Positions 1-64,000 of a stretch of 64,000 nt of DNA are shown here, piece after piece. The notes under the pieces were generated by a model, which was given only the letters and a program-made list of their open reading frames with translations, did not search any database and had not been told where the DNA came from. Both the position numbers and the translations under genes were made by a program. Each line of letters opens with the position of its first letter. The stretch's first letter is position 1. The DNA is from a virus, in the IMG/VR virus record IMGVR_UViG_3300050120_000126, positions 2,407 to 66,406 of that record; one strand, given 5' to 3'.

Positions 1-107
1 TAAGCGCGAGTGCAAAGCGTTCGCGCCAGCAGATCCGGAAGAAGTATTAAAACGTCGCACCTGGTTAGAAAAACAACGCAGTTTAAATTCAAAAAAGGAG
101 AAATAAC

Positions 108-902
108 ATGACTCAAACGATTGAAGAATTACGGCAAGACATCTCATCTAAGCAAGCAGAGCTTTCGGCCGCACTCGCCAAGTTGGATGCATCGGTAACT
201 GACGAGAATTTCGTACCGGTACCGGAAATGCAGTTTGAACTCGAAGACGGCACGATCCATACCGAGCCGGCATTCCTCATTGGCGCGTATCTGAACAGCA
301 AAGGCGACGCCGGCCAGATTGTGATCGATCCGAAGCGCATGCCATGGACCGGCATCAATTATTACGAGGCCGATGAAATTTGTGAAGCCAATGGCTTGCC
401 GCAAGTCACTGAAACGCAATGGCTCGCGATGGCGCTCAACGCATACCACGTCGCTGAAAATTGGACCGGCGGCGCAGTTGGCGAAGGTTCGATGTTCCAG
501 GGCATCCGCAACGGCGGCGGCGCGCGGCCGGGCGAATACGTCCCGACCGATAAAACCGAACAGCGCTGGTTGCGGCTGTCGAACGGCTCCCGGATCTGCG
601 ATATCAACGGCAACGTCCTTCAATGGGTGAAAGACAACCTGCACGGTGACAAAAAAGGATTGATCGCCAAGAAGATCACATTGGCCTCGCCATCGATCGC
701 ACTGGCGCCGCATCCATCGCTGACTAAGGGCATGGGCTGGCGGCCAAGCCAGGGTGTGGATTGGTCCAGCCGTGCGCTCCTCCGAGGCGGCTACTGGGGC
801 TCGGGCGACTATGCCGGCGCCTTCCGTCTCGGCGTCTGGAATCCCGTCACCCGCGGCGACAGTCTCGGCTTCCGCAGCACCAAGCCTAGCTCGGGTCTCT
901 GA
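108..902 (+). CDS. DGR target protein 1 (CLec/FGE-sulfatase-like fold, C-terminal VR)
   Basis: CLec-type motifs (PWTGINYYEA..C, TETQW, DINGNVLQWV, RGGYW...GFR); 3' end matches the TR with A-specific changes; AAGGAG RBS upstream. Confidence 0.9.
   Translation: MTQTIEELRQDISSKQAELSAALAKLDASVTDENFVPVPEMQFELEDGTIHTEPAFLIGAYLNSKGDAGQIVIDPKRMPWTGINYYEADEICEANGLPQVTETQWLAMALNAYHVAENWTGGAVGEGSMFQGIRNGGGARPGEYVPTDKTEQRWLRLSNGSRICDINGNVLQWVKDNLHGDKKGLIAKKITLASPSIALAPHPSLTKGMGWRPSQGVDWSSRALLRGGYWGSGDYAGAFRLGVWNPVTRGDSLGFRSTKPSSGL
764..877 (+). repeat. DGR variable repeat VR1
   Basis: 114-bp ungapped match to TR; 19 mismatches at TR adenines plus 2 synonymous non-A mismatches. Confidence 0.93.
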
Positions 903-913
903 TCCCTGGCTTC

Positions 914-937
914 GGGCGGCTGCGCAAGCAGTTGCCC
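914..937 (+). promoter_or_regulatory. Post-VR1 hairpin (DGR target-recognition element)
   Basis: GGGCGGCTGC-GCAA-GCAGTTGCCC stem-loop downstream of VR1; related hairpins follow VR2 and VR3. Confidence 0.7.
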
Positions 938-988
938 TGTAAAGAACAGATATGAAAACCAATGAATTGAATTAGCGGGGAGATAAGG

Positions 989-1231
989 ATGAAAAAGGAT
1001 TTCAGAATTGAAGCGGCCCACAAAGCCACCGGCGCCCATCTCGCGCGCGAGGGTCAATTTCAGCGCGGCGAACCGCTAATCCAATCGGATGAGCATGAAT
1101 ACTGGCATCGAATGGAGGATGAATTAGACGCCAAGCGAAAAGACGACGGCGCCGGCGCGATCGTCGGAATGCTGGGCGCGGTGTTCATTATGGGATTAGC
1201 CCTCGCTGGTTTGTATTGGGCATTCAAATGA
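989..1231 (+). CDS. Hypothetical protein with C-terminal TM helix
   Basis: RBS-preceded ORF, hydrophobic C-terminus, overlaps next ATG. Confidence 0.6.
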   Translation: MKKDFRIEAAHKATGAHLAREGQFQRGEPLIQSDEHEYWHRMEDELDAKRKDDGAGAIVGMLGAVFIMGLALAGLYWAFK

Positions 1232-1563
1232 ATGGCCGGGACAAAAAGACCGCACCGCGGCAAAGCCAGGTCATCAGCGTCATGGACATCGGCGTGCGCT
1301 ACAAGGCATCCACGCTCGCCGCCAAGTTCGATATTGCTACGACGACCATGACAACACTCCTACGCACCATGGCGGAACTAGGTTCCATCCAGTCGATGGT
1401 CGAAGGCACGCAGCGCAAATACCTGATTCCGGTCGATCAGCCGCCGGCGGCGCCGGACGCGGTGGCGCGTAACCCGCACGTTTTCACGCCGCCGCTCGAC
1501 GGCTCAATGTCAAAAGCGCGCGATAACTTCGTGGCTGGATGTATGGCGGTGCGCCGTGTTTAG
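1228..1563 (+). CDS. Hypothetical, possible winged-HTH protein
   Basis: ATGA overlap with upstream ORF; ASTLAAKFDI..TTMTTLLRTM pattern. Confidence 0.5.
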   Translation: MNGRDKKTAPRQSQVISVMDIGVRYKASTLAAKFDIATTTMTTLLRTMAELGSIQSMVEGTQRKYLIPVDQPPAAPDAVARNPHVFTPPLDGSMSKARDNFVAGCMAVRRV

Positions 1564-1861
1564 CGACAAATCCATGGAGCGGGCCGAGCAACTCCCATGC
1601 GAAAAGGCTCAAGAGGCCGTAGCGCTGCGCCCGCGCACATCCGGCTTCTTCGATCTGCCCATGCAAACCATGTGCAACGACCCCGAGCATAACGTCCCAT
1701 CGCATCTGTACGTGCCGGCCGGTCAAGGCTATCGCCATATCTGCCCGCGCTGCGGCTACATGCAAACCATCGTCAATGCACCGGTAACGATGGCCGACCA
1801 GGCGCGCCGGAATGATTTGCTGCTGGCTGATGCGATCAGCGCTGGGAGGATCGCCAAATGA
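1556..1861 (+). CDS. Hypothetical Zn-ribbon protein
   Basis: CPRCG motif; coupled to neighbours. Confidence 0.45.
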   Translation: MFSDKSMERAEQLPCEKAQEAVALRPRTSGFFDLPMQTMCNDPEHNVPSHLYVPAGQGYRHICPRCGYMQTIVNAPVTMADQARRNDLLLADAISAGRIAK

Positions 1862-2100
1862 AAGCTTCTGAAACTGGTTCGTGGGCATTCACCGCCGCGC
1901 CAACCGACGACTCCGATATTCGGTGCCGTGAGTGTAGCGTATTCAGCCCCTTGTCCGAATGGGAGATAGGCAGCGTTGATTGCGAGTGCTGTGGCGATCA
2001 CGATGCAATGGTATGCCCTGCTTGCGGTGAGTGTGAGGATCACGTTTATTCAGACCACCATCCGATGGAAGTGCGGCTCAACTTAGGAGGAAAGATATGA
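1858..2100 (+). CDS. Hypothetical Cys-rich Zn-finger protein
   Basis: Three CxxC motifs; ATGA overlaps on both sides. Confidence 0.5.
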   Translation: MKASETGSWAFTAAPTDDSDIRCRECSVFSPLSEWEIGSVDCECCGDHDAMVCPACGECEDHVYSDHHPMEVRLNLGGKI

Positions 2101-2579
2101 CCGGAGCAATGGAGGGGATAGACATGCTATCGCTGATGCTGGCGCGGGATGGGAAGGAAAAGAGCAGGGCAATGCCTGCGAACCGGTATGACGATCCGGC
2201 TAAACATGTTGAATTCGGGAAAGCTATGGAATATAAAGAGATTGCGGATCAACTGCTGCAGGAGTGGCACGAATGGTCTGCGACGTACCGGCCGGCACTA
2301 GGCGTTCCGGGTTGCGCGCCATCGTGCCGCGAAGCCACGACAAGCAAGCAGTGGGATAGTACAACCGATATCGGCGATGCCAGCATCCGCGCCAAGGAAA
2401 TGGAAAACGTCGAATGGTGCGTCGACGCGATTCCACTGCCATGCCGCCAAGCGATCGGGATCGAAATGAAGAATCGCGCTGTCAAGGCGAAGGTCTGGCG
2501 TTGCGCCGGCGCCGCGACGTATGACGAGGCGATCGAGGCGATTCTACCGATCATGCGCAAGCGCGGCTTATTTGATTGA
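2097..2579 (+). CDS. Putative late-gene regulator (Q-position protein)
   Basis: Last gene of the rightward operon before the late promoter region; LLQEWHEW N-terminus as in Q-like proteins; mainly positional. Confidence 0.45.
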   Translation: MTGAMEGIDMLSLMLARDGKEKSRAMPANRYDDPAKHVEFGKAMEYKEIADQLLQEWHEWSATYRPALGVPGCAPSCREATTSKQWDSTTDIGDASIRAKEMENVEWCVDAIPLPCRQAIGIEMKNRAVKAKVWRCAGAATYDEAIEAILPIMRKRGLFD

Positions 2580-2669
2580 GTACGTTCGACTATGCTTACT
2601 GCTTCCGCTTTAGGCATAGTCCAGCGATCCCAATTACATTTTTGCGACAAATATTAAAAAATGCTTGTG

Positions 2670-2685
2670 CTGTTTGTAAATACAG
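2670..2685 (+). promoter_or_regulatory. LexA (SOS) box overlapping a sigma70-like promoter
   Basis: CTGT-TTGTAAAT-ACAG fits CTGT-N8-ACAG; TTGTGC-17 nt-TATTCT brackets it. Confidence 0.6.
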
Positions 2686-2803
2686 TATATTCTCCTTTTT
2701 GTGGAGCGAAGTCGCGCCCGAAGATTTATAGCAATCAGATAGTTTGTGTGAATCGCAAGCCCCGAACCTTAACTGGCCGGGGATTTTTGTTTTTCAGATC
2801 AAT

Positions 2804-2880
2804 AGCGGAGTGGAGCAGTGGGCAGCTCGTCGGCCTCATAAGCCGAAGGTCGGTGATTCGAATTCACCCTCTCGCTACCA
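2804..2880 (+). tRNA. tRNA with CAT anticodon, initiator-like but atypical
   Basis: Cloverleaf: D-arm GAGC..GCTC, anticodon arm TCGGC-CTCATAA-GCCGA, T-arm GGTGA-TTCGAAT-TCACC, encoded CCA; resembles bacterial tRNA-fMet. Confidence 0.85.
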
Positions 2881-2997
2881 AACGCGGGAGCGTCACGCGC
2901 AAGACCTGGGTAAAGCCAGTGAGCGCCGATTTAATCAGCGGGTGCGGCATAGTGTGCCTCATGCTTACCGCACCGGACGCTGTACCCGGTAACCTAT

Positions 2998-3417
2998 TTA
3001 GACTGCGACAAGTTCGACGTTCTTGCCGAGTGCGCCAAGCGCCTCTTCAATACGATCGATCTTAGTCGTATGGTGTAGATCGATAAGGCGATTAACTTCT
3101 TGCTTTGTTGTTTCAAGGCGAGCGGCAAGATCAACCGGCCGCATCTGTTGGGCCAGCATCTCATTAAGCAGCATCACTTTTGCGGCGATGCTAAGAGGAA
3201 GAGCGATAAGACGCTCGCCTTTTTTAGCTTTAGATGGTGGAGGCACAGGGCGTTTATCCTCGAAATAGAAGTCCATCGAGGTTAAGAGTGCATCAGCAGC
3301 CATATCGAGTGCCTCCTCTTCGGTATCGCCCTGGGTAATTGCCTCTGGGATATCGCGGAAAGTAACGACAAAGCCACCGGCTTCGTGATCTGGTTCAAAG
3401 TGAGCTGGATATTTCAT
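2998..3417 (-). CDS. hicB: HicB family antitoxin
   Basis: GGFVVTFRDIPEAITQGDTEEEALDMAADAL N-terminal domain plus C-terminal HTH. Confidence 0.92.
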   Translation of the reverse strand: MKYPAHFEPDHEAGGFVVTFRDIPEAITQGDTEEEALDMAADALLTSMDFYFEDKRPVPPPSKAKKGERLIALPLSIAAKVMLLNEMLAQQMRPVDLAARLETTKQEVNRLIDLHHTTKIDRIEEALGALGKNVELVAV

Positions 3418-3517
3418 TCTATGCTTTCTATATTAGAGATTCCGGGTACTTATTTCTGCTTGTAACTGGTAATGCGGTGTATCTAGCGATCGTGAGAAAA
3501 CCCCTTTCGGGGTAGTC

Positions 3518-3694
3518 TCACTTTAGTCCAAGTTGTTTTTTTATCCCCTCCACAGTTCCTTTTTTCATATCTTGGGAACCGTGTCGGCCTATGATGGTTT
3601 GCTTGCCGTTCAGTGTGACTTTCATGTGTTTCGCACCATCCTCGAAAGTCGCACCTTGCTGCTTTAACCATCTGACAAGCTCGCTTTGTTTCAC
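3518..3694 (-). CDS. hicA: HicA family toxin (mRNA interferase)
   Basis: GTG start after AAAGGAGG; ~58 aa with GAKH and PRH-like (GRHG) motifs, IKKQLGL end; upstream of hicB. Confidence 0.9.
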   Translation of the reverse strand: MKQSELVRWLKQQGATFEDGAKHMKVTLNGKQTIIGRHGSQDMKKGTVEGIKKQLGLK

Positions 3695-3727
3695 CGCACC
3701 TCCTTTGTTTGTTTCGATGTATGTATA

Positions 3728-3780
3728 GTAATCAAATATGATTACTGACGCAAGCACTTTCGGTAACTATATTTGATTAC
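3728..3780. promoter_or_regulatory. Inverted operator pair upstream of hicA (probable HicB sites)
   Basis: GTAATCAAATATGATTAC (3728-3745) and GTAACTATATTTGATTAC (3763-3780). Confidence 0.55.
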
Positions 3781-4075
3781 TTTGTAACGAGTCTCCATCC
3801 AATCCGAAAGATTGGACTTGCCCGCACCGCTTGCCCGGCTGCGGGCTTTTTTATATGGCTTCGGCCACATTGATTGTTCCGAGAGACTGCTGACTAGGTT
3901 GGGTGAACGCGCACACGCTGCGACGGGTTGCTCGGGATATTCGTTTTTGAATAGTTGTCGCTCAACCGCTAGCTGGTAACACGGGATATATGCCCAGCGC
4001 CGCCGACGTAGACGATCCGACCTTTCGAGTAGTGGATGTACCCAGGAGCGGGCGGCGGCAATTTAAGGATTTGAG

Positions 4076-4432
4076 ATGGCATACCCAACCGATCAAGGAA
4101 ATCCGGCCGCTGCGATTCCGGCCTATGAGGTGGGTCAACCAGGCGCAGGGCCATATCCTAATCGTCAAAGTTTGGCTGGTGGCGCAATTCCCGTGTATGT
4201 GGTGTCCGGCCCCGGCACAGCGCCTTATCCTGCCGACCAATCGAAAGCGCGCGGTGCAATTCCAATACGGATTGTTTCGGCGCCAGTGGGCAACGGACCA
4301 TTTTCGAGTGACCAGAAGCAAAACACCGGCGGCATTCCAATTTGGGTAGTGACAAATCCAACAGGGAAGTTATCAGCCTACCCGAACGCGCAAAACAACC
4401 CGCTCGGCGCGATACCCGTTTATTTGGTGTAA
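4076..4432 (+). CDS. Small internally repeated protein
   Basis: Five copies of (A/P)YPxxQxxxxGAIP(V/I)Y; first gene of the packaging module. Confidence 0.65.
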   Translation: MAYPTDQGNPAAAIPAYEVGQPGAGPYPNRQSLAGGAIPVYVVSGPGTAPYPADQSKARGAIPIRIVSAPVGNGPFSSDQKQNTGGIPIWVVTNPTGKLSAYPNAQNNPLGAIPVYLV

Positions 4433-4436
4433 CCCG

Positions 4437-5084
4437 ATGGCGAAGAATAAAGTATCGGCGATTCGCGATGCTATGCGAACAAGGCCGATGCCGCCCAAAG
4501 AGATATTTGACCCGGTAGGCAAGTTATTTCATGCGGCGCCGGACGTTCTAGCGTGGGCGCAGGAGCAAATCCTGAAAGACGGCGCCCCGCTCTATAACGA
4601 AGACCACAAGCACTTAGAGTTCGCCGACATCGCGTTTATGTGGGCTGAATCCGGTTTCGTGAAAGCAGGGCGCACGGTGCTCGGCCAGTGCGAGGAGATT
4701 ACCTTTCGCTGTGGCCTGTGGCAAAAGGGGCGCCAGCAACAGCAGATGGTCGAATGGTTCGGGCATGTGCCTGATTATCTAATTACGCTAGACGCCAAGT
4801 TCTGCATTGAGTGTTCGGACGCTGACTTCTGCGCATTGGTAGAACACGAGCTTTATCACATAGGACATCTACTGGATGAGTACGGTCAGCCAGCCTATGG
4901 TAAGTGGGGCGATCCGAAGCTTGGAATTCGCGGTCATGACGTGGAAGAGTTCACTGGAGTGGTCCGGCGCTACGGGGCATCTGCCGATGTCGCCAAGATG
5001 GTAGAGGCTGCCAACAAGATGCCTGAAGTATCAAAACTTAACATTGCAAGGGCGTGCGGCACATGCCTTTTAAAGTCGGCATGA
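4437..5084 (+). CDS. Putative phage metallopeptidase
   Basis: HELYH (HExxH) and downstream GHDVEEF motif. Confidence 0.8.
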   Translation: MAKNKVSAIRDAMRTRPMPPKEIFDPVGKLFHAAPDVLAWAQEQILKDGAPLYNEDHKHLEFADIAFMWAESGFVKAGRTVLGQCEEITFRCGLWQKGRQQQQMVEWFGHVPDYLITLDAKFCIECSDADFCALVEHELYHIGHLLDEYGQPAYGKWGDPKLGIRGHDVEEFTGVVRRYGASADVAKMVEAANKMPEVSKLNIARACGTCLLKSA

Positions 5085-5114
5085 CTTGGAATGTGCTTGG
5101 AAGAAAGTAAGTAA

Positions 5115-5585
5115 ATGGCGGCTCTCACCGAAAAGGTAAAACTCCATATCGTGCAGGCATTGGCTTGTTTCGATACGCCGACGCAAGCCTCTAAGAGCGT
5201 CCAAGCAGAATTTGGGCTGGCTGTTTCGCCGCAGCAATGCGAGGCATACGATCCTCATAAACGGACGGGAAATCGTCTTAGCGAGAAATATAAAAAGATT
5301 TTCGAAGCTACCCGAAAAGCTTTTCTTGAAGATACGAGTTTAATTGGTGTGTCACACCGCGCGGTGCGCTTGCGCACGTTGCAGCGCCTTATTGATCGCT
5401 GCGAGAGTTCAGGCAACGTCCCATTGACGGCGCAATTGCTTGAGCAGGTTGCCAAAGAGACTGGCGATTCTTTTACCAATAGACAAAAAGTCCAACTTAA
5501 TGCCGCGGTTACGAACAGGGAGCCACGCGAATTGACGGACGAAGAGCTGAAAGAAGAGCTTGCTAAATATGGGATCGAACCATGA
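5115..5585 (+). CDS. Terminase small subunit (DUF2280-like)
   Basis: IVQALACFDTP..FG...QQCEAYDP signature; directly upstream of TerL. Confidence 0.8.
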   Translation: MAALTEKVKLHIVQALACFDTPTQASKSVQAEFGLAVSPQQCEAYDPHKRTGNRLSEKYKKIFEATRKAFLEDTSLIGVSHRAVRLRTLQRLIDRCESSGNVPLTAQLLEQVAKETGDSFTNRQKVQLNAAVTNREPRELTDEELKEELAKYGIEP

Positions 5586-7062
5586 AAAGCTTGCTCTTTT
5601 AAAGGAAGCTAGATTACGGAAATGCCGAACGGATTTTCTGACCTATCGCAAGACCATCAACCCGACGGCTAAATGGGGCTGGTGGCAGATAGAAATAGCG
5701 CGCGAGTTGCAGACGTTCTTTGATGACCTGGTGGCAGGTAAGCGCCCGAAGCTAGTTATTCAGGCACCTCCGCAGCATGGTAAGTCGGTGCAAGTCATCG
5801 ATTTTATTTCTTGGATTGCCGGCAAGAACCCATCCTGTCGGACTATCTACACGTCGTTTTCAGAACGATTAGGTATTAGGGCTAATCTTCGGCTACAGCG
5901 GTTATACGATTCGCCAATTTACGCCGAGATATTCCCAGGGACAACGATCAACCGATCGAATGCCGTGACGCTGGCCGGACAGTATTTACGGAATCGGGAG
6001 ATTCTTGAGTATGTCGGAACAGAAGGTTATTTTCGGAATACAACGGTTCGCGGATCGATTACCGGCGAGTCTTTGGATTTGGGTGTTATCGATGACCCGA
6101 TTCGTGGTAGGTCCGACGCGAATAGTCCGACGATCCGTGATGCGGCGTGGGATTGGTTCACGGATGATTTCTTCACCCGATTTAGTGAAGAGGCCGGATT
6201 ACTGGCGATTCTGACTCGTTGGCATGTAGACGACCCTATCGGACGTTTGATAGATCGATATCCAGAAGTAAAAGTATTGAGTTACCCGGCAATCGCGGAG
6301 GTGAACGATGCTAATCGAAAGGTTGGCGAAGCACTTTTCCCAGAACACAAGTCGGTTGAATTCTTGCGTGAGCGCGAGTCGATCATGGATCGGCCGAATT
6401 GGCTTGCTCTGTATCAGCAACGTCCTACGGCGTCAATGGACGGAACACTTTTCAGCGCTGAAAACATGCTTGTTGACGGGCAACCTGTGCCGATTCCAGT
6501 TGGCTGCGATTTTGTTTATGCAGTCATCGATTCAGCATTCAAAGCAGGCGACAAGAACGACGGCACGGCTGTCGCATATTGGGCCAGGTCTCGTTTCACT
6601 GGTATCCCGCTGGTTCTCTTGGATTGGGACATCGTTCAGATCGAAGGCGACTTGATCATTGAATGGTTTCCATCGATTACATCTAGGCTTGAAGAATTAT
6701 CGACAGCGACTAAGGCGAGGATGGGCAGCGCTGGCACGTTTATTGAAGATAAGGCCAGCGGAATTATATTGCTGCAGCATGCCGCTAGAAATGGGCTTCA
6801 AGCCCATGCGATCGATAGCAAGCTGACAGCGGTTGGCAAAGATGCGCGCGGCATAGCGGTCTCTGGGTACGTATATGAAGGGCGCGTCAAGATGAGCGCG
6901 CCGGCATACAACAAGGTAACTAAATATAAGGGAAGAACGCAGAACCATTTCATGACGCAATTCTTCGGATATCAACTTGGGGTACCAAATCAGGCTGATG
7001 ATCTTTACGACGTAGGCGTTTACGGCATTTCGATTGGTTTGGGCGATTCAGAGGGCATTTAA
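5560..7062 (+). CDS. terL: Terminase large subunit
   Basis: Walker A PPQHGKS, Walker B GVIDDP, TRWH motif, C-terminal nuclease acidic residues. Confidence 0.95.
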   Translation: MLNMGSNHEKLALLKEARLRKCRTDFLTYRKTINPTAKWGWWQIEIARELQTFFDDLVAGKRPKLVIQAPPQHGKSVQVIDFISWIAGKNPSCRTIYTSFSERLGIRANLRLQRLYDSPIYAEIFPGTTINRSNAVTLAGQYLRNREILEYVGTEGYFRNTTVRGSITGESLDLGVIDDPIRGRSDANSPTIRDAAWDWFTDDFFTRFSEEAGLLAILTRWHVDDPIGRLIDRYPEVKVLSYPAIAEVNDANRKVGEALFPEHKSVEFLRERESIMDRPNWLALYQQRPTASMDGTLFSAENMLVDGQPVPIPVGCDFVYAVIDSAFKAGDKNDGTAVAYWARSRFTGIPLVLLDWDIVQIEGDLIIEWFPSITSRLEELSTATKARMGSAGTFIEDKASGIILLQHAARNGLQAHAIDSKLTAVGKDARGIAVSGYVYEGRVKMSAPAYNKVTKYKGRTQNHFMTQFFGYQLGVPNQADDLYDVGVYGISIGLGDSEGI

Positions 7063-8487
7063 ATGAGCGAACACAGCACGATTGGCATTTCAGGATCGTC
7101 GCTAGGCTCCGCTCTATCCGACCTCCTCATGTGTGATGAGATGGTGCCAGGCGCTGAAATAAGCTACCAGCTGGCCAAGACGATTTATCTATATCACCCG
7201 CTCGGCGGGAAGATGGTCGACAAGCCAATCAAGATGGCGATGAGCCAGGATCGGATTATCGCCATACCGGGCAGTCCAGAAGATATGGTCAAAAAGGCAT
7301 TTCTCGCTGAATGGGATGCCTTGCAGTGCGATAAGCTCATTGCCAATACAAAACGGATTTCACGCATCTATGGTGTTTCCTCAATCGTATATGGCGCTGT
7401 CGGAGTCGATACTGATAAAGCGATCGATCCGAAGGATTTATCGAAATTGGAGTTGTATTTCAATATCCTTGACCCGCTGAATACGGCCGGCAGCTTGGTA
7501 TTGAACCAAGATCCGAATGCGCCGGACTTTCTGAAGCACGCATCGATCACTGTGTCTGGACAACCTTACCACCGGTCCCGCGCATGCGTGATTATGAATG
7601 GCGAACCGATTTACATCGGTTACACCAATTCGGCATTCGGCTATGTCGGGCGGTCGACGTATCAGCGTGCGTTGTTCCCGATGAAGTCATTTGTTCAGTC
7701 GATGATTACCGACGATATGGTGACGCGTAAGGCTGGGTTGCTGATCGCTAAGATGAAGGGCGCCGGTAGCATCGCTGACAACCTGATGCAGAAACTTGCC
7801 GGCTTCAAGCGCCAACTGCTCAAGGAAGCGAAGACCGGCAACGTGTTGAATGTCGATATTACCGAGGATATCGAAACGCTGAATATGCAGAATGCCGATA
7901 CGGCAATGTTGACTGCACGCAAAAATATCATCGAAAATATTGCATCGGCCGATGACATGCCGGCGAAGATTTTACTATCAGAATCTTTTGCTGAGGGCTT
8001 CGGCGAGGGTTCTGAGGATGCCAAAGACGTCGTGCGTTATTTGGTTGGCTTGCGTGACGAGTTGCAGCCGCTATACGACTTCTTTGATCCAATCGTCATG
8101 CGGCGCGCGTGGAGTCCTGAGTTCTATGAGACTGTCCAGGCTCAGTTTCCAGAATTCAAAAAAATCAGTTACAACGCGGCGTTCTACTCTTGGTCGAATG
8201 CCTTCAGCGCCACCTGGCCGAATCTAATCGAAGAGCCTGAAAGCGAAAAGACCAAGACCGACGACGTTAAGTTAAAAGGCATCGTTGCGATGTTGGAAGT
8301 CCTACTGCCGAATATGGACCCTGAAAACAAAGCGATCCTGATTGACTGGGCGGCTTCGAACTTCAACGAATGTAAGTCACTGCTGCAACATCCTCTTGTT
8401 TTGGATATGGAAGCTTTACGCGACTACGTTCCTCCAGAACCGCCAGCAGCGGTCGACGCGCCGAAACCCTTCGCTGCAGCCGCATGA
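7063..8487 (+). CDS. Portal protein (DUF1073-like)
   Basis: Size and position after TerL; SRIYG, HRSR and DMPAKILL motifs. Confidence 0.85.
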   Translation: MSEHSTIGISGSSLGSALSDLLMCDEMVPGAEISYQLAKTIYLYHPLGGKMVDKPIKMAMSQDRIIAIPGSPEDMVKKAFLAEWDALQCDKLIANTKRISRIYGVSSIVYGAVGVDTDKAIDPKDLSKLELYFNILDPLNTAGSLVLNQDPNAPDFLKHASITVSGQPYHRSRACVIMNGEPIYIGYTNSAFGYVGRSTYQRALFPMKSFVQSMITDDMVTRKAGLLIAKMKGAGSIADNLMQKLAGFKRQLLKEAKTGNVLNVDITEDIETLNMQNADTAMLTARKNIIENIASADDMPAKILLSESFAEGFGEGSEDAKDVVRYLVGLRDELQPLYDFFDPIVMRRAWSPEFYETVQAQFPEFKKISYNAAFYSWSNAFSATWPNLIEEPESEKTKTDDVKLKGIVAMLEVLLPNMDPENKAILIDWAASNFNECKSLLQHPLVLDMEALRDYVPPEPPAAVDAPKPFAAAA

Positions 8488-9296
8488 TGTCACCATTTTA
8501 CAGAGTGATCGAAGCCGCGATCGCCGATATTGAAGCGAATGGCTACGACAGCCAGGAACGCATCGATTACTGGGTCACCAAGATCGAGGCGGCCGCCCGC
8601 GCTACGGCAACACCAGAGCATGTGCTGCAAGAGGCGCTGAATCAGCAGATGCAATCTATTTATCGCCGCATGATAGAGCGCGGCGATATATTGAAGGTGC
8701 ATCAAGGCATACAGCGGTTCACGCTTGAAAAGTTGCGACCGTCCCTGCGCAACGAGTTGGACCGCCGCATCATGGCCAGCGCCAATCTGATCAAGATGAA
8801 CCGGGCGAGCGCGATCGCAGATACAAGGCAGAGATTCGTAGGCTGGGCGACGTCAATACCGAAAGGCGGTACGCGCGCGGTCGATAAGATGGAAGTCAAA
8901 ACGGATCTGCGCAAGGCGCTGACGCAGTTGCCATTTGAGGAGCGCCGGGTAGCGATCGACCAGGGGCATAAATTTGTCGGCGCGTTGAATAACATCCTGG
9001 CCACGAACGGCGGAGCGATTGCTCTTATCTGGAAGTCGCACTGGCGCCGGCCTGGTTATCACTACCGCAAAGACCACAAAGAACGCGATGGCCATGTGTA
9101 CACGATTCGTAATAATTGGGCGCAAGAGCGTGGCTTGATGAAGAAAGGCCTGAATGGCTATTACGATGAAGTAACTGCGGTCGGCGAGGAAATATTCTGT
9201 TCTTGTGGCGCGCAATATCTATACGCCCTACGCGATCTACCGCCTGAGATGTTGACCATTAAGGGCGAACAGGCACTTGATTCGATCCGAACTTGA
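8484..9296 (+). CDS. Head morphogenesis protein (Mu gpF-like)
   Basis: W...R.DH..RDG and GEEIFCSC motifs after the portal gene. Confidence 0.75.
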   Translation: MMSPFYRVIEAAIADIEANGYDSQERIDYWVTKIEAAARATATPEHVLQEALNQQMQSIYRRMIERGDILKVHQGIQRFTLEKLRPSLRNELDRRIMASANLIKMNRASAIADTRQRFVGWATSIPKGGTRAVDKMEVKTDLRKALTQLPFEERRVAIDQGHKFVGALNNILATNGGAIALIWKSHWRRPGYHYRKDHKERDGHVYTIRNNWAQERGLMKKGLNGYYDEVTAVGEEIFCSCGAQYLYALRDLPPEMLTIKGEQALDSIRT

Positions 9297-9578
9297 TTTC
9301 GGGCAGTTGCTATTTTTACCGCGTAATAATGATTTAGGAGTGTGGCGTTTCTAGAGGGCTATCTGAATTAACAGGGCGCAGGCCGCAATTGAGGGGCTTG
9401 TATTGCATTGTCGTATGAATGCATTGAGCGATGTCCAGAAAGCACGTAAATCCGGTTTAGACCCGGATACTCCATTTATTTTTGAATCCGGCTATTAGCC
9501 TAGTTTTTATTTCTTAAATATTTTTCAAACGACAAGCCACTCTAGAGGTGGCTTTTTGCTTTTCATAGACAAAAATAT

Positions 9579-11375
9579 ATGACCCCAACGATTCCGACAC
9601 AGAAAACAATCGTTGGTGCGGTGTCGGGCGCGCTCAATGCTTGGGAAGTGGCATCTACTCAGGCAGCCGGCATTGCTCTGGTTGCTACTGGCAAGGTCTT
9701 GCTATTGAAGCGCGGACCGGGCGGTGACTATCCTGAACATTGGTCATTCCCGGGTGGTAAGGTTGAACTTGCTGAATTGCCTGGTCAAGCCGCGATTCGT
9801 GAGGTGTTTGAAGAAACCGGATTTTTGGTATCCGGGGCAATGCGCCAACTGTCATACACCGACAGCGGGAAGGTTGCCTATACGACGTTCGGCAGAGCTG
9901 TATCGCAATTCGCTCCAACGTTATGCGAAGAAAATACAGAGTTTGTTTGGGCCGAGGAAGGAAAGTATCCAGAGCCGCTTCACCCAGGTACTAAGTTGAC
10001 TTTGGAGTCTGGTGTTCTGGATTTCGTCAATCCGTTAAAAATGAATGAACTCGAACTGGCACGCGCCATGGCTGCCGGCGAGCTACCTTCTCCCCAGCGG
10101 TACATGAATGTTTGGCTTTTCGCCATGCGCATTACCGGCACTGGCGTTGCATATCGGACCGCAAATAACGAATTTGTGTTCCGCAATCCAGAACTTTATT
10201 TAAACGATGACTTCCTTGCGCGATGTAATGGATTGACAGTCATCGCCGAACATCCTGATAAGAAAACGATGGATTCGAAAGAATTCGTTGAGCGCAATAT
10301 CGGATCAATTTTCTTGCCCTACATCGTCGGCGACGAAGTGTGGGGCATCTCCAAAATCTACGATGCGGCCGCCGCGCACATGATGGAAAAGCATCAGCTT
10401 TCCACTTCTCCGACGGTCGTGTTTAGTGACCCTGCAGCAAATAGCACCATCAAGTTGGAAGATGGGGCGACCCTCTTAATCGAGGGAAAACCGAGCCTGC
10501 TCGACCATGTAGCGATCTGCATACAAGGCGTGTGGGATAAGGGCGGCCCGCCATCCGGCGTATCCACCAACAACGTTCAGGAAAATCAAATGACAGACGA
10601 AGAACTGAAGGCCAAGGCGGACGCCGAGGCGAAAGAGAAAGCCGACGCCGATGCCAAAGCAAAGGCTGACAGTGATGCAAAGGCTCGCGCCGATGCTGAT
10701 GACGATTTCAAGGCGTCCATGAAGAAATTCTGCGATTCCATGGAAAAACGTATGGATTCCTACGAAGCCGACAAGAAGAAGGCAGATTCGAATATGCCTG
10801 CTCCGACGCAAACTGCTGCGGATGCTGAAGCCGAGGAAAAAGAGACCAAGGCTAAGGCTGATGCCGAAGAGGAAGAAAAGCGTGGCGCGGAAGAAAAGGA
10901 AAAGGCCAAAGCCGACGCCGACGAAACCCGCAAGAAGATCGCCGATCTGGAATCGCGTATGCCGAAAGAAATATCCGATGCCGACTTTGCAGAAATGGCC
11001 GACGCGCAAGCCAAAGCCGATAGCGTGTTTGCTGCATTTGGCGACTCCGCACCGCGGCCGTGGGCAAGCGAAACATTGCTAGCTTACCGCAAGCGCCTGA
11101 TGGTCCAGTTGCAGAAGCATAGCCCCGACTGGAAAGGCGTTGATCTTGGTGCTCTGGATTCGGCTGTTGTCAGCATCGCCGAACCGCGCATCTATGCCGA
11201 TGCCGTCAAAGCTGCTGCGCATCCGGTTGATCTGCCTGCTGGCACTCTCCGCACCATCGAGAAGAAGGATAGCAACGGCCAGGTCATCCGTACCTTCATT
11301 GGTGATCCGAATGTCTGGATGGGAGATTTCAAGAGCACTGCGATGCGCCAAGTCTCCGTCTATAAAGGGAATTAA
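9579..11375 (+). CDS. NUDIX hydrolase fused to DUF2213-like prohead protease/scaffold
   Basis: Nudix box GGKVELAELPGQAAIREVFEETG; central protease-like region (EHP, STSP, LDHVAI); acidic KADAE-rich scaffold tail. Confidence 0.8.
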   Translation: MTPTIPTQKTIVGAVSGALNAWEVASTQAAGIALVATGKVLLLKRGPGGDYPEHWSFPGGKVELAELPGQAAIREVFEETGFLVSGAMRQLSYTDSGKVAYTTFGRAVSQFAPTLCEENTEFVWAEEGKYPEPLHPGTKLTLESGVLDFVNPLKMNELELARAMAAGELPSPQRYMNVWLFAMRITGTGVAYRTANNEFVFRNPELYLNDDFLARCNGLTVIAEHPDKKTMDSKEFVERNIGSIFLPYIVGDEVWGISKIYDAAAAHMMEKHQLSTSPTVVFSDPAANSTIKLEDGATLLIEGKPSLLDHVAICIQGVWDKGGPPSGVSTNNVQENQMTDEELKAKADAEAKEKADADAKAKADSDAKARADADDDFKASMKKFCDSMEKRMDSYEADKKKADSNMPAPTQTAADAEAEEKETKAKADAEEEEKRGAEEKEKAKADADETRKKIADLESRMPKEISDADFAEMADAQAKADSVFAAFGDSAPRPWASETLLAYRKRLMVQLQKHSPDWKGVDLGALDSAVVSIAEPRIYADAVKAAAHPVDLPAGTLRTIEKKDSNGQVIRTFIGDPNVWMGDFKSTAMRQVSVYKGN

Positions 11376-11377
11376 TA

Positions 11378-12259
11378 ATGTCAAACCTCGTATCGTTTAA
11401 CCCGATGCTGACCACGAACGCTGCTGGTTCGTTTTCAGTCCAGTCGGAAGGCTATGTCCAGGGTACCGCGCTCGATGATCCTGCGATTCGCTATCAACTG
11501 GTCAATGGCGTGCTTGCTCTGACTGAATCACTCCCGATGTGGGGCGGCTGTGCATTGACCGAAAATATCCCTAACCCGGGCTTCGGTAATATGGTCGGCG
11601 GCAACGTCGGCCGCGCGCTCAACAATGCGGCCATCAGTGGTTTTAGCGTGTTCAATCAGGGCAGCGCGATGATCAACTGGCCGCAAAACAAGGTGCCTAT
11701 TACCGGCCAGGGCGGCACAGTGCCATTCTATCGCTTGGGTTCCAATGCGCGCATTCCAGTGCAATGCGATCCGTCGCTAGCTTCACTGCAAGGTGGTGCG
11801 ATCACACAGCAAGTGTCGTGGGATTTTAATAACCAGATCTTGCAGCCATACGACGCGTCGACCGCGACAATCACCATCTCGTCGATGACCGCGACTTTCG
11901 CAAATGGCGTGTACACGATTGCGGTCGTTACCGCGGCTGCATCGGTTGTTGGTGCGGTTGGCGATTCGATCAATATTTCGGGTGCCACGAACAGCGGCAC
12001 CGGTGGCGCGGCTTTAGTCAATGGCAACTTCGTTGTCACGGCGTTCACCGATAGCCAGCATTTCAGCTTCCAAGTGACTGCTGTTACCGGTGCGATCGGC
12101 ACCATCGCCGGCACCCCGGTCCTGAATCAAGGTACTGGCGCTCTGCCAGTCAAGGTTCTGGAAATCAATTCCGGTAATAGCAAGGTCGTTACCTGGAGTC
12201 CAACTCTGTTGACAGCGAACTGGAATCTCAGCGGTTCCGTTGCTCTCATCCAAATCTAA
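11378..12259 (+). CDS. Head decoration/cement protein
   Basis: Between scaffold and MCP; G/T/A-rich with an inserted beta domain. Confidence 0.65.
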   Translation: MSNLVSFNPMLTTNAAGSFSVQSEGYVQGTALDDPAIRYQLVNGVLALTESLPMWGGCALTENIPNPGFGNMVGGNVGRALNNAAISGFSVFNQGSAMINWPQNKVPITGQGGTVPFYRLGSNARIPVQCDPSLASLQGGAITQQVSWDFNNQILQPYDASTATITISSMTATFANGVYTIAVVTAAASVVGAVGDSINISGATNSGTGGAALVNGNFVVTAFTDSQHFSFQVTAVTGAIGTIAGTPVLNQGTGALPVKVLEINSGNSKVVTWSPTLLTANWNLSGSVALIQI

Positions 12260-12268
12260 GGGGCGATA

Positions 12269-13285
12269 ATGGCTAATATCTCACCAAGCTATATCATTCA
12301 GCATCCGTCGTATGTTGTTCCAGAAATCCTGACGCAGTATCAACAGGCTTCCGGCGCATTCTCAGTTCTGGCGGGTAATGATCCAATGGTTCGTCTAAGC
12401 GACGGCGATTTGCAGGTATACATCAAGCATCTGGATATCCGTACCAAGGTCAATGCCGGCCAATCGGCAGGTAACTTGCTGCCGGGCGTTTCGGTTACTA
12501 CCGACATGATCAGCACGCCGACCTACCTCATGCGCGTGCGCGCCGAATACGATCACCACGATACCCAGGCAATGGGTAACTGGGGCATCTCGATCGTTGA
12601 AGCGCAGCGTCTGGGCATGCGTCAGGGTATCTTCCAGCAATTGCGCACCGGTCTGCTGCAGGGCTTCAATCCTGCGAATGGCGAAGGGCTGCTGAATACC
12701 CAGGGCGCAACAACTCTGGCACTGCCGGCTGACTCCAACGGTAATACGACTGTAAGCACGTACGACAGCGGTCAGCTAGGCTTGTTCTTGCTGAACCAGA
12801 TCGCCTCCGCAAAGGTTCGCACGATGCAAGTCGGCATGCCATTGCGCGTTACGATCTTGACTACACAGCGGATCATGACGCAGTTTGCCTATCAGGTCGT
12901 GCAATTGGTGCAATTCCAACGCCCCGGCGCCGGTAGTGCATCGCCGACTGGTTTGGTAAATGGCGTAGCTGGCGACAACGGTGATGAAATCGTATGGGTT
13001 ACGGATGATACCTTGATCGGCAAGGGTGCCGGTGGCACTGACGTCATCATCATCACTATTCCTGAAGTGTCGAAGCCGATCGCGAACAAGATCAATACCA
13101 ACGAGTTTTCGAAGATCACTCCTGGTTTGGCTGCTTGCAACCTGCAATACATGGATATGGCCGCTCCGCGCGAACTGCCGTGCCCATTGCCAGGTGGCGC
13201 AATCGACATCACGTCGGAGTTGCGTGCAACATCCGGTTGGGGTGTGCGTCCCGAAGCGACCTCGATCATCTCGGCCGCGTACTAA
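12269..13285 (+). CDS. Major capsid protein
   Basis: 338 aa, canonical position, GEGLLN motif, followed by a terminator. Confidence 0.8.
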   Translation: MANISPSYIIQHPSYVVPEILTQYQQASGAFSVLAGNDPMVRLSDGDLQVYIKHLDIRTKVNAGQSAGNLLPGVSVTTDMISTPTYLMRVRAEYDHHDTQAMGNWGISIVEAQRLGMRQGIFQQLRTGLLQGFNPANGEGLLNTQGATTLALPADSNGNTTVSTYDSGQLGLFLLNQIASAKVRTMQVGMPLRVTILTTQRIMTQFAYQVVQLVQFQRPGAGSASPTGLVNGVAGDNGDEIVWVTDDTLIGKGAGGTDVIIITIPEVSKPIANKINTNEFSKITPGLAACNLQYMDMAAPRELPCPLPGGAIDITSELRATSGWGVRPEATSIISAAY

Positions 13286-13322
13286 TGTAATTGCAGTAAA
13301 TCGCTTCACCTAGTAGATATCG

Positions 13323-13345
13323 GCCGCCAATAGGCGGTTTTTTAT
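13323..13345 (+). terminator. Rho-independent terminator after MCP
   Basis: GCCGCC-AATA-GGCGGT followed by a T-run. Confidence 0.7.
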
Positions 13346-13408
13346 TGGGTGTTTATAAATGCCCGGCGTCTAAATGACCCGGGCATTTTCATTTAAAAGG
13401 AGATATGT

Positions 13409-13915
13409 ATGGCAAAGCTATTTGTTGCAAACTGCACACGTCAGCGTCACGAGTTTATTTTTCGCGCTCCCGAACAAAAAAATCCACAAGTTAAAGTCAT
13501 CGAAATCGGTGGCCAGTCTCAAATCTGGAATGACTCGCCAATCGACCAACTCCGCAATATCGTTGAACAGCATGAAATGTACGGTTTGATCCCTGTTAGC
13601 GAGATTGACCGCACACGGCGCTTTGTCGGCTATTGCTACAGTTTCGATAAACCGATCGACGTCGATAAGATCATGTACACCGTCGAAAACAATGATGTGG
13701 TCTTGACAGCCGATGCGCTGGAATCTCGCAAGCAATCGGCCCAAATTATCAACCAATCTTTATCGCAGGTAGCTGCTGAGGCTGGAAATGGGCTAAAAAA
13801 TCTGGATGTCGAAATCAAGGAAATTGCCACCCCCGGTAAAGATGTGGCGTTCGATGAAACGATCACTGTCGAGAACCGCGGTAATGGCCGAGGCCGACCA
13901 CGTCGCAATACCTAA
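13409..13915 (+). CDS. Hypothetical virion-module protein
   Basis: AAGGAG RBS; ends in GRGRPRR. Confidence 0.6.
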   Translation: MAKLFVANCTRQRHEFIFRAPEQKNPQVKVIEIGGQSQIWNDSPIDQLRNIVEQHEMYGLIPVSEIDRTRRFVGYCYSFDKPIDVDKIMYTVENNDVVLTADALESRKQSAQIINQSLSQVAAEAGNGLKNLDVEIKEIATPGKDVAFDETITVENRGNGRGRPRRNT

Positions 13916-13917
13916 TC

Positions 13918-14370
13918 GTGCATACACCCCCAAAGCCAACGCTTGCGGGGTTCCTCGTATTTCTTCGGGATACGGCTGGAATCACAACTGCGGAATTGCC
14001 AGATGACGATATACAGATTCAGTATTCCTATGGCGTTTCTGTAGCTACAGTCCTATGTGCGATTCACGTTGTGAGTCCACTTATTTATATGCTGGCAGTT
14101 TATAACCTGGGCACCGATCTTTTGATCAACTGGGCGAACGATCAGCCGGGTCAGACTTATTTCACTGATTTGCGTTCGCAGTTTGGCGTAAATGATTTCG
14201 TGGCAGGAGTGGTCGCTTCCACTGCTGATGAGTCTACATCCGAATCACTAACTGTTCCTGATGCTTTCTCTGGATTGACAATCGGCCAATTGCAGAATCT
14301 GAAAACGCCATATGGCCGGCAATATTTAGCGTGGGCGCAAATGTACGGGACGAACTGGGGATTATCGTGA
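13918..14370 (+). CDS. Head-tail adaptor (DUF4054-like)
   Basis: C-terminal TPYGRQYL motif. Confidence 0.7.
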   Translation: MHTPPKPTLAGFLVFLRDTAGITTAELPDDDIQIQYSYGVSVATVLCAIHVVSPLIYMLAVYNLGTDLLINWANDQPGQTYFTDLRSQFGVNDFVAGVVASTADESTSESLTVPDAFSGLTIGQLQNLKTPYGRQYLAWAQMYGTNWGLS

Positions 14371-14939
14371 ATCTTGGGAAGGACGTTAATTCGTCATTCG
14401 ATACCAACGGATCATCGTCTTATACGTCAACTGCAGCGCCGATGCCTTCTGGTCGAATGGTGTTACATCTCGGCGTTATCGATGTTCCTTATGTGCAAGC
14501 TTTGGTTGGGAAAATAGCCAAGGCAAAAAAGGGCAAAGCAAATAAGCCAGTTAAGACCGTAGCCGGTACCCAAACAACAGGCGACGTCGCCCAATGGCTA
14601 GAAAATAAATACTGTGTGATGGAAGGCTTCGCACAACTGCATAGCGAGGATATTTCGCAAGCTATCTCTAATTCAGTGGCTGGAGCAATCGAAACTGTGA
14701 TGATGGGCGGCCCGGCATCCATCGATGCTTTTGGTTCGGCAACTAGCGAAATTGAGACGCTATTTAAATTTACGTATTTGGATAACGAAGAGATTACGCA
14801 AACTGGCGCTGATGGAGTGCCGACGCAGGCAGCAAAAGATGGTATCAATCCGCGCCTAAAGTCTGGAAAAGGTGATCCGCGCCCGTCATTCATCGCTACC
14901 GGACAATATCAAAACAGTTTTAAAGCGTGGGTTGAATAA
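14367..14939 (+). CDS. Neck/virion morphogenesis protein
   Basis: RPSFIATGQYQNS motif; position; GTG start overlapping upstream stop. Confidence 0.55.
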   Translation: MNLGKDVNSSFDTNGSSSYTSTAAPMPSGRMVLHLGVIDVPYVQALVGKIAKAKKGKANKPVKTVAGTQTTGDVAQWLENKYCVMEGFAQLHSEDISQAISNSVAGAIETVMMGGPASIDAFGSATSEIETLFKFTYLDNEEITQTGADGVPTQAAKDGINPRLKSGKGDPRPSFIATGQYQNSFKAWVE

Positions 14940-15928
14940 TGCCATCGGCAAAAGAATTAGCCGGGGCCAAGTCGCAGTTGGCGGCCGGTCTTGCGGCAGG
15001 CGTAAAAACACTATCCGGCAACCAGTCCGTCACCTTTACGAAATATGTGCAATTGATTTTGCCATTTGATGGATACGTATTCTGGGTTAGATCGGATCTG
15101 ATTAGCAATTCGGCTTTGCTCGCCGCCTGCCAGCCGGTCGGGGATTCAAATATTCCACAAACTGCGACGGTCAAGGCGATGGGTTCTTTCCATTACGCCT
15201 CAGACTCAAAGCAATTAGAGGATGAAAGCCCGACGATTAATCGGGTGATATTCACGGCGCTTGAGCCTATTCAGGATTTTAATCAAATTGCGCCGAATGT
15301 CATTTTCATTGGTGAATTTGAAGGTGTACGGTTTGCTTTCAACCAACGCAAGTCGTACTACAAGCAAACCGATCTGCACCATTACACCGGTGAGGCAATT
15401 TATCCAGCGATGGAATCGCAGATCATCGATGACAGCAGTGGATTCGATAGTCAGAACATCATTGTTTCGAACAGTCTCCCAGTATGGTTGAGTCTGTGCA
15501 AATTAATGCCGGTGTATCCGTCATTTCTCGTATCTGAGAATTTGCAGCCTCCATACGCATCAGCTCATGTGTATCCAGACCAAACGAAAGCATTGCAGGC
15601 TGTCCCGTCATTTAATTCGACCGGATCGCATTACCAACTCGTTTCCGACAAAGTAAAGATCACCGTCTACGGCCTGAATAACGCCGACGCGCTGGACTAC
15701 CAAGATTATGTTTATCGCTATATGAGTGATGACGGCAACCTGTTCGGCCTGATGAATATGCCCGTCATCAAAGATGAAAAGCGCACGCAGTCAGAGCTAA
15801 AAATCATCGCAATGAAAAAGAGTATCGAGTTCGAAGTTTCGTATTACCAGACCCGCGTGAACGACGTAGCCCGACAATTTATTAAGACCGTAATACCAAC
15901 ATACCAGGTAGTCCCGGCCCCTTTCTAA
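14939..15928 (+). CDS. Head-closure/tail-terminator protein
   Basis: Position between neck and sheath genes. Confidence 0.5.
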   Translation: MPSAKELAGAKSQLAAGLAAGVKTLSGNQSVTFTKYVQLILPFDGYVFWVRSDLISNSALLAACQPVGDSNIPQTATVKAMGSFHYASDSKQLEDESPTINRVIFTALEPIQDFNQIAPNVIFIGEFEGVRFAFNQRKSYYKQTDLHHYTGEAIYPAMESQIIDDSSGFDSQNIIVSNSLPVWLSLCKLMPVYPSFLVSENLQPPYASAHVYPDQTKALQAVPSFNSTGSHYQLVSDKVKITVYGLNNADALDYQDYVYRYMSDDGNLFGLMNMPVIKDEKRTQSELKIIAMKKSIEFEVSYYQTRVNDVARQFIKTVIPTYQVVPAPF

Positions 15929-15988
15929 ATAAAACACGCACTCAACCAAGCCCGCTCATGCGGGCTTTTTTCATTTTAGGAAATAAAA

Positions 15989-16363
15989 ATGTCACAAAAC
16001 CCATTGGGCGCGTACGTCGCTAAAAATCCATCTAACATTCTTGTCCCGTTGACCACCGATGCAAATGGCAATTTATTCATCGGTACCGGCTCGATCGGAA
16101 AATCCAATATCACGACGCCTATCGTCATCAAGGCCTCGTCCGGCCGCCTCGTAAAAATCGTCGTCAACACGGTCGCTACTGGTGGCGTGCTTTCGGCGCA
16201 TGACTGCGCAACAACCGGTGCCGCTGCCGCGGCAAATCAAATCATTGGCATCGGTGCAGCTTGGCCCGCCGCCGGCACCGTTATTCCACTGGACTGGCCT
16301 TGCGCTGCCGGCATCGTCGTTGATCCCGGCACCGGCGGCAACGTTTCCGTTTCGTTCGACTAA
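15989..16363 (+). CDS. Hypothetical structural protein
   Basis: RBS-preceded, G/A/T-rich ORF upstream of sheath. Confidence 0.55.
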   Translation: MSQNPLGAYVAKNPSNILVPLTTDANGNLFIGTGSIGKSNITTPIVIKASSGRLVKIVVNTVATGGVLSAHDCATTGAAAAANQIIGIGAAWPAAGTVIPLDWPCAAGIVVDPGTGGNVSVSFD

Positions 16364-16372
16364 GGATAAGCG

Positions 16373-17752
16373 ATGACAAACAATATCGTCGTAGTCAACG
16401 TCACGCAGACGATTTCTGCGGCGCCGAGTATGTTGCAGCGTACTGGCGCATTCATTTCGCAAGGCGGCACCACACTGACCCCGGGAACGAAATCGCTGCT
16501 GACGGAATTGTCGGACTTGACGCCTCTGCTGGCTGGGTCTCAGGCAATTACTTCGATGGTATTGGCTTCCGGAGTGGTCACGGTTACAACGGCGGCGCCG
16601 CACGGTTTTCCAGCGAGCGAAACGCTTGGAGTCGTGATCGCCGGTGTTACGCCGGCAGCATACAACGGCCCCGTTCAAGCGACGATTACCGGAACCTCTA
16701 CGTTCACATATCCACTGTCCGGTGCGCCAGGTGCTGTGACGGTGCAGGGAACAGTAACAGATGCCGATGTTGGTGAGTTGCTTGCAATGGCCACTACACA
16801 CTTTGCGCAAGGCAGTAGCGTTTCGGTGTATGTACTGGAATTGGGTGATGGGACGCCGGCCAATGGCGTGACCTCGCTGACGGCTTTCCTGACAGGCAAT
16901 CCGCTGACGTTTTATTCCTATCTGGTACCGCGCGAGTGGGCCGGCGAGCCGACATTCCTCTCGTTGATCGCTAGTTACGAATCCACCACTGCCAAGCAGT
17001 ATTTCTTCGTTACCGCAACCCAGGCCAATTACACCAATTTCACTCCTTTGATGAAATGCGTGTACATGGCGATCGAAGCGCCTGGCATTCCATCTTTGGA
17101 ATTCAGCCTAGCCGCTACGTTCTACGTCACGCTGAAATACAACCCGAGTTCGACAAACAAAGTAGCACCGCTGTGCTTCTCGTTTGTGGTCGGCGTCACC
17201 CCATATCCGACCATCGGCAATAACGCTCTGCTGGCAACGTTCAAAACAGCAAATCTGAACTATGTGGCGACCGGCGCAGAAGGTGGCATCAGCAACACCA
17301 TTATTAAATGGGGAACGATGGCCGACGGCAATCCGTTCAATTATTGGTATTCGGTTGACTGGATGCAGATCAACATCGATCTGAATATCGCCAATGAAGT
17401 CATCAACGGTTCGAACAATTCACTCGCGCCGCTCTATTACGACCAGCAAGGCATCAACCGCCTCCAGATCCGCTCGCAAAGCACCGCCGCGCAAGCCGTT
17501 GGTAATGGCCTGGCGCTCGGTCCGGTCAATGCATACGCCTTGGCGCCGGATCAATTTATCGACTTGCTGACGAGCGGCAATGCACCCATCGGCGTCATCG
17601 TCAATGCGGTTCCGTTCGCACCTTACGTTACCGAAAACCCTCAGGACTATCCAGGCGGGATATACGGCGGCCTATCGATCGCGTACACGCCTGCGCGCGG
17701 CTTCACGACGATCATTTTCAACATCAACGTCAGCAACTTCGTGCCGGTCTAA
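16373..17752 (+). CDS. Tail sheath protein
   Basis: 459 aa; GTMADG..FNYWYSVDWMQ and LYYDQQGI C-terminal motifs; precedes tube. Confidence 0.8.
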   Translation: MTNNIVVVNVTQTISAAPSMLQRTGAFISQGGTTLTPGTKSLLTELSDLTPLLAGSQAITSMVLASGVVTVTTAAPHGFPASETLGVVIAGVTPAAYNGPVQATITGTSTFTYPLSGAPGAVTVQGTVTDADVGELLAMATTHFAQGSSVSVYVLELGDGTPANGVTSLTAFLTGNPLTFYSYLVPREWAGEPTFLSLIASYESTTAKQYFFVTATQANYTNFTPLMKCVYMAIEAPGIPSLEFSLAATFYVTLKYNPSSTNKVAPLCFSFVVGVTPYPTIGNNALLATFKTANLNYVATGAEGGISNTIIKWGTMADGNPFNYWYSVDWMQINIDLNIANEVINGSNNSLAPLYYDQQGINRLQIRSQSTAAQAVGNGLALGPVNAYALAPDQFIDLLTSGNAPIGVIVNAVPFAPYVTENPQDYPGGIYGGLSIAYTPARGFTTIIFNINVSNFVPV

Positions 17753-17762
17753 AGGATAAAAC

Positions 17763-18212
17763 ATGGCAACTTCAAATCCAATGATCCCGCAAGGGACATT
17801 AAATCGGCTACGTGGCAGCGTCAATTTCGCCAACCTTCCAGCGCTCAACGTAACGGCGCCGTATCTTGTAAAAGACGGCATCGCTATTTCGCTGGACGGC
17901 GATGCGACAACGGTGCTGCCGACGATGACTGGCGTCGTCACCAGTCCGGAGCCGTACATGCTGGCCACGGTGACAATCAACGTCCTGAAAACAAACGGCC
18001 TGGCCGCTTCGTTTAAAGCGCAGATGGAAGATACGACGATTGTCGGCGATATGGTGGTTACGCCAGATACCTCGTCACTACCTACCTATTCGATCACGAA
18101 TTCATCGATCGAGAGCGTCCGCGAAATGAAATTCAACGGCGAAGACGCCGGCTGGACGATCACGCTCAAGGGTGCATATCTCATCAACAATTCGCTCTGG
18201 TCTCTGCTGTAA
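17763..18212 (+). CDS. Tail tube protein
   Basis: 149 aa beta-rich protein right after sheath. Confidence 0.75.
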   Translation: MATSNPMIPQGTLNRLRGSVNFANLPALNVTAPYLVKDGIAISLDGDATTVLPTMTGVVTSPEPYMLATVTINVLKTNGLAASFKAQMEDTTIVGDMVVTPDTSSLPTYSITNSSIESVREMKFNGEDAGWTITLKGAYLINNSLWSLL

Positions 18213-18241
18213 GCACTGATCGATAAGATAACCCTGAAGGA

Positions 18242-18826
18242 GTGATGTCTGTGCGCTTGGACAAAAAATTGAATCTGGTCGTTCCGGTTGAAACCGATAC
18301 TGGGACGATCTACACGCATTCGATGCCGATTTCCCGCGATGTCTTCGAAAAGTACGTTTTCATCATTTCGAAGACATTGAGCGTTCTATACGACGAAGGC
18401 CTGACCGTCTTCGCCGGCCCGCGCGTAGCCGCAACAATGCTGAAAAACATTGCGATCGACCGCGGCATCTGGGAAGGCCCTGAAGGCGTGGAAAACGGCT
18501 TTATGAATGAGATTCGGCGACTGACGAATGTCGTTGCTCCAAGCGCGCAGGGCGGCTGGGCCACCACACCATTCTATGACGCTGTCCGCTCTGGCGTCAT
18601 CGATGCTGAATCGGCTGCCGAGGTAGAGGGCTACATCGTTTTTTTTACATGCGTATCGCTCATGCACAAGCGAGCGGAGATTCCGGGTCTTCTGCAAGGC
18701 ATGAACGACGTTTGGAATACGCAAACTATCTCGTTGAATTCTACGGACTGGGCGAATTCTTTGCCGACATCGATGCCGGCCGCCAGTATTGGCGAGACGG
18801 CGACAGTATCGTCCATTCCGTCCTAG
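18242..18826 (+). CDS. Tail assembly chaperone
   Basis: Between tube and tape measure; contains a T-TTT-TTT slippery site. Confidence 0.65.
   Translation: MMSVRLDKKLNLVVPVETDTGTIYTHSMPISRDVFEKYVFIISKTLSVLYDEGLTVFAGPRVAATMLKNIAIDRGIWEGPEGVENGFMNEIRRLTNVVAPSAQGGWATTPFYDAVRSGVIDAESAAEVEGYIVFFTCVSLMHKRAEIPGLLQGMNDVWNTQTISLNSTDWANSLPTSMPAASIGETATVSSIPS
18640..18646 (+). other. Putative -1 ribosomal frameshift site (G/GT-type)
   Basis: In-frame T TTT TTT; the -1 frame stays open to 18951, abutting the tape-measure ATG. Confidence 0.55.
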
Positions 18827-18950
18827 ATTGGGCGTCAGGGGCTGGGTTCGAGATGTTTCTCTCGCAGCATGATTTGCCATATTCGTCAGCTCACGAATTT
18901 AGGCAGCGACATATCGTTCAGGCGATAAAGCAAACCAGGGGTAATTTCTA

Positions 18951-20816
18951 ATGGCAACGAAATCAATTCACACGATTGAAATCGATGATGTTGCGTTTAA
19001 GGAATTTCAAGGCCGTTTTGCTAAGTATCAACAAGCCCTGCAAAAGACATCGCCAGCATGGAAAAAGGTCGATGAGGCAATTAAGGCCGCCAAAGGAACG
19101 AACGATAAATTGCGTTTGACGATGGCCGGTACTGCTTTCCAAATCAAGCAGGCCGAGACTGCGCAGAAGAAATTCACCATCGCTGCGCAAGGTACCGGCC
19201 GCGCAATGGGTATCGTTGCGAAGAGTACCGGCACTATCGCCAAGAACGTCGCTAAAACGACTCTTTCTCTATTGAAATGGGTCAGCCTTGGCAGCCTGTT
19301 TTCGGGCCTGCTAGGAACGGGTAGCTTATTCGGTATCGATCGCTTGGCCAGGTCGGCATCTGATTCACGGCGTCAATCTCAGGGCTTGGGCATTGGTGCT
19401 GCTGAACTGAAATCTGCGCAATTGAATTTCTCGAAATTCACCGACGTTGATTCAGCATTGGGCAACGTCGCCGGCGCGCGCGGCGATCTAAGCAAGCGCT
19501 GGATATTCTCGGCGCTTGGCATCGATCCAGAAAAAGGCAGCAATGTCGATATTCTCGGCACTTCGTTGAAAGCTGCGAAGCATTCATTTGAATCGAACGG
19601 CATGACGCAGCAGGGTGCGGACGCCCATGGTCTGACCCAACTATACAGCATGGATGATCTACGTCGGCTGCACGCAATGACGGACCAGGAAATCGATGAT
19701 GCGGTTACTAAACAGAAATCCGATCGAGATGCGCTTGCGATCACCGACAAGACGCAACGGTCATGGCAGGATCTGAATATTCAGTTATCGCGCGCCGGCG
19801 CATCGTTGGAAAACCAGCTCATTAATAAATTGGCGACTCTGACCGGCCCGCTCGGTCGGCTTTCGGATTCAGTTTCGAAGGCATTCGAAGCATTTTTGAA
19901 TACGCCGAAAATTGGTGGGTGGATAGATGGGTTAGGTGATGGCATCCAGCGATTCTCAAAGTATTTGGCATCCGATGAATTCAAGAGTGACATAGATGAT
20001 TTCGTTGACGATTTAAAAACGTTGCGCGAGGCAATTTCCAGTCTAGCAGAATGGATTAAGAAATTATTTCCTGCTGCTCTTCCAGGCGCTAAGGATGACA
20101 AAGGAAATACACCAAAAAGCGCGCCTGGCACATATGACCATCACGCGCCGCATACCATCTCGCAAGGCGCAGCCGAGACTTTACATCGCATTGCGAACGC
20201 CGCAAATAGTTCTCCCGATGCGGCGCCGGGTCAGCGCGAAAAATATGGGAAAGCTGCTTGGTATAACGGGTGGAATTTATTCGCGCCAGATCAGCCGCCT
20301 GGAGCACGATCTGTAGTCGGAAAAATAACATACGGCGCCAGTTCCCAAGCCAAATATCTTGAAAGCCTGGAGAAAAAATACGGCAATCCCGATGGAATAT
20401 TGGACAGAGTCTGGTGGGCTGAATCCAATCGCGGGAAAAGGATGCTTTCTTCAAAAGGCGCCGCTGGCCATTTTGGGTTTATGCCTGCGACCGCCAAGGA
20501 ATATGGCCTTGATGATCCGAATGATTTCAATTCATCGGCCGCATCCGCAGCAAGGAAAATAAAGAATTTGCAGGCCGAGTTTCACGGAGACATTGAGAAA
20601 TCTATGGCTGCGTATAACTGGGGAGATGGCAATCTTAAAAAAGACATCGCAAAGTATGGCGACAATTGGAAAGACCATTTACCTAGTGAAACTGAGGCAT
20701 ATATCAAGAAAACGACGGATGGGTTAGTTTCGCCTGGAATGTCCCATACCAACATCGAAATCCGCAATAACACTGGCGGCAGCGCCGTCGTAACGACAAA
20801 TGCATTGGCTTATTAA
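18951..20816 (+). CDS. Tape measure protein with C-terminal lytic transglycosylase domain
   Basis: Helical A/K-rich body; SLT motifs AES..., SSKGAAGHFGFMPATA, AAYNWG. Confidence 0.85.
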   Translation: MATKSIHTIEIDDVAFKEFQGRFAKYQQALQKTSPAWKKVDEAIKAAKGTNDKLRLTMAGTAFQIKQAETAQKKFTIAAQGTGRAMGIVAKSTGTIAKNVAKTTLSLLKWVSLGSLFSGLLGTGSLFGIDRLARSASDSRRQSQGLGIGAAELKSAQLNFSKFTDVDSALGNVAGARGDLSKRWIFSALGIDPEKGSNVDILGTSLKAAKHSFESNGMTQQGADAHGLTQLYSMDDLRRLHAMTDQEIDDAVTKQKSDRDALAITDKTQRSWQDLNIQLSRAGASLENQLINKLATLTGPLGRLSDSVSKAFEAFLNTPKIGGWIDGLGDGIQRFSKYLASDEFKSDIDDFVDDLKTLREAISSLAEWIKKLFPAALPGAKDDKGNTPKSAPGTYDHHAPHTISQGAAETLHRIANAANSSPDAAPGQREKYGKAAWYNGWNLFAPDQPPGARSVVGKITYGASSQAKYLESLEKKYGNPDGILDRVWWAESNRGKRMLSSKGAAGHFGFMPATAKEYGLDDPNDFNSSAASAARKIKNLQAEFHGDIEKSMAAYNWGDGNLKKDIAKYGDNWKDHLPSETEAYIKKTTDGLVSPGMSHTNIEIRNNTGGSAVVTTNALAY

Positions 20817-21535
20817 TGTCTTCGATTGAACGCACAGTCTTTAAACTCGGCTATGAGATATCGCCGATTATATTGACGGGTGGCATCGCAGCGTTAATTC
20901 CAGGTGGGATGCTGCCTATCGTAGCCATTACGGAAGCGGCGAACTTCACGCTTGGCTTGTTGCACGGCAGTCTCGATATCAACCTTGATAACTACTTTGC
21001 GCATTTCAAGCCGGCGCCGGGCAGCATGCTGGCGAATAACCAAATTGGTTCATATCCGTTCGCCAATCAAGTGATCGCGGCGAACTCGATCATTGCGCAG
21101 CCGCTGCCGGTGTCGCTGCTTATGTCGTGTCCTGCTAATACAGCAGGCGGCTATGTTTCGAAGTTGCTCACGATGAGCGCTTTGAAGACCGTCCTGGCTT
21201 CTCATAGTTTCAGCGGTGGAACCTATACGGTTGCGACGCCATCGTACATTTATACCGGCTGCATTTTGACCGGATTGCGTGATGTATCTAGCAGTGGCAG
21301 TAAGCAATCTCAGACGGAATGGCAATGGGATTTTTCGCAGCCTTTGATATCGCAGGCTGGGGCCGCGCAGGCGTTGAATGGTCTGCTGAGTAAGATCGGC
21401 GGCGGCCTGCCACAAACTGGCATTCCGTCATGGTCAGGTATCGCGTCTACCGTTGGATCGACGGCAAGTGGCGCCGTCTCCAGCGTTGTGACAGGTGCTC
21501 AGAATCTTGTCGGAACCCGGATCAGCATGCCATGA
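20816..21535 (+). CDS. Baseplate/tail-tube initiator protein
   Basis: Position after tape measure. Confidence 0.55.
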   Translation: MSSIERTVFKLGYEISPIILTGGIAALIPGGMLPIVAITEAANFTLGLLHGSLDINLDNYFAHFKPAPGSMLANNQIGSYPFANQVIAANSIIAQPLPVSLLMSCPANTAGGYVSKLLTMSALKTVLASHSFSGGTYTVATPSYIYTGCILTGLRDVSSSGSKQSQTEWQWDFSQPLISQAGAAQALNGLLSKIGGGLPQTGIPSWSGIASTVGSTASGAVSSVVTGAQNLVGTRISMP

Positions 21536-21798
21536 CAATTTTCGATTTTATACCGTCACAGACATCAAATTTTCAGTTTCAACCGACGCTTGATGGTCAG
21601 CAATATACGGCGATCATTAATTGGAATTTGTTCGGTGAACGCTACTACTTTAATTTATACACGCTGCAGGGCGATTTGATTCTTTGTCTCGCTTTGATCG
21701 GATCACCGCCAGGCTATGACATTTCTTTAGTCGCTGGATATTTCACGTCTACATTGGTATTTCGCGCTGCAAGTTCGCAATTCGAAGTATCCCCTTAG
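21532..21798 (+). CDS. Small baseplate protein
   Basis: ATGA overlap; FQPTLDGQQY..INWN motif. Confidence 0.6.
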   Translation: MTIFDFIPSQTSNFQFQPTLDGQQYTAIINWNLFGERYYFNLYTLQGDLILCLALIGSPPGYDISLVAGYFTSTLVFRAASSQFEVSP

Positions 21799-21809
21799 CC
21801 TGGTCACTG

Positions 21810-22766
21810 ATGCGATATTACTCAATCGTCGTCATTAATGACGACGGGTCGATCTATCGGAGATACACATCGTACGACGCGGCAAGTGGATCGACGTTGC
21901 CGGGCGCTTTAACTGTTGAGCTAGATATTCCGGTTTATACGTTTGAAACACCGGCCGGTGCAGCGTATGTGAGAGTTTGGGGCATTGGTCTAGCGGAAAT
22001 TGGGCAGTCGTCTAATTTCAACGGAAAAGAGATTCAGGTGTTCGGCGGCATGGCAAAGGGGTTGCCGCTTGCAAATCCTGCGCAGGCCGGGCTACTGGCC
22101 CGCGGGCAGATATTCCAGGCTTTCGGTAATTGGCAGGGTGTCAACCAGTCGTTGGATTTTGTTTTCTACGCGTCGACCGGAAGCGCTTCGGCGCCGATGA
22201 ATTTAGTCATCAACTGGATGGCCGGCATGCAATTATCGGCCGCCATCAATGACACGTTGCAAACGGCTTTTCCGACCTACAAGCGGACGATCAATATCAG
22301 CCCAAATCTGATTCTGTCGCATGATGAGCCGGGTTTGCACCAAAGCCTCACGCAGTTCGCGAGTTATATCAATTCCGTCAGCAAATCGATTATTGGCGGA
22401 GCGTATAGCGGCGTGCGAATGGTCATCAGGAATGGTGAGATATTTGTATTTGATGGCACGACGCCGACGACGCCAAAGAAGATCGTATTTACGGATTTAA
22501 TTGGTCAGCCGACTTGGATCGATTTTGGGACGATCCAGATTCAATGCGTGATGCGTGCCGATATTCAAGTGGGAGACTATATCTCCCTACCTCAGAGTCA
22601 GGTAACGACCACTGTGCAGTCGAATTCCCAGTTCCGCAATAGTTTGGTCTTTCAGGGTTCATTTCTTGTGAATAGAGTGCGTCACGTGGGTAATTTCCGC
22701 CAACCTGATGCTGCCTCATGGGTAACAGTTATTGATGCCGCAACGGCAATTGTGGCGGCGCAATGA
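21810..22766 (+). CDS. Baseplate hub protein
   Basis: LIGQPTW and C-terminal VRHVGNFR...W motifs; position. Confidence 0.7.
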   Translation: MRYYSIVVINDDGSIYRRYTSYDAASGSTLPGALTVELDIPVYTFETPAGAAYVRVWGIGLAEIGQSSNFNGKEIQVFGGMAKGLPLANPAQAGLLARGQIFQAFGNWQGVNQSLDFVFYASTGSASAPMNLVINWMAGMQLSAAINDTLQTAFPTYKRTINISPNLILSHDEPGLHQSLTQFASYINSVSKSIIGGAYSGVRMVIRNGEIFVFDGTTPTTPKKIVFTDLIGQPTWIDFGTIQIQCVMRADIQVGDYISLPQSQVTTTVQSNSQFRNSLVFQGSFLVNRVRHVGNFRQPDAASWVTVIDAATAIVAAQ

Positions 22767-23482
22767 GCGATCACTTAAAGACCCCGTTGGCGAACTCGCT
22801 TAATGCGTTTGCGAGCAAAGCAGTCAATGATACGAACCAACTGATCGGTAAAGCATTGCCTTGTTCCGTGGTGTCAGTGACCGGCAGCATCGTCAAAGTG
22901 AAGTTTGAGATAAATAGCGATTTCACGCTACCGCAAGTAACAATGCCGTTGTTTGGACCTATTTATATCCGGTATCCGATTCAACCTGGTGATAAAGGTC
23001 TGGCTATACCAGGCGATGCGTATTTAGGCGGCATGAGCGGCTTGGGTGGTGGCGTGGCCGATCTGACGCAGCGCGCAAACTTGTCGACGCTGACATTCCT
23101 CCCGATCGGCAATACAGACTGGAGTGAGGTCGATCCGAACGCAGTGACGATCTACGGGCCGAACGGCGTTGTTCTACGCGATACGGGATCTGGGTCGATA
23201 TTCACTCTGACACCGACAAGCATCGCCATTTCGACGCAGGATAGTTTCAAGGTGACATGCGGCAGCACGGTATTTGAAATGACGCCGGCAGGATGGTCAT
23301 TGACTGGCGCCGCCGGCAATCTACAGGATGGCGCGGCGCACACGTCCCCCGAAATAATGAATTTGGCTTGGTCGGCATTGACGACATGGATTAATAGCCA
23401 TACCCATACATCGGAAACGCCAGGCACTCCGACAAGCACTCCAATAACGCCATTCACTGGCACTTCAATAGCTCCTACCTAA
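22763..23482 (+). CDS. Baseplate spike (gpV/Gp138-like)
   Basis: PIQPGDKG OB-fold motif; terminal HTH metal-binding (NSHTHT). Confidence 0.75.
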   Translation: MSDHLKTPLANSLNAFASKAVNDTNQLIGKALPCSVVSVTGSIVKVKFEINSDFTLPQVTMPLFGPIYIRYPIQPGDKGLAIPGDAYLGGMSGLGGGVADLTQRANLSTLTFLPIGNTDWSEVDPNAVTIYGPNGVVLRDTGSGSIFTLTPTSIAISTQDSFKVTCGSTVFEMTPAGWSLTGAAGNLQDGAAHTSPEIMNLAWSALTTWINSHTHTSETPGTPTSTPITPFTGTSIAPT

Positions 23483-23483
23483 T

Positions 23484-23831
23484 ATGCGCACGTACGGAAG
23501 AGTCTATAACCAACTGGATGGCACCTATAAATGGGTTGAAGTGTCGACCGATGTAAATGGCCATAACGACTATGTTTGGCTGACGACGTTGGTGCAGTGT
23601 TTGAAATTGAATCTGAATGAATCGCCGTTTTACGCTAATTATGGGATTCCTGCGCAGCCATCGGTAATCACGCAGATTTTCCCCGATTTTTATGTCAATC
23701 AAACGCAGACGCAATTTGCAAAATATTTCGCCAGTTTGATTGTTTCGAAAATTAGCTCGCCGACACCAACGTATCGAATCAACGCTATTACCAACCAGGG
23801 AACGACCGTAGCAGCCGATATCCCAGTTTAA
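23484..23831 (+). CDS. Baseplate wedge small subunit
   Basis: LKLNLNESPFYANYGIP motif; upstream of baseplate J. Confidence 0.6.
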   Translation: MRTYGRVYNQLDGTYKWVEVSTDVNGHNDYVWLTTLVQCLKLNLNESPFYANYGIPAQPSVITQIFPDFYVNQTQTQFAKYFASLIVSKISSPTPTYRINAITNQGTTVAADIPV

Positions 23832-23904
23832 TTTCTCAAACATTTAATAAGGCCGCGAACAGCAATGTTCAGCGGCCTTTTTTATTCCCAATTCACTGGT
23901 AGAT

Positions 23905-25341
23905 ATGCCGACTCCATTAGCCTTAAATATGACGGCCACTGGGCCGCAGCCGCAGTCACCGCAGGATTTGAACGCGCAGTTGATCGCACTGGCGACAGAA
24001 TTGGCACCGGGCCTGACTGCTAATTTGCCCGGCTCATTGGTGGAGGACATCTCCAGTACTGATGTGGGCGCGTTGCTGGTATGCGATTCTGCCGCGGTTG
24101 ATTTAGTCGACTCGATTACACCGCGCGCAGCGAATCTTTTCATTCTGAACCAACTTGGCCAGATATACCTTGGCGCCGTCAATGGTGTGCAAGGGGCGGC
24201 CACGAACAATAGCGTCAACGTCGTGTTTTCAGGGCCGCCAGGCTTTGTAATCGCCGTCGGGTTCACGGTATCGGATGGCAGTCATCAATACACCGTTGAG
24301 GATGGCGGCATTATTGGCAGCGGCGGTACGAGTCAGCCTTTATTCTGTCTGGCATCATTAAGCGGCTCATGGGTTATTTCGCCGGGATCTGTAACGCAGG
24401 TTATTACCTCCGTTCCTTCCGGCATCGCAATTAGCGTAACCAATCCGCTAGCCGGCACGATAGGACTGGGAGCGGAAGCCGAGGAAGCATATCGCGTTCG
24501 GATATTGATGGCCGGCATAGCTTCCGCGCAGGGCATGGCGACATTCCTGAAGACGCTGCTCATCGCAATACCGGGCGTTCAGCCAAGGCTCGTATCGGTT
24601 CGGCAGATTACTGGCGGTGGATGGGAAGTGATTTGCGGTGGCGGCGATCCCTATTTCGTTGCCTACGCAATATATTCGGGTTTATTCGACATTTCAACCT
24701 TGATTGGCTCGGTGCTGCATGTGACCGGTATTACGGTTGCCAATCCGGGCGTCGTGACGACAGATTTAAATCATGGGTTCACGACTGGGCAGGTAATTAA
24801 TATCACCGGTGTAGTCGGCATGACAGCGGTGAATAATACGCCTTTGACTGTAACGGTCATTTCTCAAAAATCGTTCAGCATCGGCAGTACAGTCGGGTTT
24901 GCGGCCTATGTTAGCGGCGGTGTGATTACCCCGAATCTGCGTAATCAAGAAGTGACCATTAACGACTATCCAGACAAGTATTTAATTCCGTTTGTTTTGC
25001 CGCCGCAGCAGATCGTGACGATTTCTCTTACATGGAATACCTCGGCGACAAATTTCATATCTGCTGCGGCGGTCGCCCAGCTCGGCGTGCCGGCGCTGGT
25101 GAATTACGTGAACAACGTTCCGGCCGGCGTCCCGATGAATTTATTTGAATTGCAAAATGCTTTTCAGTTGGCAGTCGTGTCGATCATTCCGACCGAACTC
25201 TTAACGCGCATGATCTTTGCAGTCTCAATCAATGGCATCGGTGTTTCTCCAGATGCAGGAACCGGCATTATCCCTGGCGATCCCGAATCCTATTTCTTCA
25301 CAAATACTTCCGGTACGGGTATTTCGATTGTTCAAGGCTAA
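23905..25341 (+). CDS. Baseplate J-like protein
   Basis: LNQLG, VTNPLAG..G..AE.EEAYR.R, IPGV motifs. Confidence 0.85.
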   Translation: MPTPLALNMTATGPQPQSPQDLNAQLIALATELAPGLTANLPGSLVEDISSTDVGALLVCDSAAVDLVDSITPRAANLFILNQLGQIYLGAVNGVQGAATNNSVNVVFSGPPGFVIAVGFTVSDGSHQYTVEDGGIIGSGGTSQPLFCLASLSGSWVISPGSVTQVITSVPSGIAISVTNPLAGTIGLGAEAEEAYRVRILMAGIASAQGMATFLKTLLIAIPGVQPRLVSVRQITGGGWEVICGGGDPYFVAYAIYSGLFDISTLIGSVLHVTGITVANPGVVTTDLNHGFTTGQVINITGVVGMTAVNNTPLTVTVISQKSFSIGSTVGFAAYVSGGVITPNLRNQEVTINDYPDKYLIPFVLPPQQIVTISLTWNTSATNFISAAAVAQLGVPALVNYVNNVPAGVPMNLFELQNAFQLAVVSIIPTELLTRMIFAVSINGIGVSPDAGTGIIPGDPESYFFTNTSGTGISIVQG

Positions 25342-25344
25342 GGC

Positions 25345-26043
25345 ATGCTGGCCAACATAATTCCGTCGTATTTGTATGTCGAATACAACGATGACGACGA
25401 CTTGCAAGCGCTTGTCACGGCATTTAATACCTCTGCCCAGGAATATGTCACTTGGTTCAATCAAGTCGGCCTGCCGATCTATACCGGCCCGCTGATTGTC
25501 GGAGACTTGCTCGATTGGGTAGCGGAGGGCTTATACGGAATCAAGCGCACGCCGCTGCCTGGTGGTAATGACCAAAAAATTGGGATGTACGGGACGATTC
25601 CATATGGCACGCGTCCCTTTGCGACTTTCAAGGTACTCGATCCAAAAGTCTATTACCTGACGAACGACGATATTTTCAAACGGATCATCACCTGGGCCTT
25701 TTTTAAAGGCGACGGCAAGGTATTCAATATTCGATGGTTGAAGCGCCGAATAATGCGCTTCCTCAATGGAGTGAACGGCGTTGATTTCAATATCGACCAG
25801 ACGTATCAAATCAGCGTTTCGTTTGGTACGGGCAATCAAGTCAATATCGGAGTTCTTTCGAAGACAGCGACATTTGTTGGCGGCTCGTTTGGCGCGACGC
25901 CATATGGTGTGCTTCCCTATGGGGCGTCAAAGTTAAAAATCACACCGTTTCCTGCATTTCAATTTGCTCCAATTTTGAAAGCCGCTATTGAATCTGGCGC
26001 GCTAGAACTACCGTTTCAATACACATACGTTGTAGATATTTGA
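25345..26043 (+). CDS. Baseplate wedge protein (DUF2612-like)
   Basis: GDLLDWVAEGLYGIKR and DDIFKR motifs after baseplate J. Confidence 0.7.
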   Translation: MLANIIPSYLYVEYNDDDDLQALVTAFNTSAQEYVTWFNQVGLPIYTGPLIVGDLLDWVAEGLYGIKRTPLPGGNDQKIGMYGTIPYGTRPFATFKVLDPKVYYLTNDDIFKRIITWAFFKGDGKVFNIRWLKRRIMRFLNGVNGVDFNIDQTYQISVSFGTGNQVNIGVLSKTATFVGGSFGATPYGVLPYGASKLKITPFPAFQFAPILKAAIESGALELPFQYTYVVDI

Positions 26044-26128
26044 TTTAAAAATCACCCCTGAGAACCCGCCAACAGAAATGTTCGACGGGTTTTTTATTGC
26101 AAAAAAATAAGTCTTCATTCGAGGAAAT

Positions 26129-27376
26129 ATGGCGCTCACGCAAATATTTGCCAACCAGGCGAACACCACATTGGCCGGTGCGATCACCAATACGGCACTG
26201 ACCGCCAACCTTGCGCCGGGATCTGGCGTTTTATTTCCATCCCCAGGTGTCGGTCAATACTTCACGATGATCTTCAATGACGTCGCTACCAATCTTTCTT
26301 ACGAGGAAGTCTGGGTAACAAACGTCACCGGTGATACGATCACGATGATTCGGGCGCAGGAAGGGTCTACGGCAAAAGCCTGGGATGCTGGTGACATTGC
26401 TTTTAATGGCATGACGGCCGGCACCGCGAATTCATTTAGTCAAATTGCCTCGTCTCAAAGCAATGCCTTCAATTACGGCATAGATATTGGATCGGCTAAT
26501 GCTTACATTGTTTCGTTCACGCCGGCTGTTACCACTGCAACAGATGGGATGCCGATCTGGTTTAAAGTCAAAACGAGCAATACAGGTGCTTCAACGCTGA
26601 CATTGAATGGACTTTCCGCGATACCGCTGATCGGTCTGTCGGATGCGCCACTACAAGGTGGCGAACTTATTGCCAATGGAACTGCCTTGGCAGTCTATAA
26701 CGCTGCGACATCGTCAGCCGTATTGATTGCCTGCACTGGAGGCGCCAGCCAGGTAGCAAATGCGACGAAATCATTGCATGCCATCAATATGGCGACTGCC
26801 GATGCGCGATACGCTCCAATCAATCAGGCAAAAATACCAGGCACGTATGTTTTTCCGGCGGGATCGACAGCGCCAACCGGCTCCCTAGTTTGTCCAATCG
26901 CTCCGACTAATATTTCACGTACAACGTACGCCAATTTATTTGCTGCAATAGGAACGATCTGGGGTGCTGGTGACGGCAGCACCACATTCGGCATGCCGTG
27001 GTTCGCAGCAGATACGCCGCTTGTGCAGGCCAATGGAAACGTCGGAACAACTACGGCCGGCGCCGCTAATGCCCACTTACATGCGGTAAGCATTACATCT
27101 GGAACTGAAAACGCTTTCCATACCCATCCGGTCACTGATCCAGAGCATGAGCACGTGCTGGAACTGGCGAATAACAATAATTCGAACCCTGGCGCTGGCG
27201 CTCCAGGGTTCCCGCTTGCTGGTGGCGATTCAACGAGTCCTGCTCCTACCGGAATATCTTTGGGTGCTGAATCCACCACCCATGGTCACTTGGTATCGGG
27301 GAATACAGCGAACTCCGCTGGTAGCGCAAACAACATGCCGGCCGGTACTCGCAGCCTGATTTGTGTCTGGTACTAA
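26129..27376 (+). CDS. Tail fibre protein with collar domain
   Basis: ISRTTYANLFAAIGTIWGAGDGSTTFGMP collar motif; HxH repeats. Confidence 0.85.
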   Translation: MALTQIFANQANTTLAGAITNTALTANLAPGSGVLFPSPGVGQYFTMIFNDVATNLSYEEVWVTNVTGDTITMIRAQEGSTAKAWDAGDIAFNGMTAGTANSFSQIASSQSNAFNYGIDIGSANAYIVSFTPAVTTATDGMPIWFKVKTSNTGASTLTLNGLSAIPLIGLSDAPLQGGELIANGTALAVYNAATSSAVLIACTGGASQVANATKSLHAINMATADARYAPINQAKIPGTYVFPAGSTAPTGSLVCPIAPTNISRTTYANLFAAIGTIWGAGDGSTTFGMPWFAADTPLVQANGNVGTTTAGAANAHLHAVSITSGTENAFHTHPVTDPEHEHVLELANNNNSNPGAGAPGFPLAGGDSTSPAPTGISLGAESTTHGHLVSGNTANSAGSANNMPAGTRSLICVWY

Positions 27377-27384
27377 GGAAAATT

Positions 27385-27972
27385 ATGAATACTAAAACCG
27401 TTTATTTGTTCGATCCGATTTCATTTCAATATATCGGACCATATGCAGCGCAAGAGTCACCAGAAGAACCGGGGAAATTTATTGAGCCAGTTTCCTCAAC
27501 TGGAATAGTTGTTCCTGAATTTGATCCGACAGCATCGATCTGCACATTTCATCCTGCAACGCAAACATGGGTTATTGCAGCGATTCCGGCGGCGCCAGTC
27601 GAACCAGACCCACCAGTCGTGCCGCCGACACCGGCCGAAGTAATCGCATTAGCCGTGCGCTCGGCTTTCGCTGCCGGACTGACTGTGCGAAGCACTGCAA
27701 CGCCCGCTATCAATGGCACATATCCGCTGGACGAAGCGACGCAAAACAAGATCATGGCGCTCGTTCTGTTCACGCAGATGAATAATGATTTCCCTGGCGG
27801 CGCTTCCGTTTATCCAATGCCCGATATCTCCGGAGCAATGCATATCTTTCCAAGTATCGCGGTATTCGATGTCTGGTCGACAGCGATTGCAAATCATGTC
27901 GCCGCGATTGATCTGTACGGCGCATCTTTGCCTGGCGCCGTTCTACCCGCACCGAATATCACTATCGCATAA
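27385..27972 (+). CDS. Tail fibre assembly/chaperone protein
   Basis: QESPEEPGKFIEP motif; follows the fibre gene. Confidence 0.65.
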   Translation: MNTKTVYLFDPISFQYIGPYAAQESPEEPGKFIEPVSSTGIVVPEFDPTASICTFHPATQTWVIAAIPAAPVEPDPPVVPPTPAEVIALAVRSAFAAGLTVRSTATPAINGTYPLDEATQNKIMALVLFTQMNNDFPGGASVYPMPDISGAMHIFPSIAVFDVWSTAIANHVAAIDLYGASLPGAVLPAPNITIA

Positions 27973-28077
27973 CAAAAAACCAATTCCAGCAGAGCGACCT
28001 TCGGGTCGCTTTTTTATTCCCCGCAATGGCCGCCTCTTTGGCGGCTTTTTTATTTCAAAACCAAATAGGAATACATC

Positions 28078-28536
28078 ATGGCCAAAGGCGACGTACATTT
28101 TTTTGCATCGTTTGTTCAAAAATCCCAAGCGGGCGTTTCGTTTAATTTGACGTCCGATGCATTGAAGCTCGGCATCGTCAACAATACCATCGTGCCGACT
28201 GCATCGACTGCCGACCCTCGCTGGGGTACGGGCGGCACTACCAACTTTCTTGCCAATCAGGTCGCGCTGGCCACTGGCTATTCCGGCCCGATCGCACTGA
28301 CATCGCAAGCATTCACGCAGACCGGTGCGGTAGTCACATTAACCGCGGCGAATGTCGTAGTTGCACAAGATGCATCCGGCTTCACCAACGGCTACTACGG
28401 CATTTTGTACGACTCGACCACGGTCGGAAATTATGCCATTGGCTTCGTCGATCTGGGCGGTCCTGTTTCCATCGTATCCGGCCCACTGAATATCAACTGG
28501 AACGTCGCCGGTATCGGCACGGAAACAGCCTCGTAA
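28078..28536 (+). CDS. Virion-associated protein (accessory fibre module)
   Basis: RBS; beta-rich; first of three genes after a terminator. Confidence 0.55.
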   Translation: MAKGDVHFFASFVQKSQAGVSFNLTSDALKLGIVNNTIVPTASTADPRWGTGGTTNFLANQVALATGYSGPIALTSQAFTQTGAVVTLTAANVVVAQDASGFTNGYYGILYDSTTVGNYAIGFVDLGGPVSIVSGPLNINWNVAGIGTETAS

Positions 28537-28596
28537 TACCTCCATTGGCGGGCGCTTAGGTGCTCGCTTTTTTTCGTCAAATCATTTGGAGGCGTC

Positions 28597-28956
28597 ATGG
28601 CCGCAACAAAATCACAAACAACTTGTATCGCCACAGGAACATCGAATGCCGCTGGCGCTACGACTACCGGTACAGTCGTCAATCTCACCACTACGTATAG
28701 TGCGACGGTGACGGTAAAGTTGACCAACGGCGCAACTGCGCCGACGGTGCCAGGCAAGGCGCTCGTCTATATTTCTGGTGATAACGTCGATTTCAACCTG
28801 TTCCAAACGCTCACTGGCGATACGGTTAATAGCAGTTTTTATAACTGGGATGTAACTTTGCCACCGGCAGCGGCATATTGTCGTGTTGACCTGACCGGCA
28901 ACACGGGTCAAGCCATTACTGGCGAAGCATTGGTTTTAGCCATAACCGGCATCTAG
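28597..28956 (+). CDS. Thr-rich hypothetical structural protein
   Basis: GGAGG RBS; Thr/Gly-rich beta composition. Confidence 0.55.
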   Translation: MAATKSQTTCIATGTSNAAGATTTGTVVNLTTTYSATVTVKLTNGATAPTVPGKALVYISGDNVDFNLFQTLTGDTVNSSFYNWDVTLPPAAAYCRVDLTGNTGQAITGEALVLAITGI

Positions 28957-28957
28957 C

Positions 28958-31507
28958 ATGGGCGCAATTTCCCCGCGGATTCAGCCGCAGGGACTTCAAC
29001 AGATTGATTATCTCAATCCGCTTGCGGCTATGTTCTGGCTGCCGAGTGGAAATCAATTCTACGAAGTCCATACCAAAAAGCCATGTTTCCGTGCGGCCGG
29101 CTCAAAAGCGATCGGCCCAGCGCCAGCCGGTGTAGGGCAAGCGTTCGTTGCTGATGGCGCGACCTCGTTTGCCGTCGCCACACCGGTAACACTCACTGGA
29201 TCTTTCACGATATCGATTCTCGCAGCGTCGTCTGCGAGTACCGCATCGATGGCGCTTGGCGATACCACATCGTCAAACAATTTTCTATGGATTGATGATG
29301 GTAGTTCCGAGGGGCGCTGGCGCATAAGCGGAGGCGATTTCCCGTTTACAAATAGCAATTTCACTGCCATGGCGGTTTATACCGTGTCAGTGTTGCCGCC
29401 TGCGAATGGTGGCAGCTATCAGATCATCATGTACAAAAATGGTGTTCAGGTCGGAGTAGGCAGTTCCGGTACCGTTCCAAGTTTTGTATTTAATACCATC
29501 GGAGACGGCTTCACGGCTGGATCATTCCGAATGGCGACCGGCGGTTTTATCGCTGGTGTTTATGCGCATCCAACGCATGGCATGACAGCGACCGAAGTTG
29601 CGGATCATGCGGCTAATTTCTTCGGTACGCTACAGGAAGATTCTTATAGCCTATCGAGCTTTTTGAAATCGCCTGCAAGTACCATTTCGGCTTCGCTCGG
29701 AATCGAAACCAGTGCTGGCCTCCCAGCATCGATCGGCTCTGCAACAACGATTGCCGCATCGGTTGCCACGGTATTCGACGCAGGTCTGAGTGCGTCTATC
29801 ACGGCCGCGACGATCACGATCACGTCGCCTACGCAATATCAGTGTTTTCAACAGAACGTTGCGACACATACTGCCAACTTTACGATATCCGGTACATATA
29901 CCGGCACGCCGACCAGCATTCAGGCAAGTTTCAATGGCAGCGCATGGCAGACCATCAGCGCATCACCGACCGGAGGTAATTATTCCGGGACATTCACCGG
30001 TGCAGCGCGGGGGCAAGGTACGCTTTCCGTACGATTTTCGAATGATACAAGCACCAATTCAGCGGTAACGTTAATCACCGTTGGCGACGGTATTTTGGTC
30101 TACGGCCAAAGTAATAATGTTGGGCATGCCGTCCAGTACGTCCCGCCATCGAACGCCGTTTTTCAGGCAATGGAATACAACGTACTTGGCAATTTCACGC
30201 CGCTTTTTGAATCGGCATCGACGGGATTGCAATTCAGCGATCGGTTCACGACTAGCGGCGCCGGGCCGAGTGCTCAATGTTCAGCTATGAATCAAAGTAC
30301 GGTCGATGGTCAGGGTTCATACTTTGGCGCACTGGCCACGCTGATTATGGCAACCGGAACACCGGTGTTTTTCATTCCTTGCGCCGTGGGAAGTACACTA
30401 GTGTCTGACTGGCAGCCAGGTACGGTCCATAACAATCCAGCAACCCTTTATGGCGCCGCTGTTACTCGCGCACTACTGCACCCCTGTCGATATGCTGTTT
30501 GGTGGCAAGGTGAAAGTGATGCTACTGCCGGCACGTCGACAGCCACATACATTTCGCTGTTGAACAACGTAGTTAATAATTTCTTTGCAGACACCGGCCT
30601 TAAAACTGTCGTCTATCAAATTAACTATGCTGGTGGCGCGTATTGCACATTGGCTCAATACAACACAATCGTTGCTGGGCAGCAGAATGTTCAACTGACA
30701 AATGCAAACGCATGTGTCGGCCCGAATATGAATGGCCTTTGGACAGGAAATGTCCATTACCAAACATCAGCCGATATCGCTGCAGTTTCACAGACAGCTT
30801 TCAATGTATTGGGGGCGCTGTTCTATGGCGGAACCGAATTCATTACGAATTCGCCAGGACAGGTAACTGATGTCGGGCAGGGCGCATCAATCAATGTCAT
30901 ACCAACGACGGTATCAGCATCTACCGGCATTGAAATTGCTGCCGGCCTACCGGCAATGGTTAGTTTTACCAATACGATTAACTCCGCATTGGGCTTGGTT
31001 TTAGACGCTGGGCTAGGGGCATCTATCGTCTTGCCGACCGTAGTCGCATCAGCAATCGGCCAAATAGTCGATGCAGGACTTGAAGCAACGATAGTTGATA
31101 CGCCATTTGCCGGCACTGTTGTTAATGCATCCGTAGGTTCGGTTACGTTCCTCGGCCTGCCATTTACTCAGCAACCCTATACAGCTCCGCCATCAAACCG
31201 CACCTATGTCGTTGATAGTCGATCGAGAATCCCGATTTTCGACAAATCGCCATTGGCGGACTTAGATTATGCGTTTGACTGGACGGCGTATTTGGCCGAA
31301 GTGTCAGATTCATTCTCTGGCACGCCGACCATTGCGGTTTCGGATGGACTGACGCTGCAAGCCGGGCCTGCTGTTCACGGTGGAAAAGTCGTTTTCTGGC
31401 TAGAGGGAGGTACAGCGGGCGTCTATTATTTTGTCACTTGCACTATTTCTACCCAGGGAGGGCGAATAGATAGTCGCGTAATAAAAGTATGGTGCCACGT
31501 TATTTAA
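28958..31507 (+). CDS. Large fibre/spike-like protein with lectin-like N-terminus and SGNH O-acetylesterase domain
   Basis: GQSN (block I), AVGST, WWQGESDA (block III), NVHY catalytic His; C-terminal DKSP..LDYAFDW adaptor-like domain. Confidence 0.75.
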   Translation: MGAISPRIQPQGLQQIDYLNPLAAMFWLPSGNQFYEVHTKKPCFRAAGSKAIGPAPAGVGQAFVADGATSFAVATPVTLTGSFTISILAASSASTASMALGDTTSSNNFLWIDDGSSEGRWRISGGDFPFTNSNFTAMAVYTVSVLPPANGGSYQIIMYKNGVQVGVGSSGTVPSFVFNTIGDGFTAGSFRMATGGFIAGVYAHPTHGMTATEVADHAANFFGTLQEDSYSLSSFLKSPASTISASLGIETSAGLPASIGSATTIAASVATVFDAGLSASITAATITITSPTQYQCFQQNVATHTANFTISGTYTGTPTSIQASFNGSAWQTISASPTGGNYSGTFTGAARGQGTLSVRFSNDTSTNSAVTLITVGDGILVYGQSNNVGHAVQYVPPSNAVFQAMEYNVLGNFTPLFESASTGLQFSDRFTTSGAGPSAQCSAMNQSTVDGQGSYFGALATLIMATGTPVFFIPCAVGSTLVSDWQPGTVHNNPATLYGAAVTRALLHPCRYAVWWQGESDATAGTSTATYISLLNNVVNNFFADTGLKTVVYQINYAGGAYCTLAQYNTIVAGQQNVQLTNANACVGPNMNGLWTGNVHYQTSADIAAVSQTAFNVLGALFYGGTEFITNSPGQVTDVGQGASINVIPTTVSASTGIEIAAGLPAMVSFTNTINSALGLVLDAGLGASIVLPTVVASAIGQIVDAGLEATIVDTPFAGTVVNASVGSVTFLGLPFTQQPYTAPPSNRTYVVDSRSRIPIFDKSPLADLDYAFDWTAYLAEVSDSFSGTPTIAVSDGLTLQAGPAVHGGKVVFWLEGGTAGVYYFVTCTISTQGGRIDSRVIKVWCHVI

Positions 31508-31558
31508 TTGAAATCGGTCAAGCCACCTTCGGGTGGCTTTTTTACGTCTGAGGAATTT

Positions 31559-32140
31559 ATGCAAGACACACCGAAAAACGAACATGAATTGAAGGCAACC
31601 TATACCGTCGATCTGTTTTATATCGACGAACCAGAGCCACGGAAGCCGACAGTCGTTTTCGAGCGAATGAAGCGGGCGGCTGATAAGGATGGCGCCGTAT
31701 GCGCCATATCCGGCCAGCCGCACCCTCAATACCACCATATCTTTTGCGAGTATGCCGCGCGCGATCAGATCAAATGGGATGTCGTCAAAGGCGTCGCACT
31801 TGGCGTGATCACGCAATTGCCGGTACTTGACCTGGTGACGGATCAACCGATCCCCGGTCAATTCTTCGATGCAAAGAAGAGTTTGCTGTGGAAGCTCTGC
31901 AAGTGGTGTGAAGTCAGTTTTGATATGGATTGGTCGACGTTCGACCCAACCGATCCGACCAGTTTCGTCGATAGCATTCACAACATGCTGCCGCTGAACG
32001 TGAAATTTCACATCCTCAAGGATCACGGTATCCATCTGGTGCCATTCCCTGAGTTTCTGCTGCAGGCGCTGCCACGGAAGGACGGCTTCATTTTGACGCC
32101 AGATGAAGTGGCTGCCGTCGAAAGCGCGGTGGCCGCATGA
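31559..32140 (+). CDS. Hypothetical protein (His/Cys motifs)
   Basis: GAGG RBS; CAISG..QYHH and H...HGIH. Confidence 0.55.
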   Translation: MQDTPKNEHELKATYTVDLFYIDEPEPRKPTVVFERMKRAADKDGAVCAISGQPHPQYHHIFCEYAARDQIKWDVVKGVALGVITQLPVLDLVTDQPIPGQFFDAKKSLLWKLCKWCEVSFDMDWSTFDPTDPTSFVDSIHNMLPLNVKFHILKDHGIHLVPFPEFLLQALPRKDGFILTPDEVAAVESAVAA

Positions 32141-32418
32141 ATGATTTCGAGCAAATCCGTTTAGTTATCGAATTGGTTGTTGGGTTGTTCGTAACGCCGC
32201 TGGCGCTGATTTTGTGGTGGATGTATCGACGCCTGGTAGCAGATGTTCGTGAGATTGTGAAGGAATTGTCCGATTTCAAATTGCATGCTTCCGAAACGTA
32301 CAGCACGAAAAACGATTTGGGAAAGGCCATCGATCAATTCAGCCGGTCGATCGATGCTGTCTTCGCAAAGCTGGACAAGATCGATGACAAGCTTTATCAG
32401 GGGGCGGCGCGGACATGA
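32137..32418 (+). CDS. Holin-like single-TM coiled-coil protein
   Basis: N-terminal TM; coupled to the endolysin. Confidence 0.5.
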   Translation: MNDFEQIRLVIELVVGLFVTPLALILWWMYRRLVADVREIVKELSDFKLHASETYSTKNDLGKAIDQFSRSIDAVFAKLDKIDDKLYQGAART

Positions 32419-32882
32419 GCACCAATCGTACTGCCTTCCTCGATATGATCGCTCACAGCGAGATTGGCGCGGCCCTGCTGGCTGTTTCCGACAATGGCTA
32501 TAACGTCGTTGTCGGTAGCACCGCCAGAAATCCGATCCTGTTTTCATCGTACTCGGATCACCCGCGCCGGCTGGTGCGTTTGAATGCGCATTTATCGTCG
32601 ACGGCTGCCGGCCGGTACCAAGTTCTTGAGCGGTATTTCGACGCTTATAAAAAGCAACTCGATCTGACTGACTTCTCGCCGGCCAATCAGGACATTATCG
32701 CCATTCAGCAACTACGAGAAAAGGGCGCATTGCCTTTAATTGATGCTGGCCAGTTCGCGGGCGCAGTCACAAAGGCGTCGGCGATCTGGGCATCGCTGCC
32801 TGGAGCGCTATACGGGCAGCACACGAACGACTTAACCGATCTGCAGGCAGTTTATGTGGGTGCTGGCGGCAAGCTCTCGTAA
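32415..32882 (+). CDS. Endolysin, lambda-R-like lytic transglycosylase
   Basis: AFLDMIAHSE, STAAGRYQ, DFSPANQD, IWASLPG..YGQ motifs. Confidence 0.92.
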   Translation: MSTNRTAFLDMIAHSEIGAALLAVSDNGYNVVVGSTARNPILFSSYSDHPRRLVRLNAHLSSTAAGRYQVLERYFDAYKKQLDLTDFSPANQDIIAIQQLREKGALPLIDAGQFAGAVTKASAIWASLPGALYGQHTNDLTDLQAVYVGAGGKLS

Positions 32883-33038
32883 CACCAAAACGCACCACAA
32901 ATTATTCCAAAAATTATTCCGGCCGCCCATTGAGGCGGCTTTTGCTTTTGTGCTGCGGGTAGGAGGCATCCGATAAGCACGCGTCCTGGGCGTGTTTCCG
33001 CAGCAATTTATTCCAGGGTATTTGCAGGGAGTATCCAA

Positions 33039-33545
33039 ATGCATAATCTTCCATTTCCTCTTGTAGTGGCGATTGATGGTGAGTTGCGCGCCTCATCCGA
33101 TGCGCTTTCGGCTGGAATCGGCCAAGCACATGCCAGCGTCATCAAGTTGGTCCGGCGTCACAGCGAAAGCCTTGAGCGGTTTGGAAGGGTCAGATTTAAA
33201 ATCCGACCCTTTGCAACTCGTGGCGGCAATCAGTCGCGCGAGGTCGCACTTCTAAACGAGCATCAAGCAACGCTACTTATTGCAATGATGCGCAACTCGC
33301 CCCGTGTGATTGATTTCAAAGTACGCCTAGTTGAAGAATTCTTCCGTATGCGCGACGAATTGCAAGTCCGGACGAATGATCTTTGGAAACAAATGCAAGC
33401 GCTGATCGCCAAAGAGGTCGAATCGAAGGTGCGCGCCTCATTCGGTTCGCACCTGATGAATATCCGAAAGAAAGAAATCCCTCCGCTTCGAGATAAGCGG
33501 TACCTACTGGAGCAAGAAATCCAGCCACCCTTATTTCTCAATTAA
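33039..33545 (+). CDS. Rha family regulatory protein
   Basis: H.SVIKLVR, ALLNEHQATLLI, V..FKVRLVEEF motifs. Confidence 0.8.
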   Translation: MHNLPFPLVVAIDGELRASSDALSAGIGQAHASVIKLVRRHSESLERFGRVRFKIRPFATRGGNQSREVALLNEHQATLLIAMMRNSPRVIDFKVRLVEEFFRMRDELQVRTNDLWKQMQALIAKEVESKVRASFGSHLMNIRKKEIPPLRDKRYLLEQEIQPPLFLN

Positions 33546-33590
33546 CCCGGCCACGAGCCGGTTTTTTTACGCCTATCAAAAAGGACTGCC

Positions 33591-33821
33591 ATGAATCAGA
33601 AATTTACCTATGTCGTGTTGGGACTGTATTCCGCTGCCTACCTGCTGCTGTTCGGTACCTGGGCTGCTCTCGTCCTGACATCCAATACCCAAGCAACCGA
33701 ATTCGTCCTCTATATCAAAGACGCACTTATCGGCTTGACTGCTCACGTCATGACGCTGATCAATTTTGGCGGCGGCAATCCGCCACCTCCCGCCGTAGTT
33801 ACCAATCCTGTCACCCAATAA
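33591..33821 (+). CDS. Small two-TM membrane protein (holin candidate)
   Basis: AAGGA RBS; two hydrophobic segments. Confidence 0.5.
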   Translation: MNQKFTYVVLGLYSAAYLLLFGTWAALVLTSNTQATEFVLYIKDALIGLTAHVMTLINFGGGNPPPPAVVTNPVTQ

Positions 33822-33830
33822 GGAATTTCC

Positions 33831-34316
33831 ATGAAAAAGCTATTTCTCGCCGTTCTCGCTGTCTCGCTGGCTTTGGCAGGCTGCGCAACCACGCAAGCAC
33901 CAATTGTGATTGCGCCCATCACGCCAGCGCAACTGTTGACGCAAATCAATACTGTAGTCTGCCCGGTCTATGACGCGACCGCGACCGCGATTGAAACCAC
34001 GCCTGGCGTCGATCCTGCTGTTGCCACATCGTTGCAAGCCCAATCGGCAAAGGTCGATAAGGTATGCGCTCTCAGTGCCACGCTGGACGCAACAAATCTG
34101 CAAACGCTGGCCGATTCTTCGGTACCGGTAATCCTAGCCATTGCCGAATCGTTGCCGCCAAGCCCGCAACGTGACGCCGCGATTGCTGCGATTACCATCG
34201 CGAAGACCATGCTACCGGTTCTGATTGCGCAAGTGAAGGCGATTGCTGCTGCCCAACCGATCCCATCAGCCGGCACGCCGTCTGCCGTCACCCCAGCGCC
34301 GAGCGTAGTGGCATAA
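33831..34316 (+). CDS. Lipoprotein
   Basis: Signal peptide with LAGC lipobox. Confidence 0.75.
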   Translation: MKKLFLAVLAVSLALAGCATTQAPIVIAPITPAQLLTQINTVVCPVYDATATAIETTPGVDPAVATSLQAQSAKVDKVCALSATLDATNLQTLADSSVPVILAIAESLPPSPQRDAAIAAITIAKTMLPVLIAQVKAIAAAQPIPSAGTPSAVTPAPSVVA

Positions 34317-34943
34317 ATGATCAGCGATCTTGATCTGGCGCTGGTGTGCGAATATTCGTATTCCAGCGCCAAGCAGACGTGGGGAACTGATACCGTTCAC
34401 GTCTATTGCATCTTGAAGCCCGGCCGCTGCATCATCGCATTCGAAGGTACAACCGACTTTGACGAGTGGCAAGTCAACTTCGAGGCAATCCCGGTCGACG
34501 TACGCGGGATCGATCATAAAGACCTCGGGTTCGTGCATCTCGGCTGGTGGCAGGATGTGCAGTCCGTGCAGCAGCCGATCATCGATTTCTTGAAGACGCT
34601 GCCAGCCGGTACCGAGTTGGGCTGCACCGGTCACTCAAAAGGCGCGAGTGAAGCATTGATCTTTGCGGCGCAGGCCAAAGCGGCCGGCATTGTCTGGACT
34701 CGCGTATCGACGTTCGGTACACCGCATCCAGGCGGCTTGGCCGGTCTGATTACCAGCGAACTCGGCAACGACTATCGGAACGGATCTGATCCAGTCGCCG
34801 ATGTGCCTTTCTACTTACCGCGACCCCGGCCTATCACATTGATAGATGCGCCGGTACCGCAGTTCAATACTCCGGACTGGGGGCCGGCGATCTGCCACCA
34901 TATCCAAAACTACACGGCAGCGATGCGAGCAATGCACGTCTAG
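34317..34943 (+). CDS. Class 3 lipase-like alpha/beta hydrolase
   Basis: IAFEGT, VHLGW, TGHSKGA nucleophile elbow, TFGTP, DPVADVP, terminal H..Y. Confidence 0.85.
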   Translation: MISDLDLALVCEYSYSSAKQTWGTDTVHVYCILKPGRCIIAFEGTTDFDEWQVNFEAIPVDVRGIDHKDLGFVHLGWWQDVQSVQQPIIDFLKTLPAGTELGCTGHSKGASEALIFAAQAKAAGIVWTRVSTFGTPHPGGLAGLITSELGNDYRNGSDPVADVPFYLPRPRPITLIDAPVPQFNTPDWGPAICHHIQNYTAAMRAMHV

Positions 34944-34954
34944 TTTACGTTATG

Positions 34955-34970
34955 CTGTATACCCATACAG
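34955..34970 (+). promoter_or_regulatory. LexA (SOS) box
   Basis: CTGT-ATACCCAT-ACAG about 30 bp upstream of ORF 35001. Confidence 0.75.
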
Positions 34971-35000
34971 TATATTGAGGCTGGAAGTTACCAGTAGGAC

Positions 35001-35393
35001 ATGGACGATAATATGTATTCGCTCGGCATGGGGCATCTAGCGAGCGCGCCGCCGAATGAGCATGTACCCATCGTGGGCGCTTCGGTATCGGTGCGCCTGC
35101 TTCGAAAAAATGGCGTCAAATTATCCAAGGCAGAACGTGAGGCGCAAGAGCCGCTTGTTGGCGAAATGACGATTGCGCCATTTATGAAAGATGCCAGCGC
35201 ATCGATCGGGTTGGAGGCGATGCTATTTAATTCCACGGGAAACTTGCGGTACAACTTGCATAAATGCCTTTTCGATCCTCGGGTAATTAGCATGGATGTA
35301 CGCGGGACGGTTTATCGCGGATTCGAGCGGGAAGTCATTGATGGGAAAATGATCGAATTCGTGCAGGTATGGCTAGTTATGCCTAGGGTATAA
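35001..35393 (+). CDS. SOS-box-preceded hypothetical protein
   Basis: Isolated ORF with its own promoter region and LexA box. Confidence 0.65.
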   Translation: MDDNMYSLGMGHLASAPPNEHVPIVGASVSVRLLRKNGVKLSKAEREAQEPLVGEMTIAPFMKDASASIGLEAMLFNSTGNLRYNLHKCLFDPRVISMDVRGTVYRGFEREVIDGKMIEFVQVWLVMPRV

Positions 35394-35574
35394 GTAACGC
35401 CGTTAATTCATCCAGGCGGGCGAGATATGCAGCAGCCATTATCTTGCCATGCTCATCATTTCCAAGCCCCTCGGCCTTTATCTCATCGCGCATGCTTGAT
35501 ATGGCGACACGTAGTGTTGCTGATTGAGCATGCGTCAATTTTGCGCCATTAATAAAAATCTCTGCTTCGCTCAT
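35383..35574 (-). CDS. Hypothetical protein
   Basis: 63-aa ORF convergent on 35001-35393. Confidence 0.5.
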   Translation of the reverse strand: MSEAEIFINGAKLTHAQSATLRVAISSMRDEIKAEGLGNDEHGKIMAAAYLARLDELTALLIP

Positions 35575-35579
35575 ATCGT

Positions 35580-35810
35580 TGCTTTCAATCGTGGGAAATA
35601 CAGTTGTAAGTCATTGTTTTTCACTGGTTTATACAGTGGTTTGTTGTGGTCGCGGTATAATGCCGGATTCGCTTTCAACCAATTGATTTAAATCAGAAAA
35701 GACATTTTTACGCATGTTATCTACAGCGTATCTCACGAAATTATGAAAGCCTTTACCAGCCTCAAAAAACTATAAATCGTGGAAAATAAATTAATATTCG
35801 TGGAATTACT
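35580..35810. other. Putative attP region
   Basis: AT-rich gap at the int 3' end; arm-like repeats AATCGTGGGAAATA (35587), AATCGTGGAAAATA (35775), ATTCGTGGAATTA (35796); IHF consensus AATCAATTGGTTG on minus strand (35676-35688). Confidence 0.6.
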
Positions 35811-36909
35811 TGATCGAAATCAATTTATATCCCTTGCCGCGCATATCATCATATTTGTCCGTCATTGATGCATTGGCATGACCTAGAATCGCTTGAGCGA
35901 ATTCCGCACCATATTGCTCCCGGTACAGCCGCTCAGACAGACTCCGTATTTCATGGAACGTCGGCGGCGTCCGGCCTTCCTCGGCTGTTATTTTTGCTTT
36001 GGTCAAGGCCAGTGTAAATGCCGTCGATAATGCGTTAGAGTTTGCCTTTGAGCCAGGCGTCGCCATGCCGACCCGCCTGCTATGGTGCACCATATACTGG
36101 CTGAGTACGCGGTTACGGCAGCCATTGACAGCATCCTCGATAGTCATTTTTACCTTATCCAGCCCTACCTTCCCATCCAGTTGTAATTTGACTCGACCTT
36201 GCCCTTTCCCTTGTTCGACGTACAAAAATCCCTTTTTATAGTCCGCGAATTTCATTGACGTAATATCGTCGCGCCGCTGTGCCGTCAGCAATGCCAAGTT
36301 CATCGCGCACTGCACCCAGTCAGGCGCTTGCGCATATATCAAATGGAATTGCTCCAGCGTAAGTCGTTCGCGCGCCACCTTGCGACTCGGCGTGTACGTT
36401 GCTGTCACCGGATTTGTTCCTGCATCGATGAAACCCCGCGTCTCTGCCATACGGAACATATCGTGCAGTCGCGCTCGGAGCATAAGCGCGGTGCTGGAGC
36501 CGACCCTCTTTTCTGTCTCTTCTACCAACTTGGCTATGTGGTGCACGCCGACCTCTTTTAAGCGCATCCAGGCGAATTCGCACGCCAGAATACGATTCAG
36601 ATACACGCCTGCTTGGCGCAGTGTTGATGCGGCCGGCTTGGTCGCTTCTATCCATAATTCCTTATAGAGCGGAACCCATTGTTCGACGGTATGCCCGATC
36701 TTTCCCGTAACCCAGTCTGCCAGCGTCGATTTATCCATTGCCGCCAACGCAGCGTTTGCCGCGCGCGCCTCGGTGAAGGCTTTGATCTTGTCTTGGCCAA
36801 TACCGCGGCGTTCGCCGTTTAACGGGTTTCTGTAATAGAAATAGCCATTTGGATTCCGGTACAAATTGGCCGGAAACTGGCGATTGACTGCGAGGCGTTT
36901 CCGTCCCAT
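35806..36909 (-). CDS. int: Tyrosine integrase (lambda-like)
   Basis: TAQRRDDI (R), FHEIRSL (HxxR), LGH, terminal Y; N-terminal arm-binding domain. Confidence 0.95.
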   Translation of the reverse strand: MGRKRLAVNRQFPANLYRNPNGYFYYRNPLNGERRGIGQDKIKAFTEARAANAALAAMDKSTLADWVTGKIGHTVEQWVPLYKELWIEATKPAASTLRQAGVYLNRILACEFAWMRLKEVGVHHIAKLVEETEKRVGSSTALMLRARLHDMFRMAETRGFIDAGTNPVTATYTPSRKVARERLTLEQFHLIYAQAPDWVQCAMNLALLTAQRRDDITSMKFADYKKGFLYVEQGKGQGRVKLQLDGKVGLDKVKMTIEDAVNGCRNRVLSQYMVHHSRRVGMATPGSKANSNALSTAFTLALTKAKITAEEGRTPPTFHEIRSLSERLYREQYGAEFAQAILGHANASMTDKYDDMRGKGYKLISIK

Positions 36910-36910
36910 A

Positions 36911-37096
36911 TCAATCGCCGCTGTATTCTGCGGTTGGCTTCACGTACCAGAGTCGGCCCATCTTCTTCGGCGCCGGCTGGATGCGCCCGGCATGAACCCA
37001 GTTAAGCAAGGTGTTAGGGTGGGGAGGTTTGGTGCCGAAGACGATCGACGCCCATTCTCGCAGTGTGACGAATTTTGGTTGCGCAATGCTATTCAT
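36911..37096 (-). CDS. xis: Excisionase
   Basis: VTLREWA...TL.NW..AGRIQPAP.K.GR; directly upstream of int. Confidence 0.85.
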   Translation of the reverse strand: MNSIAQPKFVTLREWASIVFGTKPPHPNTLLNWVHAGRIQPAPKKMGRLWYVKPTAEYSGD

Positions 37097-37100
37097 GATT

Positions 37101-40100
37101 TCAATGCTCCCTAACAATTTTCAAATTGATTTCAGCGTATGGAATAAACGCCTCCAATTGTTCCCGCGCCAGCGTCGCGACGTCCAGGCCATAGCAGGTT
37201 GCGTGATCAGTCAGAAAGCGCCATAACAAGACCATGGCCACGCCTTCGCCGTCCGAGATAGTTTCAGTGCGATCCTGAATCTGTTTGCAGCGGTCGTTTG
37301 CGATCGCCGTGTTTTTATCGGTGATTCTCATGCTTGCTCCCCTGTATTGGTGAGTGGTAAATTCGCCCAATGCGTGGCGCCGATGATTCGATCTTCCCAA
37401 TCGATAATTCCTGCTTTGCAGTCGGGATACATGTCGCCCTGAAAGTTTGATACCTGTACGGCCAGTGCATCACCGTTATCAGCATCAGGTATGCGCACCA
37501 GAAATGAAACACTTTCGCTTGTCGGTTTTGATTCGATTGGAAGCCACTCTGCCGGCGATTGCCTGTCTTGCTTGACCATTGCAGCAACAGCATCAACAAT
37601 CGCTCGATACCCTCTATGCGTGTCTTCGACGGAATCAAACTCCACTTTTATGCACGGTCTTTTCGTGGGAGCTATTTCAATCATCCAATTGGCCGCACGA
37701 AGAATTTTCATGTCGCTCATTTCACGCTTTCTGTTGTATCTGGTTGACCGCTGCGCCATGTTTCGATGAAGCCTAAATTGCGCCCGCAGTTGCAGCAGAT
37801 GGCATCACATGCTTGTGTTTCATTGACGCGTTCGTGTTTGCAGTTCCGATATTTGAAGCGATGCATGCAAAGCCGGAACACCGCGAATAAGAAAATAAGC
37901 AGCACAATGCAGATGATCAGCAATAAATCGGTGGCCGCTTTTGCCATCCAAAATCCGATATAGGCCATCATTTCTCTTTCTCCTGGCTATCTGATTGAAA
38001 GGCAGGAGCGCATTGATAGTCGCAAGTTGGCGGCAATTCATAAGTACCGCGCTTACGTGGCTGATGTATTCCCATGTGCTGCGCCCAACCGCATTTTATG
38101 CACGGATTGACCGTATCTCGCTTTGCGCGAATTTCAGTAGTTGGCGCGCTCATAGCTCCGGCTCCATGATGTCAATTCCCGCATCAAACTCGGCAACTAT
38201 CGCTGCCATATCTGGCGCATTGCTCAAGACAACGGCACGGAGCAGTTCTGCGTTCTCTTCGTTTGCTATTGCTAGTCGCCAGCGGGATGCGTCCTTGGCG
38301 TCTGTTGATGGCGGTGCATCAGCATAAAGTGGCTGAACCCATGCATCTTTCCAGCCGTTAAAGTCGATCTGCTCTTGCCGCCAGTTATCGGCACTTTCCT
38401 TTTTAAAGAATCCCATTGGAACGGCATAGTCTGGACAGATAGGCTTGCCCTTGGCAACACGATGCACAACCCAATGCACCGGCTCCGATCTTCCCGTATT
38501 GGTACACTTGGCGGCAAGCCAGCCATTGAAGGCTAGATCGGCGATCTGCTTATCTGACATGACAAGCACGCGCGCCTCAAATTGTTCGCGCTCTTTTTCG
38601 ATATCAAGCGTCATTCTTTTCCCCTTGTTCCGATGGCAGATCAACGATCCCTGATTGTTTGTCATGCTCACGAATAGCTTTGGTCAGCATCTTCACCGCC
38701 TGCCGAACGTATGCAGGAACCTGATTGATTTGATCCGCCTTTTGCTGAACGATTTCGCTTGCCCTGCCTGCAAGGCTAGAATCCAAACGGACGCACTCAG
38801 ACGCGCTAGATAGAAAGCCGCGCTGCATATCTTCATCCAGCATGTATTCACAGCGAAACCATGCAAGCATGCGACGCAAGTGATTTACGTTCGAGTTAGA
38901 AACGGGCATCGCTGGAATATTGCCGTCTCCGGATAAAATCATCTCGCGCTTACTCATTCTTTTCTCCCTGAATGGCGGCACGCAGATCGCCGGAGAACTT
39001 GCCACCGACATCAAGTATCTTGCCATCATCGAAGTAGATGGTATCGATAGGATTATTTTCATCGATCAGCGATCGGAGTAGTTCTGCATCCTTCTTAGCA
39101 GCATCCAATTGGGCGAGAAGGTCGGCTACTACGGCAGGCGGGACTGCATCAATATAATCGGTGAAGCACGGCAGTATTCCGCTTCGCTCTAAGCAAGGTT
39201 TCAACGTGGACCAGCGGTCACCCGCACGATCCGCCGTTGCCGCACACAGCCTTTTCAGTTCTTCTAGTTGAGCATCCATTACGCATTCCCCTGGACGTGA
39301 CTTGCTCGGGCCTGACGCCAGAATTCAACCAGCGCATCTAGCATGATACGAGCGCAGAAATTCTCACCATCCTTGAAAATGCCGATCGATCCGTCATTCT
39401 CAGGAAATAAAACGACATGGAATAACTCGTCCCCAAGGTCGAAGCCGACGAGCGGTTTTGCGTCATCGAGAGAACTCGGCGCAAGCAGCGTTTTGCTGAC
39501 TGGAATATTCAGGCCACTCATACACCACCCCCAACAGGGGATTGCATTGCTTTACGAATAGCAGAATCGAGGTCTGCACCCGTCAACCGCATCGAAGTCG
39601 GCCATGGGGCCAATTCGCAGCGGACAACCCAAGGAAATGTTGGGTAGGAAATCGGTTCGTTGACCAAACGATCTTCGCGCAACCAGCGATATAACTCAGC
39701 ATAATCGCTGTCTGCTGCTTCTGGCAGAGCCGGAGCAATAGGGGCAGCGGCAAGCATCGCGCGATACACCTTCTCCATCGGAGTGGCGCCAGAAGACAAC
39801 GCGGCCCTCCCGGCGTCATGCACCTCCTGCGTAGGAATTTTTGGAACAACTTGCCAGCCAGGTGCTACCGCCTTCGCCTCTCCCAAACTAGCAGGGGCGG
39901 CACGGAATGCTTCGATCACCGTTACCAAGTCAAGGATTTGGATATTGCCGCATACAAAACCATGCGATGGGTCACGTCGCATAGCTCCGTAGTAAGTTCG
40001 GTCGAGTCGTGCCAACGCTTCAAGCGCGGCGGCATTCTTCGCCTCTCCCGCTTGTGGCGAGACTGCGGCAGGAAACGGCGAACGGTCATATGCCAGCACA

Positions 40101-41559
40101 TAGGAAAGGCTTCGCAGATAGTCGGCATACCGAGACTCCAAACCGCTTTCTTCGGAGATTTTGCGGAGCATTCTTGCCTGGTTATCCGTGCCGCCAACAA
40201 ACTGCCGTGCCAGTCTAAGCGTTTCGCTTTCAACGTATTCTGTCGGCCCCTCTTGTAGTGGGAGGGGTGGGGAAGCCAGTTCCAGCGCAATGTCGATTGC
40301 CTTACCAGCTAGAGAGCCAAGAAGGTTGAACATGGCATCAGGTCCGCCAATACCGTTGCAACCCCTGATGTCATCCAACGCCTTATTCAGATGGCCATCG
40401 ATGCATACGCGGTTGCGAGCCTCTCTGGCGATGCCAGTTGGTTGCGGATATTTTGCTTGCAGTGCCGCAGCCCATTGTTTCATGTCTTGATCGCTCACAA
40501 TTGCTCTCCTGTCGGCGCAACCATTTCAACGGCGTCATTAATATGGTCTGCCTTAATGGTGGATGGGGTGGCAGCAGCAAGCAACACTGCGCGCGCTTTC
40601 GTCATCAGGTTGAACACGTTCTCGCCAACATTATTTTCAAAGTATGCGAAAACAAGTTTGTTCAGCATTTCGCCGGTATCCGCCTTACTGGTAGCCTGCA
40701 ATAATTCGATGGCTTCCAAAATTGGGTCAGCGCCGCCGTCATCAGGATCGAGGCCAAGCGCTTCGTTAATCAGACCAATATCAGAGCATGCAGCCTGAAA
40801 CATGCGTGTCATGCTAGCAAGTTCTTCTGTCGCCTTACTGGCTGTAGGGGTGGCGGCAAGCAAGGCGCGGGCTTCCCAGCCTATAAATTGATGCGAACCT
40901 GCCAACGGGTCATAGAAACGTAAAAATCCTTGATCGTCGCGATATGCAACTTTTGCTTCCTGCGCCCACTTTGTGAACGATGCACGCTCATCCGTCAGCG
41001 GTTCTACTGTCGCTTGTGGCGATACCTGACTGGCAAGATAAAATGGTGTTGTTTGCCCCATGAATTCGCGAGTGTTCCAACGTTTTTCAAGCCTAGGGTT
41101 ATCTACTGCACTCAAATCTATATAGCCGAATGGTTTTTGTGAAGCATGACCAAGAATTGTCGAATCAAGATCACGTTGCAGATTTATACGCGCAAGGCGC
41201 TCATGCTCTGCTGCCTCCTGCCATGTAGCAAAGCCATTCGGTCCTTTAATTGCTTCACGCAAGCGATATAACTCGGCCCAATTTTCAGCATCCATTGGCT
41301 TGTCTGTGACCGCTACCAATGGCGCAGAAGAAGCAAGTTGTTCGGTGGTTGCAAGCCAAACATCGTCACGCCGAATCTGTTCGCCATTGATGGTGTCTGT
41401 GTATAAGACCGGCATCGGCGCGATCGAGAGGACTTCGTGCCACGGCTTGTAACTGAGCGTCATCTCAGTTCTTTTGACTGGCGCGGCAGCCGAGGCAAAC
41501 GGGACGTATGGCCTGGCATCATCTTCGCTGGTTTCCAGCGGGATATCATTTGTATTCAT
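37101..41559 (-). other. Cluster of small, coupled leftward hypothetical genes (e.g. 37328-37759, 37717-37971, 38150-38613, 38950-39279, 39279-39521, 39518-40498, 40495-41559)
   Basis: Overlapping start/stop ORFs typical of lambdoid ea/exo-xis accessory regions; mosaic Ala-rich linkers. Confidence 0.55.
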
Positions 41560-41927
41560 GCTGCCTCTTTAAAGGTAAGTGAATTAGCCGCAGCGTCATG
41601 GCGTGCGACAAGGGATCGAGAAGTGACAACCGGCATGTCGAGGCTCTTGGCCAAGCGGATTTCAACCTTGGCGCCGCGCGATCGGGAACAGCCTGGCAAG
41701 GTTGCTACAAAGTCGCAGGTAACGAGCTTGGCAATGTCCTTGCGCATCGCTGCATGCCAACTCTTGGCGCCGCCCATGTTGATTTCAGCTGGGCTGATGA
41801 CGATGTACCCGAGAGCGCGCAGCCGCGCAGCTTCGGCATGGAACGCGGGAAAGTTGAGTTTGGGCAGTCCGGTCATGGGGCCGGCCAAGTAACACTTCAG
41901 GCGCTTTCTTTTACTATTGGCGATCAT
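41556..41927 (-). CDS. DUF4406/nucleoside 2-deoxyribosyltransferase-like protein
   Basis: YLAGPMTG...NFPAF, SPAE, CD...LPG...S.GA..E motifs. Confidence 0.8.
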   Translation of the reverse strand: MIANSKRKRLKCYLAGPMTGLPKLNFPAFHAEAARLRALGYIVISPAEINMGGAKSWHAAMRKDIAKLVTCDFVATLPGCSRSRGAKVEIRLAKSLDMPVVTSRSLVARHDAAANSLTFKEAA

Positions 41928-41959
41928 GGTAGGATTGCCTTCCCTTTAAGGAGACAAAG

Positions 41960-42166
41960 ATGGCCGAAGCAAATCAATACGAAAAAGCCCGCATGACCAG
42001 AGCGATTAGGGCTACGAACGAACAGATTCTGCAAGCCAAGCAACTGGTGGCTGAGCACTTCAACGGCGTTTCGAACCCAAATGGAGTTATTACCCTGGGA
42101 ATACTTCAAGCTCTCGCCAGCAACTACAGCGCGCTTGAAATCTCGCAATCGATCGACGCAAAATAG
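41960..42166 (+). CDS. Hypothetical moron
   Basis: AAGGAG RBS; opposite strand to the surrounding operon. Confidence 0.55.
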   Translation: MAEANQYEKARMTRAIRATNEQILQAKQLVAEHFNGVSNPNGVITLGILQALASNYSALEISQSIDAK

Positions 42167-42256
42167 GGGAATATTTGTGAGGGCTGCGGGCGCAACTCGA
42201 CATGTCGTCCTGCCGCCCCGACAACTTCCTGCTCGTGATACGCTCCCCTCAAAATA

Positions 42257-42862
42257 ATGGGGGAAGCGATGCACAAAAAATTCCTGAAAGCGGCCGCTTT
42301 TTACGGCGTTGCCGGCGGGCTTGTCTTGCTCGGCATGGTGCTGGATTCGCTTTATCGCTTGCCTTTTGACAAGTTGGGGGACGTTGCAACTTGGCTCGGG
42401 GCGGTCGGTGCGTTTGCTGCTTTTGGCGGAGCAATCTATCTCGCAATGCAGCAGAACTTGCGTAGCGACAGAGAGAGAATTGCCCGAGCTAGAGTTTTTG
42501 CTCCTGCTGTGGCGCTGCAGCTCACTCTTATTCGCCCAATGCTGGATAGTGCCATCGCTAGCCTCAGCACCGAGGGGTACGTACCGCTCGAAATGAAGTT
42601 TCAAAATTGGGGTGAGCATTTCAAAGAAATTCCGATTTGGAGTGTCAGCGAAATGGAGGCATTTATTTGCCTGCCTAACGACTGCGCGGTCAGCCTCGCT
42701 TTGGTGAAGGAAATCATGCGCGCCACTTCCGAATCGATGCTTAATGCCAATCGATCGAAAACGGTAGAAGAAACTGTTAGCTTGCTCAAGGGCGCGGCCG
42801 ACCACGCCGAGGTGGCAGCTAGGGAACTGCAGGCCGTCGTGGAACAATTGATTAAGAGGTAG
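42257..42862 (+). CDS. Two-TM membrane protein moron
   Basis: Two N-terminal TM helices (W.GAVG..A); opposite strand. Confidence 0.6.
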   Translation: MGEAMHKKFLKAAAFYGVAGGLVLLGMVLDSLYRLPFDKLGDVATWLGAVGAFAAFGGAIYLAMQQNLRSDRERIARARVFAPAVALQLTLIRPMLDSAIASLSTEGYVPLEMKFQNWGEHFKEIPIWSVSEMEAFICLPNDCAVSLALVKEIMRATSESMLNANRSKTVEETVSLLKGAADHAEVAARELQAVVEQLIKR

Positions 42863-42873
42863 ACAAATACAGA

Positions 42874-44883
42874 TCATGCCGCCCTCACAATCTCGCGCTC
42901 ATGCGCGAAATTTGCCTGGATCAGCGCGCGCGCCATCGGCGGGCATACTGAATTCCCGCACATACGAACTTGGGCGCTTTTGGTGAGGGTCAGCCCTTGC
43001 TCTGGCTTGTCGCCGATGATGTAGGTATCTGGGAAGCCTTGCGCCCGGTACAGTTCGCGCGGCGCCAGCATGCGCAGGCCGATATCCACTATCTGATAAT
43101 CTTGGCCGTGAATGGTCACCAAACCGAACCGGTCCTTGCTGGTCACGGTCCTTAACGGATCAGTGAGGTTATCCGCTTCCTTTTCATTCCCGTAGTAGCT
43201 AAGCAGGAATGCGCGCACCTCGGCGTGATGAAGACCGCCCGCGCTAATCGTGCCCAGAGGTTCGTCTGTTGCAGCCGCATTGCTCGTACCGCGCAACTTA
43301 ATCAGATTGCTGGTGACCAACGCTGACTTACCACCGCCCCCGGCCGTAACCGTACCAAGTGGTGCGTCAGCGGCATGGCCGACGCTCTGAGTCATGTCAC
43401 GCTGGATGTGCGCTGTTACGATTCCGAGCGCGTGCGGCGCGCCGGCGGGATTTTCTTTCGGGCCGGCCGTGATGGTCGGCAGTGGGCTGGCCATGTCGCT
43501 GCCGGTCGCGCCGGTACGGAATTTGGTAATGTGCGCAGAGACCATGCTGAAATGGCCACCCTTGACCTGGGCGCAGATCGTGCGCAGCGGTTCATCGACC
43601 GGCATATTCCGTTGATTGCTGGCATTGGCATGTTCAGTCAGGAACGCGGTAACTACGGCGCCATCGGCTTTCGAGGTAATCGTCGCCAATGGTTCATCTG
43701 CGCCACGCGGGCGACTCTGGCCAGCGCGGCCGCCGACGCCAGCGAGCAGCGCAGAAACCAGCGCATGCCTGTTTTCGGTCGGAATGGTATTGATCGGCTC
43801 GTCCGGATTTTGGCCCCGGACATCCGAAGCCCGTTTGTCGCTGTAGTACGGGCTGATATAAGCCGTCGCGATTGCTTTCTCGCCGCGATTGGCGCCCGTT
43901 ATCGTGCGGAACGGCTCGTCGATCGATTCGGACCGATCACCGCCTTGGTGGGTGACCGGCACTATCGATGGCAGCACTATCGCACGGTGATTCTCGGCGG
44001 TCAGCGTGCCGAACGGTTGCGTCGTCGGTACCGGCTTGCCGGAATAGATCGGACCTCCTTGACCGATAATGAACGGATTGGCCGCTATGACGACATACCG
44101 CATGATTCCCTTGGCGATGCGTCGGAGCGTAGCCGGCGCCAATGGCCGGGAGCGTTCAAATATGGATGGACAGGGGATAGACCAGTCGATACATTCGGCG
44201 GCAGTGCGATAAGGCAGCAACTTACCGGCTTTGACACCAATGCTGTCCGGCGCACCATGCGTCGGCGCCGGGAAGGTAATCGCAATCCCGTCACGCCGCG
44301 CGACGAGGAAGAATCGCTTCCGGATGGTAGGGGTGTCATAGTCGCAGCCGCGCATCTCGCGATAATCGACTTCATAGCCGTGGTCGCGCAGTTGACGCAC
44401 GAAACTTTCGAACGTCTTGCCCTTTTTTGCAGGATCTGGCTTCGCGTTCCCATCGGCATCAATGAGTAGTGGCCCCCAAGTTTTGAACTCTTCGACGTTT
44501 TCGAGCATGATGACGCGCGGCTTGCACTTTGCAGCCCAGCGTAGCGTTACCCACGCGAGGCCACGAATCTTCTTCTCTACAGGCTTACCGCCCTTAGCCT
44601 TACTGAAATGCTTGCAATCTGGCGACAGCCAGACAAGGCCGACCGGCTGATTGCCCGTGACTTTGATCGGGTCAACATCCCAGACAGACTCGCAAAGATG
44701 CTTCGTATGCGGATGGTTAGCGGCATGCATGGCCAGTGCTTCCGGATCATGATTGATCGCGATATCGACCGGACGGCCGAATGCCCATTCCAGCCCAGTG
44801 CTGGTGCCGCCACCGCCGGCGAAGTTGTCTATGATTAATTCATTGCCCAGGTCAAGCGGCAAACTCATCAGATCGCGCTTCAT
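42874..44883 (-). CDS. C5 cytosine DNA methyltransferase
   Basis: DNFAGGGG (I), SPDC (IV), ENV (VI), TIRKRFF (VIII), RELYRAQGFP (IX), GNSVCP (X). Confidence 0.93.
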   Translation of the reverse strand: MKRDLMSLPLDLGNELIIDNFAGGGGTSTGLEWAFGRPVDIAINHDPEALAMHAANHPHTKHLCESVWDVDPIKVTGNQPVGLVWLSPDCKHFSKAKGGKPVEKKIRGLAWVTLRWAAKCKPRVIMLENVEEFKTWGPLLIDADGNAKPDPAKKGKTFESFVRQLRDHGYEVDYREMRGCDYDTPTIRKRFFLVARRDGIAITFPAPTHGAPDSIGVKAGKLLPYRTAAECIDWSIPCPSIFERSRPLAPATLRRIAKGIMRYVVIAANPFIIGQGGPIYSGKPVPTTQPFGTLTAENHRAIVLPSIVPVTHQGGDRSESIDEPFRTITGANRGEKAIATAYISPYYSDKRASDVRGQNPDEPINTIPTENRHALVSALLAGVGGRAGQSRPRGADEPLATITSKADGAVVTAFLTEHANASNQRNMPVDEPLRTICAQVKGGHFSMVSAHITKFRTGATGSDMASPLPTITAGPKENPAGAPHALGIVTAHIQRDMTQSVGHAADAPLGTVTAGGGGKSALVTSNLIKLRGTSNAAATDEPLGTISAGGLHHAEVRAFLLSYYGNEKEADNLTDPLRTVTSKDRFGLVTIHGQDYQIVDIGLRMLAPRELYRAQGFPDTYIIGDKPEQGLTLTKSAQVRMCGNSVCPPMARALIQANFAHEREIVRAA

Positions 44884-45572
44884 CAGATATCGTCCAGCGT
44901 TTCAACGGCGCCAGGCAGCGGGAACCACGTCGGCAAGGCGTCGAAACTCTCGCGCAACTTCATAATTCCGCCGAAGCATTCCAGTTCGCCGATGCCGCCG
45001 AGAACGAATGTCAGCGGGCTATCGGCATCGCGGGTGAAAAACCTGATGGATTCGCCGAAGTTCTTGCCGATCGATAAGGCATCATTTAAATAGCGCGGAT
45101 TCACGGCGCCGGAAATTCCTTCCTTGTAGCCGATGGTGCTGGCGACGCGCTCGATGCGCGGGAAGACGCCTTCGATCAATGAATTGCCAGGCTGAATAAA
45201 CAAAGGCTCGGCAACCGGGCCGGAAATCATTGCGTTGCCATTCGACATCACGTCCAGCGTGTGCTTGGCGTTGGCAGAATGTTTCAGCGCATCCTTGCTG
45301 ATCGCGACGATAATTTCCTTTTCCACGAAACCGTGCGGATCGCGGACCACGATGTAACGATGACCATTGGTGGCAACGATCATTGCGGAATCGTCATCAA
45401 GCGGCCGGATGTTGATGCCGCACAGGTAATACCGGATATCCTGCTGAGCCATAAACGGATATACCAATTTCATTGCGACGGCATTGATGCGAGCGATCAG
45501 ATGCGCGCCATCAGTCGATTCGACTTCTGTTCCTTCGATTGCAGATTGTTCCGGCTTGGTATTGGCGTTCAT
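44883..45572 (-). CDS. Truncated beta-sliding-clamp-like protein
   Basis: DIRYYLCGI, VATNGHR, IEGVFP..ERV, NPRYLNDAL match DnaN domain motifs. Confidence 0.75.
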   Translation of the reverse strand: MNANTKPEQSAIEGTEVESTDGAHLIARINAVAMKLVYPFMAQQDIRYYLCGINIRPLDDDSAMIVATNGHRYIVVRDPHGFVEKEIIVAISKDALKHSANAKHTLDVMSNGNAMISGPVAEPLFIQPGNSLIEGVFPRIERVASTIGYKEGISGAVNPRYLNDALSIGKNFGESIRFFTRDADSPLTFVLGGIGELECFGGIMKLRESFDALPTWFPLPGAVETLDDI

Positions 45573-46867
45573 TGGATGCCTTTATAGATGGTTGATCCGG
45601 TGTGTGAAAACATGGCTTGATACGAAGCGAGGGATTCAGTGTTGTCGTAACCTCGCTGTTCGTGCTGGCGCAGGCGATAGTGGAAGCGGCCGCGCACATA
45701 GGCACCGGCCGAGATGTGGTTCGGCCAAACTGTGTAACCGAGGAATGGCACGCCGGCAGCCGTCGGCGCCAGGCGGATCTTGAAAGGGTGAATCGTCAGG
45801 CCCATGGCTGCGAGGTATTCAACGATCAGATCCTGCAGCGCCAGCAGCTCGGCGCGGGAGGATGCGAAAATGGAAATGTCATCGACGTAGCGCAGATAGA
45901 AGCGCACCAGCAAGACTTCCTTGACCCAGTGATCGAAGGCATTCAGGAAAATGTTTGCGAACAGTTGTGACGGCAGGTTCCCGATTGGCATGCCCTTGGC
46001 CAAGGTCGTGCGATACATGCTATCCGCCGCGAATAGGTCATCGAATGAACTATCAGTCTGAAATGAATCGATAAGGTCGATGATCAGGCGCCGAACGTCG
46101 TTGTCGCCGATATGGCGCAGCACAGCTTGTTTTAAAAGCGCATGATTGACCGAATAGAAGTATTTCGAGATGTCGAGTTGCAATACCCATTTCGCTTCCG
46201 GCGACCGGGCGAACTGGGCCATGCGCTGGACTGCCGCATGCGTGCCACGGCCGGGCAGGTTGCCGTAGGTGTCATGAATGAAACGCTTCTGCCAGATCGG
46301 CAGCATGTACCGATACAGCAGCCAATGCACGATCCGGTCTTTCGTCGGCGCGCAGACCACCAGGCGATGTTTTTTTTCGCGGACGATGAATGTCTTGTAA
46401 GGGCCAAATGCGTACTGCCGGGCGCGCAGCCGGTTTTGTATCGTAACCAGGTGACGCAGCGGGTCCGCACCGAAGCGCAGCACGCGCAGGTTATTGGACT
46501 TGTTTTTACGCGCCTTGCCCCAGCACTGAAACAGGTTAGGCAGGCTTGTCAGGCGGTAGAACTCAGAATTAGTGCCGCATCCCGCCGCAGCACACGTGCA
46601 CACCGCGGCGGTTTCCGGTTTGGCGCAAGGCCGTGCTTTCGGGAGCGAGCCCCCAGGAGATTTTCGACCAAGAATGAATAGCTCTTTGTGAGCAAGCTCA
46701 CAATCTGAACGTGATATTTTTGGGTCTGCGGAAGCCGATATTGTCGTTCCGGTTGTCGGGATTCCAGTTGTTGAGATTGAAAGCGCCGGCATTGTCGTCC
46801 GAGTTCCAGTAGCCGCCTCGGATGAGCGCATTGCTGGACTTTTTAGAAAATCCCCCTTGGTACTCAT
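45569..46867 (-). CDS. DGR reverse transcriptase
   Basis: KDRIVH, LDISKYFYSVNH, KGMPIGNLPSQ (DGR-type SQ), LRYVDD, FLGY. Confidence 0.96.
   Translation of the reverse strand: MSTKGDFLKSPAMRSSEAATGTRTTMPALSISTTGIPTTGTTISASADPKISRSDCELAHKELFILGRKSPGGSLPKARPCAKPETAAVCTCAAAGCGTNSEFYRLTSLPNLFQCWGKARKNKSNNLRVLRFGADPLRHLVTIQNRLRARQYAFGPYKTFIVREKKHRLVVCAPTKDRIVHWLLYRYMLPIWQKRFIHDTYGNLPGRGTHAAVQRMAQFARSPEAKWVLQLDISKYFYSVNHALLKQAVLRHIGDNDVRRLIIDLIDSFQTDSSFDDLFAADSMYRTTLAKGMPIGNLPSQLFANIFLNAFDHWVKEVLLVRFYLRYVDDISIFASSRAELLALQDLIVEYLAAMGLTIHPFKIRLAPTAAGVPFLGYTVWPNHISAGAYVRGRFHYRLRQHEQRGYDNTESLASYQAMFSHTGSTIYKGIQ
46686..46703 (-). other. Hairpin in the DGR RNA spacer 3' of TR
   Basis: Perfect inverted repeat TTGTGAGC-TT-GCTCACAA. 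Confidence 0.5.
46726..46839 (-). repeat. DGR template repeat (TR)
   Basis: In the target frame it reads SSNALIRGGYWNSDDNAGAFNLNNWNPDNRNDNIGFR; 10 AAY codons, 30 adenines; parent of three VRs. Confidence 0.96.
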
Positions 46868-47736
46868 GCTGGCTCCGCAGTCAGGGTTGGACTTACGGTA
46901 GCCTTGAGCGCGCGAATCACGCCGCCCAATAAATTTCCGATTTCAACCGCCAACGAAACGCGATGCTCGAAGGCGATCTTCAGTTTCTTTAATGTCGGTA
47001 CCAGGCTCAGATAGTGTTTTAGCTGATCGACATCGGCCGACAGGCTGTTGAGCAACGCCTGTTTGTTGTCTTCCAGGCCATACGCGAAAATATGGTGCAT
47101 TAGGCTGTACATCACGGTCCGGACGTTCTCGCCCCAGATAGCGCGGGCGTCGCGTGGCAACCGCATCAGATCCAGTGTCAGTTGCTTATCGAGTTCTTCG
47201 GCCTTGGCCTTCAAAACAAATTCGGATGTGTTTGTTGACCGTAAAATCTTGTTTTCGCCGGCCCGGTTCAGTTTTTTGAACTGGCGCAGCTCATTGATTA
47301 TTTTTCCGACGATATCGTCCGGAACCGAAGATAAGAGCGAGTCTTTCACGTCGCCTTGGGGCGATACGTAGACGTTCCGATCCGTTTCATGTGTGCCGAG
47401 CGAAACAACGTAGGGCGTGTTGTAGTCGTTGATCATCGACCAGAGGCGGCGTTTGTAACCGGCCAATGGAAAACCGACCACGATATGCGGATTATTTGCC
47501 GGGCCCTTCAATTGCATCTTGTAATGCTTGAGATTGTGCAGGACGTGCGCGGTCCGGTTATAACCTTGCAACCACCCGCCCGACTGAACAAAGATTAAAT
47601 GCATGGGATATTTCTCTTCAAGTTTTGCCGCGATTTCCGCGACCTTATCGGCTTGCCCTAGGCCGACGTCGATACCTTTAAAAGAAGTGATGCCGAACTT
47701 GGCCGCTTCCTCGGGTGTTGGGAGTTCGATTTGCAT
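46864..47736 (-). CDS. DGR accessory protein: MutS-domain-I-like N-terminus fused to Avd-like four-helix bundle
   Basis: N-term LIFVQSGGWLQGY..TA....VGFP; C-term LPRDAR..WGE....EIGNLLGGVIR; between target and TR. Confidence 0.75.
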   Translation of the reverse strand: MQIELPTPEEAAKFGITSFKGIDVGLGQADKVAEIAAKLEEKYPMHLIFVQSGGWLQGYNRTAHVLHNLKHYKMQLKGPANNPHIVVGFPLAGYKRRLWSMINDYNTPYVVSLGTHETDRNVYVSPQGDVKDSLLSSVPDDIVGKIINELRQFKKLNRAGENKILRSTNTSEFVLKAKAEELDKQLTLDLMRLPRDARAIWGENVRTVMYSLMHHIFAYGLEDNKQALLNSLSADVDQLKHYLSLVPTLKKLKIAFEHRVSLAVEIGNLLGGVIRALKATVSPTLTAEPA

Positions 47737-47763
47737 ATCGCCTACTTTTTATTGTTATTAAGA

Positions 47764-47790
47764 ACGGACCGCCGCTTCGCAGCGACCCGT
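47764..47790 (-). promoter_or_regulatory. Post-VR2 hairpin
   Basis: ACGGGTCGCTGC-GAA-GCGGCGGTCCGT on minus strand. Confidence 0.7.
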
Positions 47791-47815
47791 GACCAGAAAC
47801 CAGAAGCCTGAATTT

Positions 47816-48748
47816 TTACTTGGTGCTGCGGAAGCCGATACCGTCGTGCCGGCCGTCGGGATACCAGAGGTAGAGACGGAAAGCGCCGGCATAGTCGCCC
47901 GAGCCCCAGCAGCCGCCCCGGACGAGCGCACGGCCGGACCAATCTGAACCAGCATCCGGATACCATCCGACACCTTTGGTATAAGACGGCGCCGGCGCGC
48001 TGGTGATGGATGGTGAAGCGGCGGCGAATGCCGATTTGACGATGCCGCTTTCATCGCCTTGGATATCGTCACGAACCCACGAATACGCGTTGCCCGCAAA
48101 GTGATATATGCGATCGCCAGTTGACAGGACCAGCCAGGTACGTTCATCTGCATCTTCGGGCTCGTACGTGCCGGATTGCGCTTCGTCGACGTTATCTTTA
48201 CGAACGCCCTGGTACATCTTGCCTTCGCCGACTACGCCGGAAATCCAGTTCGCTGCCTGCTCGGATAAATCCAGCGCCACGGATAGCCATTGCGATTCTG
48301 TAATCAGGTTGTAGCCAGCCGATTTACATGCGGCGATAGATTCGGCGTAGTTGATATCGACCCATGGCGTACCGTCAGCGGTCGACTGCACGGTGCCGGC
48401 GACGCTACGCGACGATGGGTATTGCGCGATCTTGAACGACGGGACAAAGAGGCCATTTGACAGCGTGCGATCCGGCACCGTAATGAAAAGGCTGTTCTTT
48501 TGCACGTCGTCGGCCAGGATGGCGCGCAGCTCGGCGGCAAGCACCGGCTGAGTGATAGCGCAGGAATCGGCATATGCGGCGATAGCGGGCATCGCATGCT
48601 GGTCGGTCGTGATGTTCAGTGGGAAATACTGATCGTTTTCGTGTTTTCCGCCTGGCGCGCTGCTGCCGTCGGTACGCGTGACGGTGAATTTCTTAAATAA
48701 GCCAACATCGGCTTGGTCGAGCGGTTTTGCTTCGGTGACTGCATTCAT
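47816..48748 (-). CDS. DGR target protein 2 (cassette-proximal, CLec/FGE fold)
   Basis: PWVDINYAES..C, ITESQW, GNAYSWV, RGGCW...GFR; GGAGG RBS; VR at 3' end. Confidence 0.92.
   Translation of the reverse strand: MNAVTEAKPLDQADVGLFKKFTVTRTDGSSAPGGKHENDQYFPLNITTDQHAMPAIAAYADSCAITQPVLAAELRAILADDVQKNSLFITVPDRTLSNGLFVPSFKIAQYPSSRSVAGTVQSTADGTPWVDINYAESIAACKSAGYNLITESQWLSVALDLSEQAANWISGVVGEGKMYQGVRKDNVDEAQSGTYEPEDADERTWLVLSTGDRIYHFAGNAYSWVRDDIQGDESGIVKSAFAAASPSITSAPAPSYTKGVGWYPDAGSDWSGRALVRGGCWGSGDYAGAFRLYLWYPDGRHDGIGFRSTK
47826..47939 (-). repeat. DGR variable repeat VR2
   Basis: 114-bp match to TR; 21 mismatches, all at TR adenines. Confidence 0.96.
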
Positions 48749-48839
48749 TGCTATCCCTCCTGTGGTTTTAAAAGGTGCTGCGTTATTTGTCCCGGTAGTC
48801 CGCTATCGCAGACAGTGCAGACCGGGGGCTGCGGGAGAT

Positions 48840-49109
48840 TTATTCAATCTTTTCGTACGGGTATTTCTGCTGGTGTGGCTTGATAAAATCTTTAAAGTAG
48901 CCGCCTGGTGATTTCGCTCCTTTGAAATTAGCGAAGTCCTCGGCAGTGAAATTCGCATAGTGATAAAGGCTCCCATTCGGAGCGACCTTGCTAGGTTTAA
49001 AGCGAACTGCAAGCGTGTTGGTTGCAGCGTCATGACCAAGAGAATCAATCTGCGACGAAACAACAGAATCCATAGCAATGACCGGGCGTGGAGCGATTTC
49101 GATATCCAT
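48840..49109 (-). CDS. KTSC-domain protein
   Basis: VVSSQI.SLGHD..TNTLAVRF, Y.Y, A.SPG.YF..FIK. Confidence 0.8.
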   Translation of the reverse strand: MDIEIAPRPVIAMDSVVSSQIDSLGHDAATNTLAVRFKPSKVAPNGSLYHYANFTAEDFANFKGAKSPGGYFKDFIKPHQQKYPYEKIE

Positions 49110-49122
49110 TAAAATTTCCTTC

Positions 49123-49599
49123 CTAGAACGGAATGTCGTCATCCATATCGCTGAAATTCGGCGCTGGACGCGATGCTGGTTGTTGACGTTGCTGATTGTT
49201 ATTGCCAGGGTTCTGACGTGCAGGTTGACCTTGCGGCCTGTTATCATTGTCATCAGCAGATTCCGGGCGACCGCCAAGCATCTTCATCACGTCGGCGATA
49301 ATTTCCGTGGTATATTTTTCAATGTCGTCTTTGTCTGTCCATTTGCGCGTCTGCAAACGGCCTTCGACGTAGACTTGCGAACCTTTTTTTAGATACTGGC
49401 CGGCGATTTCAGCCAGCTTTCGGTAGAAAGTGACACGATGCCATTCGGTCAATTCTTTCTTTTCGCCGGAATTTTTATCTTTCCAACTTTCGGTTGTCGC
49501 GATCGCACAATTGGTCACGGCATCGCCGTTGGGCATATAACGCGTTTCAGGGTCACGCCCCAGATTGCCGACAATGATTACTTTATTAACTGAAGCCAA
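49123..49599 (-). CDS. ssb: Single-stranded DNA-binding protein
   Basis: [21 protein letters not shown]-terminal DDDIPF. Confidence 0.97.
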
Positions 49600-49614
49600 T
49601 TTGTTCTCCGTCGA

Positions 49615-50340
49615 TTAGTTGTAGCGGTGTTCGATCTTGATTTGTGCCACGGTGTTGAGCAGGTATTCCCGCGCTACGCGGCACTTGGCGATCATCTTTT
49701 CTTCCAGTTCTTGGTCTCGCTGATATGTAATGCTCGTTAGACGTAAGGCTGGGTCGATGTGGGAAACTTCGTGCAACTCGCGTTGCTCGTAGCGGATTAA
49801 GTCATCTGGAGTGTCCAGCATCACAAAGCAGACTTCGTGTTCTGGAACGTCCCAGAGGCGCATGTAGGCGCGTCCCTGCCATTCATAGAGAGAGTCGTGG
49901 CAGTCTTCGCTCAACGCTGGAAAAGTATCTAAATCCCATGCGCATTTCGTATCTATGGTCTTAATGCCAGGCACATAGATATCGCATTCACCGGTCAAGA
50001 ACTCGTCTTCGCGGCGTTCGGTGTTCTTGGTGTAATTTTTGAAGCGAAGGGAATTAATCGTATCGATTGCCTCGTCCTCGCAAGCAAGCCCCTTGTCCAT
50101 ATATTTGGTTTCAACGACTTTGTTGTAGCCATAGACAAATTGTTTTGCGAGTTTCCCGAGAAATGTCTTTGCGCCGGCAGACAGGGACATTTCCTTATAC
50201 GGTGCGAGCAGCAACTTATCTGCGTCGGTCTTTCGCGCCTTATTTAAAATGTCTTGCAGTTCGAGCGGCACCAATTTCTTATCGATCGACTGTGCATCAG
50301 TCATGATTAGGCCAAGCGTGGAGGGATGAAATTTAAGCAT
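49615..50340 (-). CDS. YqaJ/lambda-exonuclease-like recombination nuclease
   Basis: KG..CE..AI, TGECDI, DTKC.W, YEWQ..AYM.L; between erf and ssb. Confidence 0.75.
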   Translation of the reverse strand: MLKFHPSTLGLIMTDAQSIDKKLVPLELQDILNKARKTDADKLLLAPYKEMSLSAGAKTFLGKLAKQFVYGYNKVVETKYMDKGLACEDEAIDTINSLRFKNYTKNTERREDEFLTGECDIYVPGIKTIDTKCAWDLDTFPALSEDCHDSLYEWQGRAYMRLWDVPEHEVCFVMLDTPDDLIRYEQRELHEVSHIDPALRLTSITYQRDQELEEKMIAKCRVAREYLLNTVAQIKIEHRYN

Positions 50341-51073
50341 TTTTCACCTCGTCATTTACCTGGGTAAGTTGGTCTTCAGTCAGGATGTATTCGGCTTTCA
50401 GGCGAGCGACGGTGAACTCTCCTTTTTTAATCGCTTCGATGGCACTGGCCAGGCCATTGGCGCCGATTTTCATTGGCGTTTTTATTCCGCCTACCGGGGC
50501 TTTGCCATCTGGCGCGCCGCCGCGGCCATCGTCATCTGGCGTGTCCGATGTAGCCAGCCCGCATGCGCCGAGCAAGGTGTAGCGCTGTAAATAGGTTACG
50601 GTGGAGGCGATCTGCTGGATGGCATTTTTCTTGCCAGAATTGTCAGGCGGTGCTTTCATCGTAGTGCGTTTAGAATGGCCCATCAGATGAGTAATGATGC
50701 AGGTCACTTCGATCATTCCGCTGTCCGGCTGAACGGTATCCCAATCGTGGCTAAAGCCATGTTCAGCGAGCGACGAAATAACGACTTCGCATATGCCGCC
50801 TAATGTGGCATGACTGTAGGAAGTGCCAGTGAATGTCACGTTTTTATCCTTCAGGATCGTAGGCGCATTCTTTTTGAATTCCGCCATGGCAACGACGAAC
50901 GCTTTGCGCGCCTCGTTCGCATCGAAGCGATCCTTCAAATCCATGAATTTTTCGATTTGGGCCATGTCTGCGCCACGCTCTACCGCCATACGCAACAAGT
51001 CGGCAGGTGTTGTTCCGGTGACAGCCACAGCGGTGCTGCGAGGGTGATCCATTTCTACAATATTTGATTCCAT
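50333..51073 (-). CDS. ERF-family single-strand annealing protein
   Basis: Q.IASTVTYLQRYTL..ACGL...DDDG signature. Confidence 0.88.
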   Translation of the reverse strand: MESNIVEMDHPRSTAVAVTGTTPADLLRMAVERGADMAQIEKFMDLKDRFDANEARKAFVVAMAEFKKNAPTILKDKNVTFTGTSYSHATLGGICEVVISSLAEHGFSHDWDTVQPDSGMIEVTCIITHLMGHSKRTTMKAPPDNSGKKNAIQQIASTVTYLQRYTLLGACGLATSDTPDDDGRGGAPDGKAPVGGIKTPMKIGANGLASAIEAIKKGEFTVARLKAEYILTEDQLTQVNDEVKNA

Positions 51074-51081
51074 GATTGGCC

Positions 51082-52293
51082 TTAATAAGTAATTGAGACG
51101 TGAGGAACCTTGCCGGCGCGAATCAGTTGAATGATTTCCGGAATAAGGTCGCTATCGACGCCGGCGCCATCGAGCGCTTCGGCGATTTCTTCATGGATGT
51201 TCAGACGGTGCGTTTCATCGGCCTTGCGGACGCGTTCGGCTTCGTCCGCAGCATCCTGAACACGCTTGGCGGCCGCGATACGATCAGCTTCGATTTTCTC
51301 TGCGCGGGCCAATTCCTCTTGCTCTGCATTGATGGCATCAATGCGCTGTTGTTCAGCAACGGCAGCAACGCGGTTTCGCTCGTCTATTTCATCCTGCTGA
51401 CGTTGCAACTCGGCGCGCTGTGTTGCCAGAGCTTCATCATCTTGCCGGCGCTTTTCTGCGGCTTCGGCATCAGCGATACGGCGCGCTTCGGCGGCGATAT
51501 TGTCAGCGGCCAGGCGTTCGGCTGCCGCTTTGCGTTCTGCGGCTTCGATCCGATCGGCATGCTCGGCACGTTCTTTAGCGAGAGCAGCGCGCTCGGCAAT
51601 CAAACGGTCATTCTCGATGGCCTGTTCGGCTGCAATGCGCTCACGCTCCGCAATGGCAGCTGCGGCCGCGCGTTCGGTCTCCTGAGTAGCGTGATACATC
51701 TTGGTGACTGCATCCATCGTTTCGCCGATGGCTTTAGTAGCATCCGGCACAAATTCCTCGTACAGTTCTTCGCTCATGGGCATGGCGTCGATTTCATCGA
51801 TCAGATCGAACAACTCCGTAGACGGCTTGCCGGCGGCGGTAATAGCCAAATTGCGGATTTGCTGGATACGCTCTTTAATGGCGTCGGTGCGCGCACGCTC
51901 GGCGGCGATCTTCGCTTCCTTCTCGGCTTGCTTACGGGTATCCTCTGCCTTAATAGCGGCATCAAATTTGAGTTCGTATTCCTTGGCCTTGGCTTGAATC
52001 TCTTTTGATTTGGAATCGATCAGTTGGCCAACTTCAAGAATTGGGGCTTTGCATTCAACCCGGGCGCTCTCTGCAGCAAGCCGCAGATCGTCGCGGAACA
52101 ATGCACGTTGTTTGACGGCGATTGCATAACCGGCTGTATTGCTGCAGTCGATCACGATCTTGTCGGCTGCCGCGATCGCATTTGCCAACTTGACGTTCAG
52201 TGGCGTGTAAATGACTGCGACGTACTTTTCTGGCTCCATCGTGACGAGTGCTGTGCTGGCGACTTCTGCTGGCTTTTCCATTACTTCGTTCAT
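51082..52293 (-). CDS. Long coiled-coil protein
   Basis: E/A/R-rich heptads; C-terminal GKVPHVSITY; upstream of recombination genes. Confidence 0.7.
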   Translation of the reverse strand: MNEVMEKPAEVASTALVTMEPEKYVAVIYTPLNVKLANAIAAADKIVIDCSNTAGYAIAVKQRALFRDDLRLAAESARVECKAPILEVGQLIDSKSKEIQAKAKEYELKFDAAIKAEDTRKQAEKEAKIAAERARTDAIKERIQQIRNLAITAAGKPSTELFDLIDEIDAMPMSEELYEEFVPDATKAIGETMDAVTKMYHATQETERAAAAAIAERERIAAEQAIENDRLIAERAALAKERAEHADRIEAAERKAAAERLAADNIAAEARRIADAEAAEKRRQDDEALATQRAELQRQQDEIDERNRVAAVAEQQRIDAINAEQEELARAEKIEADRIAAAKRVQDAADEAERVRKADETHRLNIHEEIAEALDGAGVDSDLIPEIIQLIRAGKVPHVSITY

Positions 52294-52555
52294 GTCGATC
52301 CCTCAGTTAAATTCTTTGTTGAAAGCGCGCAGCGCCAGGCGTACGGATGCGGTGAAAGGCTTCCCGCCGCGGCGATGAAAGCCATACAGACGAATGAATA
52401 CGACGATGTTCATACCGAATACCCGTAGTTCGACGGCTGCAATACGGCCGGCGCTTGCGCAGCATCACCACTGAGATAGACGCCGACGAAGATCGTGAAA
52501 ACCGATCCGGACATGAATACGACCAGCGCAGCAGCGACGATTAGAAGAGTGCGTT

Positions 52556-52795
52556 TCATTTTTCACCCTTCAATGGCGCGCGGTTATTCCAACGGCGCAT
52601 TGACTCGTTACCCTCAAGCAGTGGCGTGGTGTGACCACAAACGCACGCAACGCGCAGCCGGGTATCGAAGCCATCCGATCCGAGTTCGATCACGGGTTCG
52701 CCGCCGCACTTCTGGCATGGCGAAAGCTCGATATTTTCTGCCGGTGGAAAGCAGAAATTAAAAAATGCTTTCAGTGCGCGGAGGATGCGACTCAT
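52556..52795 (-). CDS. Lar-like Zn-ribbon (restriction alleviation family) protein
   Basis: LSPCQKCGGE...C.CG...WNNR. Confidence 0.55.
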   Translation of the reverse strand: MSRILRALKAFFNFCFPPAENIELSPCQKCGGEPVIELGSDGFDTRLRVACVCGHTTPLLEGNESMRRWNNRAPLKGEK

Positions 52796-53257
52796 GACAG
52801 CACCATCACGGTTACGCCCAGGGCGCCGGCGTTGTACGCTGCATCCATCAGAGCATCACGATCGCCGATCGCGGAATACGAACTGCTGCCGAACTCAGTT
52901 TTAATTTTTATTAAGTAAGTCATTGCATACCCTTCATTTAATTTGAAGTTGGTGACCGGGATACTTTCAACTTTTACGAATAGGCCGCACCACGGAGGGA
53001 CTGCTCAACCTCAATGCGGAATTCGGGTCCGAATGCTAACTGTCCATATCCAGTCATTCGGTCGCCAACAAGAGAGCCGATTGCCCCGACCTGACTCCAC
53101 GCCTTAACTTGCGTAGATTCTTCATAGCGACTAGGGTGTTGCGTTAATCGACTCTTTTGTTGGCCCCGGTAACTTTCCCGAGTGCCATGCGCACTGTGTC
53201 TTTACGTCGAACTTTCTGCGCCTTCCCGACGTGCCGCTCTTGCAAACTTCTGAGGTA

Positions 53258-53280
53258 AGGCCACTGCTGCGCAGCCGCCT
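53258..53280 (-). promoter_or_regulatory. Post-VR3 hairpin
   Basis: AGGCGGCTGC-GCA-GCAGTGGCCT on minus strand. Confidence 0.65.
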
Positions 53281-53307
53281 GGAACCAGGGTCCAGAGACC
53301 CGAGCTA

Positions 53308-54204
53308 TTACTTGGTGCTGCGGAAGCCGATAAAGTCGTACCGGCCGTCGGGATACCAGCGGTAGAGACAGAAAGCGCCGGCACGGTCGTCCGAGTACCA
53401 GTAGCCGCCCCGGAAGAGCGCACTGCCGGACCAATGCAGCGGGCCGGTATAGATGTAGCCCATGCCTTTTTTCATCGAAGGGAAGGGCGCCAAAGTCAGG
53501 TAAGGTGAGTCGGCAGGAATGGATCCGCTGACGACACCGTTTTCATCGCCATGGATGTCGTCAAACAGGTGTTCGTACAGATGGCCGGACCAGTCGTAAA
53601 TGCGATGACCGTTTGTGAGTTCATGCCAGCGGCGTTCAGCCGGATCGGAAGATTCGTAGTCGTTAGCGACTGGGCCAGATACAGTGCCTTTATGCAGACC
53701 ACGGATCAATTCACCTTCGCCAACTTTTCCGCCGGTCCAGTTCTTGTCGACGCTGGCGATGTTCAGCGAGATAGCGATTGCTTGTGAGCCGCGAGTGATC
53801 TTGCGACCAGCTTTATTGCAAGCCTCAATCGCCTCTTCCTGGCTGATGTTATTTTTAGGCTTTTCGGTCGTTGTGCAGATCGCGTTGCCGTCCGAATCGA
53901 TCGAGCCGAGGTATTGCTCGATATGAAATGCAGGAACGTGGATCGTCTTGTCGCCCCATTTAAAGGACGAGGCCGGAACGGGAATGAAACCGGGTTCAAC
54001 CAGATCAAGATTCAAGGCGCTGGAAAACTTTGGCGAACACTTCAGGATTTCGCCATCGTTGTCGGTATCGATAATGATGAAGTCGCCATTGCGGTCTTCA
54101 AAGCACTCAAGGCCATGGCGCAGTGTTTCTTTGAACAGGCCAGACACCGCCAGCGCGCCGACGTTGACTGCAAAATGATCGATCTTGGTTGCTATGGCTT
54201 TCAT
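53308..54204 (-). CDS. DGR target protein 3 (CLec/FGE fold)
   Basis: Paralogue of targets 1 and 2 (NWTGGKVGEG, ERRW..L.NG.RIYD, RGGYW...GFRSTK). Confidence 0.92.
   Translation of the reverse strand: MKAIATKIDHFAVNVGALAVSGLFKETLRHGLECFEDRNGDFIIIDTDNDGEILKCSPKFSSALNLDLVEPGFIPVPASSFKWGDKTIHVPAFHIEQYLGSIDSDGNAICTTTEKPKNNISQEEAIEACNKAGRKITRGSQAIAISLNIASVDKNWTGGKVGEGELIRGLHKGTVSGPVANDYESSDPAERRWHELTNGHRIYDWSGHLYEHLFDDIHGDENGVVSGSIPADSPYLTLAPFPSMKKGMGYIYTGPLHWSGSALFRGGYWYSDDRAGAFCLYRWYPDGRYDFIGFRSTK
53318..53431 (-). repeat. DGR variable repeat VR3
   Basis: 114-bp match to TR; 18 mismatches, all at TR adenines. Confidence 0.96.
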
Positions 54205-54580
54205 GTCATCCCTTCGGTTATTGTTTCGTTAGAATTCTTGCCGTTCTCTCTCGGCCGTCACGCCCTTCGATTTGCCATGCCATACCTTTTAAGGAACCGC
54301 CCAGCAGTCGTTTTAATCGCCAATTTGCGCAGAGCGTTTGCACGTCATTACGGGGGCGATCCCCGCTCAGCGCCACCGGACCGTTGGCTGAGAAAGACCG
54401 ATTCAAAACATCCGGGTCTGAAATTCTTGCTGGCCTCACAACCAGCTCGGCGGCTTTATACACATCCGGTACAGAGGCTTTGCCCACCCGTCTACAAGAG
54501 CCGCTAAAACTTGCCGGACGCTGAGAACCGGCTTTGCGCTTCTGCTCAGGCCTGAGCATCTGCCAGCGTTTTGTAATTCG

Positions 54581-54829
54581 TTATGCAGTTGCGGATTGGC
54601 GCGCGATGAACTTGGCACTTTCCTTGGCGCCGATGTGCGGCACATATTTGCTACGGCCAGCCTTCGACATGAAATTGACGCGAGTGAAGCCAGGGCCGCG
54701 ACCCTTGCCACGAGATTGATACGCCCCGATTTTTCCCATCGCATCGCTTTGGGCGCTACCAGTCAAACGCATCGCCTCGGCGATTGCGTGCATCATTGCG
54801 ATTGCGCGGCTAAATGGTGTTGGTTTCAT
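54581..54829 (-). CDS. Small basic protein, first gene after PL
   Basis: 82-aa Arg/Lys-rich ORF in the lambda-N position; positional only. Confidence 0.5.
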   Translation of the reverse strand: MKPTPFSRAIAMMHAIAEAMRLTGSAQSDAMGKIGAYQSRGKGRGPGFTRVNFMSKAGRSKYVPHIGAKESAKFIARQSATA

Positions 54830-54867
54830 TTCACTCTCTGTTTGTGTTTGTTTGTTCGATGTAGGGG

Positions 54868-54929
54868 AGTATAAACACTTGTTTAGAATAGTCAACAGGT
54901 GTTTATGAAATAAATCAACAAAAGTGTAA
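54868..54929 (-). promoter_or_regulatory. PL promoter and three OL operators
   Basis: Minus-strand TTGACT-16-TATACT; 16-bp sites ATAAACACTTGTTTAG, GTCAACAGGTGTTTAT, ATCAACAAAAGTGTAA. Confidence 0.8.
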
Positions 54930-55043
54930 ATAATGCGAATTGCCATAGACGACAGGCGCAAAAAAAACCGCCGAAGCGGTGAGGGGAAGCGTAGGATTGC
55001 GAGAAAATTACGGCAGGCGAAAAGCTGCGACAAAAGGCTAGAT

Positions 55044-56072
55044 GTGACACATTACAAAAACAACTTCGATTTTCTTAGGCTTACGGCAGCCACCCTGGTT
55101 TTAATCAGTCATCAGCGGGCTTTAATGGGTGAGACTGACTTCGGGTTGAATGAGCGTTTTTCGCTCGGAGTGCTTGGTGTTTGTATATTTTTTATCGTGA
55201 GCGGCTATCTTGTCACGCAAAGTTGGTTGCGCGATCCGAACGTCTTCCGATTTCTGATAAAGCGTTTTCTGCGTATTTGGCCGGGCTTATTCGTGGTGAC
55301 TTGTATTGCTGCGTTAGTAGTCGGCCCAATTGTTACGGGTCTTGATATTAAGAGCTATTTCTCATCGCTAGAATTGCTAAAATATTTTTCCAGCCTTCGA
55401 CTGACGCACATGGCGTTCTATCTGCCAGATGCATTTGCTCATAATCCGTTTCCGAAGGCGGTAAATGGTTCGTTATGGACGATTCCGCTTGAGGTGCATT
55501 GGTATTTCGTACTTGCGATTGCAGGCATCATAGGGGCGTTGCGCTGGCGTTGGCTGGCTGTCTGCGGTGTTATTGGCGCTGCCATTTACCATTTTGGTAT
55601 CTACAACGGCAAAGCAGATGCGCTTCAAAATCTGACGCTAGAGTATGGGCTATTCTTTCTTGCCGGCGTACTGTTGCAACTGTTTCGAGATTGGTCGGCT
55701 GCTCGACAGAACATTTTGGTCGCTGGATCCTTTATTGTCGGCGCCATCATCTTCTTAGCCGGATGGGACGTTCTAGGTGTATTGGCGGCGCTGCCATGCC
55801 TGGTGATATTTACAGGGGATGCGTCCACACCGGTTCTGAGGCGTTTTGGTCGATTTGGCGACCTCTCCTACGGCGTCTATATCTATGCGTTCCTCGTACA
55901 ACAAATTCTGGTGTGGAAATTTGGAACATCAGGCCCATTCCTTCTTCATTTGCTTGCTACAGCGATCATAACGTTTGGTTGCGCGTGGCTATCATGGCAT
56001 TTAATAGAAAAGAGGGCGCTTTCATTCAAACCGTTCTCAAAAAATCCACAGACTCGGCTCGCTCAAGCGTAG
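55044..56072 (+). CDS. Acyltransferase-3 (OafA/Oac-like O-acetyltransferase)
   Basis: FDFLR..AA..V..SH, FFIVSGYL, KRFLRIWP, NGSLWTIP.E, GDLSYGVYIY, SWHLIEK; GTG start inferred. Confidence 0.92.
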   Translation: MTHYKNNFDFLRLTAATLVLISHQRALMGETDFGLNERFSLGVLGVCIFFIVSGYLVTQSWLRDPNVFRFLIKRFLRIWPGLFVVTCIAALVVGPIVTGLDIKSYFSSLELLKYFSSLRLTHMAFYLPDAFAHNPFPKAVNGSLWTIPLEVHWYFVLAIAGIIGALRWRWLAVCGVIGAAIYHFGIYNGKADALQNLTLEYGLFFLAGVLLQLFRDWSAARQNILVAGSFIVGAIIFLAGWDVLGVLAALPCLVIFTGDASTPVLRRFGRFGDLSYGVYIYAFLVQQILVWKFGTSGPFLLHLLATAIITFGCAWLSWHLIEKRALSFKPFSKNPQTRLAQA

Positions 56073-56098
56073 GATCAAAATCTTACTAGGAGGCAGCC

Positions 56099-56296
56099 AT
56101 GAGAGCAGACCAGGTAATCAAGATATTTGAGGATTTGAACGGGGAGGGGCGGCCGACTGCGGATATCGACCTGACGTGCGCCGGCCTGGCGTGCTGGCTA
56201 GGGAATAACTGGAGCGAGCTGAACCCGGACGACATCAGAATCCTGACATCCGTCGGCGCCGTGCTATGGAGAGAGGGATTTAAGAAGAGGGCGTAA
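56099..56296 (+). CDS. Hypothetical protein
   Basis: AGGAGG RBS; 65 aa. Confidence 0.6.
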   Translation: MRADQVIKIFEDLNGEGRPTADIDLTCAGLACWLGNNWSELNPDDIRILTSVGAVLWREGFKKRA

Positions 56297-56321
56297 AAAA
56301 TCCGGCTCGGGGCCGGATAGT

Positions 56322-56741
56322 TTATTTCGCGGGTGTCACGACAGCGGGAGCCGCCGGTACCTGGGCGACTCCAGGTTGACTATAAATAATGATCGGCGCT
56401 GGCTGTACTGCTGCGGCAGGGGTTGAGTTTTTATAAACGCTACTAATCCCAAAAATTGCGGCGAGCATTGTGCCTATGATCGTTACCATCGTCGCTAAAG
56501 TCCAGCGACTGATATCCGAACTTATTTTGTGAACATCAGAGCGAATATCGGCAATATCTGCCTTTGTCGCCAAATTGGGCAACACAGCATCAAATCGAGC
56601 TTCGAGGGCGGCTAAACGTTCCATATCTCCATCATGAGGCGGTCGCCCGCTAGTGTCAATAGCAGCGCCAGTAGCTTCATTTGTTGGGTGATCGGGAATA
56701 TCGGCGGAATCGACAGTGACGACCTTTAAAAGCGCGCTCAT
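56322..56741 (-). CDS. Coiled-coil/TM protein
   Basis: LATKADIADIR coiled coil followed by a TM helix. Confidence 0.6.
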   Translation of the reverse strand: MSALLKVVTVDSADIPDHPTNEATGAAIDTSGRPPHDGDMERLAALEARFDAVLPNLATKADIADIRSDVHKISSDISRWTLATMVTIIGTMLAAIFGISSVYKNSTPAAAVQPAPIIIYSQPGVAQVPAAPAVVTPAK

Positions 56742-57205
56742 TATTTTTTGGTCTCTAGGGTGATATTGTTTAGCAGGTTTTGCAATGGAGATCGGTATGC
56801 CTCAGGCATTTTATCGATAACATAATTAAGAACTTCAGGGCTACTTGTCCATGCGATTTTTATTTTTGTATCGGGATTAGTGATTGCCTCATTCAGCTCT
56901 GCAACGGATAAGTCCCACCAGGAAATAAGGCTACATTTATTGCAAATATGTGTAAATGCCATGAATTGAAGTTCATTCATGGATGACTGGCCAAGAGTTC
57001 GGACAGACCAGCCGACAGCGTTGTTCATCATAGTCAGCCACGGCAATGTTACGGTCTCGATAGGCATCGAGTAGGCCGATAACTGAAACACTGCGACGGA
57101 GTTGCCGCATGATGGGCATTTTCGCTCATGAAACTCAACGGCAGATACCGGTTGATTTGTCTCGGATTCCAAGGAAAATCCTTTTTTATTTTCCGATCTG
57201 TTCAA
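56741..57205 (-). CDS. Zn-ribbon hypothetical moron
   Basis: CPSCG and CNKC; AT-richer than the core genes. Confidence 0.55.
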   Translation of the reverse strand: MNRSENKKGFSLESETNQPVSAVEFHERKCPSCGNSVAVFQLSAYSMPIETVTLPWLTMMNNAVGWSVRTLGQSSMNELQFMAFTHICNKCSLISWWDLSVAELNEAITNPDTKIKIAWTSSPEVLNYVIDKMPEAYRSPLQNLLNNITLETKK

Positions 57206-57288
57206 GTCTTTCTTGCGCAGATCAGCTACTTCATTAAATGATATTTTTTTCTATTGCCTAGAGCGGTAGGGCTTTAACTGATCGTTCT

Positions 57289-58071
57289 TTAGAACGTTTT
57301 TCCGGCCATGCACATCTTTAATGTGAAATCATGGAATTCGCCTGCATTATGACCGTATAGCCCTTCCCCATAGAATGCCGCTCCGACGGTCCGCAACAAT
57401 ATCGTTTCCGTACCCTCGGAGCCTTTATAGGACTGGCCGTCTGGCCCGTAGGCTTGCGATGAGGCCCAGTCGCTTACATATTGGAAGGATCGGCCAGTTT
57501 CTTTTAAATTAAAAATAATGAAAGCGTTCGACGCATACGAGCTGCATGCCATTGTCCGCAGGCCGACTTCATGATTTTCGTCCTGCTTTGCTTGGATTTC
57601 ATTCTGCTTCGCCTCTTCACGTTTTAGCCGATCGCTCGAATACCAGGTGATTTTGAGAGGAATCGTCGGTTCTTTATTATCGAGAAGAACACTTAAAACA
57701 TTCTTTTGCCCCGGATCGCGCAGCTCTAAGCGAACTGCACCTACATCATTTTCGCCATTGGCAAAGCTAAATTTTCCGTAGCAATTTAGCGCGGCGCCGA
57801 GACCAGTATCTATGACCTCGCCATCAACGGAAACAGCGTCATAGGCAGCGTTTTTGAAATAGATTTCAGCGGTCGATATAGGAGAAGTAGGGCCATTTGG
57901 TTCGCCGACCATTGAATTTAAGGTATTGATCAATTTGCCGTTTAATTCTGGCCGAGAACACGCGCTTATCGATTTTGGCGTGAGCGGGTTAGTCGCATCA
58001 AATTGTTGGCTTGGCCCGACGCATCCGCTCAACATAAAAATTGGCAGGGAAAATAGAATCAAGAATCTCAT
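57289..58071 (-). CDS. Lipoprotein moron (possible exclusion function)
   Basis: LSGC lipobox; downstream of cI. Confidence 0.7.
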   Translation of the reverse strand: MRFLILFSLPIFMLSGCVGPSQQFDATNPLTPKSISACSRPELNGKLINTLNSMVGEPNGPTSPISTAEIYFKNAAYDAVSVDGEVIDTGLGAALNCYGKFSFANGENDVGAVRLELRDPGQKNVLSVLLDNKEPTIPLKITWYSSDRLKREEAKQNEIQAKQDENHEVGLRTMACSSYASNAFIIFNLKETGRSFQYVSDWASSQAYGPDGQSYKGSEGTETILLRTVGAAFYGEGLYGHNAGEFHDFTLKMCMAGKTF

Positions 58072-58075
58072 TTAA

Positions 58076-58309
58076 TCATTTATCCAGGATCTGTTTTACT
58101 AGTTGCTTAATTTCTCTGCCGTTCTTGACCAGTTCATCCAATGTTTGATTGACCGGCGTTGCATATAGGCGGTCGATAATCTCTGCATTCATTGATCGCC
58201 CGTTGCGTTCGGCCGCATCTTTAATTGTTGCATGTAGGTCTGGCGGTAGTCGCACGGCCGTGTGAATGAACTCAGCTTGTATGGTTTTTTTCGATGGCGG
58301 TTTCTGCAT
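58076..58309 (-). CDS. Arc-family ribbon-helix-helix regulator
   Basis: VRLPPDLH..IK.AA..NGRSMNAEII.RL. Confidence 0.85.
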   Translation of the reverse strand: MQKPPSKKTIQAEFIHTAVRLPPDLHATIKDAAERNGRSMNAEIIDRLYATPVNQTLDELVKNGREIKQLVKQILDK

Positions 58310-58809
58310 CGCGCGATCTTTTCGCAGATAAACCGCTAGGTGTTGTTTTTACTACTAATATGGGACCACGATATGAAAACATTTTACTCATAATTTTGCA
58401 TCGCAATATTTATTGTCCTACCGAATGAATTGCCATAACAAAACATCTGACAAAATCTTGCATCAGAAGTGATGCCAAAAAGGCATCTTATTTGCCCTAT
58501 AGGCACAAGAGGCCGACGCGCATAGTTGAATCAAAGGGAGCACTAAAAATATTAAATGCCCCAACGTTGTGCGCTCCAGTTTGTAGGAATATACTGGGGT
58601 TATAAACAGTGCTTTTGTTCCCCGCGGCCTTCGTCCAGAACCACAAAAGCGACTATCGCCTATGCTTCGTGGAGTACTGAATGCTGCTCGTAGAACAACA
58701 GGAAATAGAGTTAATTCATGCGTTACGCGGTATGCACCCAGAAGATCAGATTCTTCTATTGCTACATGCCAAAACCAGAGCAATTGCTTATTTTAAGGAA
58801 CGGCCTAAG

Positions 58810-59232
58810 TTACAACTCGTCAGCATCACGTCTAATCCATCGCAAGGCTCCACGCTTAGCAGCGCCACGAGCAAAATCTAATATGTTGGCGCGTCCACGC
58901 TTGTCCGATTGCTGCATCAGGGCTATTACTTCAATTATTTCATCTGCTGTAACAGCATCGAGGCTTCCCGATTCATTCGAGTCAACGATAGTCAAATTCA
59001 ATTCCGCTAACTGGTATTGACTAGGGTCTGTCACGGAAAGGTCAAGAGAAGTTAGCGCAGCCAGGTCGACGCCAAAAAATTTGGCCAACTTCGGCGCAAA
59101 TTTCGAGACTTTCGATTTTCTCTTTTCCAGCATAAAAATGTTTTGGCCGTCTGTTCCGACGGCAGTGCCGACCGCGTCATAAGTCAATGACCGTGCTTCG
59201 CGCAAAAATTTAACGTTCTCTCCGAGTCCCAT
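58810..59232 (-). CDS. CI-like repressor (Xre HTH, no S24 domain)
   Basis: LGENVKFLREARSLT...LAKFFGV HTH; divergent from cro; about 140 aa. Confidence 0.8.
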   Translation of the reverse strand: MGLGENVKFLREARSLTYDAVGTAVGTDGQNIFMLEKRKSKVSKFAPKLAKFFGVDLAALTSLDLSVTDPSQYQLAELNLTIVDSNESGSLDAVTADEIIEVIALMQQSDKRGRANILDFARGAAKRGALRWIRRDADEL

Positions 59233-59243
59233 TCGCGGACTGT

Positions 59244-59305
59244 ATAAACATCTGTGTATTTTGTCCATAAACAGTAGTTGACTTAAATAAACAGGTGTTT
59301 ATAAT
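59244..59305 (+). promoter_or_regulatory. PR promoter and three OR operators
   Basis: TTGACT-16-TATAAT; sites ATAAACATCTGTGTAT, ATAAACAGTAGTTGAC, ATAAACAGGTGTTTAT share the OL consensus. Confidence 0.85.
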
Positions 59306-59312
59306 CGAGGGC

Positions 59313-59576
59313 ATGAACCCTCTTACTAAAGCAATCGACACCTGCGGCGCAGGGCAAGCTGGCTTCGCCAGGCTGATCAATGAATCCCTTGGGCTTTCTG
59401 GCTCGGACGCCATCACGCCACAGCAAGTCTGGAATTGGCTTAATCGAGGCGACGAAATTCCTGCTCAGTATTGCCCGGCAATCGAAAAACTTTGCAGTGG
59501 GAGCGTTTCTCGAAAAGATTTGCGCCCAGAAGACTGGCAAAAGATTTGGCCTGAACTCGCATCTGCAACGACTTAA
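59313..59576 (+). CDS. Cro-like (YdaS-family) regulator
   Basis: QQVWNW, CPAIE, V.R.DLRP.DW..IWPEL. Confidence 0.85.
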   Translation: MNPLTKAIDTCGAGQAGFARLINESLGLSGSDAITPQQVWNWLNRGDEIPAQYCPAIEKLCSGSVSRKDLRPEDWQKIWPELASATT

Positions 59577-59650
59577 ATTTAATTTCAACGCATGAGTTTT
59601 CATGCGTTTTATTTTGCCCAATAACCGACCTTCAACCATAGTCAATTCAC

Positions 59651-60073
59651 ATGAGTGTCCTTGAATCTACTCTTGATCTGCGCGTAAAGCGCCCACTGAA
59701 AAGCCATTCTCCGCGCGATTGGGAGCATTGGACAAGTGAGGCAAAAGTCATTGCCGACACGCTCAAGAATAGTGGGCTGCAAGACAAGACTGTTGCAATC
59801 GAGATCGATGTTGATTCGGCGATTCTTTCAAAGGCGCAGTCTGGCACGGCGCGCCTTTCTGAAAAGCATATGGATGCCCTGATGGATGCCTGCGGCAGCG
59901 AAGCATGGCTTCAATACTGGTTACTCAAGCGTGGCTATGACCCTCGATTCCTGCATCGCATTGAAACCGACCTGCAGCGCGAGAACCGCGAATTGCGGGA
60001 GCGCCTGGAAGAAATCGAATCCGAGCGCGAAATCGAATTGCGCCTAATTTCCAAAATCCGGATGACCGCATGA
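59651..60073 (+). CDS. CII-position HTH regulator
   Basis: HTH-like segment; follows cro. Confidence 0.55.
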   Translation: MSVLESTLDLRVKRPLKSHSPRDWEHWTSEAKVIADTLKNSGLQDKTVAIEIDVDSAILSKAQSGTARLSEKHMDALMDACGSEAWLQYWLLKRGYDPRFLHRIETDLQRENRELRERLEEIESEREIELRLISKIRMTA

Positions 60074-60364
60074 TTACCGCAGATCCATCCAGCACCGCAA
60101 TGTTTCGCCAAGCGACGGCGAATTCAATTCCGTTTGTCCACGTGCGCAAGCTGTGCGGCTGCGGACGGCAGGTGACTGCTCGCCAACTTTCGCAGCATGG
60201 TAAATGCCCGGTCTGCGTGGGCGATGAAAAGGTGGCGGCATGAGTACCCGCGAAAAATTACTGATGACCGCGCTTCTGCTGCTGATCTGCGGCGCCGGCT
60301 GGTGCATCTGCGAAGCCATCTATTACACATTCGTCTTTATTTTCAACCACGTGAGGGTGCATTA

Positions 60365-60688
60365 ATGAACGCAATCCAAACAGGTTTTCAATTAAAAGAG
60401 CAGGGCATGTCGCAAGCCTTAGCACACGCCGAGGAAATTGACCCGTCATGGAGCGAGAAGGCATACCGGTTTATTTGTGCTTTTGCGAATGATGGCAGCG
60501 AGTTTCGCGCCGAACAAGTTCGCGCCTATGCTGAAGCACGCGGATTTCCGCCGGCGCCGTCCGCGCGCGCCTGGGGATCGATTATTGCCAAGGCGGCGTG
60601 CGCCGGCATCATAAAACGTGCTGGTTTCACCGCTTGCGACAACGCCAAGGCACATGCATGCAATGTGTCGATTTGGATAGGCGCATGA
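60365..60688 (+). CDS. Hypothetical phage protein
   Basis: P.S.RAWG motif; coupled to the next gene. Confidence 0.6.
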   Translation: MNAIQTGFQLKEQGMSQALAHAEEIDPSWSEKAYRFICAFANDGSEFRAEQVRAYAEARGFPPAPSARAWGSIIAKAACAGIIKRAGFTACDNAKAHACNVSIWIGA

Positions 60689-61146
60689 CTGAGATCGTGC
60701 TTACCAAAGCCGCAAACGGCGTCTTGCTGCCTGCTGACCAGCAGAGCGCTGAATGTATCGCCAAGATGAAACTTGGTGCCGGCATCAAGATGAAATTCAC
60801 GAAACACAACAACGTGAAGTTTCACCGGAAGATGTTCGCGCTTGCCAATTTGGCTTATGAAGCGTGGGAGCCGTTGGAAACGACATATAAAAATGAAATC
60901 GTTGCCAAGAACTTCGATCAATTCCGCGAAGACATCACGATCCTCGCTGGCTTCTATGAAAGTCGTGTACGCCTGAACGGTGAAATCCGCATCATCGCCA
61001 AAAGTTGGGCATTTGAGTCGATGGACGATATCGAGAAGGACAGACTCTACAACTCGATCATTAACGTCGTGCTGTCGCGCATTCTCACAAAGTACACCCG
61101 CGCCGATCTGGATGCTGTTGTTGAATCCGTGCTGAGGTTTGCATGA
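60685..61146 (+). CDS. DUF1367/NinB-like protein
   Basis: N.KFHRKMFAL, FR..ITI.AGFY, KS.AF.SMD. Confidence 0.75.
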   Translation: MTEIVLTKAANGVLLPADQQSAECIAKMKLGAGIKMKFTKHNNVKFHRKMFALANLAYEAWEPLETTYKNEIVAKNFDQFREDITILAGFYESRVRLNGEIRIIAKSWAFESMDDIEKDRLYNSIINVVLSRILTKYTRADLDAVVESVLRFA

Positions 61147-62003
61147 CCGACATCAAGCGGCCAGCCATTCGATACCACGGTGGAAAGTGGAAATTATCTC
61201 CTTGGCTGATCTCTCACTTTCCTCAGCATCGCACCTATGTTGAGCCATTTGGGGGGGGCGCGTCCGTGTTACTCCGTAAACCACGTTCATATGCCGAGAT
61301 ATATAACGACCTCGATGGCGAAGTCGTAAATCTCTTCCGTGTACTGCGGGATCGCGGCGAGGAGTTGCGAGCTGCTTGCTGGGCGACACCATTTAGCCGA
61401 GAGGAATTCAAGGCTGCATTTTTCGAATCCACGGATCCATTGGAACAAGCTCGGCGCACCGTAGTGCGGTCATTTTTTGGGTTCGGCAGCGCATCGGTTA
61501 CCGAATATAAACACAACACCACGATCGGCCGGCCAACAACTGGATTCCGTGCGAACAGCAACCGATCAGGTACTACGCCAGCACATGATTGGGCAAATTA
61601 TCCCGATTGTTTGCCCGAAATCATTGAGCGTCTGCGCGGTTGCGTTATTGAAAACCGCGATGCAACTGCCGTAATTCGGCATCACGATACCGCAGAGACG
61701 CTAACTTATTGCGACCCGCCTTACGTTGCAGAGACACGCGACGCGGGGAAAGACTATGCACATGAAATGACCGTCGATGATCATGCCACCCTGTCTGCGA
61801 CATTGCATGGCGTCGATGGAATGGTGGTTATGTCCGGCTATGCCTGCAACCTTTACGACAAAGAACTTTATGCTGACTGGCGCCGATTTGAAAAGCCGGC
61901 ATTTGCTGATGGTGCGCGGCCACGGGTAGAAGTAGTTTGGTTGAACCCCGCTTGCTGCGAAGCGCTGGATCGCGAAACATCGCAACAGAGGATGTTTGCA
62001 TGA
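61143..62003 (+). CDS. Dam-like (D12 class) N6-adenine methyltransferase
   Basis: RYHGGK, YVEPFGGGASV, YND, DPPY. Confidence 0.93.
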   Translation: MTDIKRPAIRYHGGKWKLSPWLISHFPQHRTYVEPFGGGASVLLRKPRSYAEIYNDLDGEVVNLFRVLRDRGEELRAACWATPFSREEFKAAFFESTDPLEQARRTVVRSFFGFGSASVTEYKHNTTIGRPTTGFRANSNRSGTTPAHDWANYPDCLPEIIERLRGCVIENRDATAVIRHHDTAETLTYCDPPYVAETRDAGKDYAHEMTVDDHATLSATLHGVDGMVVMSGYACNLYDKELYADWRRFEKPAFADGARPRVEVVWLNPACCEALDRETSQQRMFA

Positions 62004-62275
62004 CAAACCATACCCTGGCCGCCATCGGCGAACTGGCCATCCAGTTGCAAATAAAAATAGATGCGAAGAACGCAGCACGTCGATTGCGTCGTGAACTGCT
62101 TCTAGCGTATTCAAGAGAGGAAGGCGATTACTACGAATTGTCTCCATCATTTTGCACAAACCGCGAGCCAGCAATTGACGCTGCCCATGCCGCATGCAAG
62201 GTGGCAGTGAGCGAATCGACCGCTGCGCGCTGCCGGCTGCGTCGCGCTGTGCGCAAATTCATGGCGGCCGCATGA
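62000..62275 (+). CDS. Hypothetical protein
   Basis: ATGA-coupled ORF. Confidence 0.5.
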   Translation: MTNHTLAAIGELAIQLQIKIDAKNAARRLRRELLLAYSREEGDYYELSPSFCTNREPAIDAAHAACKVAVSESTAARCRLRRAVRKFMAAA

Positions 62276-62610
62276 TTTCCCATATAAACGATCAATGGCT
62301 GGATGCCTTGAAGATCGGAGATATTGTCTACGAAGGCGGCAATCCGGCCCGCGCTCGCGTGGTGCGAGAGGTAACGATGGGGAAAAAAGGCCTGCTTCGG
62401 TGCGTTACCTTTTCCATTCGCCGCAGATCTTGGACCGGCCGATGCTTCACGATCGTTACACGTACGGATCTGAAAACGCGATGCTTCACGCCCGCGCGCG
62501 CAAGGGTTAAGTCGTTCACGCTGCTCGATAAGATGATCGCGCACGACATTCTCTATTGGGATAAGAGCAAACAGCGAGTCAGACCTGCTGATGTGCGAGG
62601 TATCGCATGA
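62272..62610 (+). CDS. Hypothetical protein
   Basis: ATGA-coupled ORF. Confidence 0.5.
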   Translation: MISHINDQWLDALKIGDIVYEGGNPARARVVREVTMGKKGLLRCVTFSIRRRSWTGRCFTIVTRTDLKTRCFTPARARVKSFTLLDKMIAHDILYWDKSKQRVRPADVRGIA

Positions 62611-63068
62611 ACATGGTCGTGCAACCATTCCTTACGACAGACTCGCCTTGGGTCGAAGTGCGCGACGGAAATCAGACTGCCAGGTCAATCTTCGACCGTC
62701 ATTATTCTCGGCACCATTACAAAGACGGCCGCGATCAGTCGCGCTTCGTCGGCCCTGGCCAGCGCATGGTGCTGTTGACGCCTTGCGTTCGCGCTTTGCT
62801 CGTCTGGCGCAAGTTCATCAGCCTCGATCATCAGGAAGGCGTGAACTGCGCAATTTTCAGAAATGAAGGCGCCGGCCAGTCCAGCACATTGCTGCGTTCT
62901 GCCATGGCAGCAGCTTGGAGGCGTTGGCCAGGAGAGCGGCTTTATACATACGTCAATCCGCGCGCAGTGAAGAGCGCGAACCCAGGCTACTGTTTCAAAG
63001 TTGCCGGCTGGTCGCTGTGTGGGATTACCAAAATGAAGAAATTGCTTATTTTGGAGATTCGGCCATGA
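62607..63068 (+). CDS. GNAT-like protein, possibly Mom-related
   Basis: RHYS N-terminal motif; LYTYVNP...NPGYCFKVAGW..CG. Confidence 0.45.
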   Translation: MNMVVQPFLTTDSPWVEVRDGNQTARSIFDRHYSRHHYKDGRDQSRFVGPGQRMVLLTPCVRALLVWRKFISLDHQEGVNCAIFRNEGAGQSSTLLRSAMAAAWRRWPGERLYTYVNPRAVKSANPGYCFKVAGWSLCGITKMKKLLILEIRP

Positions 63069-63535
63069 AGCGTTCAGCCATGCCCCAATCAATCAAACCG
63101 ATGAAACGCGGCGGTTTTGCTGCGCCAAAAAAATTTATTTCGGTTTGTAAGACGATTCCGGCACGTCGTGAGGATTCTCTGTCGGCATCGTCGGTTATGT
63201 CTGTCAAGCAACGTAAGCCGATGAAGTCGAAGCGCAAATACATCCCGCCGGCTGAACTTGCACATTACCGTGCCGTTGCTGCACTTCCATGCGCTTGCTG
63301 CGGGATTGTAGGGTACTCACAGGCCGCACATTCAAACCGATCCGAAGACGGCAAAGGCTTGGGCCTTAAAGCGAACTACCGCGCCACGTTCCCGCTGTGC
63401 TGTGCGCGGCCGGGCGAGGTCGGATGCCATATCCGTCACGATCAATTAATTGGTATGACGCGTGAGCAGGCCGATCTTCGCACGATCGATTACATCGCCA
63501 ACACATTATTCCAATTGGGGCTTCGCCATGACTAA
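63065..63535 (+). CDS. Zn-binding HNH-like nuclease (DUF968/Ref-like)
   Basis: LPCACCG..SQAAH, GKGLGLK, PLC, CH..HD. Confidence 0.65.
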   Translation: MKRSAMPQSIKPMKRGGFAAPKKFISVCKTIPARREDSLSASSVMSVKQRKPMKSKRKYIPPAELAHYRAVAALPCACCGIVGYSQAAHSNRSEDGKGLGLKANYRATFPLCCARPGEVGCHIRHDQLIGMTREQADLRTIDYIANTLFQLGLRHD

Positions 63536-63869
63536 GCGGCCGGCGGCGAAATCCGAACTGGAAGAAACATTTGCCCTGCACTGCAAGGTCGACAAGATCA
63601 GCGTCGAGCGAGAGTTCAAGTTTCATCCGGATCGCGCCTGGCGCTTTGATTTCGCTATTCCCTCCAGGAAGATCGCCATCGAATGCGAGGGCGGTATCTG
63701 GAATGGCGGCGCGCACACGCGCGGAAAGCATTTTCTGTCCGACATGCAAAAGTACAACGAAGCGGCAAAACTCGGCTGGTTCATTTTCCGGTTCGATATC
63801 GATGCGATAAAAAGCGGCCGTGCAATCCAATTCATGTTGTCTGTTTTAGCAATTAATAAGGTGCAGTAA
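63528..63869 (+). CDS. PD-(D/E)XK endonuclease (putative resolvase)
   Basis: REFKFHPDR.WRFDFA...IAIECEGG.W, KYN.A..LGW. Confidence 0.75.
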   Translation: MTKRPAAKSELEETFALHCKVDKISVEREFKFHPDRAWRFDFAIPSRKIAIECEGGIWNGGAHTRGKHFLSDMQKYNEAAKLGWFIFRFDIDAIKSGRAIQFMLSVLAINKVQ

Positions 63870-64000
63870 TGCGTGATTACGGCAAGGTCTATACGGCATT
63901 CTGGACAAGCGAAGATGTCCGCGCCTTGAGTGAGGATGGTCGCACTCTGGCTTTGTATTTATTGACATGCCCGCATGGAAACATGATCGGGTGTTTCCGT
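63869..64000 (+). CDS. Phage replication initiator, N-terminal part (runs off the window)
   Basis: MRDYGKVYTAFWTSEDVRALSEDGRTLALYLLTCPHGNMIGCFR. Confidence 0.7.
   Translation, partial: MRDYGKVYTAFWTSEDVRALSEDGRTLALYLLTCPHGNMIGCFR

Follow-up and report, generated by a model that had tools for sequence, protein, structure and literature searches.

Diversity-generating retroelements (DGRs) of phages are usually read as receptor-switching devices, whereas in the phage described here every target is small, apparently cytoplasmic and encoded in a predicted early operon. The window analysed is a stretch of 64,000 nucleotides (positions 2,407 to 66,406 of IMG/VR record IMGVR_UViG_3300050120_000126). 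The record itself represents a complete 66.4-kb phage with a 127-bp direct terminal repeat, and is a temperate myophage related to prophages of Oxalobacteraceae.

The cassette and its repeats

The phage carries an intact DGR, in which three variable repeats (VRs) share one template repeat (TR), a DGR-type reverse transcriptase (RT) and an accessory protein that contains Avd. The cassette runs in the order target, MutS-I/Avd fusion, TR and YVDD reverse transcriptase. The RT core (45569-46567, minus strand) matches RVT_1 (E 4e-25) and phrog_1423 (E 8e-96) and its translation contains both YVDD and IGNLPSQ, the DGR RT signature being [I/L]GxxxSQ; its open frame extends upstream to 46867, across the TR. 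The accessory protein (46864-47736, minus strand; 290 aa) is Avd-like over residues ~170-275, where Pfam bAvd (E 2e-4), PHROG Avd (E 2e-6) and NCBIfam DivGenRetAVD (E 4e-8) all fall under their curated cut-offs, yet on the same residues. It also has an extra N-terminal domain of ~170 aa, the likeness of which to MutS domain I was judged by eye only.

The TR (46726-46839, minus strand) is 114 nt long and contains 30 adenines, with 10 AAY among its in-frame codons. VR1 (764-877, plus strand) lies in target T1, VR2 (47826-47939, minus strand) in target T2 and VR3 (53318-53431, minus strand) in target T3; the whole 66,406-bp genome holds four TR-like copies and no more. In ungapped alignment VR1, VR2 and VR3 differ from the TR at 21, 21 and 18 positions, and 58 of these 60 mismatches are at TR adenines (binomial p 2e-31 against an adenine fraction of 0.26). 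The two exceptions are both in VR1, compared with 0 of 39 in VR2 and VR3 together, so VR1 may be rewritten less often. The adenines give a capacity of 4^30 = 1.15e18 DNA variants or, with 18 of the 37 in-frame codons variable and a stop codon reachable at none of these, ~3.8e16 possible protein variants.

The earlier note had placed the TR and VRs at exactly these coordinates, and its reading of one RT/TR cassette with three VRs is borne out by the TR/VR alignment and the RT motifs, as are its 30 adenines, ten AAY codons and ~10^18 DNA variants per target by our recount. Its figure of 56 of 58 mismatches on adenine was a small miscount. The distances of ~1 kb to VR2 and 6.5 kb to VR3 also hold (1100 and 6592 nt from the TR), but not the 46 kb to VR1, since the record has a terminal repeat and the path through the junction puts only ~20.2 kb between TR and VR1.

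The 3' ends of VR and TR part ways directly after the common CTTCCGCAG, giving an end of the IMH type in the VRs and a different one in the TR. A GC-rich hairpin follows each VR: at 914-937 (plus strand; 10-bp stem, 4-nt loop), beginning 37 nt past VR1, at 47764-47790 (minus strand; 12-bp stem, 3-nt loop), 36 nt past VR2, and at 53258-53280 (minus strand), 38 nt past VR3. No hairpin was found downstream of the TR, and the folding z-scores of 100-nt stretches at the hairpins were not significant.

The target proteins

Each VR forms the 3' end of a small paralogous gene whose product has the C-type-lectin/FGE (CLec/FGE) fold of DGR variable proteins. T1 (108-902, plus strand; 264 aa) has a short N-terminus of ~35 aa before this domain, and its stop codon is displaced so that 5 residues are added. 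In T2 (47816-48748, minus strand; 310 aa) the domain is preceded by an N-terminal module B (residues ~10-86), and in T3 (53308-54204, minus strand; 298 aa) by a beta-rich module C (residues ~10-63). That the three are paralogues with a common CLec/FGE core, as had been proposed, agrees with an identity of 40-47% over that core and with the structural comparisons: the model of T2 (pLDDT 90.5) has TaqVP (5vf4, E 6e-8) as its best PDB match, and residues 67-298 of T3 match, as the top three solved structures, TaqVP (Z 16.7), Mtd (Z 14.4) and TvpA (Z 14.1). The description of their N-termini as unrelated was imprecise, modules B and C being recurrent and conserved. Module B also occurs alone or in other fusions, in small non-structural ORFs of the lytic phages BcepF1 and PBb001.

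A virion role is the norm for this lectin fold. T1-T3 could accordingly be accessory adhesins or receptor-binding proteins that are encoded outside the structural module but sit on the fibres or baseplate and switch tropism as in BPP-1. The match to Mtd would fit this, as would a search of a viral structure library, in which the lectin domain found its best full-length counterparts at the C-terminal ends of long 'tail collar fibre' proteins, and published surveys, at least in the part of the Roux preprint drawn on here, assume unannotated viral targets to be structural. Against it, profile comparisons of T1-T3 with Pfam and PHROG revealed neither a fibre shaft nor a collar nor any further structural domain, the sole tail PHROG match having an E of 1.4e-3 with no stretch passing by itself. 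Many targets of the family, moreover, consist of the lectin domain alone, with 2-20 residues ahead of the core. As the earlier note had suggested, there is no obvious signal peptide: a simple hydropathy test detected no signal-peptide-like or membrane segment in T1-T3 (maximum 19-residue hydropathy 0.83-1.12), and no lipobox is present.

Predicted early operons, relatives and alleles

The location of the targets bears further on a virion role. A leftward early promoter-like site (TTGACT-16-TATACT; 54868-54906, minus strand, with the promoter at 54895-54868) has two operator-like palindromes (54871-54886 and 54891-54906), and a rightward one (TTGACT-16-TATAAT, 11 of 12; 59244-59305, plus strand, with the promoter at 59278-59305) has three. 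The two regions form a 71-nt inverted repeat, 70% complementary, and five of the six matches to ATAAACA-NN-TGTTTAT in the window are at these two sites, six matches being reached in 0 of 100 shuffles. These promoters and operators were assigned by consensus matching only, and the overall promoter count of 10 is not above that of shuffles (mean 14.8). A CI-like HTH repressor candidate (58810-59268, minus strand; phrog_4 and phrog_8, with a weak HTH_19 match) and a Cro-like protein of the YdaS family (59295-59576, plus strand; PF15943 E 5e-17, phrog_35) are encoded on either side of the rightward site.

T3 is the second gene after the leftward site, the operators of which recur in the CI/Cro region, and follows the first gene, whose basic product of 113 aa matches no family (54218-54559, minus strand). 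Between T3 and T2 are SSB, exonuclease and Erf recombination genes (49123-51073, minus strand); T2 itself lies between SSB/KTSC genes and the Avd fusion, and T1 is in the rightward operon, directly after replication genes. The neighbours of the targets comprise Erf, exonuclease, SSB, a C5 methylase, NinB, an MTase and a DnaD/O-like replication protein, with methylases at 42874-44883 and 61143-62003. Downstream of T3, a 79-aa ORF (52556-52795, minus strand) weakly matches the Lar family of restriction alleviation proteins (phrog_599 E 4e-4; TIGR03655 E 1.5e-3, below cut-off). An O-acetyltransferase moron adjoins the leftward promoter.

The tail sheath, baseplate and fibre genes are at 16-31 kb and contain no VR. 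Neither the search of the whole genome for TR-like copies nor tblastn with T1-T3 found a VR or target paralogue in the structural region of 4-35 kb and, as tblastn gave no further paralogue, there is none in the tail genes. Two earlier statements are upheld by these data: that the tail fibres are without a VR and that the targets are in early operons among recombination and methylase genes, the latter being backed by sequence and synteny (promoter-like sites, common operator and neighbours). The reading of the targets as putatively early, non-tail proteins has the support of sequence features and synteny.

A database search for the same architecture, which the earlier note had recommended, yielded ~40 related loci with the same layout and 1-3 targets, including Oxalobacteraceae prophages of Solimicrobium, Duganella, Undibacterium and Pseudoduganella. 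Among the 34 loci from IMG/VR, a full-length homologue of the accessory protein, the Avd fusion, adjoins the RT on its upstream side in 32, keeping its place between target and TR, and 1-3 targets are present in 30. The neighbours in these 34 include SSB (8), KTSC (11) and C5 methylase (9) and, more rarely, Erf with exonuclease (1), NinB (1) and integrase (2), while a match to TerL or portal within 10 kb occurs in none. Two further records have remote targets, in one case by a repressor, an MTase and a replication gene and in the other by a repressor and a RecE-like exonuclease, such that all targets, here and in both of these records, are in repressor-proximal, recombination or replication operons. 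Together with the phage's own VR-free fibre genes, this argues against targets carried on the virion, which we regard as unlikely.

In relatives, mismatches between TR and VR are again nearly all on adenine (787 of 812 in one set and 310 of 313 in another), and within each of two pairs of close relatives every difference in a VR is at a TR-adenine site (16 of 16 and 15 of 15). Across 76 homologues the entropy is 2.35 bits at adenine-coded residues versus 0.39 bits at fixed VR residues. In one relative, a single case from a MAG, a DUF4406 domain (nucleoside-deoxyribosyltransferase-like, E 2e-25) is fused to the lectin domain, and 9 of its 9 VR mismatches are at adenine.

Two peat metagenomes of 2025, which may be from one campaign, were compared on assembled contigs only. 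A 53-kb contig of run X1, which spans both VR2 and VR3, shows no differences in either, and a 151-nt contig of the second sample, X2 (depth ~2.5), shows none in VR3, so the same VR3 allele persists in two samples. This absence of variants from the contigs, together with the two non-adenine mismatches in VR1, would be expected if the DGR were a relic whose VR differences are historical and whose targets are no longer mutated. Rare variants are, however, invisible in contigs, all of the parts are intact (the uninterrupted RT reading frame and its YVDD motif, the TR, the IMH-type ends and the hairpins), VR2 and VR3 are free of non-adenine mismatches and close relatives differ at adenine sites alone, making a relic quite improbable. 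It is similarly doubtful that the proteins act outside the cytoplasm of the infected cell without being virion parts, set free when the cell lyses or produced by the lysogen to bind extracellular or surface ligands (for example as a block to superinfection or to capture debris): glycans are frequent ligands of lectin folds and the moron shows that the region does carry lysogenic-conversion cargo, but T1-T3 have no export signal by the hydropathy test, T3 is behind an operator-bearing promoter and should be off in lysogens, and T1 and T2 sit inside operons for replication and recombination.

A proposed role and known systems

The explanation that we favour as a whole, an intact DGR of a temperate phage with early-operon targets that would serve as cytoplasmic binders in conflict, seems to us reasonably probable. 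The cassette, T2 and T3 would be expressed in one long leftward operon, starting at the promoter with the operators of the CI/Cro region, and T1 in the rightward operon behind the replication genes. With early operons that bear operators, the targets, TR RNA and RT would all be made once repression ends, whether by induction or on infection. As the genomes replicate, their three VRs would be overwritten from adenine-mutagenised cDNA, such that each progeny phage would carry new alleles. With less certainty, T1-T3 may be soluble cytoplasmic binding proteins rather than virion parts, the variable lectin face perhaps binding a variable intracellular ligand and modules B and C possibly supplying a constant function. 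The arena would most likely be phage-host or phage-phage conflict, for instance neutralising or evading host defence proteins.

More tentatively, it is possible, though we would not presume it, that this family of temperate phages has shifted its DGR entirely away from adsorption and into the cell, where a repressor-controlled early operon would provide as many as three hypervariable binders of lectin fold whose constant N-terminal modules differ, jointly an adaptive, library-based counter-defence or host-takeover system. If true, such a system would be the counterpart of tropism switching inside the cell and a viral mirror image of the DGR-diversified antigen sensors of bacteria. Should the ligands of the targets be defence proteins of the host, the targets would be natural scaffolds for inhibitors that can evolve. 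As the layout is kept in ~40 loci, including prophages of cultivable Oxalobacteraceae, it offers a tractable system for the role of non-structural DGR targets.

The DGR of BPP-1 (mtd-avd-TR-brt) shares with the present one the order target, Avd, TR and RT, the adenine-specific mutagenesis pattern, a CLec-fold target with its VR at the C-terminal end and, in the part of PMC3240598 that describes the element, a hairpin after the VR. In BPP-1, however, the target is a tail-fibre tip protein encoded by the tail genes, whereas here there are three small targets outside the structural module, and the accessory protein has its additional N-terminal domain. A target in the structural module, as in tropism-switching DGRs of the BPP-1 type, is contradicted by the absence of a VR or paralogue from 4-35 kb and the presence of the targets in the predicted early operons. 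In the Legionella DGR, an example of architecture D with a MutS-like protein (MSL), Avd and a MutS-like function are likewise found in one cassette (Wu 2018, PMC5758913), although MSL and avd are separate genes in the systems presented there and apparently one 290-aa protein here. TaqVP of Thermus aquaticus resembles T1-T3 in being a small variable protein of CLec/FGE type without a fibre context, but it is cellular and outside any early operon, whereas T1-T3 are encoded by a phage. The cellular DGR targets linked to STAND or kinase domains, as far as the accounts drawn on describe them, have large signalling domains that are absent from T1-T3.

A close parallel is already in print. In the sections of Benler 2021 (PMC8008677) and a Nature 2025 paper (PMC12629997) that concern Quimbyvirus and four gut prophage species, second DGR targets that are distal and non-structural are reported close to counter-defence genes and read by the authors as part of the phage-host arms race, so that non-structural phage DGR targets in phage-host conflict are not a new idea. 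Like those phages, the present one has a remote CLec target away from its structural genes and beside possible defence or counter-defence genes, namely the methylases and the weakly Lar-like ORF. In the systems treated in those sections the hosts are gut Bacteroidota and a (predicted) tail protein is the target nearest the cassette, whereas here the hosts are Oxalobacteraceae and the cassette-proximal T2 lies among KTSC, SSB and Avd-fusion genes. The cassette is placed in the recombination module and serves three targets with recurrent N-terminal modules. What is unusual here is that there is no structural target at all.

Template, variable repeats and cassette

A repeat search of the window revealed a single family of four related stretches of 114–126 nucleotides. 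The A-rich copy, the template repeat TR (46726-46839, minus strand), contains 30 adenines and 10 AAY codons, and the other three, the variable repeats at the ends of the target genes T1 to T3, are VR1 (764-877, plus strand), VR2 (47826-47939, minus strand) and VR3 (53318-53431, minus strand), which have 21, 21 and 18 mismatches to TR, respectively. With the copies aligned ungapped in the coding orientation, 58 of the 60 mismatches summed over the three VRs fall on TR adenines; the bias towards adenine described in the earlier note therefore holds, its figure of 56 out of 58 being a small miscount. Of the 37 in-frame codons of TR, 18 are variable and none can be converted to a stop, and the calculated capacity of ~3.8 × 10^16 proteins or 1.15 × 10^18 DNAs agrees with the ~10^18 DNA variants per target that had been estimated. 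The window covers positions 2407-66406 of a 66,406-bp record that has a direct terminal repeat of 127 bp, indicating that it represents a complete phage genome. As this repeat joins the ends, VR1 is only ~20 kb from TR and not 46 kb as first given. Neither a fifth TR-like copy nor, by tblastn with T1 to T3, a further target paralogue was found in the whole genome. The 3′ ends of the three VRs are alike, diverging from TR immediately past the common 3′ block, and a GC-rich hairpin with a stem of 9–12 bp begins 36–38 nucleotides past each VR, with no hairpin of this type 3′ of TR.

The cassette runs from T2 (47816-48748, minus strand) through a 290-residue Avd fusion (46864-47736, minus strand) and TR to the reverse transcriptase (RT). 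The RT contains YVDD and IGNLPSQ motifs and matches RVT_1 (E 4e-25) and phrog_1423 (E 8e-96). Its frame (45569-46867, minus strand), which differs from that of the targets, is open upstream across the spacer and the entire TR, and there is no ATG between TR and the RT core. The accessory protein is approximately twice the length of Avd; residues ~170-275 match Avd models in three libraries, each time under the curated cut-off, while the N-terminal half resembles MutS domain I, as judged by eye only. In one related locus, L006, the gene for this fusion is tandemly duplicated (7789-9842), together with a second, identical TR. The diversity-generating retroelement (DGR) is real, intact-looking and, as set out below, well conserved.

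Related loci and variation of the repeats

None of 50,697 phage records was matched by megablast of positions 44000-56000. Using the RT to search IMG/VR identified 34 loci, 33 of them at 63–78% identity, and the architecture for which a database search had been proposed recurs among them: the full-length Avd fusion adjoins the RT in 32 and one to three targets lie upstream in 30. The recognisable neighbours across the 34 loci are SSB (8), KTSC (11), C5 methylase (9), Erf with exonuclease (1), NinB (1) and integrase (2), and none of the loci gave a match to TerL or portal, although structural genes there may be too divergent to match. Ten whole related records each contain one to three full targets. 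The surroundings of the remote target were annotated in two of these; in one (G001) its neighbours are repressor, methyltransferase and replication genes, and in the other (G007) it is flanked by a repressor on one side and a RecE-like exonuclease on the other. A genome scan added ten copies in Solimicrobium, Duganella, Undibacterium, Pseudoduganella and Burkholderiales MAGs; three of these prophages had already been found as IMG/VR loci, and those behind L040, L043, L044/L045 and L047 belong to named isolates.

The mismatches in the relatives are likewise concentrated at adenines, with 787 of 812 at A over 52 TR-VR pairs, a set that includes the duplicated template of L006 and one probably misregistered pair (36 mismatches, 15 at A), and 310 of 313 over 20 pairs in a second set. 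In two pairs of loci that are ~95% identical upstream, the VR differences are at template-A positions in 16 of 16 and 15 of 15 cases. Over 76 homologues the entropy is 2.35 bits at residues coded by adenines as against 0.39 bits at fixed VR residues.

The window stretch was found in two sequencing runs, in both as Logan contigs, which do not reveal variation of the VRs within a sample. In the second sample the VR3 allele is identical. Other letters at 47849-47910 were considered as VR2 variants and discarded as cross-mapping, since the contig piece also fits another VR. In run X1, a possible source metagenome, the assembly graph breaks at 45500-46900, and contigs with 59–72 differences represent a second, lower-depth relative of this RT/TR region.

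Fold and N-terminal modules of the targets

The products of T1 (108-902, plus strand), T2 and T3 (53308-54204, minus strand), of 264, 310 and 298 residues, have a common core of ~225 residues with 40–47% identity, in line with their having been described as paralogues. The C-type-lectin/FGE fold assigned to them is borne out by AlphaFold2 for T2 and T3. Among solved structures, the T2 model (pLDDT 90.5) comes closest to the DGR variable protein TaqVP, with FGE, EgtB and TvpA next; for residues 67-298 of the T3 model (pLDDT 83.3) the matches are TaqVP (Z 16.7), Mtd (Z 14.4) and TvpA (Z 14.1). An enzymatic role of the FGE or EgtB type would seem improbable, given that these matches are at the level of the fold, with 13–19% identity, and that variable residues fill the VR. 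No lipobox is present in T1 to T3, and a hydropathy scan, a crude measure rather than a signal-peptide predictor, found no membrane or signal-like segment (19-residue maximum 0.83–1.12), in agreement with the lack of an obvious signal peptide noted earlier. All the targets appear to be cytoplasmic lectin-fold proteins.

The N-termini differ. By our own reading of 76 listed target ORFs, module B, the 80-residue N-terminus of T2, is present in ~12 and module C, the beta-rich N-terminus of T3, in ~20, with roughly 30 being bare lectin domains with 2–31 extra residues. Neither module has a Pfam, NCBIfam or named PHROG function or a usable match in the Atlas feature search, and the matches listed in a VIA wide search with the T3 model are taken up by the lectin domain and not by module C. 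Against the 50,697 phage records tblastn of T2 matched through the N-terminal module only, in seven records of four phages. In the lytic phages BcepF1 and PBb001, small non-structural ORFs contain module B alone or in other fusions, and it occurs in further proteins too; in a related provirus (G004) the module (52913-53131) starts a 457-residue ORF with no lectin domain. A further fusion is seen in a Burkholderiaceae MAG prophage, where the cassette-proximal target (L042, 7752-8765, plus strand) joins DUF4406, which is nucleoside-deoxyribosyltransferase-like (E 2e-25), to a variable lectin domain with nine of nine VR mismatches at A. In the window DUF4406 is a stand-alone gene (41556-41927).

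Placement in putative early operons and comparison with known DGRs

The structural genes, which occupy ~4–32 kb and without exception the plus strand, include those for large terminase, portal, sheath, a lytic tail protein, baseplate and fibre. The absence of a VR from the tail fibres extends to all of these genes, and tblastn detected no target paralogue there. A HicB-like antitoxin gene (2998-3417, minus strand; phrog_497, E 3e-41) is found beyond the T1 region and ahead of the terminase genes, and a small same-strand ORF upstream may encode its partner. The integrase is at 35806-36909 (minus strand), and from 54559 down to 37328 all genes are on the minus strand. In leftward order these encode a 113-residue basic protein, T3, a weak Lar-like ORF, a 403-residue protein of unknown function and Erf, then exonuclease, SSB, KTSC and T2 with the DGR cassette, and finally a RusA/clamp-like protein, C5 methylase, the DUF4406/deoxyribosyltransferase-like protein and further unknowns. 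The Lar-like ORF (52556-52795, minus strand), directly 3′ of T3, encodes 79 residues that include two Cys pairs and the motif WNNR; two libraries gave weak matches to restriction alleviation proteins of the Lar family, both under the cut-off. The right-arm genes are, in sequence, Cro-like, NinB, methyltransferase, HNH-like, DnaD/O-like replication protein, phrog_6028, DUF559 endonuclease-like, a 75-residue ORF and T1, which starts 2 nucleotides past the end of that ORF.

A promoter-like site pointing leftward is located at 54895-54868 (minus strand; 10/12 consensus match), and a second, pointing rightward at 59278-59305 (plus strand; 11/12), precedes a Cro/YdaS-like gene and adjoins a CI-like HTH gene. 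The two promoter regions form a 71-nucleotide inverted repeat and contain five of the six window matches to the palindrome ATAAACA-NN-TGTTTAT; six matches were reached in none of 100 shuffles. A version with an N3 spacer was rejected; its five matches all have three mismatches and avoid the promoters, and as many were obtained in 5 of 100 shuffles. We infer that the two regions may represent the OL/PL and OR/PR sites of an immunity region of lambdoid type. If so, T3 would come second in the leftward early operon, with T2 and the DGR farther down the same operon, and all three targets would probably be encoded in early operons. The operator-bearing sites and the gene order are consistent with the earlier placement of the targets in PL and PR operons amid recombination and methylase genes. 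An O-acetyltransferase gene (54933-56072, plus strand; phrog_3333, E 5e-35) that looks like a lysogenic-conversion moron occupies the opposite strand in the interval from the leftward promoter to the immunity region. A counter-defence role of the targets is plausible, and we put it forward tentatively, as something rather doubtful.

Literature searches found no paper on DGRs in Oxalobacteraceae phages or on a phage DGR with solely early, non-structural targets; members of the present family may be listed in the supplementary tables of Wu 2018 or Roux et al. Multiple and non-adjacent targets inside prophages, and MSL accessory genes, are described by Wu 2018 (PMC5758913), and viral DGR targets are treated as mostly structural in the Roux preprint. 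Published parallels are Quimbyvirus, with a second, non-structural target in a defence-related island (Benler 2021, PMC8008677), and four prophages from the gut in which a distal VR is close to counter-defence genes (2025 Nature paper, PMC12629997). In both, a tail target coexists, whereas the phage studied here has no tail target.
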